Below are positions 1-64,000 of a stretch of DNA of 64,000 nt, piece after piece (positions within the stretch are counted from its first letter, which is position 1; the number at the start of each line of letters is the position of its first letter). Origin of the DNA: an uncultured Spirochaetota bacterium (GTDB taxonomy: Bacteria > Spirochaetota > Brevinematia > Brevinematales > JAOACQ01). The translations under genes were made by a program, and so were the position numbers. Below the pieces are notes generated by a model. It saw only the letters and a list, made by a program, of their open reading frames with translations, did no database searches and was not told the DNA's origin. The stretch is from assembly GCA_963768055.1 (NCBI GenBank), contig CAVYGN010000001.1, forward strand, positions 928,001-992,000, given 5' to 3'.

Positions 1-826
1 CAGGGAAGAAACAGAAAATAATATAGACGTGCTGTACAATGTGCATATCATCGATATCGAAGGAAGAAAGACAATAGAAGCGGAGAAGGGGAGAATCTAC
101 TCCGACCCTGAAAATCCGGAACACTATATTTTGAAATTTATAAACGGAAGCATGTCGGAAATTAACAAGTCGACTGCAATAGGAGATAAAGACGATGAAA
201 AGTTCTTTATCGCATCCTTCCGCTATCTTTACTATAACACATATCTGAAGCTGCCCAAGGATTTTTACAACAAAAGCCCTGATTCGATGACCATCAGGGA
301 ACTGGCGTCCGAAATAGCCGCCCAGTCGAAAACATCCCTTGATCAGATTGACAACTTCCTGAAGGATAAAGACAGGATCACAAGGGATTTTGAAAATTTC
401 AAAAAAACATACTCGCTCGAAACGGCCGGATTATCCAAGGAGGATGTCCTGAAGAAAGCGTCGGAATTCGATGAAAGGTTTAAAACTTTCCGGACCGAGA
501 TTGACGCTCTGGACAAAAACATATTGAATTATAACAAGAACCTTCCTTATTTTTATATTATGAAGTATTATGAAAAGTTTGCACTGCCCTTTTCATCGCT
601 TGCGTTCGCCCTGATCGGCCTATCAATAGGTATGTTTACTCTGAGAAGCGGAAGAAATGAAGGCCTTGGAATAAGCATAGTAATAATGCTTATGTTTTAC
701 GGATTAAAATTCGGGACCGAAATCCTCATACAGAAAGGGGATATTCCGCCGATCATGGAATGGTTCCCCAACAGTTTATTTATGCTGATAGGGACTGTCC
801 TGTTGGTGATTAAGGTAAGAAATTGA
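1..826 (+). CDS. lptF: LptF/LptG-family permease, 5'-partial (likely LptF)
   Basis: Frame open to the window start; C-terminal TM helices with KFALPFSSLAFALIG and RSGR motifs; directly upstream of a second LptF/G paralog. Confidence 0.75.
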   Translation, partial: REETENNIDVLYNVHIIDIEGRKTIEAEKGRIYSDPENPEHYILKFINGSMSEINKSTAIGDKDDEKFFIASFRYLYYNTYLKLPKDFYNKSPDSMTIRELASEIAAQSKTSLDQIDNFLKDKDRITRDFENFKKTYSLETAGLSKEDVLKKASEFDERFKTFRTEIDALDKNILNYNKNLPYFYIMKYYEKFALPFSSLAFALIGLSIGMFTLRSGRNEGLGISIVIMLMFYGLKFGTEILIQKGDIPPIMEWFPNSLFMLIGTVLLVIKVRN

Positions 827-837
827 AAGGGATTGCT

Positions 838-2121
838 ATGGAAAATGCAGGGATTAAAAAATTTTTATCAAATAAATACACTGCCGTTCGTGCAAAAATT
901 AAAAATTTCAGGGTTACAACCCTCGATATTTTCATAATAAAGCAGTTCTCCGCATCGTTCGTCATATCGCTGTTTTTCTTTGTAGTCATCTATATCATGT
1001 GCCAGATATTCCTGCATGTGCAATGGCTGCCCCCGGGTTCGGATTTTTTTCTGCTCACCCAGTATTATTTTTTTATGGGCGTTTACTGGCTTTACATTTT
1101 TCAGCCTTTTTCGTTTTTATTTGCATCGGTTTACGGACTTTCCAGGATGGCCCAATTCAGGGAATTGATAGCCGTGGTCAGTACAGGTACGAGCCTGTAC
1201 AGGATCAGTATCTTTCCCCTCCTTATTACAATCGTTTATTTTATAATTCTTGTAAGTTTTCTCCAGAACACCATTATCTTTCCGGCTTACCAGAAATTTA
1301 ACATCCTTGATTGGGTAATTTTTCACAAGGAAGACCCGAAAACCATCGACAGGCTGAAGGACAACCGCAATTTTTCAGTGTTCGGCTCGAACGATCTCAT
1401 TTATATAGTGGATTATTACAACGCAATTACAAAAGAAATGTTTAAAATCACAGTAATTAAACTCAAAGATACCATGAAAGATATCAAAGCAAGGGAATAT
1501 ATTTCAAATCAAAACGCATGGCTTATTACTAACGCGGAAGAACTCACAAAGGAAAGAAGCCTGGTTTATCCTGAAAAGATGAATATTATTATGAGGCTTG
1601 ACGCCGATAAGGCTTCCTGGGATGAAATAAACAAGAGATGGGTATTTCATGAAGGTATCGAAAGGGAAATTGAAAATTCGGGAGAAAGCTTTATTACAAG
1701 TAAAATAAAGAACAAATCCTACGATTTTATTCAGGACCCTCCCTATTATTTTGAAAAGGTCTGGTACAGCATAGACGCTATGTCTTACCAGGAGGGCGCA
1801 AAATATCTCGATAAACTGATAAAATCGAAACAGGATTACAAGGAAGCGGAAACCCGTTATATATCGAGATTCACGTATCCTATAGGGTTAATCTTTATCG
1901 TTCTTGCCGGCATCGGGGTAATCGATCTTTCGCGGAGAAAAATTTCTTTTATTATAAACCTTATGGTAAGCATGGTTATTTTCATTGTTTATTATATTTT
2001 CTATGCAATAGGCATATCCCTGGCGGGTAAGGGAAACATTTCCCCGGTAATCGGGGCCTCCACGGGAACGGTTTTTTTAATAATTACATCGATTTATATT
2101 TACATGAAGGCAAAAACCTAG
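838..2121 (+). CDS. lptG: LptF/LptG-family permease (likely LptG)
   Basis: 3 TM + periplasmic domain + 3 TM layout, LDIFI and ELIAVVSTGTS motifs; ATG at 838 preferred over TTG at 823. Confidence 0.75.
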   Translation: MENAGIKKFLSNKYTAVRAKIKNFRVTTLDIFIIKQFSASFVISLFFFVVIYIMCQIFLHVQWLPPGSDFFLLTQYYFFMGVYWLYIFQPFSFLFASVYGLSRMAQFRELIAVVSTGTSLYRISIFPLLITIVYFIILVSFLQNTIIFPAYQKFNILDWVIFHKEDPKTIDRLKDNRNFSVFGSNDLIYIVDYYNAITKEMFKITVIKLKDTMKDIKAREYISNQNAWLITNAEELTKERSLVYPEKMNIIMRLDADKASWDEINKRWVFHEGIEREIENSGESFITSKIKNKSYDFIQDPPYYFEKVWYSIDAMSYQEGAKYLDKLIKSKQDYKEAETRYISRFTYPIGLIFIVLAGIGVIDLSRRKISFIINLMVSMVIFIVYYIFYAIGISLAGKGNISPVIGASTGTVFLIITSIYIYMKAKT

Positions 2122-2156
2122 CTTTACATCTCCCCCCTCTCTTCCCTTCGGGGACT

Positions 2157-3226
2157 TTAAAAACGGTCCCCGAAACAGGTCCCTATCAGGCGGGCGTCTT
2201 CGATAAGGGGATCTTCAGGCGATACGGTTTTTATCTTGCCGGCAACTAATTCCAGAGGGATTGAGGATATATCGCTTCCGTTCAATACCACCATCTGATT
2301 GAATCTCTTTTGTGAAATGAGTTCAGCTGCATGCGTGCCAAGCCTTGTAGCTAATATCCTGTCCTGGGGAGAAGGAGTCCCCCCCTTTGAAGATACCCGA
2401 GGATTGTCTCCCTCGTTTCAAGCCCTGTAAGGTTTTCAATATTCCTGGCTATATAACTGCAGGCCGATACCCTTGTGAGGCATTCGCCTTCGGAATCCCT
2501 GGGCAATTCAATTTCGGGTATGCTTATGCCTTCGGCAACTACTACAATGGAATATGGTTTTCCTTCCCGGGCCCTTTTTTCAAGATATTCTGCAATAATA
2601 TTTACGTCGTATTTTATTTCAGGTATTATTATCGCATCGCCTCCGCCGGCTAATCCCGAATAAAGAGCAAGCCATCCGGCATGATGGCCCATAACCTCCA
2701 TTACCATGATCCTCTTATGTGAATTGGCCGTTGTATGGAGCCTGTCAAGCGATTCGGCGGCAATTGTCATCGCAGAATCGAACCCGAAGGAAAAATCGGT
2801 TCCCCAAACATCGTTATCTATTGTTTTCGGTATTCCGATAATGTTCAGGCCCTCCCTGGATAGTTTATAAGCTGTTTTTTGAGTTCCATTGCCTCCGATG
2901 CAGACAAGGCAGTCGAGGCCAAGTTCCTCGTAATTTTTTTTAATGAGCTCCGGTTTGTTGAAAAGTTCTTTTGAATCGCTGTGTTTGAATGGTTTTTCAC
3001 GCGATGTTCCAAGAATAGTGCCTCCGACTGTAAGAATGCCTGACAATTTTCTCTCGTCGAGTTCAATTGTTTCGTTATGTATCAAACCCAGAAAACCTGA
3101 AGATATGCCTACAACGCTCATACCGTATTTTAGCAGGGCGGTCTTACCGACCCCGCGAATTGCAGCGTTGAGCCCGGGACAGTCGCCGCCGGAGGTGAGG
3201 ATGCCGATTCTCATGTTTTTTGACAT
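2157..3226 (-). CDS. pfkA: 6-phosphofructokinase (PfkA family) with a 1-nt frameshift in a G7 run
   Basis: GGDCPG, GGNGT, PKTIDND and MGHHAGW motifs. The called ORF ends abnormally (GGLLLPRTGY); the adjacent frame supplies the expected TPSPQDRILATRLG...GTCFGDRF* ending at 2157. Confidence 0.9.
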
Positions 3227-3244
3227 CGGATAAAACCTCATCCT

Positions 3245-3886
3245 TTAAATTTCCATATTCTTGATCCTATGGCTTGCGTTCCTAAGAAGGGAAGTGATCT
3301 CTGCAAAGTTTTTGTTCATTATCAGTTCGGGCCTGAATACATTATTACCCATGCCGACGGCAATCGCACCGTAAGAGAGGAACTGGATCGCTGTAATAAG
3401 GTCAAGTCCACCTGTCGGAAAAACCTCAAGCAGCGGGAACGGGCCTTTGAGTTTTTGAATAAAAGTCGGGGCCATTTCACTGGCGGGAAAAAGCTTGATA
3501 ATATCGGAACCGGCTTTGTAAGCGTTATATATCTCGGTAGGGGTAAAACCGGAAAGCATGATCATTTTATCCCTGGATTTTACGGTATCCACAATATCGT
3601 AGTTTAAGATAGGACTGACAATAAAATCAACGCCGTTAAGGATTGCATCTTCCGCGTCTTTTTTTTCGAGGACAGTACCCAAACCGATTATAAGTTCAGG
3701 ATACTTCGATTTGACTTTTACTATTTCTCCAATAATGCCATGAATGGTCATTGTAAATTCTATTATACGGCAGCCCGCTTCAATGACCGAATCCGCTACG
3801 GGCAGGACGGCTTCCGGGTAAAGAGTTCGAAGGATCGGGACCAATTTTTCCTGTTTAATAAGTTCCTTTATTGAAGCAGTATTCAT
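3245..3886 (-). CDS. eda: KDPG/KHG aldolase
   Basis: IEFT, GLGTV, FIVSP, TPTEI, IKLFPA and PTGG motifs. Confidence 0.88.
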   Translation of the reverse strand: MNTASIKELIKQEKLVPILRTLYPEAVLPVADSVIEAGCRIIEFTMTIHGIIGEIVKVKSKYPELIIGLGTVLEKKDAEDAILNGVDFIVSPILNYDIVDTVKSRDKMIMLSGFTPTEIYNAYKAGSDIIKLFPASEMAPTFIQKLKGPFPLLEVFPTGGLDLITAIQFLSYGAIAVGMGNNVFRPELIMNKNFAEITSLLRNASHRIKNMEI

Positions 3887-3912
3887 GCAGGGACCTCTTG
3901 AAAATCGACGGG

Positions 3913-5508
3913 TTATAAAGTTATGATTTTATATTTAATTATTTCAGGCACTTTTTGGAGAAGCCCGGTTATATTCTCTTCTAAATGTGTATCGAGATTC
4001 AGTATGGTCATGGCTGTTGAGTCGCTGTTATTCCTTGCGACATGCATGCTTGCAATATTTATCCTGTTTTCGCCCATAATGTTCCCGATCTTTCCTATCA
4101 CACCGGGTTTGTCTTCATTGGTAATGATAAGAAGAGACCCCTTGGGGTTGATCTCGCAGTAATAGTTATTGAACTTAACGATCTTGCCATGGTTGCCTGA
4201 ATATACCGTGCCCCAGAGGTTCATAGCGTCAGAATCGCTCTTAATCGTTATTTTGAGCAGATTAGTATATTCGGTGTCCGCTTCATTTATTTCCTGGCGC
4301 ACTTTAATGCCCCTTGATTTAGCGGTCGCGATTGAATTGACATAGTTGACCGTCTCACCGAGAAAGTTCTGGAAAAGGCCTTTAAGAGCGGCCCTGCCGA
4401 TCAGGGACAGGTCTTTTTCCTCGATATCCCCTGTACAAGTGATAGAAACTTCTTCGATCTGGCCTTCAATACATTGAGAGATCATTAATCCCATCTTTTC
4501 CGACAGAAATACGTATCCCTTGAGATTTTCAAATTCTTCCTTGCTGATGGAGGGCATATTGACTGCATTGATGACCATGCCATGGAGAAGAAAATTTGCT
4601 ACTGTTTGAGCGCTTTCCACCGCAACATTGAACTGCGCCTCCGAAGTTGAAGCTCCTAGATGCGGGTCCAAAATACAATTAGGAGCTTCGAAAAGAGGAT
4701 TCAAAGGATCGAGAGGAGGTTCCTTCGAGTAAACGTCTATTGCCGCGCCTGCAATCCGTCCGGATTTAAGGGCTTCAGCCAATACCGCTTCATTAATTAC
4801 TCCTCCGCGGGCGCAATTGATTATCCTTACGGATTTTTTCATCATATCTATTTCTTTTTGACCGATCATTCCCTTAGTCTGGTCCGTGAGAGGGGTGTGA
4901 ATGGTTATGAAATCGCTATCTTTATATATTGCCTCAAGGTCGCAGAGTTCTATTCCATGTTTAACGGCAAATTCCTCAGATACGAAAGGATCATACGCGA
5001 TTATTTTCATTTCAAAGGCTTTAGCGCGTTTTGCCACTTCGGTGCCTATCCTGCCCAGCCCGATTATGCCGAGTTTTTTGCCAAGAAGCTCTACGCCTTT
5101 AAAGGATTTTCTATCCCATTCCCTTTGAACCGAAGTTTTATAATGCGCGAAAGGGATCTTTCTTGCCAGCGATATCATCATAGCAAAAGTATATTCAGCC
5201 GTGGAAATCGTATTCCCTATCGGAGCGTTCATGACCACTATGCCTTTTTCGGTAGCTGTCGGAACATCTATATTGTCTACGCCGACCCCTGCTCTCGAAA
5301 TGACTTTTAAACCCTCTGAAGCAAGCAGTACATCCCTTGTCAATTTGGTTTCGCTGCGAACTATTATAGCGTCGTAGCCGTTAAGTTCCGCTTTTAAGGC
5401 ATCGCCTTTTAATGTTTCTTTTTCAATTACTTCCAATTCTTTATAAGATTTTAAAAGCTCTACGCCTTCCTTGTCGAGTTTGTCAGTCACGAGAATTTTA
5501 AAAGCCAT
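3913..5508 (-). CDS. serA: D-3-phosphoglycerate dehydrogenase (with ASB and ACT domains)
   Basis: [30 protein letters not shown] and C-terminal ACT (DKPGVIG...NIASM). Confidence 0.95.
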
Positions 5509-5552
5509 ACTTTCCTCCTATCAGATGACCGAGATGGCCGTTTTTTATATGT

Positions 5553-5735
5553 CTAATCAACAGCAATACAATTTACGGGACATTGGCTGGCCGCATCCTG
5601 CGCCAACGATTTGTCATAATTGGGAAGGTTTTTAACATGAGCTTTACCGTCCGCTTCAAGCTCAAAAAGATCCGGATAAACGCTTTCACATACTCCGCAT
5701 CCTATACAGGTTTCGAGATCAACTACTACAGCCAT
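5553..5735 (-). CDS. Single-cluster ferredoxin
   Basis: CIGCGVC...CPVNCI, 60 aa; GGAGG RBS upstream. Confidence 0.9.
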   Translation of the reverse strand: MAVVVDLETCIGCGVCESVYPDLFELEADGKAHVKNLPNYDKSLAQDAASQCPVNCIAVD

Positions 5736-5808
5736 GATCGCCTCCTACCGATTTAAATGATCAAAATTTTAACATGAATGAAAAAAATAATCAAAGATAT
5801 GAGCTTTA

Positions 5809-6765
5809 TCAGTTCAATCTAAAAAACAGGACCACCTCGTTGCCGGCCTTGTTATAAAAAAGGGCGTCGGAAAATTTTTTCATTATATAAATTCCCCTTC
5901 CGGATATCTTCTCAAGCGCCTCGATTCCTACGGGAACTGAAATGTTGTTTATGTCGAACCCTTGCCCGCTGTCGCTGATGAAAACCCTCAGGCCTTTTAT
6001 ACCCAGTTCATAATTCATAATGACCGGCTTTTCGGGATCAAGTCCGTTGCCGTAAGTTATGGCGTTTACAAGGGCCTCATGGAGAACGGTTTCTATCTGC
6101 CATATCTTTTCCGTGTTGAATTGAATCAGTTTGTTTTTGATCATGCCGACAGCCAGGCCCACAGTTTTAACAGATGACTTTACCGGGAACTTATAGGATA
6201 AATGCTGGGAATTATCAATTATTGCAAGCGGTATCGACTTGAGGCCGACCAACCGGGCCAGGGAGCTGATTTCATTTAACAGGGAGTACGAAAAAGAATT
6301 TGATTTCATAACCAGGTTTTTTAAATTGACGGCAAAGTCTTCTTTGATCCTGCCGTTAAAAATTATTATTATGTCGTCTTCAATAAAAGGCTCCGAAGGA
6401 GGGGGGCGGAAGGAAAGATTATCGAATACAATGACCTTGTTTTCATTCCTCTTTACAAGTACGAAGCTTAAATCCCGGCGGGGTGAAAAGCTTACCTTTT
6501 TACTAAAGGTGTCGGCGTAAAGGAGTGAAACCGGAGAGTTATTTTTCATAATTTTGGAAAATCCGCTTTTAAGATTAAAAGAATTATCGTTTTCAAATGA
6601 AAGCGAGGCATCGTTGTTACAGGTGATCATGAGAAGGAGTTCCGATTTATTATGCTTTTTAAATATATAAAAGTTTTCTTTGTTTTCACTGATGGTAAGC
6701 CAGAGATGATCCGTCTGGATAAAATCCTCGTAGGCTTCTTTTACCATTACATTAAATTTTTTCAT
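5809..6765 (-). CDS. Protein with C-terminal RsbW/SpoIIAB-like HATPase domain
   Basis: EALVNAITYGN, DSGQGFD and GRGIYIM boxes; N-terminal half unassigned. Confidence 0.75.
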   Translation of the reverse strand: MKKFNVMVKEAYEDFIQTDHLWLTISENKENFYIFKKHNKSELLLMITCNNDASLSFENDNSFNLKSGFSKIMKNNSPVSLLYADTFSKKVSFSPRRDLSFVLVKRNENKVIVFDNLSFRPPPSEPFIEDDIIIIFNGRIKEDFAVNLKNLVMKSNSFSYSLLNEISSLARLVGLKSIPLAIIDNSQHLSYKFPVKSSVKTVGLAVGMIKNKLIQFNTEKIWQIETVLHEALVNAITYGNGLDPEKPVIMNYELGIKGLRVFISDSGQGFDINNISVPVGIEALEKISGRGIYIMKKFSDALFYNKAGNEVVLFFRLN

Positions 6766-7747
6766 AAATCCGCATGTCCCTTACTGCTTTAGACTTTAGT
6801 AAATTTCGATAATCGGTATATCTTACACCTTCTCCCGGCCTTAGTAAAAGAATATCGTCCTCGGTAAGGGTTTCACCTGCTTTAATATCCCTGGAAGCAT
6901 ACATGCTTCTCATTGAGAAAGGTTTCGATCGATTTTCAAATTCCGTAATTTTTTTTTCACCCGATCCCATCGCCTTTTCAATATCCCTTATTCCGTTTAC
7001 CATGGCTTTAAACATCCTGGGATCGAGGGACATCGAGTGATCGGCGCCCGGAATATTTCTGTCTGTAGTAAAATGCCTTTCTATCATGGAAGCGCCTAAT
7101 GCGGCCGCTCCCAGGGAAAGGTCTATACCAGCCGAATGATCGGAAAATCCCGCGGGTACATGGTACCGGCTATTTAATTTGTGAATAAAGTTCAGATCGA
7201 CATCACTCGCCTGTACCGGATAATTAGATACGCAGTAGAGGAGTGCAAGGCGCCTGGATCTAAAGATCCCGACAGCCCTGTCGATCTCTTCAAGCCTGGC
7301 GAATCCTGTTGATATTATCGTCAGGAAAGGGATTTTAAGGGATTTAAGGGCTATATTATGCAAAAAAGGTTCGTTGGTTATGTCCGAACTCGCCACCTTA
7401 ATAATAGGTGAGCCTATTTCCAAAAGAAAATCCAGTGAGTCGCCGTCGAAAGGGGTAGCGTAAAACACAAGGCCGAGAGACCTTGCAAATTTGCTTAGCT
7501 TATGTAATTCTTCGTAATTAAGCTCAAAAGATTTGAATAATTCAAACGCTTCCGGGGCCAGGTCCTTGTTGTAAAATTTCTCCGTTTTATAAACCTGGAA
7601 TTTAACCGCATCGGCTCCGCTTTCACAGGCTTTTTCTATAAGGGTTTTAGCGCTCAGAGCATTCCCCATATGATTAATGCCGATCTCTGCAGTAATAAAT
7701 ATCTTTCTTTTGTAATCATTGGAGTAAATAGAATGAATATTATACAC
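6752..7747 (-). CDS. NeuB/PseI-family nonulosonic acid synthase with C-terminal SAF domain
   Basis: AEIGINH, DAVKFQ, KVASSD, GFSDHS, IERHFT, DH and RPGEG motifs. Confidence 0.9.
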   Translation of the reverse strand: MYNIHSIYSNDYKRKIFITAEIGINHMGNALSAKTLIEKACESGADAVKFQVYKTEKFYNKDLAPEAFELFKSFELNYEELHKLSKFARSLGLVFYATPFDGDSLDFLLEIGSPIIKVASSDITNEPFLHNIALKSLKIPFLTIISTGFARLEEIDRAVGIFRSRRLALLYCVSNYPVQASDVDLNFIHKLNSRYHVPAGFSDHSAGIDLSLGAAALGASMIERHFTTDRNIPGADHSMSLDPRMFKAMVNGIRDIEKAMGSGEKKITEFENRSKPFSMRSMYASRDIKAGETLTEDDILLLRPGEGVRYTDYRNLLKSKAVRDMRIYEKI

Positions 7748-7792
7748 TGAAGCTTCCTTAATATGGGATGTAAGCCCGGGATGTATGCCGCT

Positions 7793-8410
7793 CTATTTCT
7801 CCAACCCGAGAAGGGCCGAAGCGTTTGATATATCCTTGTACAAAGAACGGATATTGGCTTTGTTCAAAGATTCCGTAATGTCGCGCACCACCTTTTCGCT
7901 TGAGAAAGCCCCGGCAGTTTCGACATTTTCCTGTTTAACAAGGTATGTAGCCAGGTTTTTCCTTTCCTCGGCAAGTTTCGCCTGTGTATTGATAATAGAA
8001 GAATCCAAATTTGATTTGAATGTATATAAGGTTTTGCTGTCCTGTATATTTGTGCTTAGATAACTTATGATATTTTCACCGTTGAATTTGGTAGAGTTCA
8101 CTATCGCGTTTAATTCACGGGTAAGCTGGTCAAAATCAGGGGTTGTCGAAGCAAGTGATTTTTCAAAATTATCAACCTTGTTTTGCATTTCATACAATCC
8201 ATTCAGGCTCATATTGTCCTTTACGAAACTTTTCTGGAGCTGGTCCATTTTAGCCATATCCGGTGCAATGATCTTATCAGTATTGAAGATGTCTTTCTGA
8301 TCTGAAACATGGCCCTCTTTGGCGACGGAAAAGTTGTTAACAGTGTTTTTTTTTCTATAAGTCAGGTTGTCGAGAGCGGTTTTTTCAGTTAAGATATCGG
8401 ATATTTTCAT
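7793..8410 (-). CDS. Hypothetical helical protein with flagellin-like segment
   Basis: QLTRELNAIVNSTKFNGENII resembles the conserved flagellin N-domain T.FNG motif; strong AGGAGG RBS. Confidence 0.5.
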   Translation of the reverse strand: MKISDILTEKTALDNLTYRKKNTVNNFSVAKEGHVSDQKDIFNTDKIIAPDMAKMDQLQKSFVKDNMSLNGLYEMQNKVDNFEKSLASTTPDFDQLTRELNAIVNSTKFNGENIISYLSTNIQDSKTLYTFKSNLDSSIINTQAKLAEERKNLATYLVKQENVETAGAFSSEKVVRDITESLNKANIRSLYKDISNASALLGLEK

Positions 8411-8515
8411 AGGTCCCTCCTCCTAAGAAAACTAAAATCCTTTTTACTATTAATTATATACCATTTATTTAAATTGGTAAAGATATAAATGTTAATTTGT
8501 GGGGGTAATTTCGAA

Positions 8516-9661
8516 TTACAGGCTCTCATCTATCATATTGTCAATTTCCTGATGCATGGGCTTGTTTACCTGCCAGGCCGGATTCTGGCTGGAAATATTA
8601 AGCAATATACCGCAGGATATCGACATGAAAAACAAAGAAGAACCTCCATAGCTTATGAATGGAAGAGAAACGCCGGTAGGGGGAAAAATGCCGGCCGCTA
8701 TGCCCATGTTCATAAAAGCATGTATAACAACAAGCATTGTAATACCATAGGCGAGAAGCTGTCCGAATTTGTCCCGGCAATTTCTCGCGATGAGAGTACC
8801 TTTTATGAAAAATACCAGATACAGCAGTCCGATCAAAAATGCGCCGATCACTCCGGTTTCTTCAGTTATTACAGAAAAAATGAAATCGGTATGGGGGGTT
8901 GGGAGTATACCCATTTTCTGAGTGCTGTTGCCCAGGCCGAGGCCGAAAAATCCCCCTTCCGCGAATGATTTTAACGATTGAATGATATGATAACCGCTTC
9001 CGTTCATATCCGACCATGGGTTTAAATATGATAATATCCTCATCTTCCTGTAGGAAACCTGAATAATGAATGTAATCAATACCGGCAGGCTCATTATTAT
9101 AATTGAAATGATATGCCTTATCGAAGCCCCGCCCGCCAAAAAAATTAGAAAGGAAACGATCAGCAAAAGGGCCGCAGTTGAAAAATTAGATTGAATGAGT
9201 ATGATAAAAAAGATAGAAGCGACAAGGAGGAGGGGGGGGAGCAGGCCGAATGTGAAGTTTTCAAGCTTTGCCTGTTTTTTTGTCAGAATATAGGCCAGGT
9301 ATATGATCACTGTGATTTTGGCCATCTCTGAAGGGTTAAATGAAAAAAACCTTAAATCGATCCATCTTCTGGCTCCCCCGCTTTCCCTTCCGATGCCGGG
9401 TATAAAGACTGCAAGCAGCAGGACTACCGTAATTAGTACAAGCGCCCTGACATATTTTTTAAGGTTATGATAATCGTATTTCGTGAAAAACAGGAGGCCG
9501 ATGAATGAGGGTATCGCCCAGAGTATCTGTTTTATTGAAAAATAATATGGATTTTGAGTATATTTTTGAGCTATATAATAACTTGAGCTGTATACGAAAA
9601 TAATACCGGTGAGGAATAAAATTACAATGATATAGAATAAGGTTTTATCGATTCTGTTCAT
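8516..9661 (-). CDS. ftsW: SEDS peptidoglycan polymerase FtsW
   Basis: GARRWI, PSEMAK, HTDFIFS, EETG and LPFISYGGSS motifs. Confidence 0.92.
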   Translation of the reverse strand: MNRIDKTLFYIIVILFLTGIIFVYSSSYYIAQKYTQNPYYFSIKQILWAIPSFIGLLFFTKYDYHNLKKYVRALVLITVVLLLAVFIPGIGRESGGARRWIDLRFFSFNPSEMAKITVIIYLAYILTKKQAKLENFTFGLLPPLLLVASIFFIILIQSNFSTAALLLIVSFLIFLAGGASIRHIISIIIMSLPVLITFIIQVSYRKMRILSYLNPWSDMNGSGYHIIQSLKSFAEGGFFGLGLGNSTQKMGILPTPHTDFIFSVITEETGVIGAFLIGLLYLVFFIKGTLIARNCRDKFGQLLAYGITMLVVIHAFMNMGIAAGIFPPTGVSLPFISYGGSSLFFMSISCGILLNISSQNPAWQVNKPMHQEIDNMIDESL

Positions 9662-9673
9662 TTAAATTACCGG

Positions 9674-12403
9674 TCAGATATTGGATATCATTTTTTGCCT
9701 GAACTCTTCAGTGAATCTCTGCAGGGTCGTCCTTTTTACCAGTTCGTTGTCGAGGGCAGGTGAGTTTTTCCTGATATTCCTGTTCAACATATACTTGATG
9801 TTGTATTCGGCATTGTCATATATAACATTTATTTTATTGGCGTCGTCCTTTGCCTTGTAAAAATCCAGCAAAGCGTTCTGTTCAAAATCAGGGGCTTCGT
9901 CTTTGTATTTTTTTGCCATGGCTGCATAAGTAACCCCCCTGTTGTTATAACATCTCGCTAACTGGCTGTAGATCTCCTTATGCCTGTTCAAATCAGGATT
10001 TATATAACCTATCTTGTCAGCGATCGCCTGGTAATATTCGATGGCTTTATCGTACTCAATCTTAGCAAAACTGAAATTATTGGATTTAAAATATATATTA
10101 CCGAGATTGTAGGAGAGGATAGGATTATGCGGATCGTTTACATACAACCTTGAAAATTCGCTAAAAGCATCGGTATAATCGCCGTACTTATAGTAAAGCC
10201 ATCCGAGATTATATGAGAGCAGGTCGTCGGATTTGTCCTTTTCAAGAAGCAGGTTTGCTGTTTTGTAATAACCAAAAGCCCTCTCGAGGGCGTCGTCCGG
10301 ATTTTCGAAATTCAGCCTGTTATAAAAATAGATGTGGCCTAAGTTCGAATAGGGTTTATAATAATTCGGCGAGTAAAGGATCGAATTCTCAAATTGTTTT
10401 ATAGCCTGGACTATAGCGTTAGTATCTGCTTCGCCCTTATAGGCATAGTAAATTTCACCCAGAAGGTTAAAGGCTTTTCCATTACGGTTATTGAGGATTA
10501 TTGCGTTGGAGACCTCCTTCATAGCGTTATAATAATCGAGGTTAAGCGTAAGATATCTTCCATGCTCATAGTACGCCTCGTCATATGAAGGTTTAACCGG
10601 CATCATTTTTTCGAAAACCAGCTTCGCCCTATCCAATCTCCTGCTGTCAGTATAATGCCTGGCAAGGTCTGTGAGAGTATGAACGTTAACCGCCGCTTTA
10701 TTGAGATAGTCTATCCTGTTATAATAATTGTCTATGTTCACAGAGTTTGTGAACCTGAGGGCTATATCGAGAAGCCTGTAATAGCTGTCGATATGTCTCA
10801 AATGGGCCGGTTTTGAAACATAGTTTTCGTAAAGGCTGTTCGCGTTGGAATATTCCATGACGTCGCCGGTCCTGTCTCCCCATTCAATCTCAGTTAGGCC
10901 GATCTTATCCAGGTATTCAAAATTATCAGGCCATCTGTTTGTAAGCCTTCCGTATAATTTTATTGCGTCTTCAAATCTCGGGGGATAAAGGGCATTCTTA
11001 TAAAAATCCGCATAATTATAGATCGTTCCGATATGATAAGGATTATAACCGAGGGCATCTTCATATTTCTTTTTCGCCCTGTCGAATTGCCTCAAAGCGA
11101 TATAATTCGAAGCATAAGTACTGTTCCAGTTAAGATCGGGACCGCCTATCTTCGAGTTTTCGAGATTTTTACCGGCTTCAAACTCCTGTTCAGCGTGATC
11201 GTAATCCTGAACCTTGAAGTATGTCAAACCCCTTTTATAATGAAGGGAGGCTGTAAAAGGTATCCAGACGATCTGCCATATTGAAATAACGAAAGCAATA
11301 ATGAATATAATAAAGGTGAAAAAGTACCGGGTTGCTCCGGTGAATTCCCGCCGGAATTCTCTTGCCCGCTTAGCTTCATCCGTATAAATGACCCTTCTCC
11401 CGGCTGAAGGAGGCCTTTCCCTCCGTTCTTCTTTTCCTTTAACCAGGGAATCGGGCAGATAACCGTCAGCCAGGGCTTTGATCCTGGATTCACCCTCATC
11501 GTTAAGAAGCATCGTAATCATCTGCTTCAGGGAATCCTCGGGTATTTTTGATTCGAGAATTATCTGCCTGACTTTCTTTCTAAGCAAGGGGTCTGAGATC
11601 CTGTTGATCTTGTCCCTGATCTTTTGAGCATCCTCGTGGCCTAATTCAGACCGGGACGGCGTTACAGGAATTTCCTGTTTCGGTTCCGGGGCGCTCGGTT
11701 TAAATTCAGGCATAGGAATTTCAGGAGTGGTTTCTTCAGGAAGTTTAAATTCGGGAGCCGGTTCAGAAGGGGTTTCAGCATTAAAATCGGGAAATTCGAA
11801 TTCCTGGGAAGCTTCAGGCGTCCCCGGCACCTCAGGTATTTGAGGGACCTCCGGCATCTCCGGCACCTCCGCCGGCGTCGCCGGCATCGGGAATTCAGGC
11901 ATAGTGGCTTCCGGTTCTTCAGGCGGGGTAATGCCTGCCATCATATCGGAAATATCAGGCTGGGTAATTTCTTCACGGGCAAGTTCTTCCGCCGCAGGAA
12001 TTTCCATAAATTGAGGTTCAAGAATGGAAGGCCCTTCGCCGGCCCCGGCGGTTTCCTCCCCACCGGTTCTTTCAACCGGCGCAGCGGGCGAGGGTTCAGC
12101 GACTATTGCCTCTTCACCGGACTCCAAATTATTTTGAATATCTTCTATATTCGGCGGGGCTGTATCAAGGTCTTCAAGTTCTCTTAAAAGATCGGCGTCT
12201 ATTTCCTCCGTCTTCGGCGTCGAACCGGCTCCCCCGCTGTCTTTGATAAGTTTTTCGACATTTTCCATATTCTGAATGGGAACGTTCGAAAGATCGTCAA
12301 GATTTCCCCGGGACTCTTCCGATTCAATTCCCTTCAATATCTGGTCGGAGGAATAAGAATCTTCCTTACCAAGGTATTTTATTATATTATCATATTTAGC
12401 CAT
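9674..12403 (-). CDS. Large membrane TPR protein, FlcA-like (periplasmic flagellar collar)
   Basis: Acidic/Pro-rich N-terminus, single TM, long C-terminal TPR array, about 900 aa; matches spirochaete FlcA architecture (inference). Confidence 0.55.
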   Translation of the reverse strand: MAKYDNIIKYLGKEDSYSSDQILKGIESEESRGNLDDLSNVPIQNMENVEKLIKDSGGAGSTPKTEEIDADLLRELEDLDTAPPNIEDIQNNLESGEEAIVAEPSPAAPVERTGGEETAGAGEGPSILEPQFMEIPAAEELAREEITQPDISDMMAGITPPEEPEATMPEFPMPATPAEVPEMPEVPQIPEVPGTPEASQEFEFPDFNAETPSEPAPEFKLPEETTPEIPMPEFKPSAPEPKQEIPVTPSRSELGHEDAQKIRDKINRISDPLLRKKVRQIILESKIPEDSLKQMITMLLNDEGESRIKALADGYLPDSLVKGKEERRERPPSAGRRVIYTDEAKRAREFRREFTGATRYFFTFIIFIIAFVISIWQIVWIPFTASLHYKRGLTYFKVQDYDHAEQEFEAGKNLENSKIGGPDLNWNSTYASNYIALRQFDRAKKKYEDALGYNPYHIGTIYNYADFYKNALYPPRFEDAIKLYGRLTNRWPDNFEYLDKIGLTEIEWGDRTGDVMEYSNANSLYENYVSKPAHLRHIDSYYRLLDIALRFTNSVNIDNYYNRIDYLNKAAVNVHTLTDLARHYTDSRRLDRAKLVFEKMMPVKPSYDEAYYEHGRYLTLNLDYYNAMKEVSNAIILNNRNGKAFNLLGEIYYAYKGEADTNAIVQAIKQFENSILYSPNYYKPYSNLGHIYFYNRLNFENPDDALERAFGYYKTANLLLEKDKSDDLLSYNLGWLYYKYGDYTDAFSEFSRLYVNDPHNPILSYNLGNIYFKSNNFSFAKIEYDKAIEYYQAIADKIGYINPDLNRHKEIYSQLARCYNNRGVTYAAMAKKYKDEAPDFEQNALLDFYKAKDDANKINVIYDNAEYNIKYMLNRNIRKNSPALDNELVKRTTLQRFTEEFRQKMISNI

Positions 12404-12435
12404 CAGGCTTTCCTCTCAATTGCAGTACCTTGAAA

Positions 12436-12463
12436 ATATCGGTAATAACTAAATATTTATTAA
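12436..12463 (-). promoter_or_regulatory. Possible sigma-28 promoter for the FlcA-like gene
   Basis: Minus strand TTAA-N16-ACCGATAT ending 33 bp upstream of ATG 12403; resembles TAAA-N15/16-GCCGATAA. Confidence 0.3.
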
Positions 12464-12640
12464 CGTGCAATCTTTAGGGTACTTCATAAATTATGAAGTA
12501 AAAAGGAATAATTTTCAAGCTTCCACAGGTACTTCACCGCAAAGTTAATCTTTCCGGTCAAACTAACTTGCAATCCGACTAAAATGAATTTAAAATAATC
12601 TCTCTATAATTTCCGGGTATATAATGCGAGAGGTTTTTAG

Positions 12641-13564
12641 ATGCTTGAAGGAAAAAAGGATTTTCTTGACACTGATGATTTCTCTAAAGAAACTTTACTG
12701 AATTTGATTTCCCTGTCTATGGATATTAAAAAAAATAAAAACAATTACAGTTCGGCACTCAAAGAAAAAAAACTGGGAATGATATTTGAAAAATCCTCAA
12801 CCCGCACCAGGGTATCGTTCGAGGCGGGAATTTACGAACTGGGCGGAATGGGAATATTTTTAAGCTCAAGGGATATTCAGATCGGCAGGGGAGAACCGAT
12901 AGAAGATACGGCAAAAGTCCTTTCGCGTTATCTTGACGCGATAATGATAAGGACGTTCTCCCAGGATAACGCCCGGATACTGGCCCGGAATGCGGCTATA
13001 CCCGTCATCAACGGGCTGACCGATCTCCTTCATCCCTGCCAGGCTATGGCCGATTTTCAAACTATATTCGAAAGAAAGGGCGTTCTAAAAGGCCTAAAGA
13101 TCTGTTTTATAGGCGACGGCAACAATGTTGCGAATTCGCTCGGCCTTCTGGCAAGTAAACTTGGGAACGATTTTTTAATTGCTTCCCCGAAAAAACATGA
13201 AATGGACAGGGCTATCGCCTCCCGTATATTATCCAATGCGAAGATTTCCAGCTGTAAGATTTTATTTACAAACGACCCTTCCGAAGCGGCAAAAGCGGCG
13301 GACGTTGTCTATACCGACGTCTGGGTATCTATGGGAAAAGAGGGCACAGCCGGTAAAAAAAACAAGGATTTCAAGGGTTTCCAGGTAGATTCATCAATAG
13401 TCAAATCTGCGGCCCCGGATTACATTTTTATGCATTGCCTCCCGGCTCACAGGGGCGAGGAAGTTGCGGCTGAAATTATTGACGGCGAACATTCAGTAGT
13501 TTTTCAAGAAGCTGAAAACCGCCTTCATTCACAGAAAGCTATCATGCTGGAAATAATGAGGTAA
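12641..13564 (+). CDS. argF: Ornithine carbamoyltransferase
   Basis: STRTR, HPCQ, DVWVSMG and HCLP motifs; adjacent to argH. Confidence 0.95.
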   Translation: MLEGKKDFLDTDDFSKETLLNLISLSMDIKKNKNNYSSALKEKKLGMIFEKSSTRTRVSFEAGIYELGGMGIFLSSRDIQIGRGEPIEDTAKVLSRYLDAIMIRTFSQDNARILARNAAIPVINGLTDLLHPCQAMADFQTIFERKGVLKGLKICFIGDGNNVANSLGLLASKLGNDFLIASPKKHEMDRAIASRILSNAKISSCKILFTNDPSEAAKAADVVYTDVWVSMGKEGTAGKKNKDFKGFQVDSSIVKSAAPDYIFMHCLPAHRGEEVAAEIIDGEHSVVFQEAENRLHSQKAIMLEIMR

Positions 13565-13567
13565 AAA

Positions 13568-14923
13568 ATGCCAAAGGTATGGCAAAAGGACGGCCTTAGA
13601 GGGATGAATCCCCACGTCGAGAAATATGAGGTTGGAATGGATTATATTTACGACGGCAGGCTATTTTTTTATGAATTGTCTTCAAGCATGGCGCATTCTA
13701 TGATGCTTGAGAAAATCGGGGTCTTATCGGAAAAAGAGTATATTGCTATCAGGAATGAGATCAAATCGCTTTTTAAAAAGTATGGAAAAACCGTTTCTCT
13801 TGAGATAGGGGACGAGGATATCCATTCTAAACTTGAGAATTTGCTTATAGGCGCGATCGGAGAGGCCGGGAAAAAACTCCATACCGGAAGAAGCCGGAAC
13901 GACCAGATATTGTCGGTGTTGCGCCTTTATGAAAAGGATATGCTTCTCGATACGGCTCTGGCCTATATAGACTGCCTGGGCGAACTTGCAGCGCTTTCGG
14001 ACAGGGAGGGAGAAAAAATATTGCCGGGTTATACTCATACAAAACAGGCAATGATCATGAATGTAAAATTTTGGGCGTCCTCTTTTATAGATACCGGGCT
14101 TGACAATATTAAAATGATAAAGGCCGTCTATGATATTATAGACGCAAATCCCCTCGGGAGCGGAAGCGGTTTCGGAATTCCCCTTCCCCTGGACAGAGAC
14201 ATGACAGCAAGCCTGTTAGGCTTTCCGCGCGTTCAGGAAAACGCATTAGCCGTACAGAACTCAAGGGGAAAGTTCGAAGCGTTTGTGATCGACACATTAT
14301 GGGCGATCATGTTCGATTTTTCAAGGCTTGCTTCGGATCTTATCCTTTTTAATATGGATGAATTGAATTATTTGACTGCCGATCCCTCCATAACAACAGG
14401 AAGTTCCATTATGCCGCAGAAAAGGAATATGGACGTTATGGAACTGGTAAGAGCAAGAACGCTTACCATGCTGTCGTATTCAACAGCCGTCAAAAGTATA
14501 TCTGGAGGGCTTATCTCAGGGTATAACAAGGACATTCAGGAGACAAAAGAGCCCCTTATTAAATCATTCGACCTGATAATCGACACCATCTCGGCCGTTA
14601 AAGCCGTCATTCAAAATATTAAGTTCGACGAAGCCGCCGTTAAGGCCAGGCTTTCTAAAGGGATTGTCGCGACGGACCTTGCTTTTAAAAAACTTGGAGA
14701 CGGTTTGACTTTCCGGGACGCTTACAGGGCCGCCGCGAAGATGATAAACGAAATAGAAATCAATGATAAAATCATAAATAAAAGCATAAAAGACAGGGTG
14801 TCGAAAGGCTCCCCGAATGCTCTGGATCTGCAGGCGTACAAAAAGGTTCTCGATAATGAAAAAAAATATTTTACCCTGGCCGCGAAAGAGTTTAAGGACA
14901 GGCTTATAAAGCTGATAGATTAA
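13568..14923 (+). CDS. argH: Argininosuccinate lyase
   Basis: EDIH, HTGRSRNDQ, PGYTH and GSSIMPQKRN motifs. Confidence 0.93.
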   Translation: MPKVWQKDGLRGMNPHVEKYEVGMDYIYDGRLFFYELSSSMAHSMMLEKIGVLSEKEYIAIRNEIKSLFKKYGKTVSLEIGDEDIHSKLENLLIGAIGEAGKKLHTGRSRNDQILSVLRLYEKDMLLDTALAYIDCLGELAALSDREGEKILPGYTHTKQAMIMNVKFWASSFIDTGLDNIKMIKAVYDIIDANPLGSGSGFGIPLPLDRDMTASLLGFPRVQENALAVQNSRGKFEAFVIDTLWAIMFDFSRLASDLILFNMDELNYLTADPSITTGSSIMPQKRNMDVMELVRARTLTMLSYSTAVKSISGGLISGYNKDIQETKEPLIKSFDLIIDTISAVKAVIQNIKFDEAAVKARLSKGIVATDLAFKKLGDGLTFRDAYRAAAKMINEIEINDKIINKSIKDRVSKGSPNALDLQAYKKVLDNEKKYFTLAAKEFKDRLIKLID

Positions 14924-14937
14924 GAGGGTAAGAGGAA

Positions 14938-15798
14938 ATGCTCGAAAAAGTGCTTTTCCCTGTTATTATGACCGACCTTACCGAACAGATGGTCGAATGT
15001 CTTGGCGGTATCGTACAGAACGGCGTCCGCGAGGTAATGCTTTTCCATGTTCAAAGCGTGTCTGAAATAGCGGCAGGGAATATAAACAGCCAGTATGATG
15101 AAAAGATGCTCGAGAGATGGAAGAATATTCTCTCGGAAGCCGGCGTTCATGCCCGGTATAAAATCGTAACCGGGGTTCCCTGGATAGAAATTGTAGATCT
15201 GATTGAAAAGGGGAATTTTTCTTTTACCTTCATGGGCTCTCATGGAAATTCATTCCTGGACAGGGTTTTTCTGGGAAGCGTAACTGAGAACGTAATACAT
15301 CATTCCACCAAACCCGTGCTGATCTATAAAATCCTTAAAATAGGTTCTAAGCCGCCGCCGTTTTGCAGGAATATATTCGGAAAGATACTATACGCTACGG
15401 ACTTTTCAGAAACGTCGAAAAAATGTATAGGCTACATAGAAAATATGATAACCGGGGAGACCCAGGGGCTTACTATTCTTCATGTCCAGGATATGAGAAA
15501 TTTGAAGCATGTCGGGCCGGATAAACTTGAAGAATTTAACAGGATAGATCTTGAAAGGCTGGAACAACTCAGGAAGCATTTTGAAGACAGGGGAGTGAAG
15601 AGGGTTATGTCTCTTCTGACAAGCGGATATTCAATACCGGAAATCCTCAACTATGCCCGGTCCGAGGAAGCGACGATAATAGTACTGGGCAGAAAGGGTA
15701 AAAGCAATTTAAAGGAAATGCTTCTTGGAGGCGTCGCACAAACAATAATCCACAAATCGTCGGTTCCCGTTTTTCTTGTCGAGGAAAACAGCCGTTGA
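14938..15798 (+). CDS. Tandem-domain universal stress protein
   Basis: Two USP domains (MGSHG...FLGSVTE; ATDFS...LGRKG...LLGGVA). Confidence 0.9.
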   Translation: MLEKVLFPVIMTDLTEQMVECLGGIVQNGVREVMLFHVQSVSEIAAGNINSQYDEKMLERWKNILSEAGVHARYKIVTGVPWIEIVDLIEKGNFSFTFMGSHGNSFLDRVFLGSVTENVIHHSTKPVLIYKILKIGSKPPPFCRNIFGKILYATDFSETSKKCIGYIENMITGETQGLTILHVQDMRNLKHVGPDKLEEFNRIDLERLEQLRKHFEDRGVKRVMSLLTSGYSIPEILNYARSEEATIIVLGRKGKSNLKEMLLGGVAQTIIHKSSVPVFLVEENSR

Positions 15799-16659
15799 TT
15801 ATAATCCCTGCATCCGTATTTCTTTATGAAACAGTTCCATAAGCCTCCTTGTTTCCATTCCCGGCTTGCCGTTTCCGATCACACGGCCGTCGATTTTAAT
15901 AACAGGGACTATTTCGGCGGCGGTGCCTGTTAAAAAACATTCTCCGGCGTTATACAGGTCGTATTGGGTCAAAGGCCCGTCACCCGTCTTTAATCCATTT
16001 TTACCTGCGAGTTCAAGTATAACATTCCTTGTAATGCCTTCCAGGGCGTTATCAGTAGTGCCGGGAGTCTTAAGCATGCCCCCTGAAATTATAAAAATAT
16101 TATCGCCTGTGCATTCGGCAACGAAACCGTTATTATTGAGCAGGATAGCCTCCATGCATCCGGCATTTGCAGCTTCAATTTTCGCGAGGGCATTATTCAG
16201 ATAATTCAATGATTTGATCCTTACATCGAAGGAATCCTGGCCGATCCTTCGCAGGGAAGAGGTTATAATCGAGATCCCGTTTTCATAATACTCCTTCGGA
16301 TAAATACTGATTTCATCGACTATTATAACTATGGTAGGTTCCCTGCAGCTGAAAGGATTGACGCCCAGGTCTCCTATGCCTCTTGATACGACAAGACGAA
16401 TATAGGCGTCTTCCCTCCGGTTTTCTTTAAAGACCCCGATAACGGTTTTTTCCATCCCGGCCGGGTCCATTTTAATATCGAGCATGATAGCCTTCGCGCT
16501 TTTATAGAGCCTTTCGATATGCTCCCTCAGTTTGAATATCCTGCCGGAATAAGCCCTTATACCCTCGAATACCCCGTCACCGTATAGAAATCCATGATCG
16601 AAAACTGAAATTTTAGCATCGTTCCTTTCATAATATTTTCCATCGATATAAATCTTCAC
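15799..16659 (-). CDS. ilvE: Branched-chain amino acid aminotransferase
   Basis: DHGFLYGDGVFEG, KSLNYL, LEGITR and FLTGTAAE; probable GTG start at 16659 after GAGG. Confidence 0.93.
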   Translation of the reverse strand: MKIYIDGKYYERNDAKISVFDHGFLYGDGVFEGIRAYSGRIFKLREHIERLYKSAKAIMLDIKMDPAGMEKTVIGVFKENRREDAYIRLVVSRGIGDLGVNPFSCREPTIVIIVDEISIYPKEYYENGISIITSSLRRIGQDSFDVRIKSLNYLNNALAKIEAANAGCMEAILLNNNGFVAECTGDNIFIISGGMLKTPGTTDNALEGITRNVILELAGKNGLKTGDGPLTQYDLYNAGECFLTGTAAEIVPVIKIDGRVIGNGKPGMETRRLMELFHKEIRMQGL

Positions 16660-16803
16660 TTTAAAAAACCTCCTCTTTACCCTCAAAGATTATATCATAA
16701 TTGTAAGAAGATTTCACATATACATTCAAACATTGTTCTATTGATGTTTAAACGCATTCCAGCCGATATATTATGATGGGAAATTATTGGCAGGAGTATA
16801 ATT

Positions 16804-17271
16804 GTGATTGAAGAAAATATGATTTACATGCTCGCGAAGCCGAAATTATTAAGCGACTTGACTAAAGATGAGATCGAATACATTGCAGGATTAATGGAAA
16901 CCAGGAATTATAGCGAAAACGAGGATATTTTCCAGGAAGGCGGCGACGGGAACGAATTCTACATAATCCTCTCAGGCAGCGTCTGGGTCAGAAAGAAAGA
17001 TTCGCTGGGTAAAGAACACCAGCTGACAGTCATCAGCTGCGGCGAATGTTTCGGAGAGATGGCCCTTATAGATGAAATGCCGCGTTCGGCAAGCGTCAGG
17101 GCGCTGGAAAAGACAAGAGCCGCCGTATTGACAAGATCGGCCTTTCTCAAAATGAAAAAGGAAAAATTGCCGGTCTATTGCCATATTCTTGAAAATATCG
17201 CTCTTGAATTCAGCGGGCGTATGAGAATGATGGACCTGAAATATATCAAGCTGGTAAACCTGGTTTTCTGA
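16804..17271 (+). CDS. Stand-alone cyclic nucleotide-binding domain protein
   Basis: IFQEG, FYIILSG and FGEMAL...PRSASVRA; no HTH. Confidence 0.88.
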   Translation: MIEENMIYMLAKPKLLSDLTKDEIEYIAGLMETRNYSENEDIFQEGGDGNEFYIILSGSVWVRKKDSLGKEHQLTVISCGECFGEMALIDEMPRSASVRALEKTRAAVLTRSAFLKMKKEKLPVYCHILENIALEFSGRMRMMDLKYIKLVNLVF

Positions 17272-17273
17272 TC

Positions 17274-18242
17274 TCAAGAATCGGATACTTCGAGGACTCC
17301 CAGACTTCTGAATCTGTCGTAACGCTTCTGCAGAAGCCTGTTGACTGGGATCTTCTTCGATTCATGATAATGGCGGAGCACTGCTTCTTTAACCCTTTTT
17401 ATCATTTCCTGGTGGTCCCTGTGAGCGCCCCCTCTCGGTTCCGGAATTATTTCCTCGATAACATTGAATTTATATAAGTCTTTCGATGTGAATTTCAAAA
17501 CCTTGGCCGCGAGTTCCGTCTTTGTCGCGTCCCTGTATAAAATACTCGCGCAGCCCTCCGGTGTTATAACAGAATAAATCGCGTTCTCAAGCATCAGGAC
17601 CCTGTCCGCTACCGCTATCGCAAGGGCTCCGCCGCTGCCGCCCTCCCCGATTATAGTAGTGACTATAGGGACTTTAAGCGCCGACATTTCATAAAGATTT
17701 CTGGCAATGGCCTCGGCCTGCCCCCTTTCCTCGCTCTCGATTCCGCAGAATGCACCGTTAGTATCGACGAAAGTAAGCACCGGAAGATTGTATTTTTCGG
17801 CTATTTTCATGATCCTTAAAGCCTTCCTGTATCCTTCGGGGTTCGACATTCCAAAATTCCGGTAGATCCTCTCCTTCGTATCTTTACCCTTCTCCTGGCC
17901 AATTATCATGAATTTTTCCTCGCCGATTTTCGCAAAACCGGCAACGATGGCATGGTCGTCCCTGAAAAGCCTGTCCCCATGCAGTTCAATAAATTCATCG
18001 AAAATACCCTTCAGATAATCCAGGAAAAGCGGCCTTTTTGGATGCCGGGCGACCTGTACGATCTGCCAGGCCGTCAGATTTTTGTAGATCGTTTCCATTA
18101 TAAAGTCCTTTTGTTTTTCCAGTTCTGATATTTCGATTGAAAAGTCCATATTTTTATCGGGATTGTTCGACTTTTTCAAATCCTCTATGTTTTTATCAAT
18201 TTCCTGGACGGGACTTTCAAATTCCAAATAAATGTCAGCCAT
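17274..18242 (-). CDS. accA: Acetyl-CoA carboxylase carboxyltransferase alpha subunit
   Basis: ARHPKRP, PEGYRKA, GEGGSGGALA and PEPRGGAH; start corrected to ATG 18242 (MADIYLEFE). Confidence 0.95.
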   Translation of the reverse strand: MADIYLEFESPVQEIDKNIEDLKKSNNPDKNMDFSIEISELEKQKDFIMETIYKNLTAWQIVQVARHPKRPLFLDYLKGIFDEFIELHGDRLFRDDHAIVAGFAKIGEEKFMIIGQEKGKDTKERIYRNFGMSNPEGYRKALRIMKIAEKYNLPVLTFVDTNGAFCGIESEERGQAEAIARNLYEMSALKVPIVTTIIGEGGSGGALAIAVADRVLMLENAIYSVITPEGCASILYRDATKTELAAKVLKFTSKDLYKFNVIEEIIPEPRGGAHRDHQEMIKRVKEAVLRHYHESKKIPVNRLLQKRYDRFRSLGVLEVSDS

Positions 18243-18282
18243 TATTTCCCTCTGCTTTTTGATTAATTGCCTAAAAATGCGA

Positions 18283-18308
18283 TCGAGCACCTGCACGCAG
18301 GTGCTCGA
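18283..18308 (-). terminator. Intrinsic terminator-like hairpin after the EF-G gene
   Basis: Perfect inverted repeat TCGAGCACCTGC-AC-GCAGGTGCTCGA followed closely by a T run on the minus strand. Confidence 0.6.
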
Positions 18309-18316
18309 ATGATAAA

Positions 18317-20422
18317 CTAGGAGTTTTTACGTTCCTCTTCTTCTTTTTTCATTTCTTCAGCCTGCTTTTTGGCTTTTTCGTATTCGCTCTGGGGGAGAAC
18401 GTCAAAATGATCGATCTCCATTTCAAAGCGTCCTCTGCCGCTTGTGAGGCTGTTAAGCATGGGGGAATAAGATAGCATTTCGTAATAAGGCGCCAGAGCG
18501 TTAATTACTGTCACGTCCTCGGAAATCTTATCCATTCCAATGACTTTTCCTCTTTTTGTCCCGAGGTCGCCCATTACGTTGCCGATATCGTTTTCATCTA
18601 TGTATATTCTTACTTTGGCAATAGGTTCGAGGATTACGGGTTTTGCCCCTTCGATAGCTAACTTGGTGGCATGCAAACCCGCAATGCGGAAAGACATATC
18701 ATTGGAATCCACTTCGTGGAACGATCCGTCGTATACAGTGACTTTCAGGTCGACAACCGGATATCCGGCAATGACGCCGCTGTCGCAGGCTTCGAATGCA
18801 CCCTTCTCAATTGCCGGTACATAATTTTTGGGTATTGACCCCCCGTAAATTTCTTCCGTGAATAAAAATCCCTCATTCCTGGATTGAGGTTCGACGCGCA
18901 GATAAACCTCGCCGTACTGGCCATGGCCGCCGCTTTGCTTTTTATGCTTGTAATGGCCTTCAGCCTTCGATGTGATCGTTTCCTTATATGATACCCGGGG
19001 AGAACGGGTATCGAAAGAGAGTTTGTATTTATGCTTGATGATATCGAATATTATCCTGCCCTGTATTTCACCCATGCATGACACTACCATCTCCTTTGTG
19101 ATGTCGTTATAACCGTACTTGAAGGTAGAGTCCTCCTGGGAAATAATATGAAATACCGAGGCAAGCTTATCCTCCGATTTTCTGTCTGTTGAATGAATGG
19201 CCACAAAATACGACGGATTAGGCAGCCTTATAGGTTCGTAAATAAGAGGTTTTGTCACATCTGTTACAGTATTGCCGGTTTCAAGCGATTCTATTTTTGT
19301 CAGAATGGCTATATCTCCTGCTTCCAGCGTCTGGATTTCCTTTATGTTTTTACCGTTTATCATGTAGATATGTGAAATCTTTTCTTTAATATTTTTATTT
19401 ACATTCAATAATTCGTCGCCCGTATTTAAAATACCGGACCTGATCCTGCAAAAAGATATCTTGCCTGCAAAAGGATCGATCCTTGTTTTGAAAATAAAGC
19501 CGCTGAAGGGTTCGGTCGGATCGGGGTGCCTTTTAAGCGTTTGTTCGGTATGTGTAGGGTCCTTTCCAGCTACTTCACCGATATAAAGGGGGGAAGGCAG
19601 ATAGGAAATAATTGTGTCGATAAGGGCCGCGGTCCCGATATTGTTGATTGCCGAACCGCATAGTATGGGGATTACCTTGTTGTTTAAAGTACAGGATTTA
19701 ACGCCGTTTTCTACTTCTTCCGCAGTAAGTTCGATTCCGTTCAGGAATTTTTCTATCAAAGCGTCATCTGTTTCGGCCACTGCGTCGAACAGCTTTTCCC
19801 TGTACTCTTTGACTTTATCCATCATATCGGCAGGTATTTCAATCTCTTTTGTACCGCTTTTATCCGTACATAAGGCTTTATTGTGAACCAGGTCGATTAT
19901 TCCCTTGAAATCCTTGCCTTTTCCGATCGGAAGTTCTATCGGAATGACAGGTTTTTTAAATTTTTTAGTCAGCATTTCGGCAGCCGAGTAAAAATCCGCC
20001 GCATCGTCATCCATTTTATTAATAAATACAACCCTTGCTATTTTATAATCGTCGGCAAAGTGCCAATCTTTTTCCGTATCGATCGTAATGCCTTCAGACG
20101 CGCTTACTACAAAGACAATACCCTCCGTAACACGGAACGCACTCCGTACTTCGGCCACCAGGTCGGGTATCCCGGGGGTATCTATAATATTTATTTTTAT
20201 TTCCTTCCATTCGAGAAAAGCCAGCGAGCTCCTGAGGGACATCTTTTTTGAAATCTCCTCCTCGTCGTAATCCATTACCGTAGTCCCTTTTACAACGCTT
20301 CCCATTTGTTCTATCTGGCCTGCAGTGAAAAGAAGGGCTTCGGAGAGAGTGGTTTTACCTACATTGGGGGCGCCGGAGATGCTTATATTTCTGATAAATT
20401 TGGGATCATAAATTTTCCCCAT
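18317..20422 (-). CDS. Divergent elongation factor G (EF-G2-like)
   Basis: All EF-G domains (KKQSGGHGQY, GSFHEVDS, ILEP), but GTPase motifs are non-canonical and the gene is not in the str operon. Confidence 0.88.
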   Translation of the reverse strand: MGKIYDPKFIRNISISGAPNVGKTTLSEALLFTAGQIEQMGSVVKGTTVMDYDEEEISKKMSLRSSLAFLEWKEIKINIIDTPGIPDLVAEVRSAFRVTEGIVFVVSASEGITIDTEKDWHFADDYKIARVVFINKMDDDAADFYSAAEMLTKKFKKPVIPIELPIGKGKDFKGIIDLVHNKALCTDKSGTKEIEIPADMMDKVKEYREKLFDAVAETDDALIEKFLNGIELTAEEVENGVKSCTLNNKVIPILCGSAINNIGTAALIDTIISYLPSPLYIGEVAGKDPTHTEQTLKRHPDPTEPFSGFIFKTRIDPFAGKISFCRIRSGILNTGDELLNVNKNIKEKISHIYMINGKNIKEIQTLEAGDIAILTKIESLETGNTVTDVTKPLIYEPIRLPNPSYFVAIHSTDRKSEDKLASVFHIISQEDSTFKYGYNDITKEMVVSCMGEIQGRIIFDIIKHKYKLSFDTRSPRVSYKETITSKAEGHYKHKKQSGGHGQYGEVYLRVEPQSRNEGFLFTEEIYGGSIPKNYVPAIEKGAFEACDSGVIAGYPVVDLKVTVYDGSFHEVDSNDMSFRIAGLHATKLAIEGAKPVILEPIAKVRIYIDENDIGNVMGDLGTKRGKVIGMDKISEDVTVINALAPYYEMLSYSPMLNSLTSGRGRFEMEIDHFDVLPQSEYEKAKKQAEEMKKEEEERKNS

Positions 20423-20481
20423 AAACTCCTCCCTTTAAAAAATTTCGTTTATAATAACATTTTTTTCAAGTAATGACAATT

Positions 20482-21132
20482 TTACTTTTCTTCTTTCCTG
20501 CTTATCAGCATAAATATATCGGTCAGCCTGGCTATATATTCCTTTTTGACCTCTTTGAAATTTGACATGTTGCTATAGGCTATCCTCTCCTTTATTGTAA
20601 CAAAATTGATGATCAGGGAAATGCAAAGCATTTTATCCATAATAGACATATGCCCGAATTCGAAAGAATTATCCCTCATGATAGATTCCATTTTATCCCA
20701 CATCGGGTTGATAAAGTTTATTATATCCATCTTTGTCTTGGGAGTTTCGAGAAGGGTTTCGGATAACAGGATCTTAATGATGTTAGAGTTGGTATCGATA
20801 TAATTGACGGCGATATCAAGCATATCATGGAGAATATTTTTATAATTGTTGCTGGGCTTGACATCTATCGAAGACAGGAGCAAATCCACCTTGCCGAGGT
20901 GTTTTTGTAAAATACTTATAAAAAGCCCTTCCTTGCTTGAAAAGTAATAATAAATCATCGCCTTGTTGATCTCGGCTTTTTTAGCGATCTCGTCGATCGA
21001 TACTCCGTCGAAACCCTTGTCGGCAAAAAGTATTTCCGCGCTTTCGAGAATACTCGATTTAATATCCGGCTTTTCAGTATCCATATAAATTCTCCAAAGA
21101 GATATTCTAACATATCGGAGCGCGGTGTTCAA
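20482..21132 (-). CDS. TetR/AcrR-family regulator
   Basis: ILESAEILFADKGFDGVSIDEIA...MIYYYFSSKEGL HTH; true start may be the ATG at 21084. Confidence 0.9.
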   Translation of the reverse strand: MNTALRYVRISLWRIYMDTEKPDIKSSILESAEILFADKGFDGVSIDEIAKKAEINKAMIYYYFSSKEGLFISILQKHLGKVDLLLSSIDVKPSNNYKNILHDMLDIAVNYIDTNSNIIKILLSETLLETPKTKMDIINFINPMWDKMESIMRDNSFEFGHMSIMDKMLCISLIINFVTIKERIAYSNMSNFKEVKKEYIARLTDIFMLISRKEEK

Positions 21133-21210
21133 ATAAATTATTTGCGATACAAAAGAAAATTTTCGAAAATGTTATTGACTCGTTAATAAACCCTGATTAA
21201 ACTAGTATTT

Positions 21211-21984
21211 ATGAAATACGCGGGGTTTAATATGAAAATTATCAGGGCGGTTCTTCTTACCGCAGGTTCTATCCTGGCACTGCTTATCCTTGCTTACGCA
21301 GGTTACGGGTTTTATTTTTCTTCAAAAGTAAACGCTATGCCCGAAGTAAAGAAATTTACAGACCTTGAAGGCAGGAGGGCGTCCGGTGGAAATTACATAA
21401 CAAACGATAAAAACGGCGATTATTTAATTTTCCCGGGCAAAAAAAACAAAGACGAGGGAGTTATCATTTATCCCGCAGCTTTCTCGGATGAAAAAGGATA
21501 TATACCCGAGGCGTTTAAATTCGCGGATGAGGGTTACTCGGTTTTTATCGCGAAAATGCCATTAAGGCTTTCAATGTTGAATACTGAAAACGGCTTGAAT
21601 TATACTCTGAGTTATAAAAACATAAAAAAATGGTATATTATCGGACACTCCCAGGGCGGCCTCGCAGCATCAGTTTTTGCGGATAAACATCCTGATAAAA
21701 TCTCCGGCCTGATCCTCATGGCGAGCGGCCCGCTGCCGGATATGAAAAAATCGAAAATTAAATCGCTCCTCTTCTTTGCGACCAGGGACGGCTATTTCAG
21801 CAGGGCGGCATTCGAAGCTGCAAAAAAGGGGCTTCCCGCCGATACGGATTATTATACCATAGAGGGCGGGAACCATTCTCAATTCGGGTTATACCCTTTA
21901 ATGCCGGGAGACAAAAAGGCCGGCATAACGCTCGAAGAACAGCAGAAAGAGGTTATTGCTGAGATCCTGAAATTCCTTAAGTAG
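21211..21984 (+). CDS. Membrane-anchored alpha/beta hydrolase
   Basis: N-terminal TM, GHSQGG nucleophile elbow, TRDG, GGNHSQFG. Confidence 0.85.
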   Translation: MKYAGFNMKIIRAVLLTAGSILALLILAYAGYGFYFSSKVNAMPEVKKFTDLEGRRASGGNYITNDKNGDYLIFPGKKNKDEGVIIYPAAFSDEKGYIPEAFKFADEGYSVFIAKMPLRLSMLNTENGLNYTLSYKNIKKWYIIGHSQGGLAASVFADKHPDKISGLILMASGPLPDMKKSKIKSLLFFATRDGYFSRAAFEAAKKGLPADTDYYTIEGGNHSQFGLYPLMPGDKKAGITLEEQQKEVIAEILKFLK

Positions 21985-21999
21985 CGAAAATCGAAATGC

Positions 22000-23280
22000 C
22001 TATTTATGAAATAATTGAATAACAGTGCTCGTTCCTAACGAACATATCAGCAGATATATAATTATCAGGACAAATTTTTCCCATTTGAGCAGCTTGTATT
22101 GTTCGGGCAGCACCCTCCATCCGAGGGCGATTAAAAAACCCAGCACGACCGGCAAAAGAAGGGCATTTATAACCTCAATCCCTATTGTCAGTGAAATTAA
22201 TGGAATACCTATCAATACAAGAACTGCCGCAAGTATTATAGACCCGCTGTATAAACCGTAAAAAACGGGGGCTTCTTTCCATGTACAGTTCAGGCTGCAT
22301 GGCACTTTTAATATTTCACCGTATGCCCATGAAGTCGCCAGGGAAACGACTATGGCTGCGATCAAAGCGGCGCCCGTTATGCCGGCGGCGAAAAGTATCC
22401 TGCCTATAAAAGATCCCAGGAAGGGCGTAATTGCATCGGCGATCTGCTGTACGTTGTCAAGAGGCGCATTGGGATTGGTTCGTCCGATAGTTGCGGCGGT
22501 TACTATCAATACACAGCACATAATGACCTGTGTGACTATAGACCCGGCGGCAGTGTCGAGCCTGCTGAAATTGATTACCTTATGCGACAGGCCTTTATCT
22601 ACAACCGCGCCCTGCTGGTAAAATATCATCCAGGGCATTATGACAGCCCCGACATTCGCGGCTATAAGTATCCAGAATGATTTACTTTTAATCGGCAGGC
22701 TTCCGGCCGCTTGAATTATCGCATGAAAATCAGGCTTTGAGAATACCGCAACTACAATAAATATCAGTTCGAAAAGACCGACAAATAATGCAATCCGCTC
22801 GACAATTTTATATTTTCCTGTGCAGGAAATTAATATTAATACCAGAGCGGCTGAAAGTATCATCAGCCATTGCGGTACTCCAAATAATACACTTACGCCC
22901 GCTATTCCCGCAAATTCAGTCACAAGGGCGCCTATTGCCGTTACAAACAGGGTAATAACCGATACCCATGCCCATTTTGCGCCGAAAGTATCGCGTATCA
23001 ATTCCGCATGGCCCTTCCCGGTCGTTATGCCGATCCGTACGGTCAATTCCTGCACAATATACAGAACAGGTACAAGAACCACCTGCAAAATTAAAAGTTT
23101 GTACCCCCATTGAGCGCCCGATTGCGCGGCGGTAATTATCGAACCGGCATCGGTATCGGCTAACATAACAGTTAACCCGGGCCCGATTGTTGCAAGCAAT
23201 ACAATCCATGTTAACTTTTTTGATTTTGAAGGGGAAACACTTTTTTTTCCAGGCGAAGGTTCATGAAAGCCCTGCTCCAT
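22000..23280 (-). CDS. NRAMP-family divalent metal transporter
   Basis: GPG...DTDAGS, QSGAQWGY, GAVIMPW motifs; about 11 TM. Confidence 0.88.
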   Translation of the reverse strand: MEQGFHEPSPGKKSVSPSKSKKLTWIVLLATIGPGLTVMLADTDAGSIITAAQSGAQWGYKLLILQVVLVPVLYIVQELTVRIGITTGKGHAELIRDTFGAKWAWVSVITLFVTAIGALVTEFAGIAGVSVLFGVPQWLMILSAALVLILISCTGKYKIVERIALFVGLFELIFIVVAVFSKPDFHAIIQAAGSLPIKSKSFWILIAANVGAVIMPWMIFYQQGAVVDKGLSHKVINFSRLDTAAGSIVTQVIMCCVLIVTAATIGRTNPNAPLDNVQQIADAITPFLGSFIGRILFAAGITGAALIAAIVVSLATSWAYGEILKVPCSLNCTWKEAPVFYGLYSGSIILAAVLVLIGIPLISLTIGIEVINALLLPVVLGFLIALGWRVLPEQYKLLKWEKFVLIIIYLLICSLGTSTVIQLFHK

Positions 23281-23309
23281 ATTTTATTGCTCCCTCTGCA
23301 TGTTAATAT

Positions 23310-23353
23310 TGATAATCAATATCATTTATAATATACAGATAAGATTTTGTCAA
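23310..23353 (-). promoter_or_regulatory. Sigma-70 promoter with Fur-like box for the NRAMP gene
   Basis: TTGACA(23353-23348)-N17-TATAAA(23330-23325) immediately followed by TGATAAT-C-AATATCA (23310-23324), one mismatch to the 7-1-7 Fur consensus. Confidence 0.65.
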
Positions 23354-23412
23354 TATTAGCTTTTAAAATTAGCTTTTAAAATCGTTATTTCAGTAAAACA
23401 GCCTTTTAACGG

Positions 23413-24810
23413 TTAAATTTTTTCGGTTTCGAATTTTACGGCCGGATTTATTGGAATGGCTCTCTTTTTCCATCTTCCCGATAAATAATAAAGCAGGCTG
23501 GTAATCGCGGTCAGGAATAGGCTCATGACAATTGCAAGCCAGATGCCGTCGATCCCGAGGCCCGTACGGCTCAGAAACCCCGCAAAGGGTATCCTGACCA
23601 GGCAGAGCGATACCAGGGTAATCAGCATTGTCGTAATAGTTTTTCCAGCCCCGTTTATAACCCCGTTAGAAACATAAATAAGCGTATAAAAAAGATAGCC
23701 CAGGCCGACTATGTGGAAGTATTTTATCCCGTTCACGATCACTTCCGGGTCGCGTACGAATAATTTCATAACCGTTTCGGGGAACAGATAACAAAGCATG
23801 GATATCGAAAGCACTACCGGAATATTGACAATAATTCCCCATTTGAATATTTCTTTAATCCTTTCCGGCTTATTCGCGCCCAGATTTTGAGCGGTCAGGG
23901 CTGAAACGCTCATCATGACAGCCATTGCCGGCATTGCCACTATTCCGTCTATCCTTCCGGCTATTCCGAACGCTGCGATTGCCGGCGGACCGAAGCTGTT
24001 GACAAATACCGTAATAAAACCGTAACCCATGGAAATGAGGATCTGCTGGATAAAAGACGGCAGGCCGATCATCACGATCTTTGAAATTACATATCCTTCT
24101 AAAGAAAGCCCTGAGGGATTAACCGGCAGATCGCGGTACTTTACCCTGCTGTAGATTATTCCGGCTATGGTAGCCGTGGAAGAGGCTATAAGGGTCGCGA
24201 ACGCGGCTCCGTTAAGGCCCAGCCGGGGGATGGGGCCCAGGCCCATGATAAGAACAGGGTCGAGAATAGCGTTTATAACCGTCGAAATGATTATAAATGT
24301 CATCGGAGTGACAGTATTGCCTATTCCCCTGAGGATTGAAACAACCAGGGTTGAAAGATACATAAAGATAAAAGAGATAAAAGTGATCTTTAAATAAGAG
24401 GAAGCGATCGGCATGATCTCATCGGGTGTTCCAAGGGCCTTAAGGATAAAACCGGAAAATAAAATCCCTGCGGCCGGGATCAGAATAATTATAAAAATCG
24501 CTATAGATGCGGAATTGTTTACAACTTTCCGTATCATGGGAAGATTTTTAGCCCCGTATGCCCTTGAAATCATGATCGTTGTGGCAATTGAGGCTCCCGT
24601 AGTCAGGGCGAGCATTCCCAGGAAGAGGGGGAAACTTACGGCGACGGCCCCGACAGCATCCCTTCCCAGAAGGTTTCCAACCCATATTGCGTTTATTATC
24701 CCGTAGCCGGTAGTCAATAAATTACCCAGCAATACCGGCATTGCAAACCTTATCATGTGGCCCGGAATGCCCCCTGTCGTCAAATCTGTTCCGAAATTCC
24801 CTTTCATCAT
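23413..24810 (-). CDS. MATE efflux transporter
   Basis: DLTTG, LRGIGNT, NAILDPVLI, GAAFAT and QNLGA motifs; 12 TM. Confidence 0.92.
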   Translation of the reverse strand: MMKGNFGTDLTTGGIPGHMIRFAMPVLLGNLLTTGYGIINAIWVGNLLGRDAVGAVAVSFPLFLGMLALTTGASIATTIMISRAYGAKNLPMIRKVVNNSASIAIFIIILIPAAGILFSGFILKALGTPDEIMPIASSYLKITFISFIFMYLSTLVVSILRGIGNTVTPMTFIIISTVINAILDPVLIMGLGPIPRLGLNGAAFATLIASSTATIAGIIYSRVKYRDLPVNPSGLSLEGYVISKIVMIGLPSFIQQILISMGYGFITVFVNSFGPPAIAAFGIAGRIDGIVAMPAMAVMMSVSALTAQNLGANKPERIKEIFKWGIIVNIPVVLSISMLCYLFPETVMKLFVRDPEVIVNGIKYFHIVGLGYLFYTLIYVSNGVINGAGKTITTMLITLVSLCLVRIPFAGFLSRTGLGIDGIWLAIVMSLFLTAITSLLYYLSGRWKKRAIPINPAVKFETEKI

Positions 24811-24822
24811 TTCCCTCTCTAT

Positions 24823-25518
24823 TTATTTTATTAATGGAATAGGCATAGCCTTCAATTCTTCCAGTATTTCAGCGATATATTTTTTCACCTCCGCCTCTTC
24901 AAAATCAGTCCTTAAGGCGTTAAGATTGTAAACTATAATTCCGAAAGCAGAATCTGTAAGATCTTTCAAGCCGTCGCCTTCCAGCCAGTCGATAATGTGA
25001 TAATGCAATATACCTTCATATGATAGAGCGGCTAACCTCAGGTCCGGAACGCTTATCAGATCACTTTCCATGAAATATTTAAGCCATTCTTCCATCCTTT
25101 TATTGCTGTTTCTCATATTAAGAGACAATTTTTTTTCGAAATCAGGGTTGATGGCTACGGCTTCGATTAAAAGGAGCCTTGCCAGGTCCCGTTTAGTCTG
25201 ATACATCCATAGCGCGGTCGTTAGAGTCCTGGCGAAGTTCCTGACAAATCCGCATTTTTCATAAACAATGACGCTTTCGACAGTATCCCGGATCAATCCC
25301 GAGATCTCGTCATATAAAACTGAAAAAAGTTCTTCCTTGCTTTTAAAATAAAAATAAAAACTCCCGACGGAGATGCCGGCTTCGTCGACAATATCTTTCA
25401 CCGTGGTATTGTGGTAGCCCTTCCGGGCAAAAACCTCTGTCGCGGTATTCAAAATATGAAGTTTCTTCGCGTCTTTCCTGTCCTGGGTTTCTTTCGATGT
25501 TCTGTACGGCATTTTCAA
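24823..25518 (-). CDS. TetR-family regulator
   Basis: N-terminal TetR HTH (FARKGYHNTTVKDI...SFYFYFKSKEEL); probably cotranscribed with the MATE gene. Confidence 0.9.
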   Translation of the reverse strand: MKMPYRTSKETQDRKDAKKLHILNTATEVFARKGYHNTTVKDIVDEAGISVGSFYFYFKSKEELFSVLYDEISGLIRDTVESVIVYEKCGFVRNFARTLTTALWMYQTKRDLARLLLIEAVAINPDFEKKLSLNMRNSNKRMEEWLKYFMESDLISVPDLRLAALSYEGILHYHIIDWLEGDGLKDLTDSAFGIIVYNLNALRTDFEEAEVKKYIAEILEELKAMPIPLIK

Positions 25519-25528
25519 TCCTCATTCC

Positions 25529-25588
25529 AAGTATAGAATGAATACTCATTCTATACTTCATTTTAATATTATTTTTAATATGTGTCAA
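25529..25588 (-). promoter_or_regulatory. Promoter and TetR operator of tetR-MATE
   Basis: TTGACA(25588-25583)-N17-TAAAAT(25565-25560) followed by a perfect 13-4-13 palindrome AAGTATAGAATGA-ATAC-TCATTCTATACTT (25529-25558). Confidence 0.75.
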
Positions 25589-25706
25589 ATTTATTTTAAT
25601 AAGAGTTTGCTTACGGGTAAACGCGAAGTTAATTTCAATACAGAAAATTTTATTTGACATCCGGGAGGTCTGTAAATATATTTAAAAATCAAATAAAGGG
25701 GGCAAT

Positions 25707-26627
25707 ATGGCAAAGACTATCACAATTGCAAACGGCGAGTTGACTGTATCGTCTATCATACTAGGTTGCATGAGAATCACCCGGATCTCGAAGAAGGAGG
25801 CTTCAAACCTTGTCAGCACCGCCCTGGAAGCAGGGATTAATTTTTTCGATCACGCCGATGTTTACAGCGACGGAAAATGCGAGGAGGTTTTCGCGGAGGC
25901 CGTGAATATGACCCCTGCCGTCAGGGAGAAGATCATCCTGCAGACAAAATGCGGCATCGGGAAGGGATCCTACGATTTTTCTAAGGAGCATATTCTTGAT
26001 GCCGTTAACGGAAGCTTGAAACGTTTGAAAACCGAATACCTGGACGTACTACTCCTTCACCGGCCCGACGCGCTTGTAGAACCGGAAGATGTTGCCGAAG
26101 CTTTCGCCCTGCTGCATTCCAGCGGAAAGGTAAGGTATTTCGGGGTAAGCAATCACAATCCGATGCAGATAGAGCTTCTTAACAGGTACATGAACCACAG
26201 GATTATTTTCAACCAGCTTCAGCTCAGCATAACAAATACGGGAATGCTGGATTCGGGGCTTAACGTCAACATGAAGAACGAACCGTCCGTAAACAGGGAC
26301 GGCAGCATCATGGATTACTGCCGGCTGAACGATATTACCGTCCAGGCATGGTCGCCGTTCCAGTACGGCTTTTTTGAAGGCGTATTCCTCGATAATGAAA
26401 AATTTCCCGTATTGAACAAAAAGATCGATGAAATAGCCGCTCTGAAGGGAGTCCCGAATACAGCTGTCGCTGTCGCATGGATCCTCAGACATCCCGCAGG
26501 AATCCAGGTCATTGTGGGAACGACGAACGCCTCACGTCTGAAGGATATGGCAAAGGCGACGGATATAACCTTATCCCGGCAGGAGTGGTATGAAATCTAC
26601 CTTGCGGCGGGGAATAAGCTGCCGTGA
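25707..26627 (+). CDS. Aldo/keto reductase (YdhF/YcsN-like)
   Basis: GCMR, FDHADVY, TKCGI, LLLHRPD, FGVSN and AWSP motifs. Confidence 0.9.
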   Translation: MAKTITIANGELTVSSIILGCMRITRISKKEASNLVSTALEAGINFFDHADVYSDGKCEEVFAEAVNMTPAVREKIILQTKCGIGKGSYDFSKEHILDAVNGSLKRLKTEYLDVLLLHRPDALVEPEDVAEAFALLHSSGKVRYFGVSNHNPMQIELLNRYMNHRIIFNQLQLSITNTGMLDSGLNVNMKNEPSVNRDGSIMDYCRLNDITVQAWSPFQYGFFEGVFLDNEKFPVLNKKIDEIAALKGVPNTAVAVAWILRHPAGIQVIVGTTNASRLKDMAKATDITLSRQEWYEIYLAAGNKLP

Positions 26628-27010
26628 GGCTTTACGGAAAATGCCTTCAATAATTCATCTGTCATCTCATCCGCTTTTGGATCAAACGAATTGCAAAATA
26701 CAAAATTGTCCCGATTAAAATTACTATAAACCACCATGGCATATCATGCATATCAAAGCTCCCAACAGCAGCTTGAACCTTGCATTAACATATCGTATCG
26801 GATTCAATTCGTCAAGCAACTGACAGGTACGAAATTCGAAGTGCGGCGTCAGTCGACCGTTGACCGATAGATTATGCTAAAATCGGAAATTTTATTATAT
26901 TTTTACTAATGATAAAATAGTTTTGCGCTTATCATCATATTTAAAAATAATCATATTTAAAAGTTTTTATTGCTTGGTTTGCGCTGTCTGAAGTTAAATA
27001 AGGGGCTGCA

Positions 27011-28393
27011 ATGAAAATAATCTTGTTGTTTCTTCTTATTTCAGGTTTATTTCTGATAGTTATCGGCGTAAGGCTCATTATCAGATTGTCAAAGCTATAC
27101 AAGATGCAGGGCGACATAGAGCTTGCCATAAGCGAAGGCCGGTACGGGAAGGCCCTGGAGCTTTCAAAGGGATATTTTAAAGATTATCGCTCATATTTAG
27201 CATATTATTATATGGCAAGGGCATACGAAGGCTTGCAGGATGCGGAAAACGCCGTCAAATACTATGACGATTTAATTACATATTTTGATAAAGAGTTAAG
27301 AAAGCATTTCAGGGTAGAGGTTTTGATCAGGATCGGGGACCTGTACAATAAAAATAAGGATTATATCACGGCTTCAGGGTATTATGTACTGGCCCTCAAG
27401 GAAGATCCGACGGAGATCATGGCCTTATTCCAGCTTGCCGGAATTTATTATAATTCTAAAAACTATCAGAAGGCAATTACAAACCTGAAAAAAGTCCTTG
27501 TTTTAAAACCGGATTCCTGGCAGGCATTCAGCCTTCTGGGAAAGGCCTATAATAAAACAGGCAATTACCAGAAAGCCGCTTATGCTTTTGAAAGCGCGCT
27601 GGCGCTCCCGGTAAGCGATATCATTGAAAAGAACGATATCAGCTTCCGGCTGGCTGAAGTCTATACCGATTCGAAATGTTACAACGAGGCGATCAAAGTT
27701 CTCAAAACACTTCTTAACGAAAAGGATTATGCCGAAGATTCACTTCTAAAGATCCTCGAGAACATGATACGGATTAACCATCTTGAAGAGGCAATAAATA
27801 TAGTGGCGGCCTATTCCGGCAAACTCACAAGTAAAACCAAGGATAAAGTTTTTTATATGCTTGGCAGGGCTTATTTCGACCAGTGTTCATATCTGCAGGC
27901 GGTCGATTCATGGTTCAAAGCCTACGAGATAAATCCCGATTTTGCCGATCTTAAAGAACTGCTTGAAAGGTACAAGGTGCTGCTTGACAATCCCCTGCTG
28001 GAAGACTATTATTCGGGCGATGATGAAATATTCAATGAATTTATTTACAGCCGTCTGGGCCTCCATTCGACCCAGATAGTAATTTTAGAAAAAAGCAGGC
28101 ATGATATATCCAGGGGTGAAGATATAAGCTGCAGTCTGGAAAAGGGCAATTTTGTAATCTTCAGGGAAGATAATTCAAAATGTCATGTTTTTTTCAGGCG
28201 TCCTTATGAAATGAACGTATCCGATTTAAAAAAAATGGAAGAAGCGCTGATGAGCGGCCATGTGGCAAATTTGAAATGCATGCTGTATACCCTTTTCGGA
28301 ACATCCCGGGAAACCAAGGAGTACGGGTTCTATAAAAAGGTGATGGAATTCAGCGGAGACCAGTTTATCCTGGCATTCTTTAAAAATATATAA
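27011..28393 (+). CDS. Membrane-anchored TPR protein (paralog of 53830..55188)
   Basis: N-terminal TM, multiple TPRs, shared C-terminal motif YTLFG...KEY.FYK...E.SG..F. Confidence 0.75.
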   Translation: MKIILLFLLISGLFLIVIGVRLIIRLSKLYKMQGDIELAISEGRYGKALELSKGYFKDYRSYLAYYYMARAYEGLQDAENAVKYYDDLITYFDKELRKHFRVEVLIRIGDLYNKNKDYITASGYYVLALKEDPTEIMALFQLAGIYYNSKNYQKAITNLKKVLVLKPDSWQAFSLLGKAYNKTGNYQKAAYAFESALALPVSDIIEKNDISFRLAEVYTDSKCYNEAIKVLKTLLNEKDYAEDSLLKILENMIRINHLEEAINIVAAYSGKLTSKTKDKVFYMLGRAYFDQCSYLQAVDSWFKAYEINPDFADLKELLERYKVLLDNPLLEDYYSGDDEIFNEFIYSRLGLHSTQIVILEKSRHDISRGEDISCSLEKGNFVIFREDNSKCHVFFRRPYEMNVSDLKKMEEALMSGHVANLKCMLYTLFGTSRETKEYGFYKKVMEFSGDQFILAFFKNI

Positions 28394-28411
28394 CGAGGGG
28401 CGAGGGTAACT

Positions 28412-28552
28412 ATTCCGCCATCAAACAGGCTCGAAAAATTAAAAAAAGACAGGGAAGGACAATATAGTATAAGAATTAATGATCAATGGAGAATATGTTT
28501 CAAGTGGTCGGAAAATAATTCTCATGATGTCGAAATTGCAGATTACCATTAA
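28412..28552 (+). pseudogene. higB: C-terminal half of HigB (RelE-type) toxin
   Basis: Translates [46 protein letters not shown]; no start codon, N-terminal half missing; directly upstream of higA. Confidence 0.85.
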
Positions 28553-28866
28553 TGGAGGATTATATGAATAAATTACCTAATATACATCCAGGTGAAATTC
28601 TGGAGGAAGAATTTTTAAAACCCTATCATATCACTTCTTACAGGCTTGCAAAAGAAACTCATATTCCCGCTACCAGAATTGCGGAAATTTTAAAATTTAA
28701 AAGAAAAATTTCAACCGATACCGCATTAAGGCTTTCAAAATTTTTCGGAAATTCTCCGGAATTCTGGCTCGGCCTGCAGATGGAATATGATTTAAGGGAA
28801 GAAAAAAACGAAATTAATAAAGATTTAGACATGATTCATAATATTAAAGACCTGGAATTAGCGTGA
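28552..28866 (+). CDS. higA: HigA antitoxin (Xre HTH)
   Basis: IHPGEILEEEFL, TALRLSKFFG and EFWLGLQ.YDL; real start probably ATG 28564 after GGAGG. Confidence 0.92.
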   Translation: MEDYMNKLPNIHPGEILEEEFLKPYHITSYRLAKETHIPATRIAEILKFKRKISTDTALRLSKFFGNSPEFWLGLQMEYDLREEKNEINKDLDMIHNIKDLELA

Positions 28867-28903
28867 AGGAACTGTCCGCGAAGGCATGCAAAAAAGGTAA
28901 AGA

Positions 28904-29524
28904 ATGGAACAATTTATAGACCTGACCCATATTATAGAAAATTCAATGCCTGTGTATCCGGGAGACCCTGAAGTAGAGTTGAAAAGGATAAAAGAGCTTA
29001 AAACTGACGATTATAATGATTTCAGGCTCGGGATCTCGATGCATGCCGGGACGCATATCGATTCGCCGATGCATCTCACAGAAAGGGAAGAATATATATC
29101 TTCAATTCCATTGCGGCGGTTTATCGGAGAGGGGCAAGTACTCGATGTCTCATCGCAGCCGGTAATAAAAATGAAACCCGAATATATTGAAAAAATAAAG
29201 GACGGCTGCATTGCTTTATTATACACCGGTTTTGATAAAAAAAACGGAAAACCCGAATATTTCGAAGGACATCCGATCGTGGATAAGGAACTTGCCGGAT
29301 TTTTAATAAAAAGAAATATCAAAATGCTGGGCATCGATATGCCTTCGCCGGACAGGCCTCCCTTCGAGATACATAAAATGCTTTTCGAGCATAACATACT
29401 GATAGCGGAGAACCTGACGAATCTTGATAAATTACTGTATGCAGGTTATTTCGAAGTTATGGCTTTCCCATTGAAAATCATGGCCGACAGTTCGATAGCC
29501 AGAGTCATCGCAAGGGTACCCTGA
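28904..29524 (+). CDS. Cyclase family metal-dependent hydrolase (KynB-like)
   Basis: HAGTHIDSPMH motif, GIDMPSPD, IAENL. Confidence 0.88.
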   Translation: MEQFIDLTHIIENSMPVYPGDPEVELKRIKELKTDDYNDFRLGISMHAGTHIDSPMHLTEREEYISSIPLRRFIGEGQVLDVSSQPVIKMKPEYIEKIKDGCIALLYTGFDKKNGKPEYFEGHPIVDKELAGFLIKRNIKMLGIDMPSPDRPPFEIHKMLFEHNILIAENLTNLDKLLYAGYFEVMAFPLKIMADSSIARVIARVP

Positions 29525-29670
29525 CAATGGGTTAATGAGTCGGCATTCAAAATCCGGTTTGACACGATGTTATAGTCCTGTTATAATTGTTACGGCCTTT
29601 GAAAGCGACAAAAAAGATGAGCCATTCGGGAAATATCGTTTAAGATATAAAAATTTCCAGGAGGCTATCA

Positions 29671-30372
29671 GTGAAAAAAACCGTTTTGTTACTTTGTTTG
29701 TTCGCTCTTCTTATTCCGGGAGCCCTTTTCGGCGCGTCTGTTGAAGGAAAAATACTGGATAAAGTTCCGGCCGAACCAGCAAATCTCGCCGACACAAATC
29801 TGCTCGTCCCAAAGCTGAAAGTTTTTAAAAGTGAAATTTCTAAAGCTTATTCGAACTGTGAAGCAGTAATCGAGAAATACTCAACCGCCCCACCGACCAT
29901 GAATATAGATGATTTAAAGTCTATGCAGGAAATCCAGAAGGTCACAATGTCAATAAATGATGATTATGGTACAGCCAGGGAAAAAATCAGCGGTGAAATT
30001 AACGGCATTACCGATGACCGCCAGGCAAAACTCAATGCAATCGACGAAAAATACCATCAACAGATTTCAGATCTTAGTGGTACCGCAAATGACCAGAAGG
30101 CTAAAGACTTGAACGCAAAAAGGATTGCCGAGATCGATGCGCAAAACCAGAAATCATGGGCCGATTTGATCACAAAACTCGCTGATTACAAGAAATTACT
30201 CAGCGATATGATCGCCGCAAACAGTGCTGTCGTCGCCAAGGCCCTCGCTAAAAAAAGCGGAACGATACAGACCCAGGGTACCCAGCTCCGGTTTCAGTTA
30301 TTGAAAGCGATTGATCAATATTGTGATACAATAGCTGACCTTGCCGGTATTAAACTGGACGACGATAATTAG
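29671..30372 (+). CDS. Secreted coiled-coil hypothetical protein
   Basis: GTG start after GGAGG, signal peptide, helical K/D/A-rich body. Confidence 0.7.
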   Translation: MKKTVLLLCLFALLIPGALFGASVEGKILDKVPAEPANLADTNLLVPKLKVFKSEISKAYSNCEAVIEKYSTAPPTMNIDDLKSMQEIQKVTMSINDDYGTAREKISGEINGITDDRQAKLNAIDEKYHQQISDLSGTANDQKAKDLNAKRIAEIDAQNQKSWADLITKLADYKKLLSDMIAANSAVVAKALAKKSGTIQTQGTQLRFQLLKAIDQYCDTIADLAGIKLDDDN

Positions 30373-30508
30373 AGTTTACGGTTATGTAAAATAAAACGGG
30401 AGGCTTCGACACTTCTCCTTGCCGGCGGCATCCGGTGGACTTATGACAAAACATACCCTGTCTTTACTGTCGAAAGCTATTACATGATTGCGGAAAACTT
30501 ACGGTTGC

Positions 30509-30601
30509 CGGATAGGAGACGTATTCGCTTATATATGTTTTGCCGGGCTGGTTTTTCTTATTATCCTGGCATTGTTCAGCAGGGAAAAAGTAGTCCGCTA
30601 A
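30509..30601 (+). pseudogene. C-terminal remnant resembling Lnt/nitrilase-family membrane protein
   Basis: RIGDVFAYICFAGLVFLIILALFSREKVVR* resembles the R.GD.F terminal TM helix of apolipoprotein N-acyltransferases; no upstream body. Confidence 0.4.
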
Positions 30602-30692
30602 GTCACACGAAGGGGATTTGCAGACCTTCGGCGCGGTTTCGCAGAAAGTGAATACCGCCACAGTTCAAATTTGAAATACAATGTAGGTTGTT

Positions 30693-31586
30693 ATGAGAAC
30701 TATGTTTTTATCAGTTCTTTTAATTATTCCTGCAATTTTATCGGCTTTCGAACATCCGAAACAAATCGGCATTGCTTATATTTACAGCGACAAGGTAAAT
30801 GTCAGAGAAAATCCCGGCTTATCAGGAAAGGTAATTACCAACATAAGCGCCGGAACCGAAATTGAAATACTATCAAAATGCGATAATTTCGACAGAATCG
30901 ACCAATCTATTGTCCTGGACGCTTATTTTACTAACGGCAACGGAACCATTAAAAAAGCGCCGGTTTATACCAATTCTTTTGTCGATTACTGGTATAAAAT
31001 TAAAATAAATGATTTAACCGGGTTTGTCTGGGGAGGATTCATAGCGAACAATTATTTAGCAATAGATAAAAATAGTATGAATTTTCTTGTCCTGATAAGA
31101 AATTTCAGCGAGCATGTTTCTTATTCTTATCATATCGATCAAACCAAATTTCATAACCGGGGCGATAACAAAGATGCACTTTCATGCAAATTTATTGAAA
31201 ACAATAAAATAATTTTTGAAAAAAAAGACTTATATGCTATGGGAGAAGCCCGTTTTAAAAATATTACATATGAAGAATACGAGGGCTTTGACGATCCGGT
31301 CTTCCTGTTGAAAATCGATTATGAAGATATATCCGAATACGGAGAAGGATCTGGAGAAAGATTCTATTTATTGAGCGCAAATTCAATCGATCAGGAAATT
31401 GACGCCTGGGCCGGAGGGGAAGGCGGTTCCAGAAACGAGTATAAAATAATATATCCTACAAATCCTAAAGGGAAGCATAATGAGATTATAGTTGAATATA
31501 CTTTCTATGATGAGCAAAATAACAAATCGTCTTCAGCAGTAGAATATATATGGGATTCAAAAAATAAGAAATTCTTTAAAAAATAA
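30693..31586 (+). CDS. Secreted SH3b-domain protein
   Basis: Signal peptide; VNVRENPGLSGKVI...WYKIKINDLTGFVWG. Confidence 0.75.
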   Translation: MRTMFLSVLLIIPAILSAFEHPKQIGIAYIYSDKVNVRENPGLSGKVITNISAGTEIEILSKCDNFDRIDQSIVLDAYFTNGNGTIKKAPVYTNSFVDYWYKIKINDLTGFVWGGFIANNYLAIDKNSMNFLVLIRNFSEHVSYSYHIDQTKFHNRGDNKDALSCKFIENNKIIFEKKDLYAMGEARFKNITYEEYEGFDDPVFLLKIDYEDISEYGEGSGERFYLLSANSIDQEIDAWAGGEGGSRNEYKIIYPTNPKGKHNEIIVEYTFYDEQNNKSSSAVEYIWDSKNKKFFKK

Positions 31587-31642
31587 ATGGGTAACTATCC
31601 GCGAAGGAGGGCCGCTAGATGGAAGCAGATGTGATGACGACT

Positions 31643-32845
31643 CTAATGATTTAATGATTTTAACCATCTATCAATTAGATTAAACACTTCATTATTACTA
31701 TCGTAAACTTTATTAAAATGTTCTCTTGATTTGTCAAATGCCTCTTTTGCTTCATCTTTTTTATTCAATTTTACATAATAAATCCCTTTATACAAAAATA
31801 GATTTCCGGACGCTTCATCATTACTTGAAAATTTGATTATCATATTCGAATAAAATTTGTCCAGATCATCATATCTTTTGAATTGTATATAATCGCTATT
31901 TATCAGACTTAGCAACTCGGGAAAATCATACATATTGCCAAATGCTTCTTCACAAATTAAATAAGCTTTATCAAATTCGTTTTGTTTTAAATAAATAATA
32001 ATTTTTCCGTTGTAGCTTAAAAAATCTTTAGGGTCTTGTTTTATCGCTTGATCGATATCTTTTAATAAATTTTCATATTCATTCAAATTAATATATGCAT
32101 TTGCCGCCAGAATAGCGGCATCTTTTTTATAATAAAAATCCTGATATAATTCAAAAGAATTTCTTGAATATATAATAACATTATTAAAATTTTTTATCTG
32201 ATAATATGCATACGCCAAATTATAATTAGCATCAGCATTTTTTTTATTCATTTCTACTGTATTTGATAAATATTGTATAGCTTTTTGAAAATTGTTATTT
32301 AATAAATATGTCATGCCTATGTAAAACGAAGATATATCATCAAATTTCTTTAAATCTTCGGCTTTTAGCAAATTTTCCCGGGATAAATTGATAAGCTCCT
32401 CATCATTTTTAAGCCATTGTTTGTAATATTTTGAATGCACTTCATAATAATAGCACCCCAATGAATAATATAAATCAGCATTATCCGGATATTTTTTAAT
32501 TAAATTTGATAATATATCTTCAACTTTTAAAGGGTACAAAACAGAAGAACCGCTTGACATCCTTATTTTATATAAATCATCATCCGGCCCTAAGTTGCTG
32601 AAAGAAAACAATTCATGCATTATACTTTTTGAAAAATACTTAAGAGCAATATCAACTTTTTTCACCACAATTACCGGATTTTCATTATTCGGATCTTTTT
32701 CTTTTAAAATTTCAAATGCGGATTGATATTGTCTGTTTGAAATCAATTGATCTGCATCAGAAATAATGCTTTTTACATTTTCTTCACAGAATAAAGATGA
32801 AATGAGGATTAAATTAAACGAAACTATCATTAAAATTTTATTCAT
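31643..32845 (-). CDS. Secreted/lipoprotein TPR protein, AT-rich
   Basis: Signal peptide ending SSLFC, TPR repeats; visibly more AT-rich than flanks. Confidence 0.75.
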   Translation of the reverse strand: MNKILMIVSFNLILISSLFCEENVKSIISDADQLISNRQYQSAFEILKEKDPNNENPVIVVKKVDIALKYFSKSIMHELFSFSNLGPDDDLYKIRMSSGSSVLYPLKVEDILSNLIKKYPDNADLYYSLGCYYYEVHSKYYKQWLKNDEELINLSRENLLKAEDLKKFDDISSFYIGMTYLLNNNFQKAIQYLSNTVEMNKKNADANYNLAYAYYQIKNFNNVIIYSRNSFELYQDFYYKKDAAILAANAYINLNEYENLLKDIDQAIKQDPKDFLSYNGKIIIYLKQNEFDKAYLICEEAFGNMYDFPELLSLINSDYIQFKRYDDLDKFYSNMIIKFSSNDEASGNLFLYKGIYYVKLNKKDEAKEAFDKSREHFNKVYDSNNEVFNLIDRWLKSLNH

Positions 32846-33109
32846 ATTTTTCTCCGATTAGTTGTATATTATTTGTTAATCTCCTCCAGCATTCCATCCA
32901 TCGATTCCTTTTAAATTCTTATGACTCATTATACATCTAACAATTTTTTCGGGCAAGGCATTGTGATTTTATCATTATTGAAATAATAGATTTTAAGGTG
33001 TTTAAGGGGAGGACCGATCGCGAAGGAAATCTGCAGATGACCCAGATTGCACAGATGAGCGGGGGGCCAAACATAGTTTATCAAAAAACCGTTTGCAAGG
33101 GAACAAAAG

Positions 33110-33544
33110 ATCCTTGAATCGATAGATATGGATAGTTATCGGATAGAGGTACAGCAATCGCGACATATACAGGTTGAAGATGATAACTCCGAAATTGATC
33201 CGATTCTAATCGGCGGCGGGGGTAGAAAAGCCGAACCTGAACTCGACAGGCTGAGCAATATATTAAAAACCTTCAATGATCAATTCGCCAATATCAATTG
33301 GAAAGATGTAGATAAAATAGGGAAAATAATTACCGAAGAACTGCCGGTTAAAGTCTCTGCAGATAAAGCTTACCAGAATGCTATGAAACAAGATGACAGG
33401 CAGAATGCCCGGATTGAACATGATAAGGCGCTTGAAAGGGTCATAGTAGAAATGCTTAATGACCATACCGAACTGTTCAAACAATTTAAGGACAACCCCG
33501 GTTTTAAGAAATGGCTCGGTGATACGATTTTTAATTCAACCTAA
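33110..33544 (+). pseudogene. hsdR: C-terminal fragment of type I restriction subunit R
   Basis: ILESIDMDSYR...EPELDRLSNILKTFNDQF...YQNA...NARIEHDKAL...TELFKQF.DNPGFKKWL matches HsdR C-termini; nuclease/helicase part and hsdM/hsdS absent. Confidence 0.7.
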
Positions 33545-33599
33545 AAGAACAGGGTTGCATAATTCATTCGCGTCCCTTTGCGGACCTTAATCTGCGGTT

Positions 33600-35303
33600 T
33601 CAACTCTTTATTTCCCCCGGGACAGGACCGGCGGCCCCTTTATACATGATATAAGGAAAAAACTTCCTGTCCTCGGTCAATATATGACGGGCAATTAAAT
33701 CATAAGCCAGGAATTTTATCAATTCATCGAACGTCAGCTCATTGCGTTTGTATTTATCCGAGAGCATACGGGCCTTCTCGATCAGTTCGTTATGGCGTAG
33801 GATATGTTCATCTGTGAAAGGAAAACCGGCTTTCCTGATTATCGCTGTCTCATCCTGAAAATGTTTTACAATTGTTTTCAGCAGTCCTTCAATCAATAAA
33901 ATACACTCATCCCTGGGGCGGCCGCTATGAAATGCGCTCAGAAGCCTGTTAGACGACTCAAAAAGCTCTTTATGCTGTTCATCTATAACCGGATCTCCGC
34001 ACTCGTCGCTGATATTCCATACCAGCTGCATAAAATCTTTCTCTCCTTCTTTAAGAAAGCCGCCGGATGCCCGGTTGAATTCTGCAATTTCAATCCGGTT
34101 CCGGCCCCCCTGTTTGGCCCGGTAAAGGGCCTGATCAGCCAGCGACACAACCTTATTGGGTTCCGGCAGAAAGACCGCAAAAACTGTCGCTATCCCCAGG
34201 CTCGCTGTCAGAAAGCCGCCTGTACCGGAATCCGGGTTCCGGATGGAAAGGCCTTTTATGTTTTTCTGCACACGCGCCGCGATAGTTTTTGCTCCATCAC
34301 TATCCGTTTCGGGCAGTACTAAAACAAATTCTTCTCCGCCGTATCTTGCAGCCAGGTCGGCGGGCCGTGTAATAACGGATTTAATGGCTTTTGCAACCTT
34401 CCTGAGGCAATCGTCTCCGGCCAGGTGTCCGAATCGGTCATTGAACATCTTAAAATGATCGATGTCGAGCATGATTAAAGACAAAGGATCGCCCGACCGC
34501 CTCGCCCTGTAAAACTCCGAATAGAGCTTTTCATCGAAAAGCCTCCTGTTCCAGAGCCTTGTCAAACTGTCGGTCAGAGCGTCGATCTGGGCAAAATCCC
34601 TTTCGATCTCGCGCTGGCGGATAACTTTATCCGCCATCTTATTTAATTCATCCTGCATCTCCTGAGTTGTGCGCAGCACCAGCATGATCGTAATAATAGT
34701 ATTGAAGAAAATCATTCCAAGATAAAACTGGGTCTGCCCCAGGTCCGGCGTTAATATGCTTGTGAGATTGCGGCTGAAAATGCTCAAAGCCCTCCATATG
34801 CATGAAGCCATAAGCAAAAGAAGCATTATTCCCACAATCAGCATTGTTGATTTTCTATTTGTACTGTAATATTTAAGGCATACGTAAACAGTGTATCCGT
34901 CAAATAACAGCATCGCGATGCTGAATATGAGCACGCGCATCACATAATCCGGATTAAAAACGCCGTACCAGAATATTGCTGACAATGCGGCTGCAGATAC
35001 AGCAATACCCGGCGCCCAGGGAATGCGCCGGCCGGCAGAGCTTATAATTCCGGAATTAAAAATCATCCATCCTGGTATAATAAAAATATTTGCGAGAATT
35101 ACCGAGATCCATACCGGGGCAAGGCCTCTTAAAGTAACCATGAGAACACCAATGGCGACCAGGATTAATCCCATGGCCCAGAATCCGGCAGGCTTGTAAT
35201 GACTGTGATTTTTCCATACGATCAGCATGGCTATGGTCTGTGAAACCTGCAGAAGTGTGTAAGTAAAAAGGAGCGTCCGGAAGTCTAATTGGATGACAGG
35301 CAC
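33600..35303 (-). CDS. Membrane diguanylate cyclase with C-terminal hemerythrin-like domain
   Basis: About 7 TM, DIDHFK, RPAD I-site + GGEEF; C-terminal W..G...IDEQH, HFQDE, H...H and HILTED. Confidence 0.88.
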   Translation of the reverse strand: MPVIQLDFRTLLFTYTLLQVSQTIAMLIVWKNHSHYKPAGFWAMGLILVAIGVLMVTLRGLAPVWISVILANIFIIPGWMIFNSGIISSAGRRIPWAPGIAVSAAALSAIFWYGVFNPDYVMRVLIFSIAMLLFDGYTVYVCLKYYSTNRKSTMLIVGIMLLLLMASCIWRALSIFSRNLTSILTPDLGQTQFYLGMIFFNTIITIMLVLRTTQEMQDELNKMADKVIRQREIERDFAQIDALTDSLTRLWNRRLFDEKLYSEFYRARRSGDPLSLIMLDIDHFKMFNDRFGHLAGDDCLRKVAKAIKSVITRPADLAARYGGEEFVLVLPETDSDGAKTIAARVQKNIKGLSIRNPDSGTGGFLTASLGIATVFAVFLPEPNKVVSLADQALYRAKQGGRNRIEIAEFNRASGGFLKEGEKDFMQLVWNISDECGDPVIDEQHKELFESSNRLLSAFHSGRPRDECILLIEGLLKTIVKHFQDETAIIRKAGFPFTDEHILRHNELIEKARMLSDKYKRNELTFDELIKFLAYDLIARHILTEDRKFFPYIMYKGAAGPVPGEIKS

Positions 35304-35533
35304 CTTAGGCCCTCCATTATTGATTATTGAATAATATTATAATAAATCCCGGATAATGACAAGAGCCGCGTTTGTGCGTTGAAAACTGATATGAAATATC
35401 ATACGATGTTAATTGAAATCGGAGATTCCAGTCAGGTTGATATATTTATCTTATTGACAATATTTTTTCATTTTATTATAATGCCCATCATGCCAAAAAC
35501 TTTAAAAATAATTTTATAAAAAGGAGAAGATTT

Positions 35534-36478
35534 ATGATTAGGAGAATTTCAGTTTCAGTTTTTTTTCTTTTGTTTTTTGGCGCAATGGTATTCACGGATG
35601 ATGTAAATCTGCCTAAAAACGGCTCGGCTGTTTATGTAAAATACCAATCGGTTTATTTTTATGTAAATGACAGCGATTTACTGAAAAAAAACGGAGATGT
35701 CAAAAACAAGAAAGTGTTTTATTTCGGAAACAAGGTTACGGTGATCGGGAATACCAAGAGAAAGGATAGTTTTTTCCTGTATGTCCAGCTGCCGGATAAA
35801 ACCAAATATTGGGCCCCTTTGGATTATTTGACGACCAGGTTTATTGTAATAACCGGAAACGATGTTGCCACTTACAGCCAGCCTGATGAAAGTTATGCGA
35901 CAAAGGTCAAGCTTCAGCCCGGGGTACTCGGTTATTTTGCAAAAGAGGATGGCGGTTTTGTTAATGTCGATTTCAACTGCTATATGCCTGTTAATAACAA
36001 GGGAGTATGGCTTGGAAATTTATGGATCAAAAACGAAGGATTTACAGACGATTTAAAAACAGCTGAACAGGCCAGTTATTTAATAATGGCGTATTATTTA
36101 TTATACGGCAAGGGAACCGATTCAAAGGGTGCGATGAGCGAATTGAAAGCTGGCCTTTCCGCCACCGAAGAAACGGCGATTACTCCTGTATTGAAAGATT
36201 TGATATCGAAACTGGGCGGGGCGGCCCCTGCTTCCGTCGAGACGATAGTCGGGAACTATTATACCACGACCATTGATGATTATAAATTGAGAGAAACTCC
36301 TGATGCAAACGGGAATGTTATCCGTGCAATTGTAAAAGGAGAAAAATTGAAACTTTTGGAAAAAGGCGATGAAGCTACCGTCGATGGAATAAAAGGCACC
36401 TGGGTAAAACTGGAAACGGAAAAGGGCGAGACAGGATGGTGCCTTGATTCTTACCTTGCCGAAGCAAAAGATCAATAG
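35534..36478 (+). CDS. Secreted SH3-domain protein
   Basis: Signal peptide; C-terminal KLRETP...WVKLETEKGETGW SH3b motif; TTGACA-N17-TATAAT promoter upstream. Confidence 0.75.
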   Translation: MIRRISVSVFFLLFFGAMVFTDDVNLPKNGSAVYVKYQSVYFYVNDSDLLKKNGDVKNKKVFYFGNKVTVIGNTKRKDSFFLYVQLPDKTKYWAPLDYLTTRFIVITGNDVATYSQPDESYATKVKLQPGVLGYFAKEDGGFVNVDFNCYMPVNNKGVWLGNLWIKNEGFTDDLKTAEQASYLIMAYYLLYGKGTDSKGAMSELKAGLSATEETAITPVLKDLISKLGGAAPASVETIVGNYYTTTIDDYKLRETPDANGNVIRAIVKGEKLKLLEKGDEATVDGIKGTWVKLETEKGETGWCLDSYLAEAKDQ

Positions 36479-36497
36479 TTGTTAAAAATGTTTAATA

Positions 36498-36550
36498 AAG
36501 GGGCCTCATGCTTATATCTTGATTATAAGGATTCCGGCCCCTGCTTTTTT
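36498..36550 (+). terminator. Probable terminator
   Basis: GGGGCC...GGCCCC stem followed by a T run after the SH3 gene. Confidence 0.45.
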
Positions 36551-36573
36551 ATAAGTTTTAAAATTCCTCCTTT

Positions 36574-38913
36574 TTGAGGATTTTTTATCATGATATCTGC
36601 CTTATGATTATCGATAAAATAAGGATATTCCTTTCCGGACGCGTTATTCCACTGCTTAATATTAAAAACCTCCCATATTTTTTTGCAGGCCTGGCGGCGC
36701 TTGCAGCGGTTTATTTAATTATGCCGTATCCCGATTCCTACCTTACGGGTTTTAACCGCTCCATAAGAATACTGGATAGGAATGAAGAATTGCTCCTCGA
36801 ATTAACCCCGTACCAATCGGGATTTATGACTTATACCGGACTTGATAAGATATCGCCCGGTTTCCTGGACCTGCTTCTTTATTCCGAAGACAGGAAGTAT
36901 TATCAGCATATTGGAATAAGGCCGCTTTCAATGGCCCGTGCAATGGCAGGCAACATAAAAAACTGGAGGTTTGTTTCAGGCGGTTCGACTATCACCCAGC
37001 AATTGGTTAAGATCCGCTGTGGCATTAAACGCAATAACTGGCTGACCAAATTTCTTGAAATATTCAGGGCTTTAAGGCTAAATATCCATTTTTCGAAACG
37101 GGATATCCTCGAATCCTATATTAACCAGGTTTTTATGGGAAATCATACATACGGGGTCGGTGAGGCGGCGAGAGTGTATTTTAACAAGGAAGCGTACAAT
37201 TTATCCCTGCTTGAATCGGCCGCTTTAATTTGCGTTATAAGAGAACCCAATCACCTTGATTTAAGGAAAAATATGTTCGAAGCCCAGGCAAAAGCCCTGG
37301 AATTGCTCGAAAATGCGAAGAAGGACAATATAATTTCCTTAGAAGATTTGAATGCCGCGAAAAGTTCCAGGCTGAATGTTCATTACGAGCATCAAAATCA
37401 ATATGCCCCGCATTTTGCATTGTGGGCGCTGGAAGAAGCCCGGAAACTGGTCCCGGAACAAGAAAATATCAAGGAAGTTATCACAACACTGGATTTAAAA
37501 TTATACCTGGACCTTGTCGAAATCTGTAAGAACCGCATCCGGCTTATGAAGAAAAACAACGCTCATGACCTTGGATTGGTATGCATTGACAATCAGTCTA
37601 TGGAAGTATTAGCCATGGTGGGTTCCCTGGATTATTACAGCGAAGGCGGTATGATTAACGCGGCGCTGATCAAAAGACAGGCCGCATCTACCATGAAGGC
37701 CTTTACATATGCACTGGCACTGGATTCCGGGCAGTTTACCGCTTCCACCGTTTTGCCCGATATATATACGGAATTCCCCTCAGTGATAGGGAAATACATA
37801 CCAAGAAATTATAATTCGCTGTTCCATGGGCCTGTCCGCCTTTCGGTTGCGTTCGGAAGTTCATATAATGTCCCTGCTGTTTATACCTTGAATAAAATCG
37901 GCCTGCATGCATATTATAATTTTCTTAAGAAGGTCGGGTTCGATTCCATTGAAAAACCGGCCGATTATTACGGACTCGGCCTGACACTCGGGAATGCCGA
38001 TGTCACGCTCCTTGAACTGGTAAGGGCCTACAGCATATTTCCGAATTCCGGAAAATACGGCAATATTACAGGATTGAGATTTGTCAGGACGGCAAAGGGT
38101 AAAGTTTATAAACCGGTTAAAAAAATTATAGTCAATGTAATACAGCCTGAAACAGCTTTTTTAATAAGCCACATCCTTTCTGATTATAAATATAAAGCCC
38201 CGGGGTTCGGCGCTAATTCTCCAATACATTTTCCGTTTCCCCTGGCGGTTAAAACCGGAACTTCAAAGGATTTCAGAGATAATTTTATCGTCGCTTTCGA
38301 TAAAAACATCACTCTTGGAATATGGAATGGGAATCTTACGGGAGAGCCGATGAGAAATCTCCCGACCGCTGTCGGAGGAGGCATAATTTTGCGGGATATA
38401 GCCATATACCTGTCGAACCATGGGCATTCTTTCAGCCAGGCAGTTCCTGACGGATTGAATATAGTTCAGGAGAGGATTTGCAAACTTTCAGGAATGCTTG
38501 CCGGGCCGGAATGCGACTCAGATTATGAATATTTCATCAAAGGCACGGAGCCGAAGGATAACTGCGACTGGCATCACAGCCGGACAGTCGAGTTCCCCGA
38601 TGAATATATGAAATGGGCTTCGGAAAATTATATCGACAAAGTCCGGATTAAGCCTGCCGATGACCTCCGGATAATATACCCGGTCGACGGCGATATATTT
38701 CAAATAAGCGCTGAAATACCCGATCGGTCTCAGCAGATAACATTTAAGGCAAATTCGAAATATCCTGATGTGGTATGGTTTATTAACGGCAGGAAGATCG
38801 CCGGGGGTAAAAATGCGTTGTGGCAGCTTCAGCCGGGCGAGTTCCAGGTTGAAGCCTGCGCAGATTCGGGGAATGTTTCAAACAGTATAAAAATAATCGT
38901 AGTGAAAGAATAA
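36574..38913 (+). CDS. pbpC: Penicillin-binding protein 1C
   Basis: TG motifs EDRKYYQH and GGSTITQQL; TP motifs STMK, SYN and KTGTS; C-terminal BiPBP_C-like region; adjacent to A2M; start uncertain. Confidence 0.88.
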   Translation: MRIFYHDICLMIIDKIRIFLSGRVIPLLNIKNLPYFFAGLAALAAVYLIMPYPDSYLTGFNRSIRILDRNEELLLELTPYQSGFMTYTGLDKISPGFLDLLLYSEDRKYYQHIGIRPLSMARAMAGNIKNWRFVSGGSTITQQLVKIRCGIKRNNWLTKFLEIFRALRLNIHFSKRDILESYINQVFMGNHTYGVGEAARVYFNKEAYNLSLLESAALICVIREPNHLDLRKNMFEAQAKALELLENAKKDNIISLEDLNAAKSSRLNVHYEHQNQYAPHFALWALEEARKLVPEQENIKEVITTLDLKLYLDLVEICKNRIRLMKKNNAHDLGLVCIDNQSMEVLAMVGSLDYYSEGGMINAALIKRQAASTMKAFTYALALDSGQFTASTVLPDIYTEFPSVIGKYIPRNYNSLFHGPVRLSVAFGSSYNVPAVYTLNKIGLHAYYNFLKKVGFDSIEKPADYYGLGLTLGNADVTLLELVRAYSIFPNSGKYGNITGLRFVRTAKGKVYKPVKKIIVNVIQPETAFLISHILSDYKYKAPGFGANSPIHFPFPLAVKTGTSKDFRDNFIVAFDKNITLGIWNGNLTGEPMRNLPTAVGGGIILRDIAIYLSNHGHSFSQAVPDGLNIVQERICKLSGMLAGPECDSDYEYFIKGTEPKDNCDWHHSRTVEFPDEYMKWASENYIDKVRIKPADDLRIIYPVDGDIFQISAEIPDRSQQITFKANSKYPDVVWFINGRKIAGGKNALWQLQPGEFQVEACADSGNVSNSIKIIVVKE

Positions 38914-38927
38914 ACGGGGAGGTTCAA

Positions 38928-41900
38928 ATGTTTATTTTTAAACGGGCCCTTATTTTTTCTCTGGCAGCTTTGGTGTTCTCTTCCATATATCCTCTCGAAA
39001 AGGTAAAAGTAATTTATTTGCAGAAACTGGACAGCGGAAGCGACTTTTCCGAGGGAGGATTTTACAGGAGAGGCAATCTATATGGGGAAGGCGGGCAGCT
39101 TACCATTTCTTTTGATAAGCCCGTATTTAAATTATCGGACATTGACGCTATGAAAAGTGAAATACAGAAAAAAATCAAGCTCAAAATTACCCCTGAAATT
39201 AAAGGCGAATTCAGGCCTATAGGAACCCAGCAGGCGGCTTTTGTATTCAGGCAAAAACTGAAACCCTCTACCCGGTATGTGGTTGAAATTAACGTGGAGG
39301 AAATAAAATCGATCGACGGCGGGAATGTGACCGTTTTAATTAATCATATAAAGCTTGAGAACGGTCAGTTTGAATTCATGACTGAAAAATTGAGGGTTCT
39401 TAATTTACGGACTGGGGAAAATCTTGACGATCCGATATTTGTATTTTTTAGCTGGCCCGTCGATCCCAATAATTTGAAAAAAGAATTAAAAATAACGGAA
39501 GGATCAGTTTTAAATATCGAATATTCCATATTCTCCGTCATAAACACAAACTATATAGAAAGCAACGGGTTAACCTACGGTTACATCTATAAAAACCCGA
39601 GGGCTTTTGAAATATTGACTGCAAAGAGGAAACCCGGAAGTCAGTATTCCATAAGTATAAGCCAGGACCTGCATCCAATAGACGGGGAACTTGGTATGGA
39701 TAGGGAGTATGAATATTCTTTTAATACTTATAGTCCCCTGAAATACATTGACATTTCAACTGGCGAGTATGATTTTATCAACCAGTCGAAAACTTTCCAC
39801 CAGGATTCTGAAATCTATTTCCGTTTCAACAACGAACTGGACCAGCGGGTAAATTTAAAAAATTCAATAACCGTCGACCCGCCTGTCAAACATTTGAATT
39901 ACCAATATAGCGGCAAATCTATAATTGTTACTGCAGATTTTACAGGGGGGCAGAACTATCATATAAAAATCATCCCTCAGGTCAAGGATAAGTACGGCCA
40001 GCTAATCAACGGACCTGTCGAAGCGGATATTCCAATTGAGCATTCTTATTCTATTCTTGGAATACCTACCGGGTACATGGTGATGGAAAATTATATCCCT
40101 ATGATCCTGCCTTTGAAAATCCGGAATATCGATAAAGTGGATTTTTATTATACAATATGCCGGACCAAGGAAGATATTGTTAATTATATCAGCCGGCCTC
40201 CAAGTGAAGATGAATTCATGAAAAGCGCCAAATTGAAACAAATTAAGGTTAAGGAGACATGGGATGTATTTTTCAATTACCGCCTGGACCTTGCCCGTTT
40301 AATACCGGTTAAACCGCCTTTTATGGTGTATATGGCAGAGGCGGATAAAAAAGTCAGCGAGAATAACCAGGACAGGATAAAACGTGCGGGCATAATCCTT
40401 TTTACCGATATGGGTTTGACAGTAAAGAGCGGCCCGTACCAGACTTTAGTATATTTGCGAAGCTTGAAAAGCAACCAGCCTGTATCCGGTGCGAATGTCT
40501 ATGAAATCCTGTTCGACAAGCAGAACAACCCCGATATCAAGTTAAAAGGTAGAACCGATTCAAAGGGGGTCTGCACCTTCCAGGGCGAATTCCCCATGCC
40601 CTTTATTATGGTTGAAAAAGACAATAAGTACTGCATAAATTATGGCAATAATAAGTATTCCAACGATTATGAATATTATGACAACAGTGATTACGGCATG
40701 GATTATAATTCGCTGTTTTATAATAAAATATCCCAAAAAAGCATCATCAACAGCGGCGATTACCGTTCATACAATATGCAAAACGCTATGATATTCACCG
40801 ACCGTTTCCTTTACAAACCGGGTGAAACGATAAATGTTAAGGGAATCATACGTTACCGGTGGGAAGACAGGTGGAATACAACCGAACAGGAAGGCTCTTC
40901 ACAACCGATCGAATTTAAAGTTTACAACAGCCGTGATGAAGAAATCACGAATACGGCCGTACAGCCGGATGCATGGGGATCTTTCCATTTCAAGATTAAT
41001 TTGAAAGATTCCGATCCGACAGGTTATTACAGGATCAGTTCCACCAATTATATCGAGTGCAGTTTCAGTGTCCAGGATTTCAAACCGGCAAAAGCCGAGA
41101 TGAGGATCATTCCAAAGAAAACCGAATATGCCTGGGGGGATAATTTTGAAGCGGACCTTATTCCCTGGTACCTTTTCGGCGCGCCTGTTATCAAACCCGT
41201 TGTGTATGATGTAAGCGTCCAGCCGATAGAATTTATAAGTTCAAAATATCCGGATTATCAGTTTTCAAGGCCTGCTGAAGACCAGGGCCAGGAACGCCGC
41301 GATTACAGTTTTACCCTGATGTCAGGCACGGATTTGCCCGACAGCTCCGGGAAGTTGTCGATAACCAAACTTATTAAAAACGATATATTTTTCGGTGATG
41401 CAGGCATTATCATATCGGCTAATACGGAACTTGACGATAAATCCAGGATTTACGGGAACAGGGCCGACATTACAGTCTTTAATCCGGTCCATGTCGGCAT
41501 CAGGGTTAATCCTTATTTTGTCAATGCCAATAAAGAATTTAAAATAGATCTTATTGCAGTCGACAACAATGATAATCCTGTAAAAAACCAGGATGTCAAA
41601 ATGGAAATTGACAAGGTAGATTGGAAATCCTACCAGAAGGTGGGCGTCAACGGCAGGCTGGAATGGTATTCCGAGAATACTAAAACCAGGGTAAAAAGCG
41701 CCGACCTGCAGATTGGGAAAGAAGAGTATCCGCTGACCATCAATGAACCGGGATTTTATGAAGTAAAAGTAACATCAAAAATCCGCAGTCATGATATGGT
41801 AAGCCATGGTTCTTTTTACGTGTTGGGACCGGGCTGGGTAGGCTGGTCTATGGATAACAGTTATACTATAAGCCTTGACAGCGATAAAAAGGCGTACAGG

Positions 41901-44660
41901 GTCGGTGATACGGCGTATGTCCTTGTTAAAAATCCCTTCAAATCCGCACATGCCTTGATAACGATGGAGAGGGAAAAGATTTATGAAATCAGACAGGAAG
42001 AAATCACCGACAGCATGGCGATGATCCCTATAAGGATCACAAAAGAAAATATACCGAATATATATGTTTCAGTTATGCTCTTTTCAGGAAGGACCGGGAC
42101 CAACCAGGTTAAAAATGATACGGATTTAGCAAAACCAAGCTACCGCATCGGATATATCGATCTTCCTGTTTATACTGCAGAAAAAAGCCTCAATATTAAA
42201 ATAATCCCGGACAGAGACAATTTCAAGCCGGGAGAAAATGCCGGGATATCTTTCGAAGTAAAAGATTATAAAGGGAATTTAGTACCGGAGGCTGAACTGA
42301 CTATATCTGTTGCCGATAAAGGCGTTTTAAACCTTGTCAATTATAAATTGCCCAACCCCCTGGATAACTTCTACGGCCCGAGAAGGCTTTCTGTTTTTAC
42401 CAGCGAAATGAGGGAATGGATATACGGGCAGCGCTATCTTGCCGAGAAAGGTGAAGTTGTAGGCGGGGATGGTTTCAAGGACGAAAACCTCGGAATGGGA
42501 ATGATAGTGCCCAGGATGAATTTTAAATATACGGCCTTTTATACTAATAAAATCGTTGTCACCGGCGGAAAGACAAACATTGATTTCACCCTTCCGGACA
42601 ATCTGACAACCTGGAAGATAATGGTCGTATCCCAGACCAAGGACTCAAGTTTCGGGTACGGGGAGTCACAGTTCAGTGTAAAGAGGCCCCTGATGATTTT
42701 GTCGACGCTGCCGAGGATGGTCAGGAATCTTGATTATATTGAAGCTGGAGTGATGATCTTTAATTATACTGAAAAAGGGGGGTATGTTACAGTTGCAATA
42801 AGCTGCGACCAGCCGATGAAATTTTTGTTCCCTTTATTGACAAATGTTTACATTGATAAAAATAAGTCGAAAGAAGTCAAGTTCGCTTTTAACGTCCCTG
42901 CAATTCAGGCGGAGGAAGCTAAATTTACCATTTCAGGAAAAGTCAACGGAGCTTCCGACGGAGTTAAGGAAACAGTCTGGATAAGAAATCCCATGATCCT
43001 TGAAACAACGGCGCTTTATGAGAAAACCACAAACAAGGCTGATGAAAAAATATCTATTACCAGCAATGTGATTCCGGAGTTAAGCAGGGTCGAGTTTAAT
43101 CTTTCGCAGACTGCTTTTAATGAACTTTCAGGATGCCTTGATTACCTGGTCGAGTATCCTTACGGCTGCCTTGAACAGAAATCGTCAAGCATTTTACCAT
43201 TGATTCTCGGAGAGGATGTAATTCTTAAGTATGATTTGCTTAAAAATAAAACCGGCAGGGATTTAAGGCAAGTCGTTCAAACGATTTTAGAAGAAATGCC
43301 GAAATACCTGGGGGACGATGGTTTTAAATATTGGACGGACAGCATCAATTCAACCAATCCCTACCTCACTGTTTACGCCGGTTTTGTCCTCTGTATGGCA
43401 AGGTACCATAAATATTCAATACCCGAAGATTTTTATAACAGGGTCCGGGACCTTGTGAAAGATTATGCCGACGGCAGCGGCAAATATGAAAGCTGGTTCG
43501 AAATTTCACCTTATTATCGCGCGCTTGTAAAAAATTACGCATTATTTGTCGCGTCCATGAACGGTTATGAAAATGTCGGGTCGATAAAAAACGCTTACGC
43601 AGAACTGAAGGATAAGCTTAAGGATAACCTGTCCGCGCAGGCATACCTGTTAATAGCAGTGAGTAAATATAAAAATTTCGACGGTAAAGACATTATTATT
43701 AAGGATATATCGGATAGATTGCTGGCCTCGGCCCAGCTTGACACATCTACATGCTATTTTGCCGGATTTGAAAATTGGGACTGGTTTTATTATAACAGGA
43801 CTATTTCGACGGCGATTGTTTTACAGGCCCTGCTGGAAGCCGGGATCAATTTTAAAGATAGTCACAAAGTAATAAGATGGCTGACCCTGGCGCGCAAGCA
43901 GGGGCGATGGGCCACGACGCATGAGAATGCCATGGTTTTCTGGGCATACAATACATACCTCGGGCAGTTTGAAAAAGAAGAACCGAATTTTGAAGCTACC
44001 GGCGATATAAATAAAAAAGAAGTAATCAAAACCCTGTTCGCTTCGAGGAATACACCTGTTTATACGACAAATTATTCCCTTACGGATGAAAAATCGCCAG
44101 AACTCGATATAGAGCTACGGAAAAACGGAACCGGGATCCTTTACTATAACATCCGTTACCAGTATGCCCCTGTCAATCCTGTTTATAAAAGGGAAATGGG
44201 TTTTAGCCTGGAAAAACAAGTCCTCGATTATGAAACCGGCAAAGAGATCACGGACAATAACTATATAAGGGGTAGGAGATATATAATTAAATTGAACGTA
44301 TTTTCTGAAAAAACGCGTAATTTTGTCGTCCTTGACGACCAGCTTCCCGCTGGTTTTGAACCAGTCAATCTTGAGTTTGCAACCGAGCAGGCTGAAACTG
44401 AAGGAACAAAATCCGCGGTTGAAGGCAATGACCGGGGAAACATGTGGTGGTGGGGAATTTTCAACCACCGTGAGCAGTACAGGGACCGGGTTATATTTAC
44501 GGCCGATTATTTAATGGCCGGGAAGCATGAATTGTCTTACGTTGTCCGGGCTGCTACAACCGGAAAATTCAGTCAGCCCCAATTAAAAGTGGAGGAAATG
44601 TACGATCCTGAAACTTTCGGATCGCTGTCGCAGCCGGGTATAACAGTTAAAGAAGAATGA
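38928..44660 (+). CDS. Bacterial alpha-2-macroglobulin with thioester motif
   Basis: 1910 aa; TDRFLYKPGE, LPDNLTTW, YPYGCLEQ and EEMYDPE motifs. Confidence 0.93.
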   Translation: MFIFKRALIFSLAALVFSSIYPLEKVKVIYLQKLDSGSDFSEGGFYRRGNLYGEGGQLTISFDKPVFKLSDIDAMKSEIQKKIKLKITPEIKGEFRPIGTQQAAFVFRQKLKPSTRYVVEINVEEIKSIDGGNVTVLINHIKLENGQFEFMTEKLRVLNLRTGENLDDPIFVFFSWPVDPNNLKKELKITEGSVLNIEYSIFSVINTNYIESNGLTYGYIYKNPRAFEILTAKRKPGSQYSISISQDLHPIDGELGMDREYEYSFNTYSPLKYIDISTGEYDFINQSKTFHQDSEIYFRFNNELDQRVNLKNSITVDPPVKHLNYQYSGKSIIVTADFTGGQNYHIKIIPQVKDKYGQLINGPVEADIPIEHSYSILGIPTGYMVMENYIPMILPLKIRNIDKVDFYYTICRTKEDIVNYISRPPSEDEFMKSAKLKQIKVKETWDVFFNYRLDLARLIPVKPPFMVYMAEADKKVSENNQDRIKRAGIILFTDMGLTVKSGPYQTLVYLRSLKSNQPVSGANVYEILFDKQNNPDIKLKGRTDSKGVCTFQGEFPMPFIMVEKDNKYCINYGNNKYSNDYEYYDNSDYGMDYNSLFYNKISQKSIINSGDYRSYNMQNAMIFTDRFLYKPGETINVKGIIRYRWEDRWNTTEQEGSSQPIEFKVYNSRDEEITNTAVQPDAWGSFHFKINLKDSDPTGYYRISSTNYIECSFSVQDFKPAKAEMRIIPKKTEYAWGDNFEADLIPWYLFGAPVIKPVVYDVSVQPIEFISSKYPDYQFSRPAEDQGQERRDYSFTLMSGTDLPDSSGKLSITKLIKNDIFFGDAGIIISANTELDDKSRIYGNRADITVFNPVHVGIRVNPYFVNANKEFKIDLIAVDNNDNPVKNQDVKMEIDKVDWKSYQKVGVNGRLEWYSENTKTRVKSADLQIGKEEYPLTINEPGFYEVKVTSKIRSHDMVSHGSFYVLGPGWVGWSMDNSYTISLDSDKKAYRVGDTAYVLVKNPFKSAHALITMEREKIYEIRQEEITDSMAMIPIRITKENIPNIYVSVMLFSGRTGTNQVKNDTDLAKPSYRIGYIDLPVYTAEKSLNIKIIPDRDNFKPGENAGISFEVKDYKGNLVPEAELTISVADKGVLNLVNYKLPNPLDNFYGPRRLSVFTSEMREWIYGQRYLAEKGEVVGGDGFKDENLGMGMIVPRMNFKYTAFYTNKIVVTGGKTNIDFTLPDNLTTWKIMVVSQTKDSSFGYGESQFSVKRPLMILSTLPRMVRNLDYIEAGVMIFNYTEKGGYVTVAISCDQPMKFLFPLLTNVYIDKNKSKEVKFAFNVPAIQAEEAKFTISGKVNGASDGVKETVWIRNPMILETTALYEKTTNKADEKISITSNVIPELSRVEFNLSQTAFNELSGCLDYLVEYPYGCLEQKSSSILPLILGEDVILKYDLLKNKTGRDLRQVVQTILEEMPKYLGDDGFKYWTDSINSTNPYLTVYAGFVLCMARYHKYSIPEDFYNRVRDLVKDYADGSGKYESWFEISPYYRALVKNYALFVASMNGYENVGSIKNAYAELKDKLKDNLSAQAYLLIAVSKYKNFDGKDIIIKDISDRLLASAQLDTSTCYFAGFENWDWFYYNRTISTAIVLQALLEAGINFKDSHKVIRWLTLARKQGRWATTHENAMVFWAYNTYLGQFEKEEPNFEATGDINKKEVIKTLFASRNTPVYTTNYSLTDEKSPELDIELRKNGTGILYYNIRYQYAPVNPVYKREMGFSLEKQVLDYETGKEITDNNYIRGRRYIIKLNVFSEKTRNFVVLDDQLPAGFEPVNLEFATEQAETEGTKSAVEGNDRGNMWWWGIFNHREQYRDRVIFTADYLMAGKHELSYVVRAATTGKFSQPQLKVEEMYDPETFGSLSQPGITVKEE

Positions 44661-44667
44661 CTGATAT

Positions 44668-44712
44668 GGTATCTGGGCGGTACCGGGATCGAACCAGTGC
44701 CTGCGGCCCTGC
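44668..44712 (-). repeat. tRNA-Val 3'-half copy (distal att-like site)
   Basis: GGTATCTGGGCGGTACCGGGATCGAACCAGTGCCTGCGGCCCTGC matches the tRNA-Val(GAC) 3' end with the variable loop replaced. Confidence 0.85.
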
Positions 44713-44827
44713 TTGTGAACTCGTTAGCTGTACTCCGGAAAAAATAAAGAAAATTCTAATGGACCATCAAGTGTTTTGCATATATATTTATTTCTCAATA
44801 TAATATTGGTCATAAGGCGGTGAAGCT

Positions 44828-45535
44828 GTGAAAAGAATATATTTCCCCATGTTAATCGCTCTTTGGGTTTTAATCGATTCCTGTTCCGGCTCTCCGGGTC
44901 CTTCTTCCGGCGGCTCCGGCAGCGGAGGTTCTCCAAGTTCTATAGTAATTTCCGCAAATGGAACGGGAAACAATGGCGGCTACTACTATTCATACTGGAG
45001 CAATGGCCAAGGGACGGTGAAAATGACTTTGGGCTCCGGCGGGGAGTACAGTGTTGACTGGCAAAATTGCGGGGATTTCACCTGCGGTAAAGGCTGGTCT
45101 ACCGGGAGTGCTCAGAGTATAACCTACAATGCCGCTGCCTGGTCGCCGTCCGGAAACGCTTATCTGGCTGTCTACGGTTGGACGACAAGCCCGCTAATAG
45201 AATATTACATTGTTGATAGCTGGGGCAGTTGGAGGCCTGCCTACGTTCATGTGGGAACAGTTGTTTCTGATGGGGGTACATACGATATATATACGAATGT
45301 GCAGGTAAACCAGCCTTCCATTGTCGGCAATGCGACTTTTACGCAGTGGTGGAGCGTCCGGCAGTCGGCGAGAACAACCGGGGGCGACAACACCATAACT
45401 ACTGCCAACCACTTTAACGCGTGGAAGAGCCTCGGAGCGACTCTGGGTACTTTCAATTACCAGATAGTGCTTGTAGAGGGATATGAAAGCAGCGGGTTTG
45501 CCGACATCACGGTAGGCGGCACCGGTACGAATTGA
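44828..45535 (+). CDS. GH11 endo-1,4-beta-xylanase, probable lipoprotein
   Basis: [26 protein letters not shown] (nucleophile), QWWSVR and EGYESSG (acid/base); Cys after hydrophobic leader, Gly/Ser linker. Confidence 0.93.
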
Positions 45536-45665
45536 CAATCGTAGCGTAAACGCCATCGGCACTGTCTATCATTTTAAATGGCTCGTTTGCCCTTGAAATA
45601 GTAAAAAATAAAACCTGCAGGTAAAGATAAAAGTCATATCATGTTCTTTGAGGTGAAGGGACTGA

Positions 45666-46370
45666 TCACATTCGGTGAGATTCAGTAATACGATCATTCC
45701 CGTCATTGACTTTTACGCCCATAATTAAAAGCCACAAAGTAAGTGAAAATTCCGCAATCGCACTAACCACCCAGCATGGGTAAGATATTACTTCGTAGCG
45801 CGGAAAAAGGAAAAACTGAAGAAACCATATAAGAACGGCAAAACAATCGATTATCAGCAATATGCCCAAAATTCCGGGAAGGAAGCCCGACTTGAAAACC
45901 AAATAACCGAGAGGAAAAAGCCAGGCGCCATAAAATATCTGGGCGATAATAAATCCATTTTTGTACAAATTAATAGATAACATCGCTTGCGCCTGTAACT
46001 GAGCTGCCTGGAATACCTTCAGGTAATCGGCGCCGTTTAAAAGCAGAAGACCAGCAAATAGATTAAGCATACTTAAACACTGTATTGCGACACCGACCAA
46101 GTTTAGCAAAACGAACAGTAAAGCGAGATTTTTATTAACAGATTTTAATAACACGTATAAAGCCCAGGCAGCCAAAAGGAAAAAAACAGCCGAGAGAAGA
46201 CCGGTTATAAAACCGATACGGAATAGCAATTCATGAGTCATTATGTTATTGACTACTATTGCGGCATCTCCAAATGAAAAGCGGCCGAATACATCTGCAA
46301 AGATCGAAGTAACAATGAACATAAGATAAAAGAACCCTGCGATTCTCGCGGTTTTTTTCTTAGAATTCAT
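45666..46370 (-). CDS. DUF4386-like membrane protein
   Basis: ARIAGFFYL start, IFYGAWLFPLGYLVFKSGFLP..LG, E...LWLLI.G pattern. Confidence 0.75.
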   Translation of the reverse strand: MNSKKKTARIAGFFYLMFIVTSIFADVFGRFSFGDAAIVVNNIMTHELLFRIGFITGLLSAVFFLLAAWALYVLLKSVNKNLALLFVLLNLVGVAIQCLSMLNLFAGLLLLNGADYLKVFQAAQLQAQAMLSINLYKNGFIIAQIFYGAWLFPLGYLVFKSGFLPGILGILLIIDCFAVLIWFLQFFLFPRYEVISYPCWVVSAIAEFSLTLWLLIMGVKVNDGNDRITESHRM

Positions 46371-46530
46371 TTTCTATCCTCCTTTTTTGATATAAACCGA
46401 GATTTCCCAAATGGCTCATCTTTTTTACCATTCTCGAAAGCTCTTTCAATTCCATAAAAATTATATAAAGACCAAAACATCATGTCAACCGGGCGAATTG
46501 CTTTATAATAAATCAAAATCGAAACGGAAG

Positions 46531-46806
46531 GATTATCATCGCATTATCATCAATGATGGAATCGACGGAGAAAAGACCTTTAATTGTCACACTTAATAAT
46601 CCGTGAAATCCTCCAAAATTATCCCGCAGTCAATGCTTGAGAAAAGTGACTATTGATATGATATTATGAAAAGTTACGATTTTACAGCTGCTGCAGCCCG
46701 GACAAATCAGTGTCAATCCGCGGAATCGGTGGTTTCAACCCCGGTGTTCCCGGGATATGTGGGCGGTACTGGGATCGAACCGGTGCCTGCGGCCCTGCGT
46801 GTCGAG
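46531..46806 (-). repeat. About 275-bp diverged duplicate of 50716-50989 containing the tRNA-Val 3' half
   Basis: Direct alignment by eye; 8 substitutions in the 102 bp shared with the other copies. Confidence 0.9.
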
Positions 46807-46857
46807 TTTCTTGCATCGGAAGCAATTAAATTGCCTTCGAAAAATACCTGAAAATAG

Positions 46858-46887
46858 TGGTACAATAATGGTACAAGTTTGGTACAA
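46858..46887 (+). repeat. TGGTACAA x3 direct repeat, 11-bp period (integrase arm-site-like)
   Basis: Copies at 46858, 46869 and 46880, about 50 bp from the tRNA fragment. Confidence 0.75.
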
Positions 46888-46994
46888 CTCGAAATTAATT
46901 ATAATCATGATAATTAATATTTTAAAAAATCAAACCTTATCAGCTTGTTTTATTTCATAGGTATAATTACAATAATTAATAAAAAAGGAAAATT

Positions 46995-47261
46995 ATGCCT
47001 ACAATATCGATGTTTTTTGGAATTATAATTCGCATGTATCTTGGTAAAAAGGAGCATAATCCGCCTCATTTTCATGCGTATTATCAGGAATTTAAAGGTA
47101 CATTTGATATAGAAAAATGTTCATTAATTGATGGAAATATCCCGGTTAAACAAAAAAAGTTAATAGAAGCCTGGGCTGAACTTCATAAAGAAGAACTTCT
47201 TGCAGACTGGAACTTAGCTGTCAATAACGAATTACCTTATAAAATAGAACCGCTTAAATAG
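46995..47261 (+). CDS. DUF4160-family protein (putative TA component)
   Basis: MPTISMFFGIIIRMY..EHNPPHFHA.Y...WAELHKEELLADW...IEPL. Confidence 0.88.
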   Translation: MPTISMFFGIIIRMYLGKKEHNPPHFHAYYQEFKGTFDIEKCSLIDGNIPVKQKKLIEAWAELHKEELLADWNLAVNNELPYKIEPLK

Positions 47262-47272
47262 AGGGGTGTAAT

Positions 47273-47527
47273 ATGTACATTGGGATAAAAGCAGTTCAAC
47301 CAGTTGAAAACCATCATTTGCTAATAACTTTTGATAATGGAGAAGAAAAGATTTTTGATATGAATGAATATCTGGATAAAGGAATATTTGCCGAATTAAA
47401 GAATGAAAATTTATTCAGAACAGTTCATGTTATTTTTGATACAATAGAATGGGAAAATGGAGCGGACTTAGACCCCGAATTAATTTATCAGGAAAGTAAG
47501 AAATTAGTAGATGCCTTGACTCAATAG
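47273..47527 (+). CDS. DUF2442-family protein (partner of DUF4160)
   Basis: LLITFDNGEEKIFD...TIEWENGADLDPELIY. Confidence 0.88.
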   Translation: MYIGIKAVQPVENHHLLITFDNGEEKIFDMNEYLDKGIFAELKNENLFRTVHVIFDTIEWENGADLDPELIYQESKKLVDALTQ

Positions 47528-47804
47528 TAATTCATTAATTACAGAAATTTAATTATTATCTGATCGCAAGCGATGATCTCCTGGCGAGTTACGCGCTTGT
47601 TGCGAAATTTCGCCTTGATGAACTGCGAGAACTCGGCTTTCAGGATGCCATATAAGACTTTGTACTTTTTATTCCCGGTAATTTATCACATATTACTTTT
47701 GCAACGCCGACTATTTGTTGAATTTCATCGAAATACTGATTCATGATTCTGACGCTTTTACCACAGAAATAACGACAGGAAAACCGAACCACGGTGAAAA
47801 GTGG

Positions 47805-47928
47805 ACCGCTGCTGCAGCCCGGGCAAATCTGTGTCAATCTGCGGAATCTGTGGTTTCAACCCCGGTGTTCCCGGGGTATCTGGGCGGTACTGGGATCGAA
47901 CCAGTGCCTGCGGCCCTGCGTGTCGAGC
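47805..47928 (-). repeat. tRNA-Val 3'-half copy plus downstream leader
   Basis: 47805-47906 is identical to 50871-50972 (102 bp), then the CCTGCGG variant and CCCTGCGTGTCGAGC. Confidence 0.92.
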
Positions 47929-48040
47929 TATCCGCCCCGGCTTTAATAAGCGGATTAGCGCACTCTTTATTGCCGTATTCCATGGCCCAGATAAAAGCGG
48001 TGTTTCCGTTAAAATCACTTGCATTTATATTACCGCCGCT
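47927..48040 (-). pseudogene. Ankyrin-repeat gene remnant
   Basis: Translates SGGNINASDFNGNTAFIWAMEYGNKECANPLIKAGADS, a canonical ankyrin repeat; no start codon; runs into the tRNA fragment. Confidence 0.7.
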
Positions 48041-48232
48041 TTTCAGATGCGAGCTTATAAAGTTGCTGTCATTGAGTCTTCGGTATTTCCGGTAGTGAAA
48101 ACTCCCGGTGATGCGGTCATTCCTTTCCAGATCCGGTTGATAAAAACCGCACCGATTAAGGCTTTCCCTCCAAAAGATTTTAGAGCATTTTACCCGGATG
48201 TGTTGGACGTCTCTTAGTGATAGTCTTCGTAA

Positions 48233-49570
48233 TCAATTGATGCTGACGGTTATATAAACGCTGCCTATACTTGCAGAACTAGAGCCCAATGGTTTTGCTA
48301 TAAAAATCAAAAAATCGTCTTTCTTCAATTTAACGGTTATGGATTGGTTTTTAGACTTTTTTTCAGCCATTTCAGGTGTAGATTCTCCCAAATCGTTGCC
48401 CAGTTGATAATCATAGAATATCGGGATATCCACATTCCAGAAAGCATTCCGATTGGTATAAACCAGGATTTTAGTCCGATAATTTTGTGCGCTGATGTCA
48501 TGGTATGCGCCTCTATTAAATTCAAATTTATAAATGCCGGCTACTTTTGCAATGTATTCTGTCCCTTTTTTATTGGCTGATAAAATCTCGATTTCTTCAT
48601 TTTGATTATTTTCCCCTTTCGCAGATACGGAGTTTTTAAAAACCACAGCCTTTGTCTGCCCTTCCGATATAGTTATATTAGTGAATGACAATGATTCATC
48701 TCCCTTCCTTAATTCTATCCTGTTCCCTTTTCCGGCTTCGATACCCGGGATTATAAGCTCGCCGGAATCGTCAGTTTTGCCGGTCTTTTTCCCGTTAAGA
48801 TAAACGTCGATGCCGCCCTCCATCGTCTCTACCATCAATTCCCCGGATGGGTTGTATACAAGCTCGTTCGTTTTTCCGCTCTCGATCTGCACTATCTTCC
48901 TGAGGGCTTCCACGTCTGAATTCTCCTGCTTCAGGCTTATATCGATAGATTGGCCGGCTATGAACTTGTCGAAGTAACCGTCCAGGCTGTCTACAGCCTT
49001 TACGAAGGAGTCGTTTATGAAAATCCTGTACTTTACGTTTTTCGGCTTTACTGCAAGCCTTAAATATCCGAGCGAAATGGCCTTTCCGACTAAAAGGCCG
49101 GAAACGTCGAGTATCATTTTATCGACGGTATCGAAAATTTCAAGGCCCGCGTCCCCCTTGTAAGTCCTTGTAAACAATACCTGGCCGTTGACAACGTTAT
49201 AAACGAAAACGTTTATTGTTATAATCCCTGTTTTGTCATTAAGTGTATAATCACCGGTGATAACCTGTTCAGTTGAAAAATGCTGGGCGATATTGATAGC
49301 CCTGCTTCCTTCAAGCTCCTTAAGGCTCCAGAAATTTGTGCCCCCTGCTATTTCTTCCACATCCTTATAAGGAGTAATGTTTTTAGATATCTTTGAGAGA
49401 AAGGTGGATAATGATTTTGTCATGAGTATGTTTATGTTGTCCTGGTTCGATTTTCCCCTGTTTATGAATCCGGCGACAGTCGCGGATTTCATCTCAAGCT
49501 GCTGGGGACGCATAAAACCGGCACATATGAATAGTATTATTAAGACGGTCAGTATCTTTTTAATTGCCAT
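48233..49570 (-). CDS. Secreted protein with TolB-N/CsgG-like N-domain and PEGA-like repeats
   Basis: Signal peptide; VITGDY...INVFVYNV..GQV; GELMVET..GIDVYLNGKKTGKT. Confidence 0.6.
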   Translation of the reverse strand: MAIKKILTVLIILFICAGFMRPQQLEMKSATVAGFINRGKSNQDNINILMTKSLSTFLSKISKNITPYKDVEEIAGGTNFWSLKELEGSRAINIAQHFSTEQVITGDYTLNDKTGIITINVFVYNVVNGQVLFTRTYKGDAGLEIFDTVDKMILDVSGLLVGKAISLGYLRLAVKPKNVKYRIFINDSFVKAVDSLDGYFDKFIAGQSIDISLKQENSDVEALRKIVQIESGKTNELVYNPSGELMVETMEGGIDVYLNGKKTGKTDDSGELIIPGIEAGKGNRIELRKGDESLSFTNITISEGQTKAVVFKNSVSAKGENNQNEEIEILSANKKGTEYIAKVAGIYKFEFNRGAYHDISAQNYRTKILVYTNRNAFWNVDIPIFYDYQLGNDLGESTPEMAEKKSKNQSITVKLKKDDFLIFIAKPLGSSSASIGSVYITVSIN

Positions 49571-49809
49571 AAACCCTTCTTTAAAATATTTTATTCAGGA
49601 TTTCTCATTTAGCATATTGTAATTCCAAAAATCCGAGTCCCAATGCATTTTACCAATATTTTATCAACCTTATCAGGGCATGTCAACATAATTTAAGTCT
49701 CTTTCCAGTCTAAGACGGACTGATAAACAGTAAAATTCATTCTTTTCATAAAATTCGACAACAGGTTACCCATTGTTTTTTTTATTACATTCAAATCCTT
49801 ACACAGCTT

Positions 49810-50640
49810 CCAATGCCAAATCCCGAAGCCGGTCTATCTTTTCGAGTATTACTTCAAACATTTTCTTCGGAACAGCAACTTCAGCCATCTGGAATTGTAT
49901 ACCGAGCATGGCTTATCACCTTTGCACCGATCTTGACCAGCTTATCACGGAGCGTTGTCAATGACCAATGCCGAATAGACATTTGCAAAGCAACTCGCCG
50001 AAGAAAGTTCCCAAGGTTATATGCAAGAGCGAACAACTGCAATCTCACCTGATTGTCAGCAAAGTCGTGGCATGACAGTTTCGTCCATTTGATAGCGTTC
50101 TCGCCTTGCTTGATCCACTGCTCCGCTGTTCCTCTCATGTTGAAGAACCTGACTACCTTTTTCAGCTGCCATCGGAGGTTGTTTACGATAAAGCCGACGC
50201 GAGGGAACAATTCTCAACGATGCCATTCAACCTTCGCGATCACACGGCGTCCATGTTCCCAGCTAACTGCCTTGTAGAAGAAGCAGGAAGCCGAATCGTG
50301 TAAAGAAAATCCTTTGATTCGAGGTATTCATAAATATCCGGATTCGCGAAAGCGGCATCACCCCTGAAGTAGCGATCCCGCTTCAAGGTCGCCGGACTGG
50401 TTGAAGCAGCCTTACATTCCATAGCACGACCGCCGACAACTCGCCGCATTGCCGGATCAATATACAACCTGTCGGCATTGTTTGTGTCTTCATATCCAGC
50501 AATCCTTGAGAAAACAGACTGTCGGAGTTGAGCCCCAAGGGAATGGCGTGTTTTTACCAGGGCGGCTATCAGAATGACAGCATTCTGAAATTTTTGTTAG
50601 TCCTAAAGCATAGTCAAGTTCTCGGTATGCAAGCAATTCA
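49810..50640 (-). mobile_element. Degraded IS1380-family transposase remnant
   Basis: Fragments in several frames: LLAYRELD.ALGLT, RQSVFSRIAGYED, FRGDAAFANPDIYEYLE, RGTAEQWIK, NQVRLQLFALAYNLGNFLR and QMAEVAVP; internal deletions and frameshifts. Confidence 0.85.
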
Positions 50641-50946
50641 TACCTCAAGCTTGGAAAAAGCATGCATCCCGGGTGAAATTCATCGAATATGTTTCATGGA
50701 GTTTTTCAATAACATGATTATCATCGCATTATCATCAATGATGGAATCGACGGAGAAAAGACCTTTAATTGTCACACTTAATAATCCGTGGAATCCTTTC
50801 AAAATTATCCTTCAGTCAATGCTTGAGAAAAGTGACTATTGATATGATATTGTGAAAAGTTACGATGATTACCGCTGCTGCAGCCCGGGCAAATCTGTGT
50901 CAATCTGCGGAATCTGTGGTTTCAACCCCGGTGTTCCCGGGGTATC

Positions 50947-51021
50947 TGGGCGGTACTGGGATCGAACCAGTGACCCCCTGCGTGTCGAGCAGGTACTCTG
51001 AACCAACTGAGCTAACCGCCC
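50947..51021 (-). tRNA. tRNA-Val(GAC)
   Basis: GGGCGGT-TA-GCTC..GAGT-A-CCTGC-TCGACAC-GCAGG-GGGTC-ACTGG-TTCGATC-CCAGT-ACCGCCC-A; full cloverleaf, CCA not encoded. Confidence 0.95.
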
Positions 51022-51031
51022 TTTATCATTG

Positions 51032-51105
51032 TGGTCGATGCCGGGCTCGAACCGGCGACCTCATGCATGTGAGGCATGCGCTCTAACCAGCTGAGCTAAT
51101 CGACC
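51032..51105 (-). tRNA. tRNA-Val(CAC)
   Basis: GGTCGAT..CATGC-CTCACAT-GCATG..GCCGG-TTCGAGC-CCGGC-ATCGACC-A; full cloverleaf. Confidence 0.95.
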
Positions 51106-51131
51106 GGGAATCAGGCCTCCGGCAGGGTGTA

Positions 51132-51160
51132 ATTATATTATAGAAAAATTTTTTTATCAA
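51132..51160 (-). promoter_or_regulatory. Sigma-70 promoter of the tRNA-Val pair
   Basis: TTGATA-N17-TATAAT followed by a GC-rich discriminator-like stretch. Confidence 0.7.
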
Positions 51161-51265
51161 ATTTAAAAGTTGATTTAAGGATCAAAATTTACATGGAGAC
51201 ACTGAGCCGCGGAGATTTATCCGTGTAAAACCCCGGTAGGCCCGAAGTTAGAAAGCAGGATGGAA

Positions 51266-51835
51266 TTATTTGACTAACAGCTTATCGGCCTTCCAGAACA
51301 TCAAAAGGGATTCGAAGGATGAAATCGAGGAAGCGTTATCGTAAATTTCAACCTGGTACGAGCCGTCTTTCTGGGAAACGATATCTAAAAGGCCCTTGCA
51401 ATTTTTCCTTAGCGAAGCCAGGAACAGCCCCAATAGTCCCGCATCTTTATCTGTCTCTGCCTTTAACAAATATATCTTTTTCCCGGTGTTAACCAATTCG
51501 CTTTCGGAAGGCGGGGCGTTAAGGTCCCCGTTTTTCCGGCAGAGCCATTTAACATAGCTTAGCTGGGCGCTTGTCAGATCATGGAACCACAAACCTACAA
51601 TATTGCCGTTCGAACGGACGACTGAAGCGGGCAGGGTCTGGTCGCCCACTATGATTTTGACCTTGTCGCCGGGCACAAGAAGACTGTTGACCCTTATGCC
51701 TATCCCCTGGGGGGATATGTCGATAACCTCGCAGGAATCGACTTTCCCGTTTCTTTCATAGGAAACTTGCAGATTGACCGCGGCCCTCGGCAGGGCCCTT
51801 ATATCTCCGGTTTCGGCCATATTTAAATTATTCAT
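51266..51835 (-). CDS. PilZ-domain protein
   Basis: RALPR (RxxxR) and DISPQG (DxSxxG) c-di-GMP-binding motifs. Confidence 0.85.
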   Translation of the reverse strand: MNNLNMAETGDIRALPRAAVNLQVSYERNGKVDSCEVIDISPQGIGIRVNSLLVPGDKVKIIVGDQTLPASVVRSNGNIVGLWFHDLTSAQLSYVKWLCRKNGDLNAPPSESELVNTGKKIYLLKAETDKDAGLLGLFLASLRKNCKGLLDIVSQKDGSYQVEIYDNASSISSFESLLMFWKADKLLVK

Positions 51836-52077
51836 ACTGTATACCCCAATCCCCGACTATTCTTACCCTATACCATTATAGAATATCAATAATAAAATTT
51901 CAACATCGCCCTTTCCTGATATGAATATAATATTGGACTGATAAAGAGTATATGCGTAAGATGGATATTTTATTATATTGATATTATTGTAATAAATTTA
52001 ATTTTTAAAATTAATTTATTTTTAAAGCCTGCCGTTTATATAATATGGCCGCAGTATACGGAAAATAGGGGGAGGCT

Positions 52078-53814
52078 GTGTTTTCCTATAAAAAATTATT
52101 CGAACAGTGCGATCATCCCTTTGCGATTATTAACGGGCAGGGGGGCATTATCGAACTCAATAAAAGTTTCAGGACGTTATTTCCCGGTAAGGAAAAGCCC
52201 AACCTGAAAGGTTATTTACCGCCGGATTTTCATATCGCTTTTGAAACGGCTCTTAAAAAAGCGGGGGAAAACATTCCCTCCAGGTTTGAAATAATCGATA
52301 ATTTTCATATACATACCGAACCCAGCTGCCTTGTCGAACTCTTCCCTTTTGAGGAAAACCCCGTAGTGATTTTAGCCGTTATAACCGATATAACGGAGAC
52401 AAAAAGAAGGGAGAATTCCCTTATTATGGCGTCTTCCGGCTGGCGCCTTATTATCGATTCGATAACGGACGCCATATGCCTCACCGATCCGGACGGCCAG
52501 GTTATACGCCTCAATTCGATGTTTGCAAATGTCGTAAAAGCCGGATTTCTTGACGTACTCGGCAAAAGCCTTTTCTCATACTTTCCCGGCCTGTCGGGGC
52601 CGCATGAACAGATGAAAAGCGGCGCTGTCAAGGGAAGATACCGGGGCGAATTCGAATGGTCCGGCTTCATTTTCAGGATCATAGCATACCCTTACAGGAG
52701 CGAGACCGACAGGATATCGGGGATAATTTATATATTTCAGGACATCACGGATGAAAAAAAAGCTGAAAGGGCTTTAAAAGAGGCGGAAGTCCGACTTTCG
52801 GAAATCATGGACGCAATAGCCTCCCCGATCTTTTTCAAGGACCTTGACAATGTTTACAGGGGATGCAATAAGGCTTTCAGCGATTACGTGGGTTTCCCGG
52901 TCGAAAAGATCATCGGGGGTACGATGTTCGATATTTTCCCTAAAGAAAGGGCCGAACTTTACCTGAAAAGGGACGATGAGCTTATCATCAGGGGGGGAAG
53001 GCAGAGTTTTGAAACGAAGGACCTTTTCGCGGACGGTACCGTCAGGAATGTCATAGTCAATAAATCGCTGATCTTCAGCAATAAAAGCGAGCCTGAAGGG
53101 ATTGTAGGAATAATAGTGGATATTACGGACCTCAAAAAAGCCGAGGAAAGGATCAGTGCGGACCTCAGGGAAAAGGAGGTCCTGTTAAAAGAAATTCACC
53201 ACAGGGTGAAAAACAACCTCAATATCATCGGGTCTCTTCTCGGTCTGAAAAGGGACAGTGCGGATAATCCTGAAGTTAGGGATGTTCTTACCGAAAGCAT
53301 ATCGAGGGTCTATTCCATGGCCCTGATCCATGAAAAACTGTACAGGTCCGAGAATTTATCCATGATCAAGGTCTGTGATTACCTTGACAGCATTTCAGGT
53401 TCGGTTCTTTCCAATTATAACCTGAATATTCCCATTAAAATCGAAAAAACATGCACCGATATCTGCCTTGATATCGAAAAAATGATACCTTTCGGCCTTA
53501 TAATAAACGAATTAATGACTAATTCCATCAAATATGCCTTTGGGACGAGTACCAAAGGCACAAGTGTTTTCAGCGAAACTAATGAGGGGACAATATGGAT
53601 CGTTGTAGAGACGACCGGGAAAGGGATGATCAGGCTTGTTTACCGTGACAACGGGCCGGGCATACCCGCAAGCGTTAACACCGATAATCCCGTTACGCTC
53701 GGCATGCAGTTGATAAGGGACCTTGTTAAACAACTTCATGGAAATATGATGATAATCAGGAACATGGGAACGCATTACGAGATCGAATTTCCATATGCTG
53801 ATAAAGAATGCTGA
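52078..53814 (+). CDS. Multi-PAS histidine kinase (HisKA_2 type)
   Basis: Three PAS-like domains, KEIHHRVKNNL, NELMTNSIKYAF, DNGPGIP and LGMQL. Confidence 0.92.
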   Translation: MFSYKKLFEQCDHPFAIINGQGGIIELNKSFRTLFPGKEKPNLKGYLPPDFHIAFETALKKAGENIPSRFEIIDNFHIHTEPSCLVELFPFEENPVVILAVITDITETKRRENSLIMASSGWRLIIDSITDAICLTDPDGQVIRLNSMFANVVKAGFLDVLGKSLFSYFPGLSGPHEQMKSGAVKGRYRGEFEWSGFIFRIIAYPYRSETDRISGIIYIFQDITDEKKAERALKEAEVRLSEIMDAIASPIFFKDLDNVYRGCNKAFSDYVGFPVEKIIGGTMFDIFPKERAELYLKRDDELIIRGGRQSFETKDLFADGTVRNVIVNKSLIFSNKSEPEGIVGIIVDITDLKKAEERISADLREKEVLLKEIHHRVKNNLNIIGSLLGLKRDSADNPEVRDVLTESISRVYSMALIHEKLYRSENLSMIKVCDYLDSISGSVLSNYNLNIPIKIEKTCTDICLDIEKMIPFGLIINELMTNSIKYAFGTSTKGTSVFSETNEGTIWIVVETTGKGMIRLVYRDNGPGIPASVNTDNPVTLGMQLIRDLVKQLHGNMMIIRNMGTHYEIEFPYADKEC

Positions 53815-53829
53815 AAAAAGGCTGAATAC

Positions 53830-55188
53830 ATGCTCAATTTTTATTTAATTATCATTGTTTTGGGTCTGGCGGCAGGCTCTTTTCTAATGATCCGATGGCT
53901 TATGGGATTTGTAAAGCCCGATATTGTCACAAATAGAATTTCCAGGCTCATTGCCCTTAAAAATTATAGCGAGGCCCTGGATACCGGCCTCAAGCTGATA
54001 AAAGAAAAAGCCTCGTCGTATTCTTTGCTCCAGAATATAGCAAAGGCTTACGAAGGGCTTTACCAGTACAGGCATGCGATAGAATTTTATGAGAAAAGCA
54101 TTGTATTACTAAAAAGGGAAAGCCAATTGTCCCTGAGGCACGATATCTACAATAAGCTTGCAGAATTATATATGATTATCCGCGAACCGGATAGCGCCCT
54201 CGGATATTACAATCTTATTCTAAGGGAAAATAGAAACAATATGAAGGCGCTTTTTTTTTCAGCCAAGCTTCTTCACTTTCAAAAACAGCTGCAGAAATCG
54301 AGGGAACGGCTTGAAATTTACATTAAGGCCAGGCCTAATGAAATCGTTCCGCTCCTGCTTCTTGCAAATGTTTATTACGAACAGGGGGAATATCCGAAAT
54401 CCCTCGGAATACTGGATGTGATCGGCAGACAAACCGATGAAATGGCATCGCTGCGCGATGAAGAAATTTTATTTCTGCAGGCTAAAAATCAAGTCGGGCT
54501 GAAAAATTTTTCGAAAGCGCTGCCGTATCTTAAAAACCTTCTTGACAGGGGCTCGATGACCGGGGAAGCTCTCCCTTTATATATAATCGCCCTTGTTCGC
54601 GATAAAAAAATCAACGCGGCCATGATTCTTTATAGCGACAACCAGTCGGTTCTGGGGTCCAGGAAAATGGATGTAATGTATGAGATAGCAGAGGCCTATT
54701 TCGACGAGGGCGATATCTATAAAGCCCTGGATACCTGGAAAAAGGTGTCCGAAGAGAACCCGAATTTTCTCGACATTAAAAATATTATGTCCAGGTATAA
54801 GGTTCTATTTGAAAATGTTGCTCTTGCGAAATATTTCACGGCCGATGAGAACGAATTCCAGGAATACGTACTTAAGAAGTTCCAGGCCCCGATGAATGCT
54901 GTTATCGAGCGGGGAAGAGACTATTGGATCATTAAAAGCGGAAAGGAGGCGGTGGTCCTTTACCGCAAAGCCGGCCAGATATCGCCCGATGCCATGAATA
55001 GAATTACAGATACCCTGAAAGGAAATTCTCTTTACGGCATATATTCCTATATTTATACATTATTCGGAGTTGAGGAAAGCTGCAAGGAGTATACCTTTTA
55101 TAAAAGTTCTAAGGAAATATCCGGAAAAGATTTTGTGGATTTTTTTATTAACGATAATATCGCCGAACCGGAAGAAAGAGGTGAATGA
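53830..55188 (+). CDS. Membrane-anchored TPR protein (paralog of 27011..28393)
   Basis: N-terminal TM, TPRs and shared C-terminal domain. Confidence 0.75.
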   Translation: MLNFYLIIIVLGLAAGSFLMIRWLMGFVKPDIVTNRISRLIALKNYSEALDTGLKLIKEKASSYSLLQNIAKAYEGLYQYRHAIEFYEKSIVLLKRESQLSLRHDIYNKLAELYMIIREPDSALGYYNLILRENRNNMKALFFSAKLLHFQKQLQKSRERLEIYIKARPNEIVPLLLLANVYYEQGEYPKSLGILDVIGRQTDEMASLRDEEILFLQAKNQVGLKNFSKALPYLKNLLDRGSMTGEALPLYIIALVRDKKINAAMILYSDNQSVLGSRKMDVMYEIAEAYFDEGDIYKALDTWKKVSEENPNFLDIKNIMSRYKVLFENVALAKYFTADENEFQEYVLKKFQAPMNAVIERGRDYWIIKSGKEAVVLYRKAGQISPDAMNRITDTLKGNSLYGIYSYIYTLFGVEESCKEYTFYKSSKEISGKDFVDFFINDNIAEPEERGE

Positions 55189-55910
55189 TTATGGAAAAAG
55201 AAAAAATACTGATTGTCGAAGATGAAATTATTATAGCCAGGGATACGGAATCGAGGCTTAAGAAAATAGGTTACAATGTTACAGGCATAGCCGAGACCCA
55301 TGAGGAGACTTTGACATTGATTGAAAAAGAAACGCCGGATCTGATCTTGATGGATATTAAAATAAGGGGGCAGGTAGACGGGATCAGCTCCGCAATCGAA
55401 ATATGGGAACGATTCAAAATACCCGTAATATTCCTGACCGCGTATTCCGACGACGTTACCCTTGCCAGGGCAAGGTTATCGAATTTCTACGGCTTCCTTA
55501 TAAAACCGATAAAGGAGAACGAATTTAAAATTGCGGTGGAAAACGCGCTTTACAAGGCTCATGGCGATTCTTTAATGAAATTATCGGCGGACTATTTTTT
55601 ATCAATCCTTGAAAACCTTACCCTGGGGATCATTGCATCCGATAACGACAATTTCATAGTCTATATGAACGAAAAAGCCTGTTCCTGGCTGGAACTTACA
55701 GAAGAACCTGTCGGGCTCAATATTAACGAGGTTTTCGTTAAAACCGGCGAACCTAAGGAAGAGCCTGATGAATTTCTTAAAAAATCCGTGCAGTTGATTT
55801 TAAAGGGCGGTAAAAAAATAAACGCCTTTTACGGGATTTACAATATTAACTGGAAGAACGAACGCATGGGAACAGTCATTCAATTCATAAAGACTAAGGC
55901 CTGCGGCTAA
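55185..55910 (+). CDS. Response regulator (receiver + PAS-like domain)
   Basis: ILIVEDE, LMDI, FLTAYSD and IKP motifs; PAS-like C-terminus. Confidence 0.88.
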   Translation: MIMEKEKILIVEDEIIIARDTESRLKKIGYNVTGIAETHEETLTLIEKETPDLILMDIKIRGQVDGISSAIEIWERFKIPVIFLTAYSDDVTLARARLSNFYGFLIKPIKENEFKIAVENALYKAHGDSLMKLSADYFLSILENLTLGIIASDNDNFIVYMNEKACSWLELTEEPVGLNINEVFVKTGEPKEEPDEFLKKSVQLILKGGKKINAFYGIYNINWKNERMGTVIQFIKTKACG

Positions 55911-56020
55911 ACCCCGACTCTTTCTTTAAACAAAATTCCTTTTTTTATTTTTAATTATTTGTGTAAATATGCCGTATATTCTATAGTATTAGGACTTTAA
56001 GACGCCGGAGGCACTATCGA

Positions 56021-56905
56021 ATGACAGTCATGCTTAACGGTGAAACGCTCGACGTCACATTTGAGAATGAGAAAACCGTTTTTGACGTCGTGGAATCTCT
56101 CAGCAAAGAATTGAATAAAAAAGAGATAATTATTACATCGATAAACCTCGATAATAAAAATTATAATATAGATGACGATGAATTGAATAAAATATATATT
56201 GAAAAAATTAAATCAATGGACGTCGAAGCATCCACCAAAGAGGAGCTTGTAGAAACCCTCCTTGAAGAATGTAAAAAAGTTCTTGGCAATATCGCTGCAG
56301 ATATAAGGGAAAATTCCTTTACCCATGCCGGGGAATTCTCAGAACTTCTGGCATGGGTAAAAGAGACCCTTGAAACGATCAACCGCCTTGCTTTCTTCAA
56401 TCTGGCCGAGGCTAAATTGATCACATCGACTATAGACCAGATAAAGACTTTTTCCGATAACGAAGACAGGGACAAAACCAGGTACGGGTCTATAGTAAGC
56501 ATCATCGAAAGTCTTATTAAATATATAGACGCTCTAAGGTTTAAATTTTCAGCGAACTATTCGATAAGCAGGGAGGAAATTTTAGAAGCGGTAGGCGAAA
56601 GCCTTACCATACTTCCCGAGATTTCCGAAGCTTTTCAGATGGGTAAGGACCGTGAGGCCTTCGATAAGATCAATAAAATAATAAGCGTTCTTGAAATTTG
56701 TTCGGTTTATCTAAGAAAAAACTACGATAAATTTTCCGATATGGAAAAAACTGATATCGGCAATTTATATGAAGATATCAATGTCCTTCTGACTCGGATC
56801 GTTGAAGCTTTCGAGAACAGCGATGCGGTCCTTTTGGGGGACCTGTTGGAATATGAGCTTCCTGAAAAGCTTGAAAGTTATAAACGGATAATATTAAAAG
56901 GATGA
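56021..56905 (+). CDS. Hypothetical helical protein heading the chemotaxis operon
   Basis: Long ORF with GGAGG RBS, 3 bp from cheR; C-terminal AFENSDAVLLGDLLEYEL. Confidence 0.65.
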   Translation: MTVMLNGETLDVTFENEKTVFDVVESLSKELNKKEIIITSINLDNKNYNIDDDELNKIYIEKIKSMDVEASTKEELVETLLEECKKVLGNIAADIRENSFTHAGEFSELLAWVKETLETINRLAFFNLAEAKLITSTIDQIKTFSDNEDRDKTRYGSIVSIIESLIKYIDALRFKFSANYSISREEILEAVGESLTILPEISEAFQMGKDREAFDKINKIISVLEICSVYLRKNYDKFSDMEKTDIGNLYEDINVLLTRIVEAFENSDAVLLGDLLEYELPEKLESYKRIILKG

Positions 56906-56908
56906 GTC

Positions 56909-57739
56909 ATGGATCTTGCAGCCTTTGAATTAAATGAAAATGATTTAAAATATATTGCCGATCTCGTTTATGAAAATTGCGGGATCGTCTTTAAAGATTC
57001 GAATTTAAGCGTGCTTATCAGCCGGATTTCCACAAAATTGAAGGAAAAAAATCTCGCTTCTTACGAATATCTGAAATTGTTAAGAACGAATAAAAATGAA
57101 CTCGCCGCATTTATAGATTTCGTTACTACAAATTTTACGAGTTTTTTCAGGAATCCGAAACAATTTGAAATATTAAAGGAAGATATTCTGCCGGAGGTCG
57201 TCAAAAGGAATTCCGCCTCAAAAATTGTCAAGATCTGGAGCGCGGGTTGTTCCACAGGCGAAGAGGCTTACTCAATTTTAATGGTCGTCGATGATTTTTT
57301 CAGGGAAAGCAATCTGGCCGCAGGGGGCTGGCGTTATCAAATCGTCGCATCGGATATAAGCCTGGAAAGCCTGTTTTTTGCAAAAGAGGGTAAATATTCG
57401 GAGAAAAATATTGAAAAAATTGAAAATCAATACATTGCCAGGTGCTTTGATAAATTGGAGAATTCTTATCTTATCAGGGATGAATTCAAGAAATTGATCA
57501 GGTTCGACTACCATAACCTTATATACGACAACGGTATCAGGGACGTCGACTTGACTTTCTGCCGCAATGTTCTTATATATTTCGATGAAGAGGTTCAGAA
57601 GAAGGTCTTGAGCAACATACAAAAATCCATGAAAGATAAGAGTTTTCTCCTTATAGGTCATTCTGAAAGCCTTATAGGCTTATTCGAGGGTTTCAAACCC
57701 TCTTTTACTGAAAAGGGTATTGTTTATGTCAGACAATAA
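56909..57739 (+). CDS. cheR: Chemotaxis methyltransferase
   Basis: TTNFTSFFR, IWSAGCSTGEEAYS, ASDIS, CRNVLIYF and GHSE motifs. Confidence 0.95.
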   Translation: MDLAAFELNENDLKYIADLVYENCGIVFKDSNLSVLISRISTKLKEKNLASYEYLKLLRTNKNELAAFIDFVTTNFTSFFRNPKQFEILKEDILPEVVKRNSASKIVKIWSAGCSTGEEAYSILMVVDDFFRESNLAAGGWRYQIVASDISLESLFFAKEGKYSEKNIEKIENQYIARCFDKLENSYLIRDEFKKLIRFDYHNLIYDNGIRDVDLTFCRNVLIYFDEEVQKKVLSNIQKSMKDKSFLLIGHSESLIGLFEGFKPSFTEKGIVYVRQ

Positions 57740-58853
57740 TAAGATAAAGGTTCTTGTCGTAGACGATTCAGTGCTTATCAGGAAATATGTGTGCATTATC
57801 CTGGAGGAACTCACAAATATAGAGGTAGTCGGGGTTGCCCATAATGGAAAAATAGCCCTTCAGAAAATCATCCTTTATAAACCCGACGTTGTGATACTCG
57901 ATATCGAAATGCCTGAAATGACCGGCCTTGAACTTCTCAAATACCTTAAGAACAGCGGCGATAAGATATACTGTCCTTTTATTATCATGTTCAGTTCCCT
58001 CCTTAAAGAAGGTTCGGCCGCTACGATCGAGGCGTTAAATTACGGAGCCGCCGATATAATAAAAAAACCCGAGGGCCAGATTTCTGAAAATATCGAGTTT
58101 CTGAAAAAGGAATTCGAACTGAAGATCAACGGCCTTTACCAGGGAAAAATAGAAAAGCGAACGGCTTTTGCTGTTCTTCCGGAGGCTTTACCCGAAGAAA
58201 AGAAAGCTTCCATCTATCCGGCGGCGCTTTCAGGCCTCGGGAACCTTGATACAGTGCTTCAAAATAAACCTATAAATCCCGAACTGGTAGCCATAGGATC
58301 CTCGACAGGCGGCCCCGCGGCTATAAGGATAATTTTAGAAAGCCTCGGCAAGCTTAAGATACCTCTTGTTATAGCCCAGCATATGCCGCAGGGATTTACT
58401 ATGGAATTCGCGAGGAATTTGAGCGCTATTTTCTGCCGTGAAATACTTGAACTGACGCCGAATTCAGCTCTTGAAAAGGGCGTGATTTATATCTGCCCGG
58501 GAGGAGTGCATTCAAAGATCAAGAAAATCGGGGATAATCTTATCTACGATGCAGACTACGGCAATTACGAGGGATTTTTCTTTAAACCGTCGCTTGATAT
58601 TTTTTTCTCTTCGATTAATCAATCCGTCGGAAAAAATACTTTAGGGATAGTTTTAAGCGGAATGGGGAAAGACGGATCTTCAGAATCGGTAAATTTAAGA
58701 AAATCCGGGGCCATAATGATCGCCCAGGATAAGGAAAGTTCGGTAATCTGGGGTATGCCTGGAAACTCTGTAAAAAACGGCGGAATTGATATTATTCTGG
58801 ACGTAAAAGAAATTGGAGAAGCAATCAATATTATTGCATCCAAAAACCGATAA
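57720..58853 (+). CDS. cheB: Chemotaxis methylesterase/response regulator
   Basis: Receiver (VVDDS, LDIEMP); GSSTGG, QHMP and SGMGKDG. Confidence 0.95.
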   Translation: MFMSDNNKIKVLVVDDSVLIRKYVCIILEELTNIEVVGVAHNGKIALQKIILYKPDVVILDIEMPEMTGLELLKYLKNSGDKIYCPFIIMFSSLLKEGSAATIEALNYGAADIIKKPEGQISENIEFLKKEFELKINGLYQGKIEKRTAFAVLPEALPEEKKASIYPAALSGLGNLDTVLQNKPINPELVAIGSSTGGPAAIRIILESLGKLKIPLVIAQHMPQGFTMEFARNLSAIFCREILELTPNSALEKGVIYICPGGVHSKIKKIGDNLIYDADYGNYEGFFFKPSLDIFFSSINQSVGKNTLGIVLSGMGKDGSSESVNLRKSGAIMIAQDKESSVIWGMPGNSVKNGGIDIILDVKEIGEAINIIASKNR

Positions 58854-58996
58854 AAATGAATCGGTACCGCTGCCAACAATAAAACAATTGTTGATATAAT
58901 TGCAAATTTAAAATATACTTTTTAGGGAGTATCTATCGGCTTTCGGATAGGAAGCTTTGAGCCCTTTATGCTTACGCGATTAGAAAATAGGGAGGC

Positions 58997-61279
58997 TTGA
59001 TGCCTGATTTTTCAGCGGAATTGATAAAAGATTTCCTGGATGAAGCGTTTGAACTCCTTGACAGTATGGAGAAAAGTCTTTTAGTACTGGAAAAGAACCA
59101 GGGAGACGATAAGTCCATCAATGAGATATTCAGGTGCGCTCATACGATCAAGGGAGGGGCGGGGACTGTCGGTTTTCCGGAGATACAGGATCTGACTCAT
59201 GTAATGGAAGACGTTCTCGATCTTATCCGCAAGAAATCTATTAAGTTAAAATATGAAGACATATCGGTCCTTCTCAGGTGCAGGGACGAACTCGAAAAAA
59301 TGCTGACCATGAGGCAGAGCGGCCAATCTTTTATCGATAAAAGTACGGAAAAGGTCAAGGCGGAGATCTCCTCGATAAAAGCCCGGGGCCCGGCGGATAA
59401 AGGCACGGCCGGGCAGTCAAAACCGCAGGTCCAAAAACTCCAGGAGAGCGCCCAGCAGCTTATCGATGAGTCGGGATTTGCTCAAGACGACGTTTCGATC
59501 CTGACAAAAGCCGATCTTTCTCTTTTACGTACCCTTATCAACGCAGGGATCTCCCATTACGACCTTTCCCTCATTACCGATTTGATGAACCAGGGGCATA
59601 ATGTTTTCATCCTGAAATATTATTTTAATAAAAATTACGAGATGAAAGAGGTGTCTTCTTTCCAGATCTATGCGCTTTTAAACGATATATCCGAAATTAT
59701 CAAAATAAACCCCACGCTGGATGAACTTGAAAAAGCATTCCATCAGGAAGTGCTTTTTATTATCAGCACGGATAAGAACGAAAAAGCGGTCCGTGATAAA
59801 ACAAACCTTACCGATATGATAGATACTATATCTATATTAAAAATGAATTCGGATACCGTTAAAAGCCTTGACCAGATGACGCAGCAAAAGGCCCCCAAAC
59901 AGGAAGTAAAAGAAGAAAAAATGAAGGAGAGGGAAGGGGAACAAACCGCTGAAAGCGAGATTCAAAAGAGAAATATTACCACCCTGCGGGTAGAAAGCTG
60001 GAAAATCGACGAGCTTCTGAATTTTATCGGCGAGATTGTAATAATAAAAGCGGCTTTCAATCAGCTTGATGTAGATTTCGATTCCATAGGAAACGATTTA
60101 AAATCCACATTAAGGGAATTTTTGAACGGGGTCTTGAAATTAAACCTTACAGGCGAAGGCGATATATCAAAGGAAAAGAACTCTGTACTTATGAATACCC
60201 TGAATAAACTTTTCGTTTCTTTCGATACATACACCGACAGTTTGCAGAAGATAAACAGGATCCTGACGGCATTGCAGGAAAACGTGATGAATATGCGGAT
60301 GGTTCCGATCCAGATGGTCTTTTCACGTTTTCCACGGCTTATACGGGATATGGCCGATAGAATGAATAAAAAGGTTAACCTTATCATCGAAGGGGTAGAA
60401 ACTGAAATTGACAAGGGCATGGTTGACGATATTTTCGACCCTTTGATACATATTTTACGCAATTCGATCGATCACGGTATAGAGATGCCTGAGGACAGGT
60501 TAAGGCAGGGCAAGCCTGAAACCGGGAAAATGATTTTAAAGGCGAATCATGAGGGAGACAGTATTGTTATAGAGTTAAGGGATGACGGCAGGGGCATAGA
60601 CATCGACGCCTTGAAAAAGAAAGCCCTGGAAAACGGATTTATCAATAATGAGACTGCCTCTAAACTTTCTGCAAAAGAGCTTTTAGGGCTTATCTTTATT
60701 CCCGGATTATCTACAGCGAAGGAAGTTACGGACATGTCGGGGCGCGGAGTCGGCATGGACGTGGTGAAAAGAAAGATAGAGGAAATCGGGGGAAGCGTAG
60801 GGGTTTCCACTACCAGGGGTAAAGGAACAAAGATCGTTATCCGCCTGCCGCTGACTCTCGCTATAATCCAGGGGCTTCTGGTGGTCGTTCATTCCATGCA
60901 TTATGTGATCCCTGTCGCTTCGGTGGAAGAAACGGTCATAATCAGGATCGGAGATCTCAGGGAAATAAACGGGAAACTTACTTTTGAACTAAGAGGTAAA
61001 TTCATCCCCGTTATGTCGCTGGAAAAATTTTTCTATCATAACGATATTTCTACCGATCCCGAGGGAAAGATCTTCTGCATCGTTTCGAAATACGGCGAGA
61101 ACCTTGTCGGAATATTGGTATCGGAGGTCCTGGGAGAACAGGATATAGTAATAAAATCCCTGAACACAAAATTGATAAAGAGCCCCGGAATTTCGGCCGC
61201 GACTATTATCGGTAACGGGGATATCGGGTACATTATCGAAACCGGCCAGATAATAGCGCAGAATTTTAAATCTTCCTGA
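58997..61279 (+). CDS. cheA: Chemotaxis histidine kinase
   Basis: Hpt AHTIKG, HILRNSIDHGIE, DDGRGID, SGRGVGMDVV and C-terminal CheW domain. Confidence 0.96.
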   Translation: MMPDFSAELIKDFLDEAFELLDSMEKSLLVLEKNQGDDKSINEIFRCAHTIKGGAGTVGFPEIQDLTHVMEDVLDLIRKKSIKLKYEDISVLLRCRDELEKMLTMRQSGQSFIDKSTEKVKAEISSIKARGPADKGTAGQSKPQVQKLQESAQQLIDESGFAQDDVSILTKADLSLLRTLINAGISHYDLSLITDLMNQGHNVFILKYYFNKNYEMKEVSSFQIYALLNDISEIIKINPTLDELEKAFHQEVLFIISTDKNEKAVRDKTNLTDMIDTISILKMNSDTVKSLDQMTQQKAPKQEVKEEKMKEREGEQTAESEIQKRNITTLRVESWKIDELLNFIGEIVIIKAAFNQLDVDFDSIGNDLKSTLREFLNGVLKLNLTGEGDISKEKNSVLMNTLNKLFVSFDTYTDSLQKINRILTALQENVMNMRMVPIQMVFSRFPRLIRDMADRMNKKVNLIIEGVETEIDKGMVDDIFDPLIHILRNSIDHGIEMPEDRLRQGKPETGKMILKANHEGDSIVIELRDDGRGIDIDALKKKALENGFINNETASKLSAKELLGLIFIPGLSTAKEVTDMSGRGVGMDVVKRKIEEIGGSVGVSTTRGKGTKIVIRLPLTLAIIQGLLVVVHSMHYVIPVASVEETVIIRIGDLREINGKLTFELRGKFIPVMSLEKFFYHNDISTDPEGKIFCIVSKYGENLVGILVSEVLGEQDIVIKSLNTKLIKSPGISAATIIGNGDIGYIIETGQIIAQNFKSS

Positions 61280-61303
61280 TTATAGAAAATTTTTCATAGG
61301 GGG

Positions 61304-61822
61304 ATGATTTTGGATCAAAAAATCCTTAATAAAAGGATCGAGGAAAAGGACCAGGTAAAAAAATCGACGATTCTTTTTCAATCCATATCTTTCAAACTCG
61401 ACAGCAGCATATATGCAATGGATGTCATGAACATCGTAGAGATAATTTTCGCTCATAAGATTTACAAAGTTCCGAACACGGATTCAAAACTGCTCGGAGT
61501 ATTGAATCTCAGGGGAAACATCCTTCCCGTTTATAGCCTTAAAATGGTGCTCGGCATGGAAGACCCTGTAGTAAACAAGGGTATAATCGAAGAAGAAGAT
61601 AAATTCATAATAATGATAAGAAAGGAAAAGGATACCTTTGGAATATTGATCGACGGGATTTACAAGAACATCGCGGCCACCGAAGACAACTACAGGGAAG
61701 GAGGATTTTTAGAAAAGTGGTCGAAAAATTCTTTATTTAAAGGGGTTATCCTTGAAGATAATCTTGAGATCCTGATTGTAAATGTGGAAAATCTTTTAAA
61801 ATATATAATAACTCTAAAATAA
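61304..61822 (+). CDS. cheW: Chemotaxis coupling protein
   Basis: KVPNT...GVLNLRGNILPV. Confidence 0.9.
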   Translation: MILDQKILNKRIEEKDQVKKSTILFQSISFKLDSSIYAMDVMNIVEIIFAHKIYKVPNTDSKLLGVLNLRGNILPVYSLKMVLGMEDPVVNKGIIEEEDKFIIMIRKEKDTFGILIDGIYKNIAATEDNYREGGFLEKWSKNSLFKGVILEDNLEILIVNVENLLKYIITLK

Positions 61823-61838
61823 ACGGGAGGGATAACCT

Positions 61839-62300
61839 ATGCGTATAGAGTATATAAATCCATTCGTAGAAGCCTCGTTCGATATTTTGAACGAAGTTCT
61901 TCAGACCTCTGTTAAAAGGGGCCAGTTATATCTGAAGAAACTGGGCGAGTCTATGAAAGGAGTTGCTGTCGTAGTAGGAGTCATAGGAAATTTAAAGGGA
62001 AGGATAGTATTCGACCTATCCGAAGATACAGCCATAAAAATCGCATCGAAACTCAACGGAGAGGAATTTAAAACATTCGATGAAATGGCGAGAAGCACCA
62101 TTTCAGAGATAGCCAACATGATTACGGGCCGTTCAGTAACAAAGCTTGAAAAAGACAAGCTGAATTTCAGCTTTACTCCGCCAACCCTGATAACCGGTGA
62201 AAATCTCAATATATATGAATATGCCGATATGGAGGCGCTGATTATTCCCATCGATACCGGTTTAGGCGTCATAGAGATCAATATGGCTTTCAAGGAATAA
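61839..62300 (+). CDS. cheX: CheY-P phosphatase
   Basis: EYINPF, SEIANMITG (ExxN) and TPPTLITG. Confidence 0.93.
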   Translation: MRIEYINPFVEASFDILNEVLQTSVKRGQLYLKKLGESMKGVAVVVGVIGNLKGRIVFDLSEDTAIKIASKLNGEEFKTFDEMARSTISEIANMITGRSVTKLEKDKLNFSFTPPTLITGENLNIYEYADMEALIIPIDTGLGVIEINMAFKE

Positions 62301-62314
62301 ATAGGAGGTGAGTC

Positions 62315-62737
62315 ATGGCAATAGTATATGATGACAACGGTTTGCCTACAGGCAGGAAAGTGGGCGGAGGAAATGTTAAAGTCTTGATCATAGATGATTC
62401 CCAGTTTATTATAAAACATTTAAGCCAGATTTTCATGTCGAGGGATTTTGAGATAATCGGCACAGCGGAAAACGGTAAGACCGGGGTGGATTTGTTTAAA
62501 GAGCTCCATGATAAAACCGACATAGTCACGCTTGATATTACAATGCCTGAAATGGACGGACTTGAGGCATTGAAACAGATTAAAGCGGTCGATCAAAATG
62601 TAGCCGTGATCATGGTGACGGCGATAGGAACCGCTGAAGCGGTTAAGGAGGCGATAAAACTTGGCGCAAAAGGCTATATAGTCAAGCCTTTGGACAGGGA
62701 AAAGGTCATAGAAAGAATAGGCCAGATTTTGAAATAA
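62315..62737 (+). CDS. cheY: Chemotaxis response regulator
   Basis: IIDDS, LDITMP, MVTA and IVKP; follows cheX. Confidence 0.92.
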   Translation: MAIVYDDNGLPTGRKVGGGNVKVLIIDDSQFIIKHLSQIFMSRDFEIIGTAENGKTGVDLFKELHDKTDIVTLDITMPEMDGLEALKQIKAVDQNVAVIMVTAIGTAEAVKEAIKLGAKGYIVKPLDREKVIERIGQILK

Positions 62738-62760
62738 TAAGCAGGGGATTGAAGAATTTT

Positions 62761-63708
62761 ATGGGTCTTGTAATAGGCGTTGACTTGGGCGGAACGGCCA
62801 TCAAAGCAGGCGTTTGCGATGATAAGGGTACGGTCTATAAATCCCTTGAGATTCCTACCGGGGTAGAGGCAAATTCCTGCGAGGTAGTGATTCAAAATAT
62901 CAAGAAATGTATAAAACAGTTGAAAGACCATGCCGGAGAAAAAGAAATAGACGCCATCGGCATAGGAGTTCCCGGAATAGTTTTTGAGAATGGAAACATC
63001 ACGATTTTTTCAAATATACGGGTTTTTGATAATTATCCGATGGGTGAAGAAATCGCGAATGAATTCAAGATACGGGTTTTTGCGGATAATGACGCGAACA
63101 ATGCCGCCAGGGGGGAGTTCATATTTGGCGCCGGCGTAGGAAAAAAGAACTTTGTTCTTATTACGCTTGGTACAGGGATAGGAGGGGGTATTTTCATAAA
63201 CTCGGATATCTATAGCGGTGCAAACGGATGCGCGGGTGAAATCGGCCATATGGTTATAGTGCCCGGCGGAAGGCAATGCGGGTGCGGTAATTTCGGCTGC
63301 TGGGAAGCTTACGGTTCGGCGAACGCGATGATAAAAAGGGCCGGCTGCCTTATCGGCAGGAAGTTGAAAACATCCCTTTCGCAGTATTATCCGGATAAAT
63401 TAGATGCAAGAGTGATAACCGACGAGGCGAAGGCGGGAGACCCGGTCGCTCTACAGATCTTCGATGAAACTTCTTATTATATTGGCCTGGGAACAGCTAA
63501 TGTTATTAACAATCTGAATCCTCAGCTTTGCATTTTCGGCGGTGGCCTATCCCATGCAGGGAAATTCCTGCTTGACAAGGTCAAATTTCATGCCATGCTT
63601 AACAGTTCGCCGGCGGCCTGGGAAGCCGTTGACTTAGTTATGGCTAAACTCGGCAATAAAGCGGGAATTCTTGGCGCGGCCGCCCTCGCTTTTATGAAAA
63701 AATCTTGA
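62761..63708 (+). CDS. ROK-family sugar kinase (glucokinase-like)
   Basis: GVDLGGT, NDAN.AA.GE, TLGTGIGGG and GEIGH...CGCGNFGCWE; ATG 62761 or TTG 62749 start. Confidence 0.9.
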   Translation: MGLVIGVDLGGTAIKAGVCDDKGTVYKSLEIPTGVEANSCEVVIQNIKKCIKQLKDHAGEKEIDAIGIGVPGIVFENGNITIFSNIRVFDNYPMGEEIANEFKIRVFADNDANNAARGEFIFGAGVGKKNFVLITLGTGIGGGIFINSDIYSGANGCAGEIGHMVIVPGGRQCGCGNFGCWEAYGSANAMIKRAGCLIGRKLKTSLSQYYPDKLDARVITDEAKAGDPVALQIFDETSYYIGLGTANVINNLNPQLCIFGGGLSHAGKFLLDKVKFHAMLNSSPAAWEAVDLVMAKLGNKAGILGAAALAFMKKS

Positions 63709-63725
63709 TAAAGAGCTGGATTTCA

Positions 63726-64000
63726 ATGCGCTTCCAAAATAAAGTTTTCATTGCCGGCTTGTTTATAACGCTTGCATTTACCGGGGCTGCATATTCCGGC
63801 CTGATAATAAATTTTGAAGGAATGGGGTATGACGAAGTGCAGTCTTTTAGCAATTCCATTTCAAATTTACCTGTTACAGCCATTATGATCGGAAGTCCGT
63901 TCAAGGGCTACGAGTTTAAAAAAATGGATACGCCGGTCTATGATTTTTACGATATCGGAGGAAGTTTCCGGAGAGGTTCGATGGAAACAGCGCTAGGAAG
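63726..64000 (+). CDS. 3'-partial ORF with signal peptide
   Basis: MRFQNKVFIAGLFITLAFTGAAYSGLIINFEG... open to the window end. Confidence 0.55.
   Translation, partial: MRFQNKVFIAGLFITLAFTGAAYSGLIINFEGMGYDEVQSFSNSISNLPVTAIMIGSPFKGYEFKKMDTPVYDFYDIGGSFRRGSMETALG

Follow-up and report, generated by a model that had tools for sequence, protein, structure and literature searches.

The array downstream of the tRNA-Val(GAC) gene was most probably (roughly 0.65) formed by serial, tRNA-proximal, site-specific integration of related elements, which left att-flanked, integrase-less islets of the CIME type. The analysis covered a window of 64,000 nt from an uncultured Spirochaetota bacterium (Brevinematia; Brevinematales; JAOACQ01), namely GCA_963768055.1, CAVYGN010000001.1:928,001-992,000, forward strand, and all coordinates below are window positions. 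Pieces of a tRNA gene that end stacked blocks are the usual scar of repeated site-specific insertion. Directly observed at this locus were the repeats and their polarity, a shared arm with its motifs, the cargo composition, gene remnants, and the absence of a detectable integrase from the window. On this reading, tRNA-anchored accretion would be documented in Brevinematia, a spirochaete class known mainly from metagenome bins.

The anchor of the array is the intact tRNA-Val(GAC) gene at 50947-51021 on the minus strand (ARAGORN; Rfam RF00005, 62 bits). Nine nt upstream lies tRNA-Val(CAC) (51031-51105, minus; ARAGORN and Rfam), which is mentioned for context only; reading of its sequence revealed a normal variable region of 5 nt. 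The anchor side contains the two tRNA genes, a PilZ protein and a histidine kinase (Pfam). At the other end, an alpha-2-macroglobulin-like gene (38928-44660, plus) has its stop codon 8 nt before the most distal repeat. A repeat search and MAFFT alignment identified three partial copies of the 3' part of the tRNA-Val(GAC) gene, all on the same strand as the gene and all recovered also by pattern matches. Copy B marks the boundary of blocks 3 and 2 (47875-47927, minus), copy C the boundary of blocks 2 and 1 (46754-46806, minus), and copy D is the most distal one (44668-44716, minus). A 22-nt acceptor/T-arm pattern had four matches in the window at up to one mismatch, one of them in the intact gene, compared to none expected (100 shuffles), and a 28-nt pattern specific for the copies had three matches versus none expected. 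The intact gene with three co-oriented partial copies had been predicted originally, and ARAGORN, Rfam, MAFFT and the shuffle-tested patterns agreed on it. The predicted block sizes of about 3.1, 1.1 and 2.1 kb were also recovered: the start-to-start spacings were 3066, 1121 and 2086 bp, resulting in blocks of 3.07 kb (block 3), 1.12 kb (block 2) and 2.09 kb (block 1). Both boundaries of every block are att copies that have the 22-nt stretch in common with at most one mismatch, and each block thus appears to keep attL- and attR-type sites, as the CIME criterion asks.

The copies had been described as duplicates of the tRNA 3' half. They are indeed partial copies of the gene, but not plain ones, because the variable region is 4 nt longer than that of the live gene in all three. 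Copy B, for example, consists of the tRNA trailer, the acceptor and the T-arm, followed by a 21-nt tRNA-like core with the longer variable region. The sequence CCTGCGGCCCTGCGTGTCGAG is present in all three copies, with degenerate last bases in the distal copy, while the live gene has ACCCCCTGCGTGTCGAG at this place. The predicted decay with distance was also observed. Positions 50872-50972 on the side of the live gene are exactly identical to 47806-47906 at the nearest copy (101 nt), the copy at 46.8 kb has 8 substitutions across the same positions, and distal copy D has kept 49 nt, only 32 of which can be aligned to the live gene. The perfect identity between the live gene (site A) and copy B ends at CCAGTG. 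Past this point the copies agree with one another and differ from the gene, and the difference is clustered in the segment that is 4 nt longer. The junctions are tRNA-derived and have the 5-7-5 symmetry of a T-arm.

In addition, every block terminates in a common arm, which comprises 123 bp in all three blocks and 275 bp in blocks 1 and 3. The arm of block 3 (the P' side) is located directly 3' of the tRNA end (50716-50946, minus). In block 2 only the first approximately 70 nt past the tRNA-like end are common (47805-47874, minus), and block 1 has the full 275-bp form, counting the tRNA-like end (46531-46753, minus). Sequence comparison revealed 92% identity over 278 nt between the block 3 arm and 46531-46806, and the further 150 bp that blocks 1 and 3 have in common are at 46531-46680 and 50716-50866. 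The sequence common to sites A, B and C extends 70-225 nt beyond the tRNA end and is missing at the distal site D, and, therefore, it was probably brought by the elements and is not chromosomal. The block 3 arm contains a GC hairpin and three CAGATT repeats spaced by 9-10 nt. In addition, GATTCCRCRGATT and ATTATCATC each occur twice in this arm, at distances of about 119 nt and 11 nt, respectively. Six matches to GATTCCRCRGATT were counted in the window versus 0.55 expected; five of the six are inside the arms, with two per 275-bp arm. Further phased short repeats were found in the arms. A common arm with phased repeats that resemble those of attP arms indicates that the blocks come from a single element family with a single integrase specificity. 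On the tRNA-distal sides the three blocks have nothing in common beyond the 21-nt core. The tRNA-distal arm of block 2 has three TGGTACAA repeats exactly 11 bp apart (46858-46887, plus), which are the only matches in the window; they lie upstream of a toxin-like gene and may represent either an arm-type site or a toxin-antitoxin operator.

The composition of the cargo differs from block to block, and cargo genes are found on both strands. Block 1 contains a gene for a GH11 endo-xylanase with a lipoprotein-like signal (44828-45535, plus; Pfam) and a gene for a DUF4386 membrane protein (45666-46370, minus; Pfam). The former is GC-rich (GC z = +2.4) and has an atypical codon usage. The latter is preceded by a perfect consensus promoter-like site (46488-46460), and its leader box recurs at 29610-29634. 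In block 2, a DUF4160 toxin-like gene (46995-47261, plus; Pfam E 1e-23) is followed after 11 nt by a DUF2442 antitoxin-like gene (47273-47527, plus; Pfam E 3e-16). Gene order and domain pair match those of DhiTA, and such a pair, dhiTA, was validated in Dickeya (PMC8198452). The toxin gene scored 85 bits with the NCBIfam model toxin_DhiT, under the cut-off of 100. The pair is, thus, predicted to be a dhiTA-like type II toxin-antitoxin system with a DhiT relative rather than an equivalog, and its toxicity is likewise a prediction. No other cargo of block 2 is intact, and the pair is very AT-rich, with a GC3 of 0.247 compared to 0.467 +/- 0.066 in 45 other genes of the window (z = -3.3); about 280 nt of this block have no assignment.

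Block 3 has one intact gene, which encodes a lipoprotein-like protein of 445 aa with weak PEGA/CsgG-like signals (48233-49570, minus; profile search and translation). Its composition is host-like, and it has a promoter-like site at 49686-49658. Promoter-like sites with 10-12 of 12 positions, which are consensus matches only, were found before the DUF4386, lipoprotein and GH11 genes. Block 3 also contains wrecked genes, as a decaying island would. An ankyrin-repeat fragment of about 49 aa (47930-48076, minus; Pfam Ank/Ank_2, E 3e-4; translation) has no start codon, has junk upstream and adjoins an att copy. A frameshifted and internally deleted IS1380-family transposase remnant (49884-50596, minus; Pfam DDE_Tnp_1_4, NCBIfam transpos_IS1380) is represented by at least four pieces of the DDE_Tnp_1_4 profile (positions 52-102, about 215-250, 279-300 and 306-409). 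Terminal inverted repeats of the remnant were not found, and by extrapolation it extends to about 40 nt from the shared arm. It counts against the main reading that blocks 1 and 2 are compact and that block 1 is entirely free of gene wrecks. The cargo named originally (GH11, DUF4386, DUF4160, DUF2442, a PEGA-like protein, an ankyrin fragment and an IS remnant, here assigned to the IS1380 family) was present throughout. The longer variable region, the shared arm with its phased repeats, the dhiTA-like pair and the extent of gene wrecks in block 3 had gone unnoticed.

As had been predicted, no integrase was detectable in the blocks or the window. Profile searches revealed no integrase or recombinase family, including Phage_integrase, in 55 of the 56 non-overlapping window ORFs of at least 70 aa; the ORF omitted (50865-51086, plus) overlaps the tRNA genes. 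Such families were likewise missing at E <= 1 from the array region, where 29 of 125 stop-to-stop frames were scanned. None of the three blocks had an integrase or an integrase fragment, a tRNA-specific tyrosine recombinase or a replication module in these searches. Because no block retains any trace of an integrase, the former autonomy of the blocks is an assumption.

The serial insertion that had been proposed fits the oriented tRNA end-fragments, the shared arm beside each of them, the identity that falls with distance and the heterogeneous cargo. Each islet would have entered by site-specific recombination, most likely via a tyrosine integrase, between the tRNA gene and an attP on the element that contained a tRNA-Val-like segment, which starts at the anticodon loop and stops 6 nt beyond the 3' end. 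The crossover was most likely in the T-loop or T-stem, because the live gene and the nearest copy are identical over 101 nt on its 3' side, and the 5' side is a core that is common to the three copies and missing in the gene. By the same reasoning the crossover was set in the T-loop for the Dehalococcoides ssrA islands, as described in PMC3146451. All of seven script-made chimeras, including those with a 9-nt variable region, were still called tRNA-Val by ARAGORN, and, therefore, a crossover in the anticodon loop is possible as well. Newcomers would have inserted at the live gene and displaced older blocks outward. If insertion was always at the live gene, block 1 (44.7-46.8 kb) arrived first, followed by block 2 and block 3. 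With a T-loop crossover, the newest block would have supplied the 3' end and the trailer of the live tRNA-Val(GAC), and copy D would combine the original 3' end of the tRNA gene, now displaced (about 44668-44690), with the degenerate block 1 core. The original 3' end would now lie beside the alpha-2-macroglobulin gene. The recombination module would have been lost or would be located elsewhere. The cargo kept may be addictive or plausibly useful (the dhiTA-like pair, GH11 with DUF4386, the lipoprotein), together with some wreckage, and a toxin-antitoxin pair, an enzyme and a surface lipoprotein would be the survivors of island decay.

The primary papers on CIMEs are reportedly those of Pavlovic 2004 and Bellanger 2011. 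Integrase-less, att-flanked tandem blocks at tRNA or tmRNA genes are known as CIMEs and degenerate elements (PMC5704250, PMC3146451, bioRxiv 10.1101/2020.12.28.424599). The architecture and polarity of the array have already been described, for streptococcal ICE/CIME accretion, the Dehalococcoides ssrA islands and the Prochlorococcus tRNA islands. CIME accretion in streptococci concerns relatives of ICESt1/ICESt3 at the 3' end of tRNA or protein genes, and, as described in PMC5704250, such CIMEs have attL/attR-type flanks, lack integration and transfer genes, and are stacked in tandem at the target gene, as here. In contrast, all three blocks of the present array are integrase-less, without a functional partner in the window, and with 1.1-3.1 kb they are far smaller. 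They reside in a Brevinematia spirochaete, and a descent from ICEs or IMEs is only putative. The account of Dehalococcoides in PMC3146451 describes tandem islands with many direct repeats of the 3' end of the tRNA-like gene ssrA downstream of it; 15 islands without integration module were suggested to be CIMEs, and a short motif beside the repeat that mismatches the gene again puts the insertion point in the T-loop. These islands instead use the serine recombinase DsiB, a 20-bp repeat and a tmRNA target, whereas the shared arm is 123-275 bp in the present case and the recombinase is only presumed. The Prochlorococcus tycheposon islands (bioRxiv 10.1101/2020.12.28.424599) are similar in that integration occurs at the tRNA at the proximal end, only a partial tRNA copy separates neighbours, newcomers displace older elements inward, and degenerate remnants and extra partial tRNAs accumulate. 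However, that source defines tycheposons by their own tyrosine recombinase and replication modules, none of which were seen here, and its remnants include fragmented integrases, whereas the blocks have not even a fragment.

The array also resembles the islands of Islander, as outlined in PMC4383910, in having an intact tDNA with co-oriented 3' end fragments downstream, which is the tDNA criterion of that search; attP contains a tDNA fragment, and the crossover classes are at the anticodon loop or the T-stem region. Islander reported 3919 islands, with 125 tandem arrays of at least two members and four of at least three, and accepted an island only if it had an integrase and was no shorter than 2 kb (2-200 kb). 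All three blocks would fail the integrase filter, and block 2 with its 1121 bp is also below the length limit. Small integrase-less islets escape such filters and, therefore, are probably under-counted.

An alternative, which is possible but unlikely, is that the blocks never had an integrase and are minimal non-autonomous cassettes, each with cargo and an att module of about 180-330 bp, that were captured and reshuffled in trans at tRNA-Val. The integrase gene would then reside at another genomic locus or on a helper element, and the system would be a functional analogue of an integron. The lack of any integrase trace in all three blocks, their small size (1.1-3.1 kb), the position of each block's conserved part on a single side of the crossover, like attC in a cassette, and the phased repeats on both arms of block 2 are in line with this. 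Over 101 nt, the arms of block 2 and block 3 do not differ, in spite of the old, badly decayed IS in block 3, which is easier to understand if block 3 moved after the decay. Cis- or trans-mobilisation of integrase-less att-flanked CIMEs is documented in PMC5704250, but the route to such blocks known from the same source is decay of integrase-bearing elements. Moreover, no integrase is known for such cassettes, gene fragments adjoin both ends of block 3, only 21 nt are common to the tRNA-distal arms, and cargo genes lie in mixed orientation and have their own promoter-like sites. If the blocks were trans-mobilised, gene capture at a tRNA gene could be studied at this locus in a simple natural system. 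It is more doubtful still that they form a live pool of 1-3 kb integrase-less mini-cassettes that are captured, excised and reordered by a tyrosine integrase specific for tRNA-Val, whose gene would be at another place in the Brevinematia genome or on a helper element. Nothing but an asymmetric att module would define them, consisting of the 21-nt tRNA-like core, the T-arm and the 123-275-bp arm with phased repeats. Were this true, the array would be a tRNA-anchored, integron-like capture platform of a kind that the integrase and size filters of the finders discard.

The original prediction had likened the array to an integron in function, which the tests made did not support. As in integron arrays, small cargo units are polarised, with the newest beside the anchor site, a toxin-antitoxin unit is included, and the conserved recombination sequence is mostly on one side of each unit. 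However, no intI, attI or Pc was found, with the integrase search spanning the 64-kb window. When the three att modules were folded as DNA on either strand, no attC-like structure emerged (z -1.03 to +1.34; 200 shuffles each), and the only recurring folds were the T-arm hairpin and a small GC hairpin. With regard to intI, the attC fold, the single orientation and the promoterless cassettes, the array does not fit an integron, and the site is a tRNA gene.

It is quite improbable that the array was acquired or rebuilt as one piece, either as a composite element from a donor array or by gene conversion among the repeats, in which case the identity gradient would be uninformative on the order of arrival. 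For composite CIME-ICE tandems, transfer is documented in PMC5704250, and conversion between neighbouring repeats could account for the perfect identity of the two tRNA-proximal arms. In contrast, the shared arm is missing at the distal copy, which lies next to a chromosomal gene, as an original attB-derived end should, and the three cargo compositions fit separate origins, if not necessarily separate arrivals. Local segmental duplication of the tRNA 3' region without site-specific recombination, or an assembly artefact, is hardly credible: nothing specific speaks in favour, the copies differ (8 substitutions in one, truncation of another) with unique, unrelated sequence between them, and all end at the same tRNA sublocation with the same core, which is absent from the gene and, therefore, could not have been created by duplication of the chromosome.

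With serial accretion, the array would represent a concrete entry route for the GH11 xylanase into the genome. Among the best 120 of 4614 GH11 matches, the closest non-self relative was 69% identical, the named relatives were mostly from fungi, actinomycetes and haloarchaea, and none was located on the three large contigs with 87%-identical EF-G or with lipoprotein relatives. The lipoprotein family is small and present in multiple copies in the lineage, with 16 proteins listed, the query included. Among the matches listed, four relatives are on one contig of 1.89 Mb, and one (53% identity) is on the 1.80-Mb contig of the window itself.

The tRNA-Val(GAC) gene (50947-51021, minus strand; site A) adjoins a tRNA-Val(CAC) gene (51031-51105, minus strand). 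ARAGORN and Rfam agreed on both genes, and Rfam at E<=1 over 44400-51300 revealed nothing beyond these two tRNAs. Downstream, i.e., at lower coordinates, three partial 3' copies of tRNA-Val(GAC) are present on the same minus strand: copy B (47875-47927), copy C (46754-46806), and the most distal copy D (44668-44716). The start-to-start spacings A-B, B-C and C-D are 3066, 1121 and 2086 bp. With no more than one mismatch allowed, a 22-nt acceptor/T-arm pattern gave four matches across the 64 kb (none in 100 shuffles), and a 28-nt copy-specific pattern gave three (0 expected). A and B are identical over 101 nt without any difference (50872-50972 and 47806-47906); C has eight substitutions over these positions, and D has kept 49 nt, 32 of which align with the live gene. 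As originally predicted, the repeats, their spacings and the gradient of identity describe three same-strand copies with similarity falling by distance. They were also predicted to be copies of the tRNA-Val 3' half, and they are indeed partial 3' copies, but not of the present tRNA-Val(GAC) gene. On the plus strand, the sequence is CCAGTG-ACC-CCCTGCGTGTCGAG in the live gene and CCAGTG-CCTGCGG-CCCTGCGTGTCGAG in copies B and C; copy D has a degenerate version of the latter. In tRNA terms, the variable region is 9 nt long in the copies and 5 nt in the gene, as also in tRNA-Val(CAC).

The similarity of A, B and C continues past the tRNA 3' end for another 70 nt, and for 225 nt between A and C; the segments 46531-46806 and 50716-50989 are 92% identical over 278 nt. 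Site D lacks this shared arm, and the stop codon of an alpha-2-macroglobulin-like gene lies 8 nt beyond its tRNA trailer. If an integrating element is written as P-O-P' and the gene as B-O-B', three stacked insertions would result in the order gene 5' part-O-P'3 ... P3-O-P'2 ... P2-O-P'1 ... P1-O-B'. The shared arm is found exactly where P' should be and is missing at site D, the outermost one, which should carry the original B'; this agrees with the predicted serial, tRNA-proximal insertion. The preferred reading, with a confidence of 0.65, is that related elements with a common att specificity integrated one after another at the live tRNA gene and later lost their recombination genes. Each insertion at the live tRNA-Val would displace the previous 3' end, the recombination genes would be lost afterwards, and three att-flanked, integrase-less islets would remain.

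The perfect identity of A and B ends at CCAGTG, and beyond it the three copies agree with one another against the gene in a clustered multi-nucleotide difference, which, on an economical reading, would place the exchange point within the T-loop or directly beside it. In that case the element itself would have contributed the 21-nt tRNA-like stretch that lies beyond (P core). Sublocations in tRNAs have reportedly been classified by Williams in 2002. For the Dehalococcoides ssrA islands, the insertion point is put in the T-loop by a like argument (PMC3146451), and the Islander census describes the T-stem region and the anticodon loop as the two large attP site classes (PMC4383910). Because ARAGORN called tRNA-Val in all seven script-made chimeras that were meant to tell the two crossovers apart, those with the long variable region included, the crossover may also have been in the anticodon loop, in which case the native tRNA would be an odd one. 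Under either crossover, the junctions look as they should after a site-specific integration into a tRNA gene, and the three blocks share one common att specificity.

The similarity of the tRNA ends beyond the gene and the repeats in the arm are features that the original prediction had missed. The shared arm contains three CAGATT motifs 9-10 nt apart, ATTATCATC twice, 11 nt apart, and a 13-17-nt repeat with a distance of 27 nt. Each 275-bp arm has two copies of the 13-mer GATTCCRCRGATT at a distance of about 118 nt, and five of the six window matches of this 13-mer lie in arms (0.55 expected). The tRNA-distal arms of the three blocks showed no similarity to each other (12 comparisons, none more than 1 point above the best of 30 shuffles), and blastn of a 231-nt arm against phage and plasmid collections gave no match. 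The repeat unit had been proposed for a search in related genomes; a 21-nt arm stretch had 0 matches in the genome contig collection, not even one from the window's own genome. A search for related loci that used the C-terminal 700 aa of the alpha-2-macroglobulin-like protein gave 23 pattern matches, 0 of which were confirmed. Both scans were null because no same-species genome was among the genomes scanned.

Recombinase families had no match in 55 window ORFs of at least 70 aa (56 had been chosen, and the one left out overlaps the tRNA genes). Pfam at E<=1 revealed no integrase wreck in 29 selected stop-to-stop frames of the region, and PHROGs no integrase among 10 proteins and frames. The predicted lack of an integrase in the blocks and the window agrees with the outcome for all three query sets. 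The missing integrase trace in any of the three blocks is at the same time the main weakness of the serial-integration account.

Block 3 (47928-50940, between A and B) contains direct evidence of decay. An ankyrin-repeat fragment of 49 aa without start codon abuts copy B, and an IS1380-family transposase is broken into four or more out-of-frame pieces and lacks part of its interior; the ends of the element are not recognisable, and a search of the remnant for terminal inverted repeats yielded none that was convincing. The gene for a 445-aa lipoprotein-like protein is intact, has weak PEGA/CsgG-like signals, and has a host-like composition. Its protein family is small and present in multiple copies in the lineage (16 proteins listed, the query included); a single 1.89-Mb contig of a relative carries four members, and the window's own 1.80-Mb contig carries one with 53% identity. 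The TGA stop codon of the gene (48233-48235) is followed by 132 in-frame open codons (47837-48232) ending inside the att copy; of these, protein-like sequence is confined to the 49 aa that directly precede the att core (the ankyrin repeat). That both parts are one broken gene was rejected, since the 50 aa in between look non-coding and homologues of comparable identity have lengths of 416-470 aa. The in-frame match is probably due to chance. PADLOC gave a single weak ankyrin-type match with six cargo proteins.

The only intact genes of block 2 (46807-47874, between B and C) are a DUF4160/DUF2442 pair with the domains and gene order of dhiTA, a toxin-antitoxin system validated in Dickeya (PMC8198452). 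The score with NCBIfam toxin_DhiT was 85 bits, below the cut-off of 100. The pair is strikingly AT-rich (GC3 0.247 versus 0.467 +/- 0.066 for 45 other window genes), and about 280 nt of the block have no assigned content. In the tRNA-distal arm, 110-135 nt upstream of the dhiT-like gene, TGGTACAA is present three times at exactly 11-bp spacing (46858-46887). These are its only three matches in the window, and blocks 1 and 3 have nothing like this triplet, which may serve as a recombinase site of the arm type or as an operator of a toxin-antitoxin pair. In the very AT-rich non-coding tail, 100 nt of 49% GC (47561-47660) are open in two opposite frames and look like a gene fragment, which matched nothing informative. 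The best-looking leftover frame, of 47 aa (47542-47682, minus strand), had one weak and uninformative match (E 2e-5) among 1.84 billion representatives, comprising seven short stretches within a 1760-aa protein.

Block 1 (44717-46753, between C and D) carries a gene for a GH11 xylanase (44828-45535), whose leader is lipoprotein-like, and a convergent DUF4386 membrane-protein gene, and with these the whole predicted cargo was recovered. Compared to 45 other window genes, both deviate in codon usage (z about -2.7), and the GC content of GH11 is high (z +2.4). The best non-self match of GH11 is 69% identical; among the best 120 of 4614 matches, the named ones are mostly from fungi, Streptomyces and other actinomycetes, and haloarchaea, and one is a spirochaete entry (52%). 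In the protein table, GH11 is found on two contigs, EF-G and the 445-aa lipoprotein on one each; the identical xylanase on the second contig could represent a second assembly or a second location. An upstream region of about 110 nt is common, with 71% identity, to two unrelated genes, DUF4386 (region 46383-46492, minus strand) and a 233-aa ORF without family (29671-30372; region 29554-29653, plus strand). It holds a consensus promoter and the exactly conserved box AAAAAAGATGAGCCATTYGGGAAAT, both window matches of which are located there (0 expected). This box may be an operator or leader for both genes, suggesting either that a host regulon includes the block-1 gene or that the two genes are both acquisitions. 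For the serial-integration account, selection would explain what survived, i.e., a deletion-resistant toxin-antitoxin pair, an enzyme with a membrane protein, and a surface lipoprotein.

A mobilisation of the blocks in trans, by an integrase encoded elsewhere, is unlikely, and is slightly favoured by the identity of the block 2 and block 3 arms despite the old IS wreck, by the compactness of blocks 1 and 2, and by the phased repeats on both arms of block 2. Its bolder form, an active tRNA-anchored platform for gene capture, is more doubtful still. The formal likeness to an integron is fair, as the array is polarised and, in each unit, the conserved recombination sequence is largely confined to one side. 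The predicted integron-like working failed for each testable feature: no intI, attI or Pc is next to the array, the att modules have no attC-like single-strand fold (z -1.03 to +1.34, six strands), and the genes, which are found on both strands, are preceded by promoter-like sites of their own (DUF4386 12/12, lipoprotein 11/12, GH11 10/12; consensus matches alone).

Stacked att-flanked islets at tRNA or tmRNA genes are an already published architecture. Dehalococcoides is described to have multiple tandem ssrA islands, 15 of which have no integration module and have been proposed as cis-mobilizable elements (CIMEs; PMC3146451). For Prochlorococcus it is described that elements integrate at the proximal tRNA of an island, that neighbours are parted by partial tRNA copies only, and that newcomers push older elements inward while degenerate remnants build up (bioRxiv 10.1101/2020.12.28.424599). 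The tRNA-Val locus adds to these an accretion of CIME-like islets at a tRNA gene in a class of spirochaetes that is poorly sampled, and its cargo includes a xylanase. Islander, as its filters are described, recorded tandem arrays only if every member had its own integrase and at least 2 kb, and would discard the tRNA-Val array by integrase and length (PMC4383910).

Outside the array, the window consists of ordinary chromosome, with LptFG, PFK, EF-G, FtsW, a PBP1C/alpha-2-macroglobulin pair and a che operon. The best relative of EF-G is 89% identical, and the nearest named relatives (70-76%) come from metagenome bins with the label Brevinematia or Brevinematales, which makes the host a spirochaete of this class. 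At 36574-44660, the gene of a PBP1C-type penicillin-binding protein is directly followed by that of a 1910-aa bacterial alpha-2-macroglobulin, a known paired arrangement, and the displaced tRNA end lies 8 nt after the stop codon of the latter. A sharp low-GC stretch (0.26-0.31 versus a window mean of 0.42) at 31000-33000 spans the gene of a 400-aa TPR protein (31643-32845, minus strand) and may be another acquired segment.

Follow-up and report, generated by a model that had tools for sequence, protein, structure and literature searches.

Three displaced tRNA-Val fragments with a shared variable-loop variant: a small genomic island, plausibly built by tandem integration

Introduction

How did a tRNA gene come to be followed by three partial copies of itself, and why do all three have the same replacement for the variable loop? 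In the 64,000-nt stretch of DNA that we analyzed (the window), which belongs to a contig of about 1.8 Mb, three 3' fragments lie downstream of an intact tRNA-Val(GAC) gene. They share its strand, and their 3' ends are at 47881, 46760, and 44674. The intact gene has GGGTC as its variable loop and ACTGG-TTCGATC-CCAGT as its T arm, and it reads GCAGG-GGGTC-ACTGG. All three fragments read GCAGG-GCCGCAGGC-AC(T/C)GG, with a 9-mer replacing GGGTC. An earlier note on this DNA had reported this shared variant, and it is real.

In our judgment, the chances are somewhat better than even that the locus consists of three small elements that integrated in tandem at the 3' part of tRNA-Val(GAC) and have since decayed. 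The 9-mer looks like the inherited mark of one mobile-element family, not a proven recognition hairpin, so we take this to be an ordinary kind of genomic island.

Results and Discussion

Anatomy of the locus

The T arm plus the 3' strand of the acceptor stem occurs exactly four times in the window: in tRNA-Val(GAC) and in the three fragments (Table 1). All four have a 31-nt block in common, which extends from the T stem through the 6 nt that follow the discriminator base. Two parts of the signature of an island at a tRNA gene are present: an intact, regenerated tRNA-Val(GAC) at one end (as identified by ARAGORN and Rfam), and, displaced from it, 3' fragments of this tRNA in direct orientation (three copies). 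Within 44000-51400, the only Rfam matches at E ≤ 1 were the two tRNAs; no Rfam family covered the fragments or the flanking repeat, F, that is described below.

Table 1. Features of the island and its borders, from the tRNA genes outward (coordinates within the window)
Feature	Position	Strand	Description
tRNA-Val(CAC)	51031..51105	-	Upstream neighbor of the target tRNA; outside the repeats; ARAGORN; Rfam tRNA 69.5 bits
tRNA-Val(GAC), intact	50947-51021	-	Putative integration target; ARAGORN; Rfam tRNA 62.0 bits vs. gathering score 29
Flank F, long form	50716..50946	-	Directly 3' of tRNA-Val(GAC); GATACC, GC hairpin CCCGGGAACACCGGGG at 50926-50941, three CNGATT at 50892-50914
Cargo A: IS1380-family transposase pseudogene in pieces	49881..50596	-	Pfam DDE_Tnp_1_4; NCBIfam transpos_IS1380 below cut-off
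Cargo A: 445-aa ORF	48233..49570	-	Hydrophobic N-terminus; no Pfam/NCBIfam family
Cargo A: weak ankyrin-repeat remnant	47923..48043	-	Pfam Ank E = 4e-4, 21.0 bits vs. cut-off 21.1
Fragment 3	47881..47928	-	Anticodon loop to discriminator base of tRNA-Val; GCCGCAGGC at 47906-47914 for GGGTC
Flank F, short form	47805..47880	-	Hairpin at 47860-47875; three CNGATT repeats at 47826-47848
Cargo B: pair of genes	46995..47527	+	DUF4160 (DhiT-like type II toxin), 46995-47261, and DUF2442, 47273-47527; Pfam
Three exact TTGTACCA repeats	46858..46887	-	11-nt spacing; 52-81 nt upstream of fragment 2; sole copies in the window
Fragment 2	46760..46806	-	Layout as fragment 3; 9-mer at 46785-46793; T stem ACCGG...CCAGT (C-A mismatch)
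Flank F', long form	46531..46759	-	Hairpin at 46739-46754; three CNGATT repeats at 46705-46727
Cargo C: DUF4386 protein gene	45666..46370	-	Pfam; preceded by sigma-70-like promoter match (12/12) at 46488-46460
Cargo C: glycoside hydrolase family 11 (xylanase-type) gene	44828..45535	+	Pfam Glyco_hydro_11 E = 8.9e-72
Fragment 1, outermost	44668..44712	-	GCAGG, 9-mer at 44699-44707, T arm ACTGG...CCGGT, acceptor 3' strand, GATACC
Alpha-2-macroglobulin gene	38928..44660	+	Complete to C-terminal MG10 domain; Pfam bMG10 positions 1-131 of 131

There are four matches to the 9-mer in the window, as compared to 0.20 expected, and at least four matches were seen in 0 of 100 shuffles. (The fourth copy, at 55899-55907, is unrelated and lies at the 3' end of a gene for a response regulator.) With its context, the 9-mer forms the 19-mer GCAGGGCCGCAGGCACYGG, which is present three times in the window, versus 0.00 expected. 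Among the 45 columns that the fragments share, four are variable, and none of these are within the 9-mer (hypergeometric P = 0.395). The earlier note had argued that the 9-mer is conserved despite its differing neighbors and so is not random decay, but this invariance is not significant. The 9-mer counts as one ancestral event, and it was noticed post hoc.

To the left of the 9-mer, tRNA-like homology extends for 13-14 nt. In fragments 2 and 3, it is lost at the 5' edge of the anticodon loop; in fragment 1, the anticodon-loop homology is degenerate. The 5' strand of the anticodon stem is absent upstream of the fragments. We found no similarity among the three upstream sequences beyond these 13-14 nt, so no common left arm is visible. 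Comparing the sequences supports the view that the fragments are carriers of an element-side variant, not copies of the 3' half of the resident tRNA. We also considered native tandem tRNA genes that were truncated later, and we rejected this option because of the common 9-mer and the same left edge in all fragments.

To the right of each tRNA-like copy that opens a cargo block is flank F, which contains a GC hairpin and three CNGATT repeats. The hairpin and the CNGATT triplet each occur three times, and neither is found elsewhere in the window. The short form of F exactly matches the first ~76 nt that follow the intact tRNA on its 3' side, and overall, the tRNA with its F and fragment 3 with its F do not differ over ~130 nt, except in the variable region. 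The long F has ~175 nt further in common with F' (blastn: 92% identity over 278 nt to 46531-46806), so that repeat homology reaches up to 275 nt past the tRNA. The final 82 nt of F' (46531-46612) are 99% identical to 50716-50797, beside a stretch of 91% identity. This mosaic of identities suggests that the repeats have undergone recombination or gene conversion with one another. Beyond fragment 1, the homology to F ends at GATACC.

The fragments part three cargo blocks of about 3.0, 1.1, and 2.0 kb. Each block starts with F and ends with a 9-mer fragment; the blocks are mutually unrelated and have no common repeats besides these. Cargo A includes pieces of an IS1380-family transposase that match profile positions 43-102, 279-300, and 304-411 in separate frames, and an ankyrin remnant whose frame continues into fragment 3; both indicate that the island has decayed. 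The 445-aa ORF between them belongs to a small, lineage-specific family of paralogs (16 proteins with E ≤ 0.001, the nearest other being 70% identical). In cargo B, the DUF4160 protein scores 85 bits against NCBIfam's toxin_DhiT, whose cut-off is 100. The TTGTACCA repeats at the end of this block may be a protein-binding array, possibly an arm site of the element or a toxin-antitoxin operator. The cargo genes lie on both strands, and a second promoter-like match (11/12) is at 49686-49658.

The alpha-2-macroglobulin gene is the island's outer border. It is convergent with the fragments, and its stop codon and the 3' end of fragment 1 are 13 nt apart. The alternation of fragments, F, and unrelated cargo is characteristic of tandem accretion at a tRNA gene. 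Cis-mobilizable or accreted elements are described in like terms: tandem units with unrelated cargo that lack recombination genes and have partial copies of the target between them.

Searches for a recombinase and for related sites

We scanned 57 ORFs of the window as well as all 106 stop-to-stop ORFs of at least 35 aa from 44660-50950 (100 of these as stop-to-stop translations and 6 as start-codon forms). Among these ORFs, in the island or elsewhere in the window, we found no gene or remnant of a tyrosine recombinase, a serine recombinase, an HUH recombinase, or any other integrase. Islander requires an integrase gene inside each island unit; the units here contain just the pieces of the IS1380 transposase. 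We propose that the recombinase was either lost as the island decayed or acts in trans from elsewhere.

To look for the variant in other genomes, we scanned 185,579 species-representative genomes with the pattern GCAGGN{6,14}ACYGGTTCGATCCCRGTA, which finds the three sites in the window and not the tRNA. Eleven loci matched, and the 9-mer was present in none of them. The power of this search was low: an exact T arm was demanded, the source genome of the window is not in that collection, and the lineage looks thinly sampled (the cargo protein's cluster has one member on one contig, with the nearest relative 70% identical). According to ARAGORN, two of the eleven loci are intact tRNA-Ala(GGC) and nine have no tRNA at the match. 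Among 40 of the 99 ORFs of at least 180 aa around these nine matches, namely those nearest to a match, a Phage_integrase ORF adjoined the fragment at just one locus, L004. When we compared fragment 3 plus F to phages and plasmids (blastn, distant mode), we obtained only matches of 29-30 nt with E ~0.01. In a non-exhaustive check of the literature, we found no printed example of a replaced variable loop in an att site. A report on archaeal pT26-2 plasmids deals with the naturally long variable arms of tRNA-Ser and tRNA-Leu and not with a replaced loop (PMC6972569).

Origin of the array

The tRNA retains GGGTC and every fragment retains the 9-mer, so any exchange with the tRNA must have been 3' of the variable region and would have left the tRNA intact, as the earlier note had proposed. 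We suggest that in each acquisition, a site on the element recombined with tRNA-Val(GAC). From left to right, the element's site would consist of 13-14 nt of homology to the anticodon loop and stem, the 9-mer GCCGCAGGC, a block of 31 nt that matches the tRNA exactly across the T arm, the 3' strand of the acceptor, and the 6 nt that follow, and finally F. If the exchange occurred within the 31-nt block, or in F for the later events, then the tRNA would have kept its own 5' part and its GGGTC loop and would have gained F. The left half-site of the element, which includes the 9-mer, would be stranded at the far end of the cargo as the displaced fragment, and newer units would have driven the older ones outward. 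The 9-mer would be the element-side sequence directly to the left of the exchanged block, which never enters the tRNA, and all three units would have inherited it from one lineage of attachment sites. Recombination or gene conversion among the repeats would later have made the copies mosaic. (We tried to map the crossovers by polymorphisms in the T stem. Fragment 2, with ACCGG..CCAGT, and fragment 1, with ACTGG..CCGGT, are possible T-loop hybrids, but two transitions fit point mutation equally well, and we do not count them as evidence.)

Three separate, site-specific integrations would account for the four direct copies of the T arm and acceptor strand, one of them in an intact tRNA, and for the unrelated cargo blocks that each begin with F and end with a 9-mer fragment. 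The ~130 nt of identity outside the variable region fits different left parts (chromosome versus element) that were joined to the same right part. Also, the outermost homology to F stops 6 nt past the end of the tRNA, beside an intact core gene, which looks like the original chromosomal junction. The decay of the island agrees with this history too, and there are published parallels (discussed below). On the other hand, the scanned ORFs include no integrase gene or remnant, the genomes, phages, and plasmids that we searched yielded no 9-mer site and no intact relative of the elements, and the fragments have no visible left arm in common. Homology begins on the left at the anticodon loop, which is where an anticodon-type integrase would cross over, and this does not suit an exchange in the T arm. 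Homology that extends as much as 275 nt beyond the tRNA is also more than one expects of a site-specific att site, and it would permit integration of the RecA type as well.

This long homology also speaks for a rather unlikely alternative: a single ancient, site-specific integration left one scar (a 9-mer fragment plus F), and RecA-type recombination, with no integrase involved, then added or shuffled the further units. Campbell-type insertion, or exchange between the arrays of different strains, could have used the 150-320 nt of homology in fragment plus F. Because nearly all of this homology lies to the right of the 9-mer, with just 13-14 nt on its left, the 9-mer would always end up distal. 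The mosaic identity among the repeats (100% in places, and 99% beside 91%), the lack of a recombinase in the window, and the failure to see the 9-mer in the other genomes searched would all be explained. However, each cargo would still have to arrive already joined to a fragment-plus-F module, and the first event would still be site-specific, because on the outermost flank the homology reaches just 6 nt beyond the end of the tRNA. Simple duplication is excluded because the three cargo blocks are unrelated. The earlier note had named, as evidence against its own reading, a variant that is confined to this genome and whose copies all descend from one damaged, duplicated fragment. The confinement held as far as it could be tested, at low power, while descent by duplication is not favored, given the unrelated cargo.

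The left edge of fragments 2 and 3 could instead reflect crossovers in the anticodon loop. The resident tRNA-Val(GAC) and the older elements would once have had the 9-nt variable region, and the newest element would have provided the present 3' half. ARAGORN does identify a 79-nt tRNA-Val(GAC) in all three in silico chimeras of the tRNA's 5' part and a fragment's 3' part. We nevertheless consider this scenario very improbable. Class I tRNAs have variable regions of 4-5 nt, and this one would have to function with 9 nt. Also, the 5' strand of the anticodon stem was not kept upstream of the fragments, and a clean swap of 9 nt for 5 nt would be needed between right halves that are otherwise 100% identical. 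In its favor, the anticodon sublocation, which anticodon-type integrases use, accounts for 2083 of 3919 islands in Islander (PMC4383910).

Is the 9-mer a recognition hairpin?

GCCGCAGGC can be written as GCC-GCA-GGC, with a 3-bp stem and a GCA triloop. This is the C-GNA-G form; GNA-triloop DNA mini-hairpins have a C-GNA-G loop that is closed by a short G+C stem. The earlier note took the mini-hairpin to be selected as the recognition determinant of a tRNA-mimic site, possibly as folded single-stranded DNA that is handled like an integron cassette. We think that this has very little chance of being correct. In its favor, although 2.0% of the 9-mers in the window form a 3-bp Watson-Crick stem with a triloop, a mere 0.024% have the C-GNA-G form. 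The hairpin is within the minimum-energy DNA fold of all three fragments, and fragments 3 and 1 contain a longer hairpin, CAG-G-GCC-GCA-GGC-A-CTG. Furthermore, the units are small and lack an integrase, and one has a toxin-antitoxin-like pair; many integron cassettes carry toxin-antitoxin pairs.

Against it, the fragments fold no better than shuffles (z of -0.59, +0.78, and -0.62 for the three fragments and -0.64 to +0.78 overall, from an energy model that may lack the special triloop bonus). The invariance of the 9-mer is not significant, and three identical copies give no covariation signal. The region 44600-51100 contains five GTTRRRY and three RYYYAAC boxes, none of them at a fragment. No IntI, HUH, or other recombinase is encoded in the window, and with no integrase-family domain there, no intI/attI adjoins the array. 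Integron cassettes are mostly promoterless and in one orientation, but this cargo has promoter-like sites of its own and genes in both orientations. No second genome among those we searched has the site. Thus, neither the hairpin as a recognition determinant nor folded single-stranded DNA as the substrate is supported. An integron-like system on a tRNA scaffold, with the 9-mer as its selected mark, in which an enzyme acting in trans recognizes the folded strand and inserts or removes recombinase-less cassettes next to the tRNA, strikes us as highly unlikely. Under tandem integration, the 9-mer would be neutral and its hairpin potential probably incidental; at most, it might be part of a duplex core-binding site. 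The locus would have wider importance only if the hairpin were required for recombination, which has no support here.

Comparison with known systems

The locus is a clear, small example of a tRNA gene that has seeded a variable island, in which the cargo between tRNA 3' repeats includes a lineage-specific surface-type protein, a toxin-antitoxin-like pair, and a xylanase with a DUF4386 protein. Most tRNA-gene islands are far larger than these units of 1.1-3 kb. Like integron cassettes, the units are small, lack an integrase, and end in a repeated site with hairpin potential, and one has a toxin-antitoxin-like pair. Unlike in integrons, there is no intI/attI and there are no R/L core boxes at the sites, the cargo is on both strands with promoter-like sites, and the repeated site is the 3' part of a tRNA, not an attC. 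The units are closer to cis-mobilizable elements, whose tandem accretion was reportedly treated by Pavlovic et al. in 2004: they are flanked by att sites, lack recombination genes, and are in tandem at the same site. But no integrase-bearing neighbor element is found in the window.

Islands that tyrosine integrases form at tRNA genes were, it is said, covered by Williams in 2002. As in the islands described by Islander, a regenerated tRNA gene is accompanied by a displaced, direct-orientation 3' fragment, and the T-stem or junction sublocation is common there (a crossover in the T-stem region for 1836 of 3919 islands; PMC4383910). Islander demands an integrase gene in every island of a tandem array, which is absent here. 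Tycheposons, the islands of Prochlorococcus, also form tandem arrays that are parted by partial tRNAs and include degenerated remnants (10.1101/2020.12.28.424599). In those arrays, successive integrations at one tRNA place older elements outward, as we propose here. However, tycheposons are defined by a tyrosine recombinase and replication modules, which we did not see in this locus, and their host is cyanobacterial, whereas the host here is spirochaete-like.

The closest apparent analogue is the ssrA islands of Dehalococcoides (PMC3146451). Both have tandem units downstream of a small RNA gene that are bounded by direct repeats of its 3' end. There the target is a tmRNA with a 20-bp repeat, and here it is tRNA-Val(GAC) with a 31-nt block plus a long flank. 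A serine recombinase is present in 16 of the Dehalococcoides islands, in contrast to this window, which has no recombinase-bearing unit; 15 islands lack integration modules, as these units do, and were interpreted as cis-mobilizable or fixed. In both systems, the repeat is directly preceded by a conserved motif on the element's side that does not match the target gene, although here 13-14 nt of homology resume upstream of the motif. In Dehalococcoides, this 15-bp motif did not align with ssrA and placed the crossover in the T loop (PMC3146451). The 9-mer has a parallel practical use: it distinguishes the displaced half-sites of the elements from the resident tRNA, and it sets the exchange to its right.

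Three fragments of a tRNA-Val gene carry a 9-nt insert

The window contains two tRNA genes (ARAGORN), both on the minus strand. The intact tRNA-Val(GAC) reads ...CTCGACAC-GCAGG-GGGTC-ACTGG-TTCGATC-CCAGT-ACCGCCCA, where GGGTC is the variable loop. In three partial copies of the 3' part of this gene, GGGTC is replaced by the 9-mer GCCGCAGGC, which has a 3-bp stem and a GCA triloop. We number these copies fragment 1 (outermost) to fragment 3 (nearest the tRNA). On the minus strand, GCCGCAGGC is present four times in the window, versus 0.20 expected, and four copies were reached in 0/100 shuffles. Three of the four lie in the context GCAGG-GCCGCAGGC-AC(T/C)GG (44694-44712, 46780-46798, and 47901-47919). 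The other copy (55899-55907), at the 3' end of a response-regulator/PAS gene (55185-55910), has no tRNA-like context, and we take it as due to chance. The T arm with the 3' strand of the acceptor has exactly four copies in the window, which are the tRNA and the three fragments. So the 9-mer is real, and the earlier note had both the coordinates and the sequences of the tRNA and the fragments right.

Coordinates of the tRNA genes, fragments, flanks, and cargo features
Feature	Position	Strand	Remarks
tRNA-Val(CAC)	51031-51105	-	ARAGORN; Rfam 69.5 bits (gathering score 29)
tRNA-Val(GAC), intact	50947-51021	-	ARAGORN; Rfam 62.0 bits (gathering score 29)
Flank F behind intact tRNA	50716-50946	-	
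445-aa ORF	48233-49570	-	cargo A
Open frame past the 445-aa ORF	47834-48232	-	
Fragment 3	47881-47928	-	
F, short form, behind fragment 3	47805-47880	-	
DUF4160/DhiT-like and DUF2442 pair	46995-47527	+	cargo B
TTGTACCA array	46858-46887	-	
Fragment 2	46760-46806	-	
F' behind fragment 2	46531-46759	-	
GH11 xylanase-type gene	44828-45535	+	outermost unit
Fragment 1	44674-44712 plus GATACC	-	

Anatomy of the island

On the minus strand, the tRNA is followed in turn by F, cargo A, fragment 3, a short F, cargo B, fragment 2, F', cargo C, and fragment 1, where F and F' are the flanks 3' of the tRNA and of the fragments, and the cargoes are the intervening blocks of genes. All four copies share a 31-nt block that runs from the T stem to six bases beyond the discriminator. 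Except in the variable region, the tRNA with F is identical to fragment 3 with F over ~130 nt. Fragment 2 with F' is 92% identical to the tRNA with F over 278 nt, and the last 82 nt are at 99% (46531-46612 versus 50716-50797), while the adjoining 76 nt of the two long copies of F are at 91%. This mosaic of identities suggests gene conversion between repeats that are ~4.2 kb apart. F contains a GC hairpin (CCCGGGAACACCGGGG), which the terminator scan did not call as a canonical terminator, and three CNGATT repeats with spacings of 9 and 10 nt. Each of these motifs occurs three times in the window, and only in the copies of F.

Other than the fragments and F, we found no repeats that are common to the three cargo blocks. 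The homology of fragment 1 to the other units covers the fragment itself and six further bases. The stop codon (44660) of a complete and convergent alpha-2-macroglobulin gene is thirteen bases beyond the 3' end of fragment 1 (44674). Because the homology ends six bases past the tRNA, beside an intact core gene, the outermost junction resembles an original site-specific junction.

Cargo genes

In cargo A there are an IS1380-family transposase pseudogene, present in pieces, an ORF of 445 aa whose N-terminus is hydrophobic, and a weak remnant of an ankyrin-repeat sequence. The 445-aa ORF matched no family in Pfam or NCBIfam, and its own family is very small: 16 proteins with E ≤ 0.001 among 5.8 billion. 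Its cluster comprises a single member on a single contig, and identity to the next closest protein is 70%. Several paralogues, including its nearest homologues, occur together on genome-scale contigs of 1.89 Mb and 2.74 Mb, and the 1.80-Mb contig that includes the window has a second one. Past the TGA of this ORF, the frame stays open for 132 codons, through fragment 3 and into F, and an ankyrin repeat is weakly matched within it (Ank, E = 4e-4). Probably, this frame is what remains of a gene that was cut at fragment 3. The island is decaying, as both the transposase pieces and the trace of ankyrin sequence show.

In cargo B, a DUF4160/DhiT-like gene is followed 11 nt downstream by a DUF2442 gene. 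The DUF4160 protein scores 85 bits against the type II toxin DhiT from NCBIfam, which is under the cut-off of 100. The two genes are a toxin-antitoxin-like pair that forms a whole 1.1-kb unit. Between fragment 2 and this pair are three exact repeats of TTGTACCA with 11-nt spacing, the sole copies in the window. The array could be an operator for the pair or an arm site of the element.

Cargo C comprises a DUF4386 gene, downstream of a 12-of-12 match to a promoter, and the GH11 gene on the other strand. The G+C content of 45001-46000 is 46.8%, which is among the higher values in the window (range 26% to 48%). At the other extreme, the G+C content drops sharply within 31001-33000 (31.0% and 26.2%), over a 400-aa TPR-repeat gene (31643-32845, minus strand); this may be foreign DNA that is unrelated to the tRNA island. 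The host resembles a spirochaete: its chemotaxis genes are in the order CheA-CheW-CheX-CheY, and the best match of its CheX is PDB 3hzh, a Borrelia protein.

With Pfam, no recombinase was identified among 57 ORFs from the whole window. Nor was one found in 44660-50950, where every stop-to-stop ORF of 35 aa or more was scanned (106 in total: 20, 80, and six large ones) and the sole recombination-type matches were the fragments of the IS1380 transposase.

Similar loci in other genomes

As the earlier note had proposed, we searched other genomes for the 9-mer at the variable-loop position. In 185,579 species-representative genomes, a pattern that allowed 6-14 nt of any sequence at this position matched 11 loci (2 tRNA-Ala genes and 9 lone 3' fragments in other phyla), and none of the 11 had the 9-mer. 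Since the sites in the window itself were not among these 11, the source genome lies outside this set. The lack of the 9-mer at these loci is weak evidence, as close relatives of this organism are scarce, which we conclude from the few and distant relatives of the cargo A protein. In collections of phages and plasmids, the matches were 29-30 nt long and did not exceed the level of chance.

We scanned 40 of the 99 ORFs in the neighbourhood of these loci, and among those 40 an integrase was beside a fragment at one locus only. There, in a Geodermatophilaceae MAG (L004, 5688-6965), a Phage_integrase ORF adjoins a tRNA-Val-like 3' fragment, which makes it an ordinary att site. In an Actinomycetota MAG (L007, 8256-10030), a similar fragment is 1.7 kb from tRNA-Val(GAC), on the opposite strand. 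Further copies of the 9-mer site could be sought with GCAGGGCCGCAGGCACYGGTTCGATCC and F as queries.

Formation of the island

Because the tRNA retains GGGTC and all of the fragments retain the 9-mer, any exchange that formed the array must have been on the right-hand side of the variable region, as the earlier note held. Placing the exchange in the 31-nt block or, for later events, in F is sound. Our best reading, which we favour with modest confidence, is tandem accretion at the tRNA gene. An element-borne site would comprise a tRNA-like sequence, the 9-mer, the 31-nt identity block, and F. Exchange to the right of the 9-mer would regenerate the tRNA with F behind it, and the element's left half-site would stay as a displaced fragment. 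Later arrivals would push the earlier units outward. The recombinase may have been lost, or it may act from elsewhere, and recombination among the repeats would give rise to the mosaic identities.

The strongest of three rivals, though unlikely in our view, is a single scar that was spread by homologous recombination. Such spread would make use of the long homology of fragment plus F, and the constant distal position of the 9-mer would follow from it as well. We give far less credence to a crossover in the anticodon loop, in which case the 9-nt region was formerly part of a working tRNA. All three in-silico chimeras (3/3) were called as tRNA-Val by ARAGORN, but a 9-nt variable region is abnormal for a class I tRNA. 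Just as improbable, in our view, is the earlier note's proposal that the hairpin, possibly as folded single-stranded DNA, is a recognition determinant. Minimum-energy folding of the DNA does give the hairpin in all three fragments, and in fragments 3 and 1 it is lengthened to CAG-G-GCC-GCA-GGC-A-CTG at the cost of the T arm. These folds are no better than those of dinucleotide shuffles (z = -0.64 to +0.78). The three fragments have 45 columns in common, of which only 4 are variable, and the chance that none of these would fall within the 9-mer, as is the case, is 0.395. The inference of selective conservation does not stand, and a recognition role for the hairpin is unsupported. Triloops with a 3-bp stem account for 2.0% of the 9-mers in the window and the C-GNA-G form for 0.024%; the rarity of the latter is suggestive, for one ancestral event that was noticed post hoc. 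An equally good reading of the letters of the 9-mer is a near-duplication of CGCAGG. The main value of the 9-mer, in our view, is that it marks element-side sequence.

Comparison with known systems

Unlike integrons, the window has no intI, the sites lack core boxes, and the cargo is of mixed orientation with its own promoter-like sites. The closest published case is the ssrA islands of Dehalococcoides (PMC3146451). These are tandem islands with direct repeats of the 3' part of the target at their borders. Beside the repeat is a conserved 15-bp element-side motif that cannot be aligned with the target gene, and from it the authors placed the insertion point in the T loop. Integration modules are missing from fifteen islands, which were read as cis-mobilizable or fixed. 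In the tycheposon preprint (10.1101/2020.12.28.424599), a partial tRNA separates tandem elements, and degenerated remnants are present. The signature given in the Islander paper (PMC4383910) is a regenerated tDNA with a displaced fragment, and 1836 of 3919 islands have sites in the T-stem region. The island in the window is a further example of this known kind.
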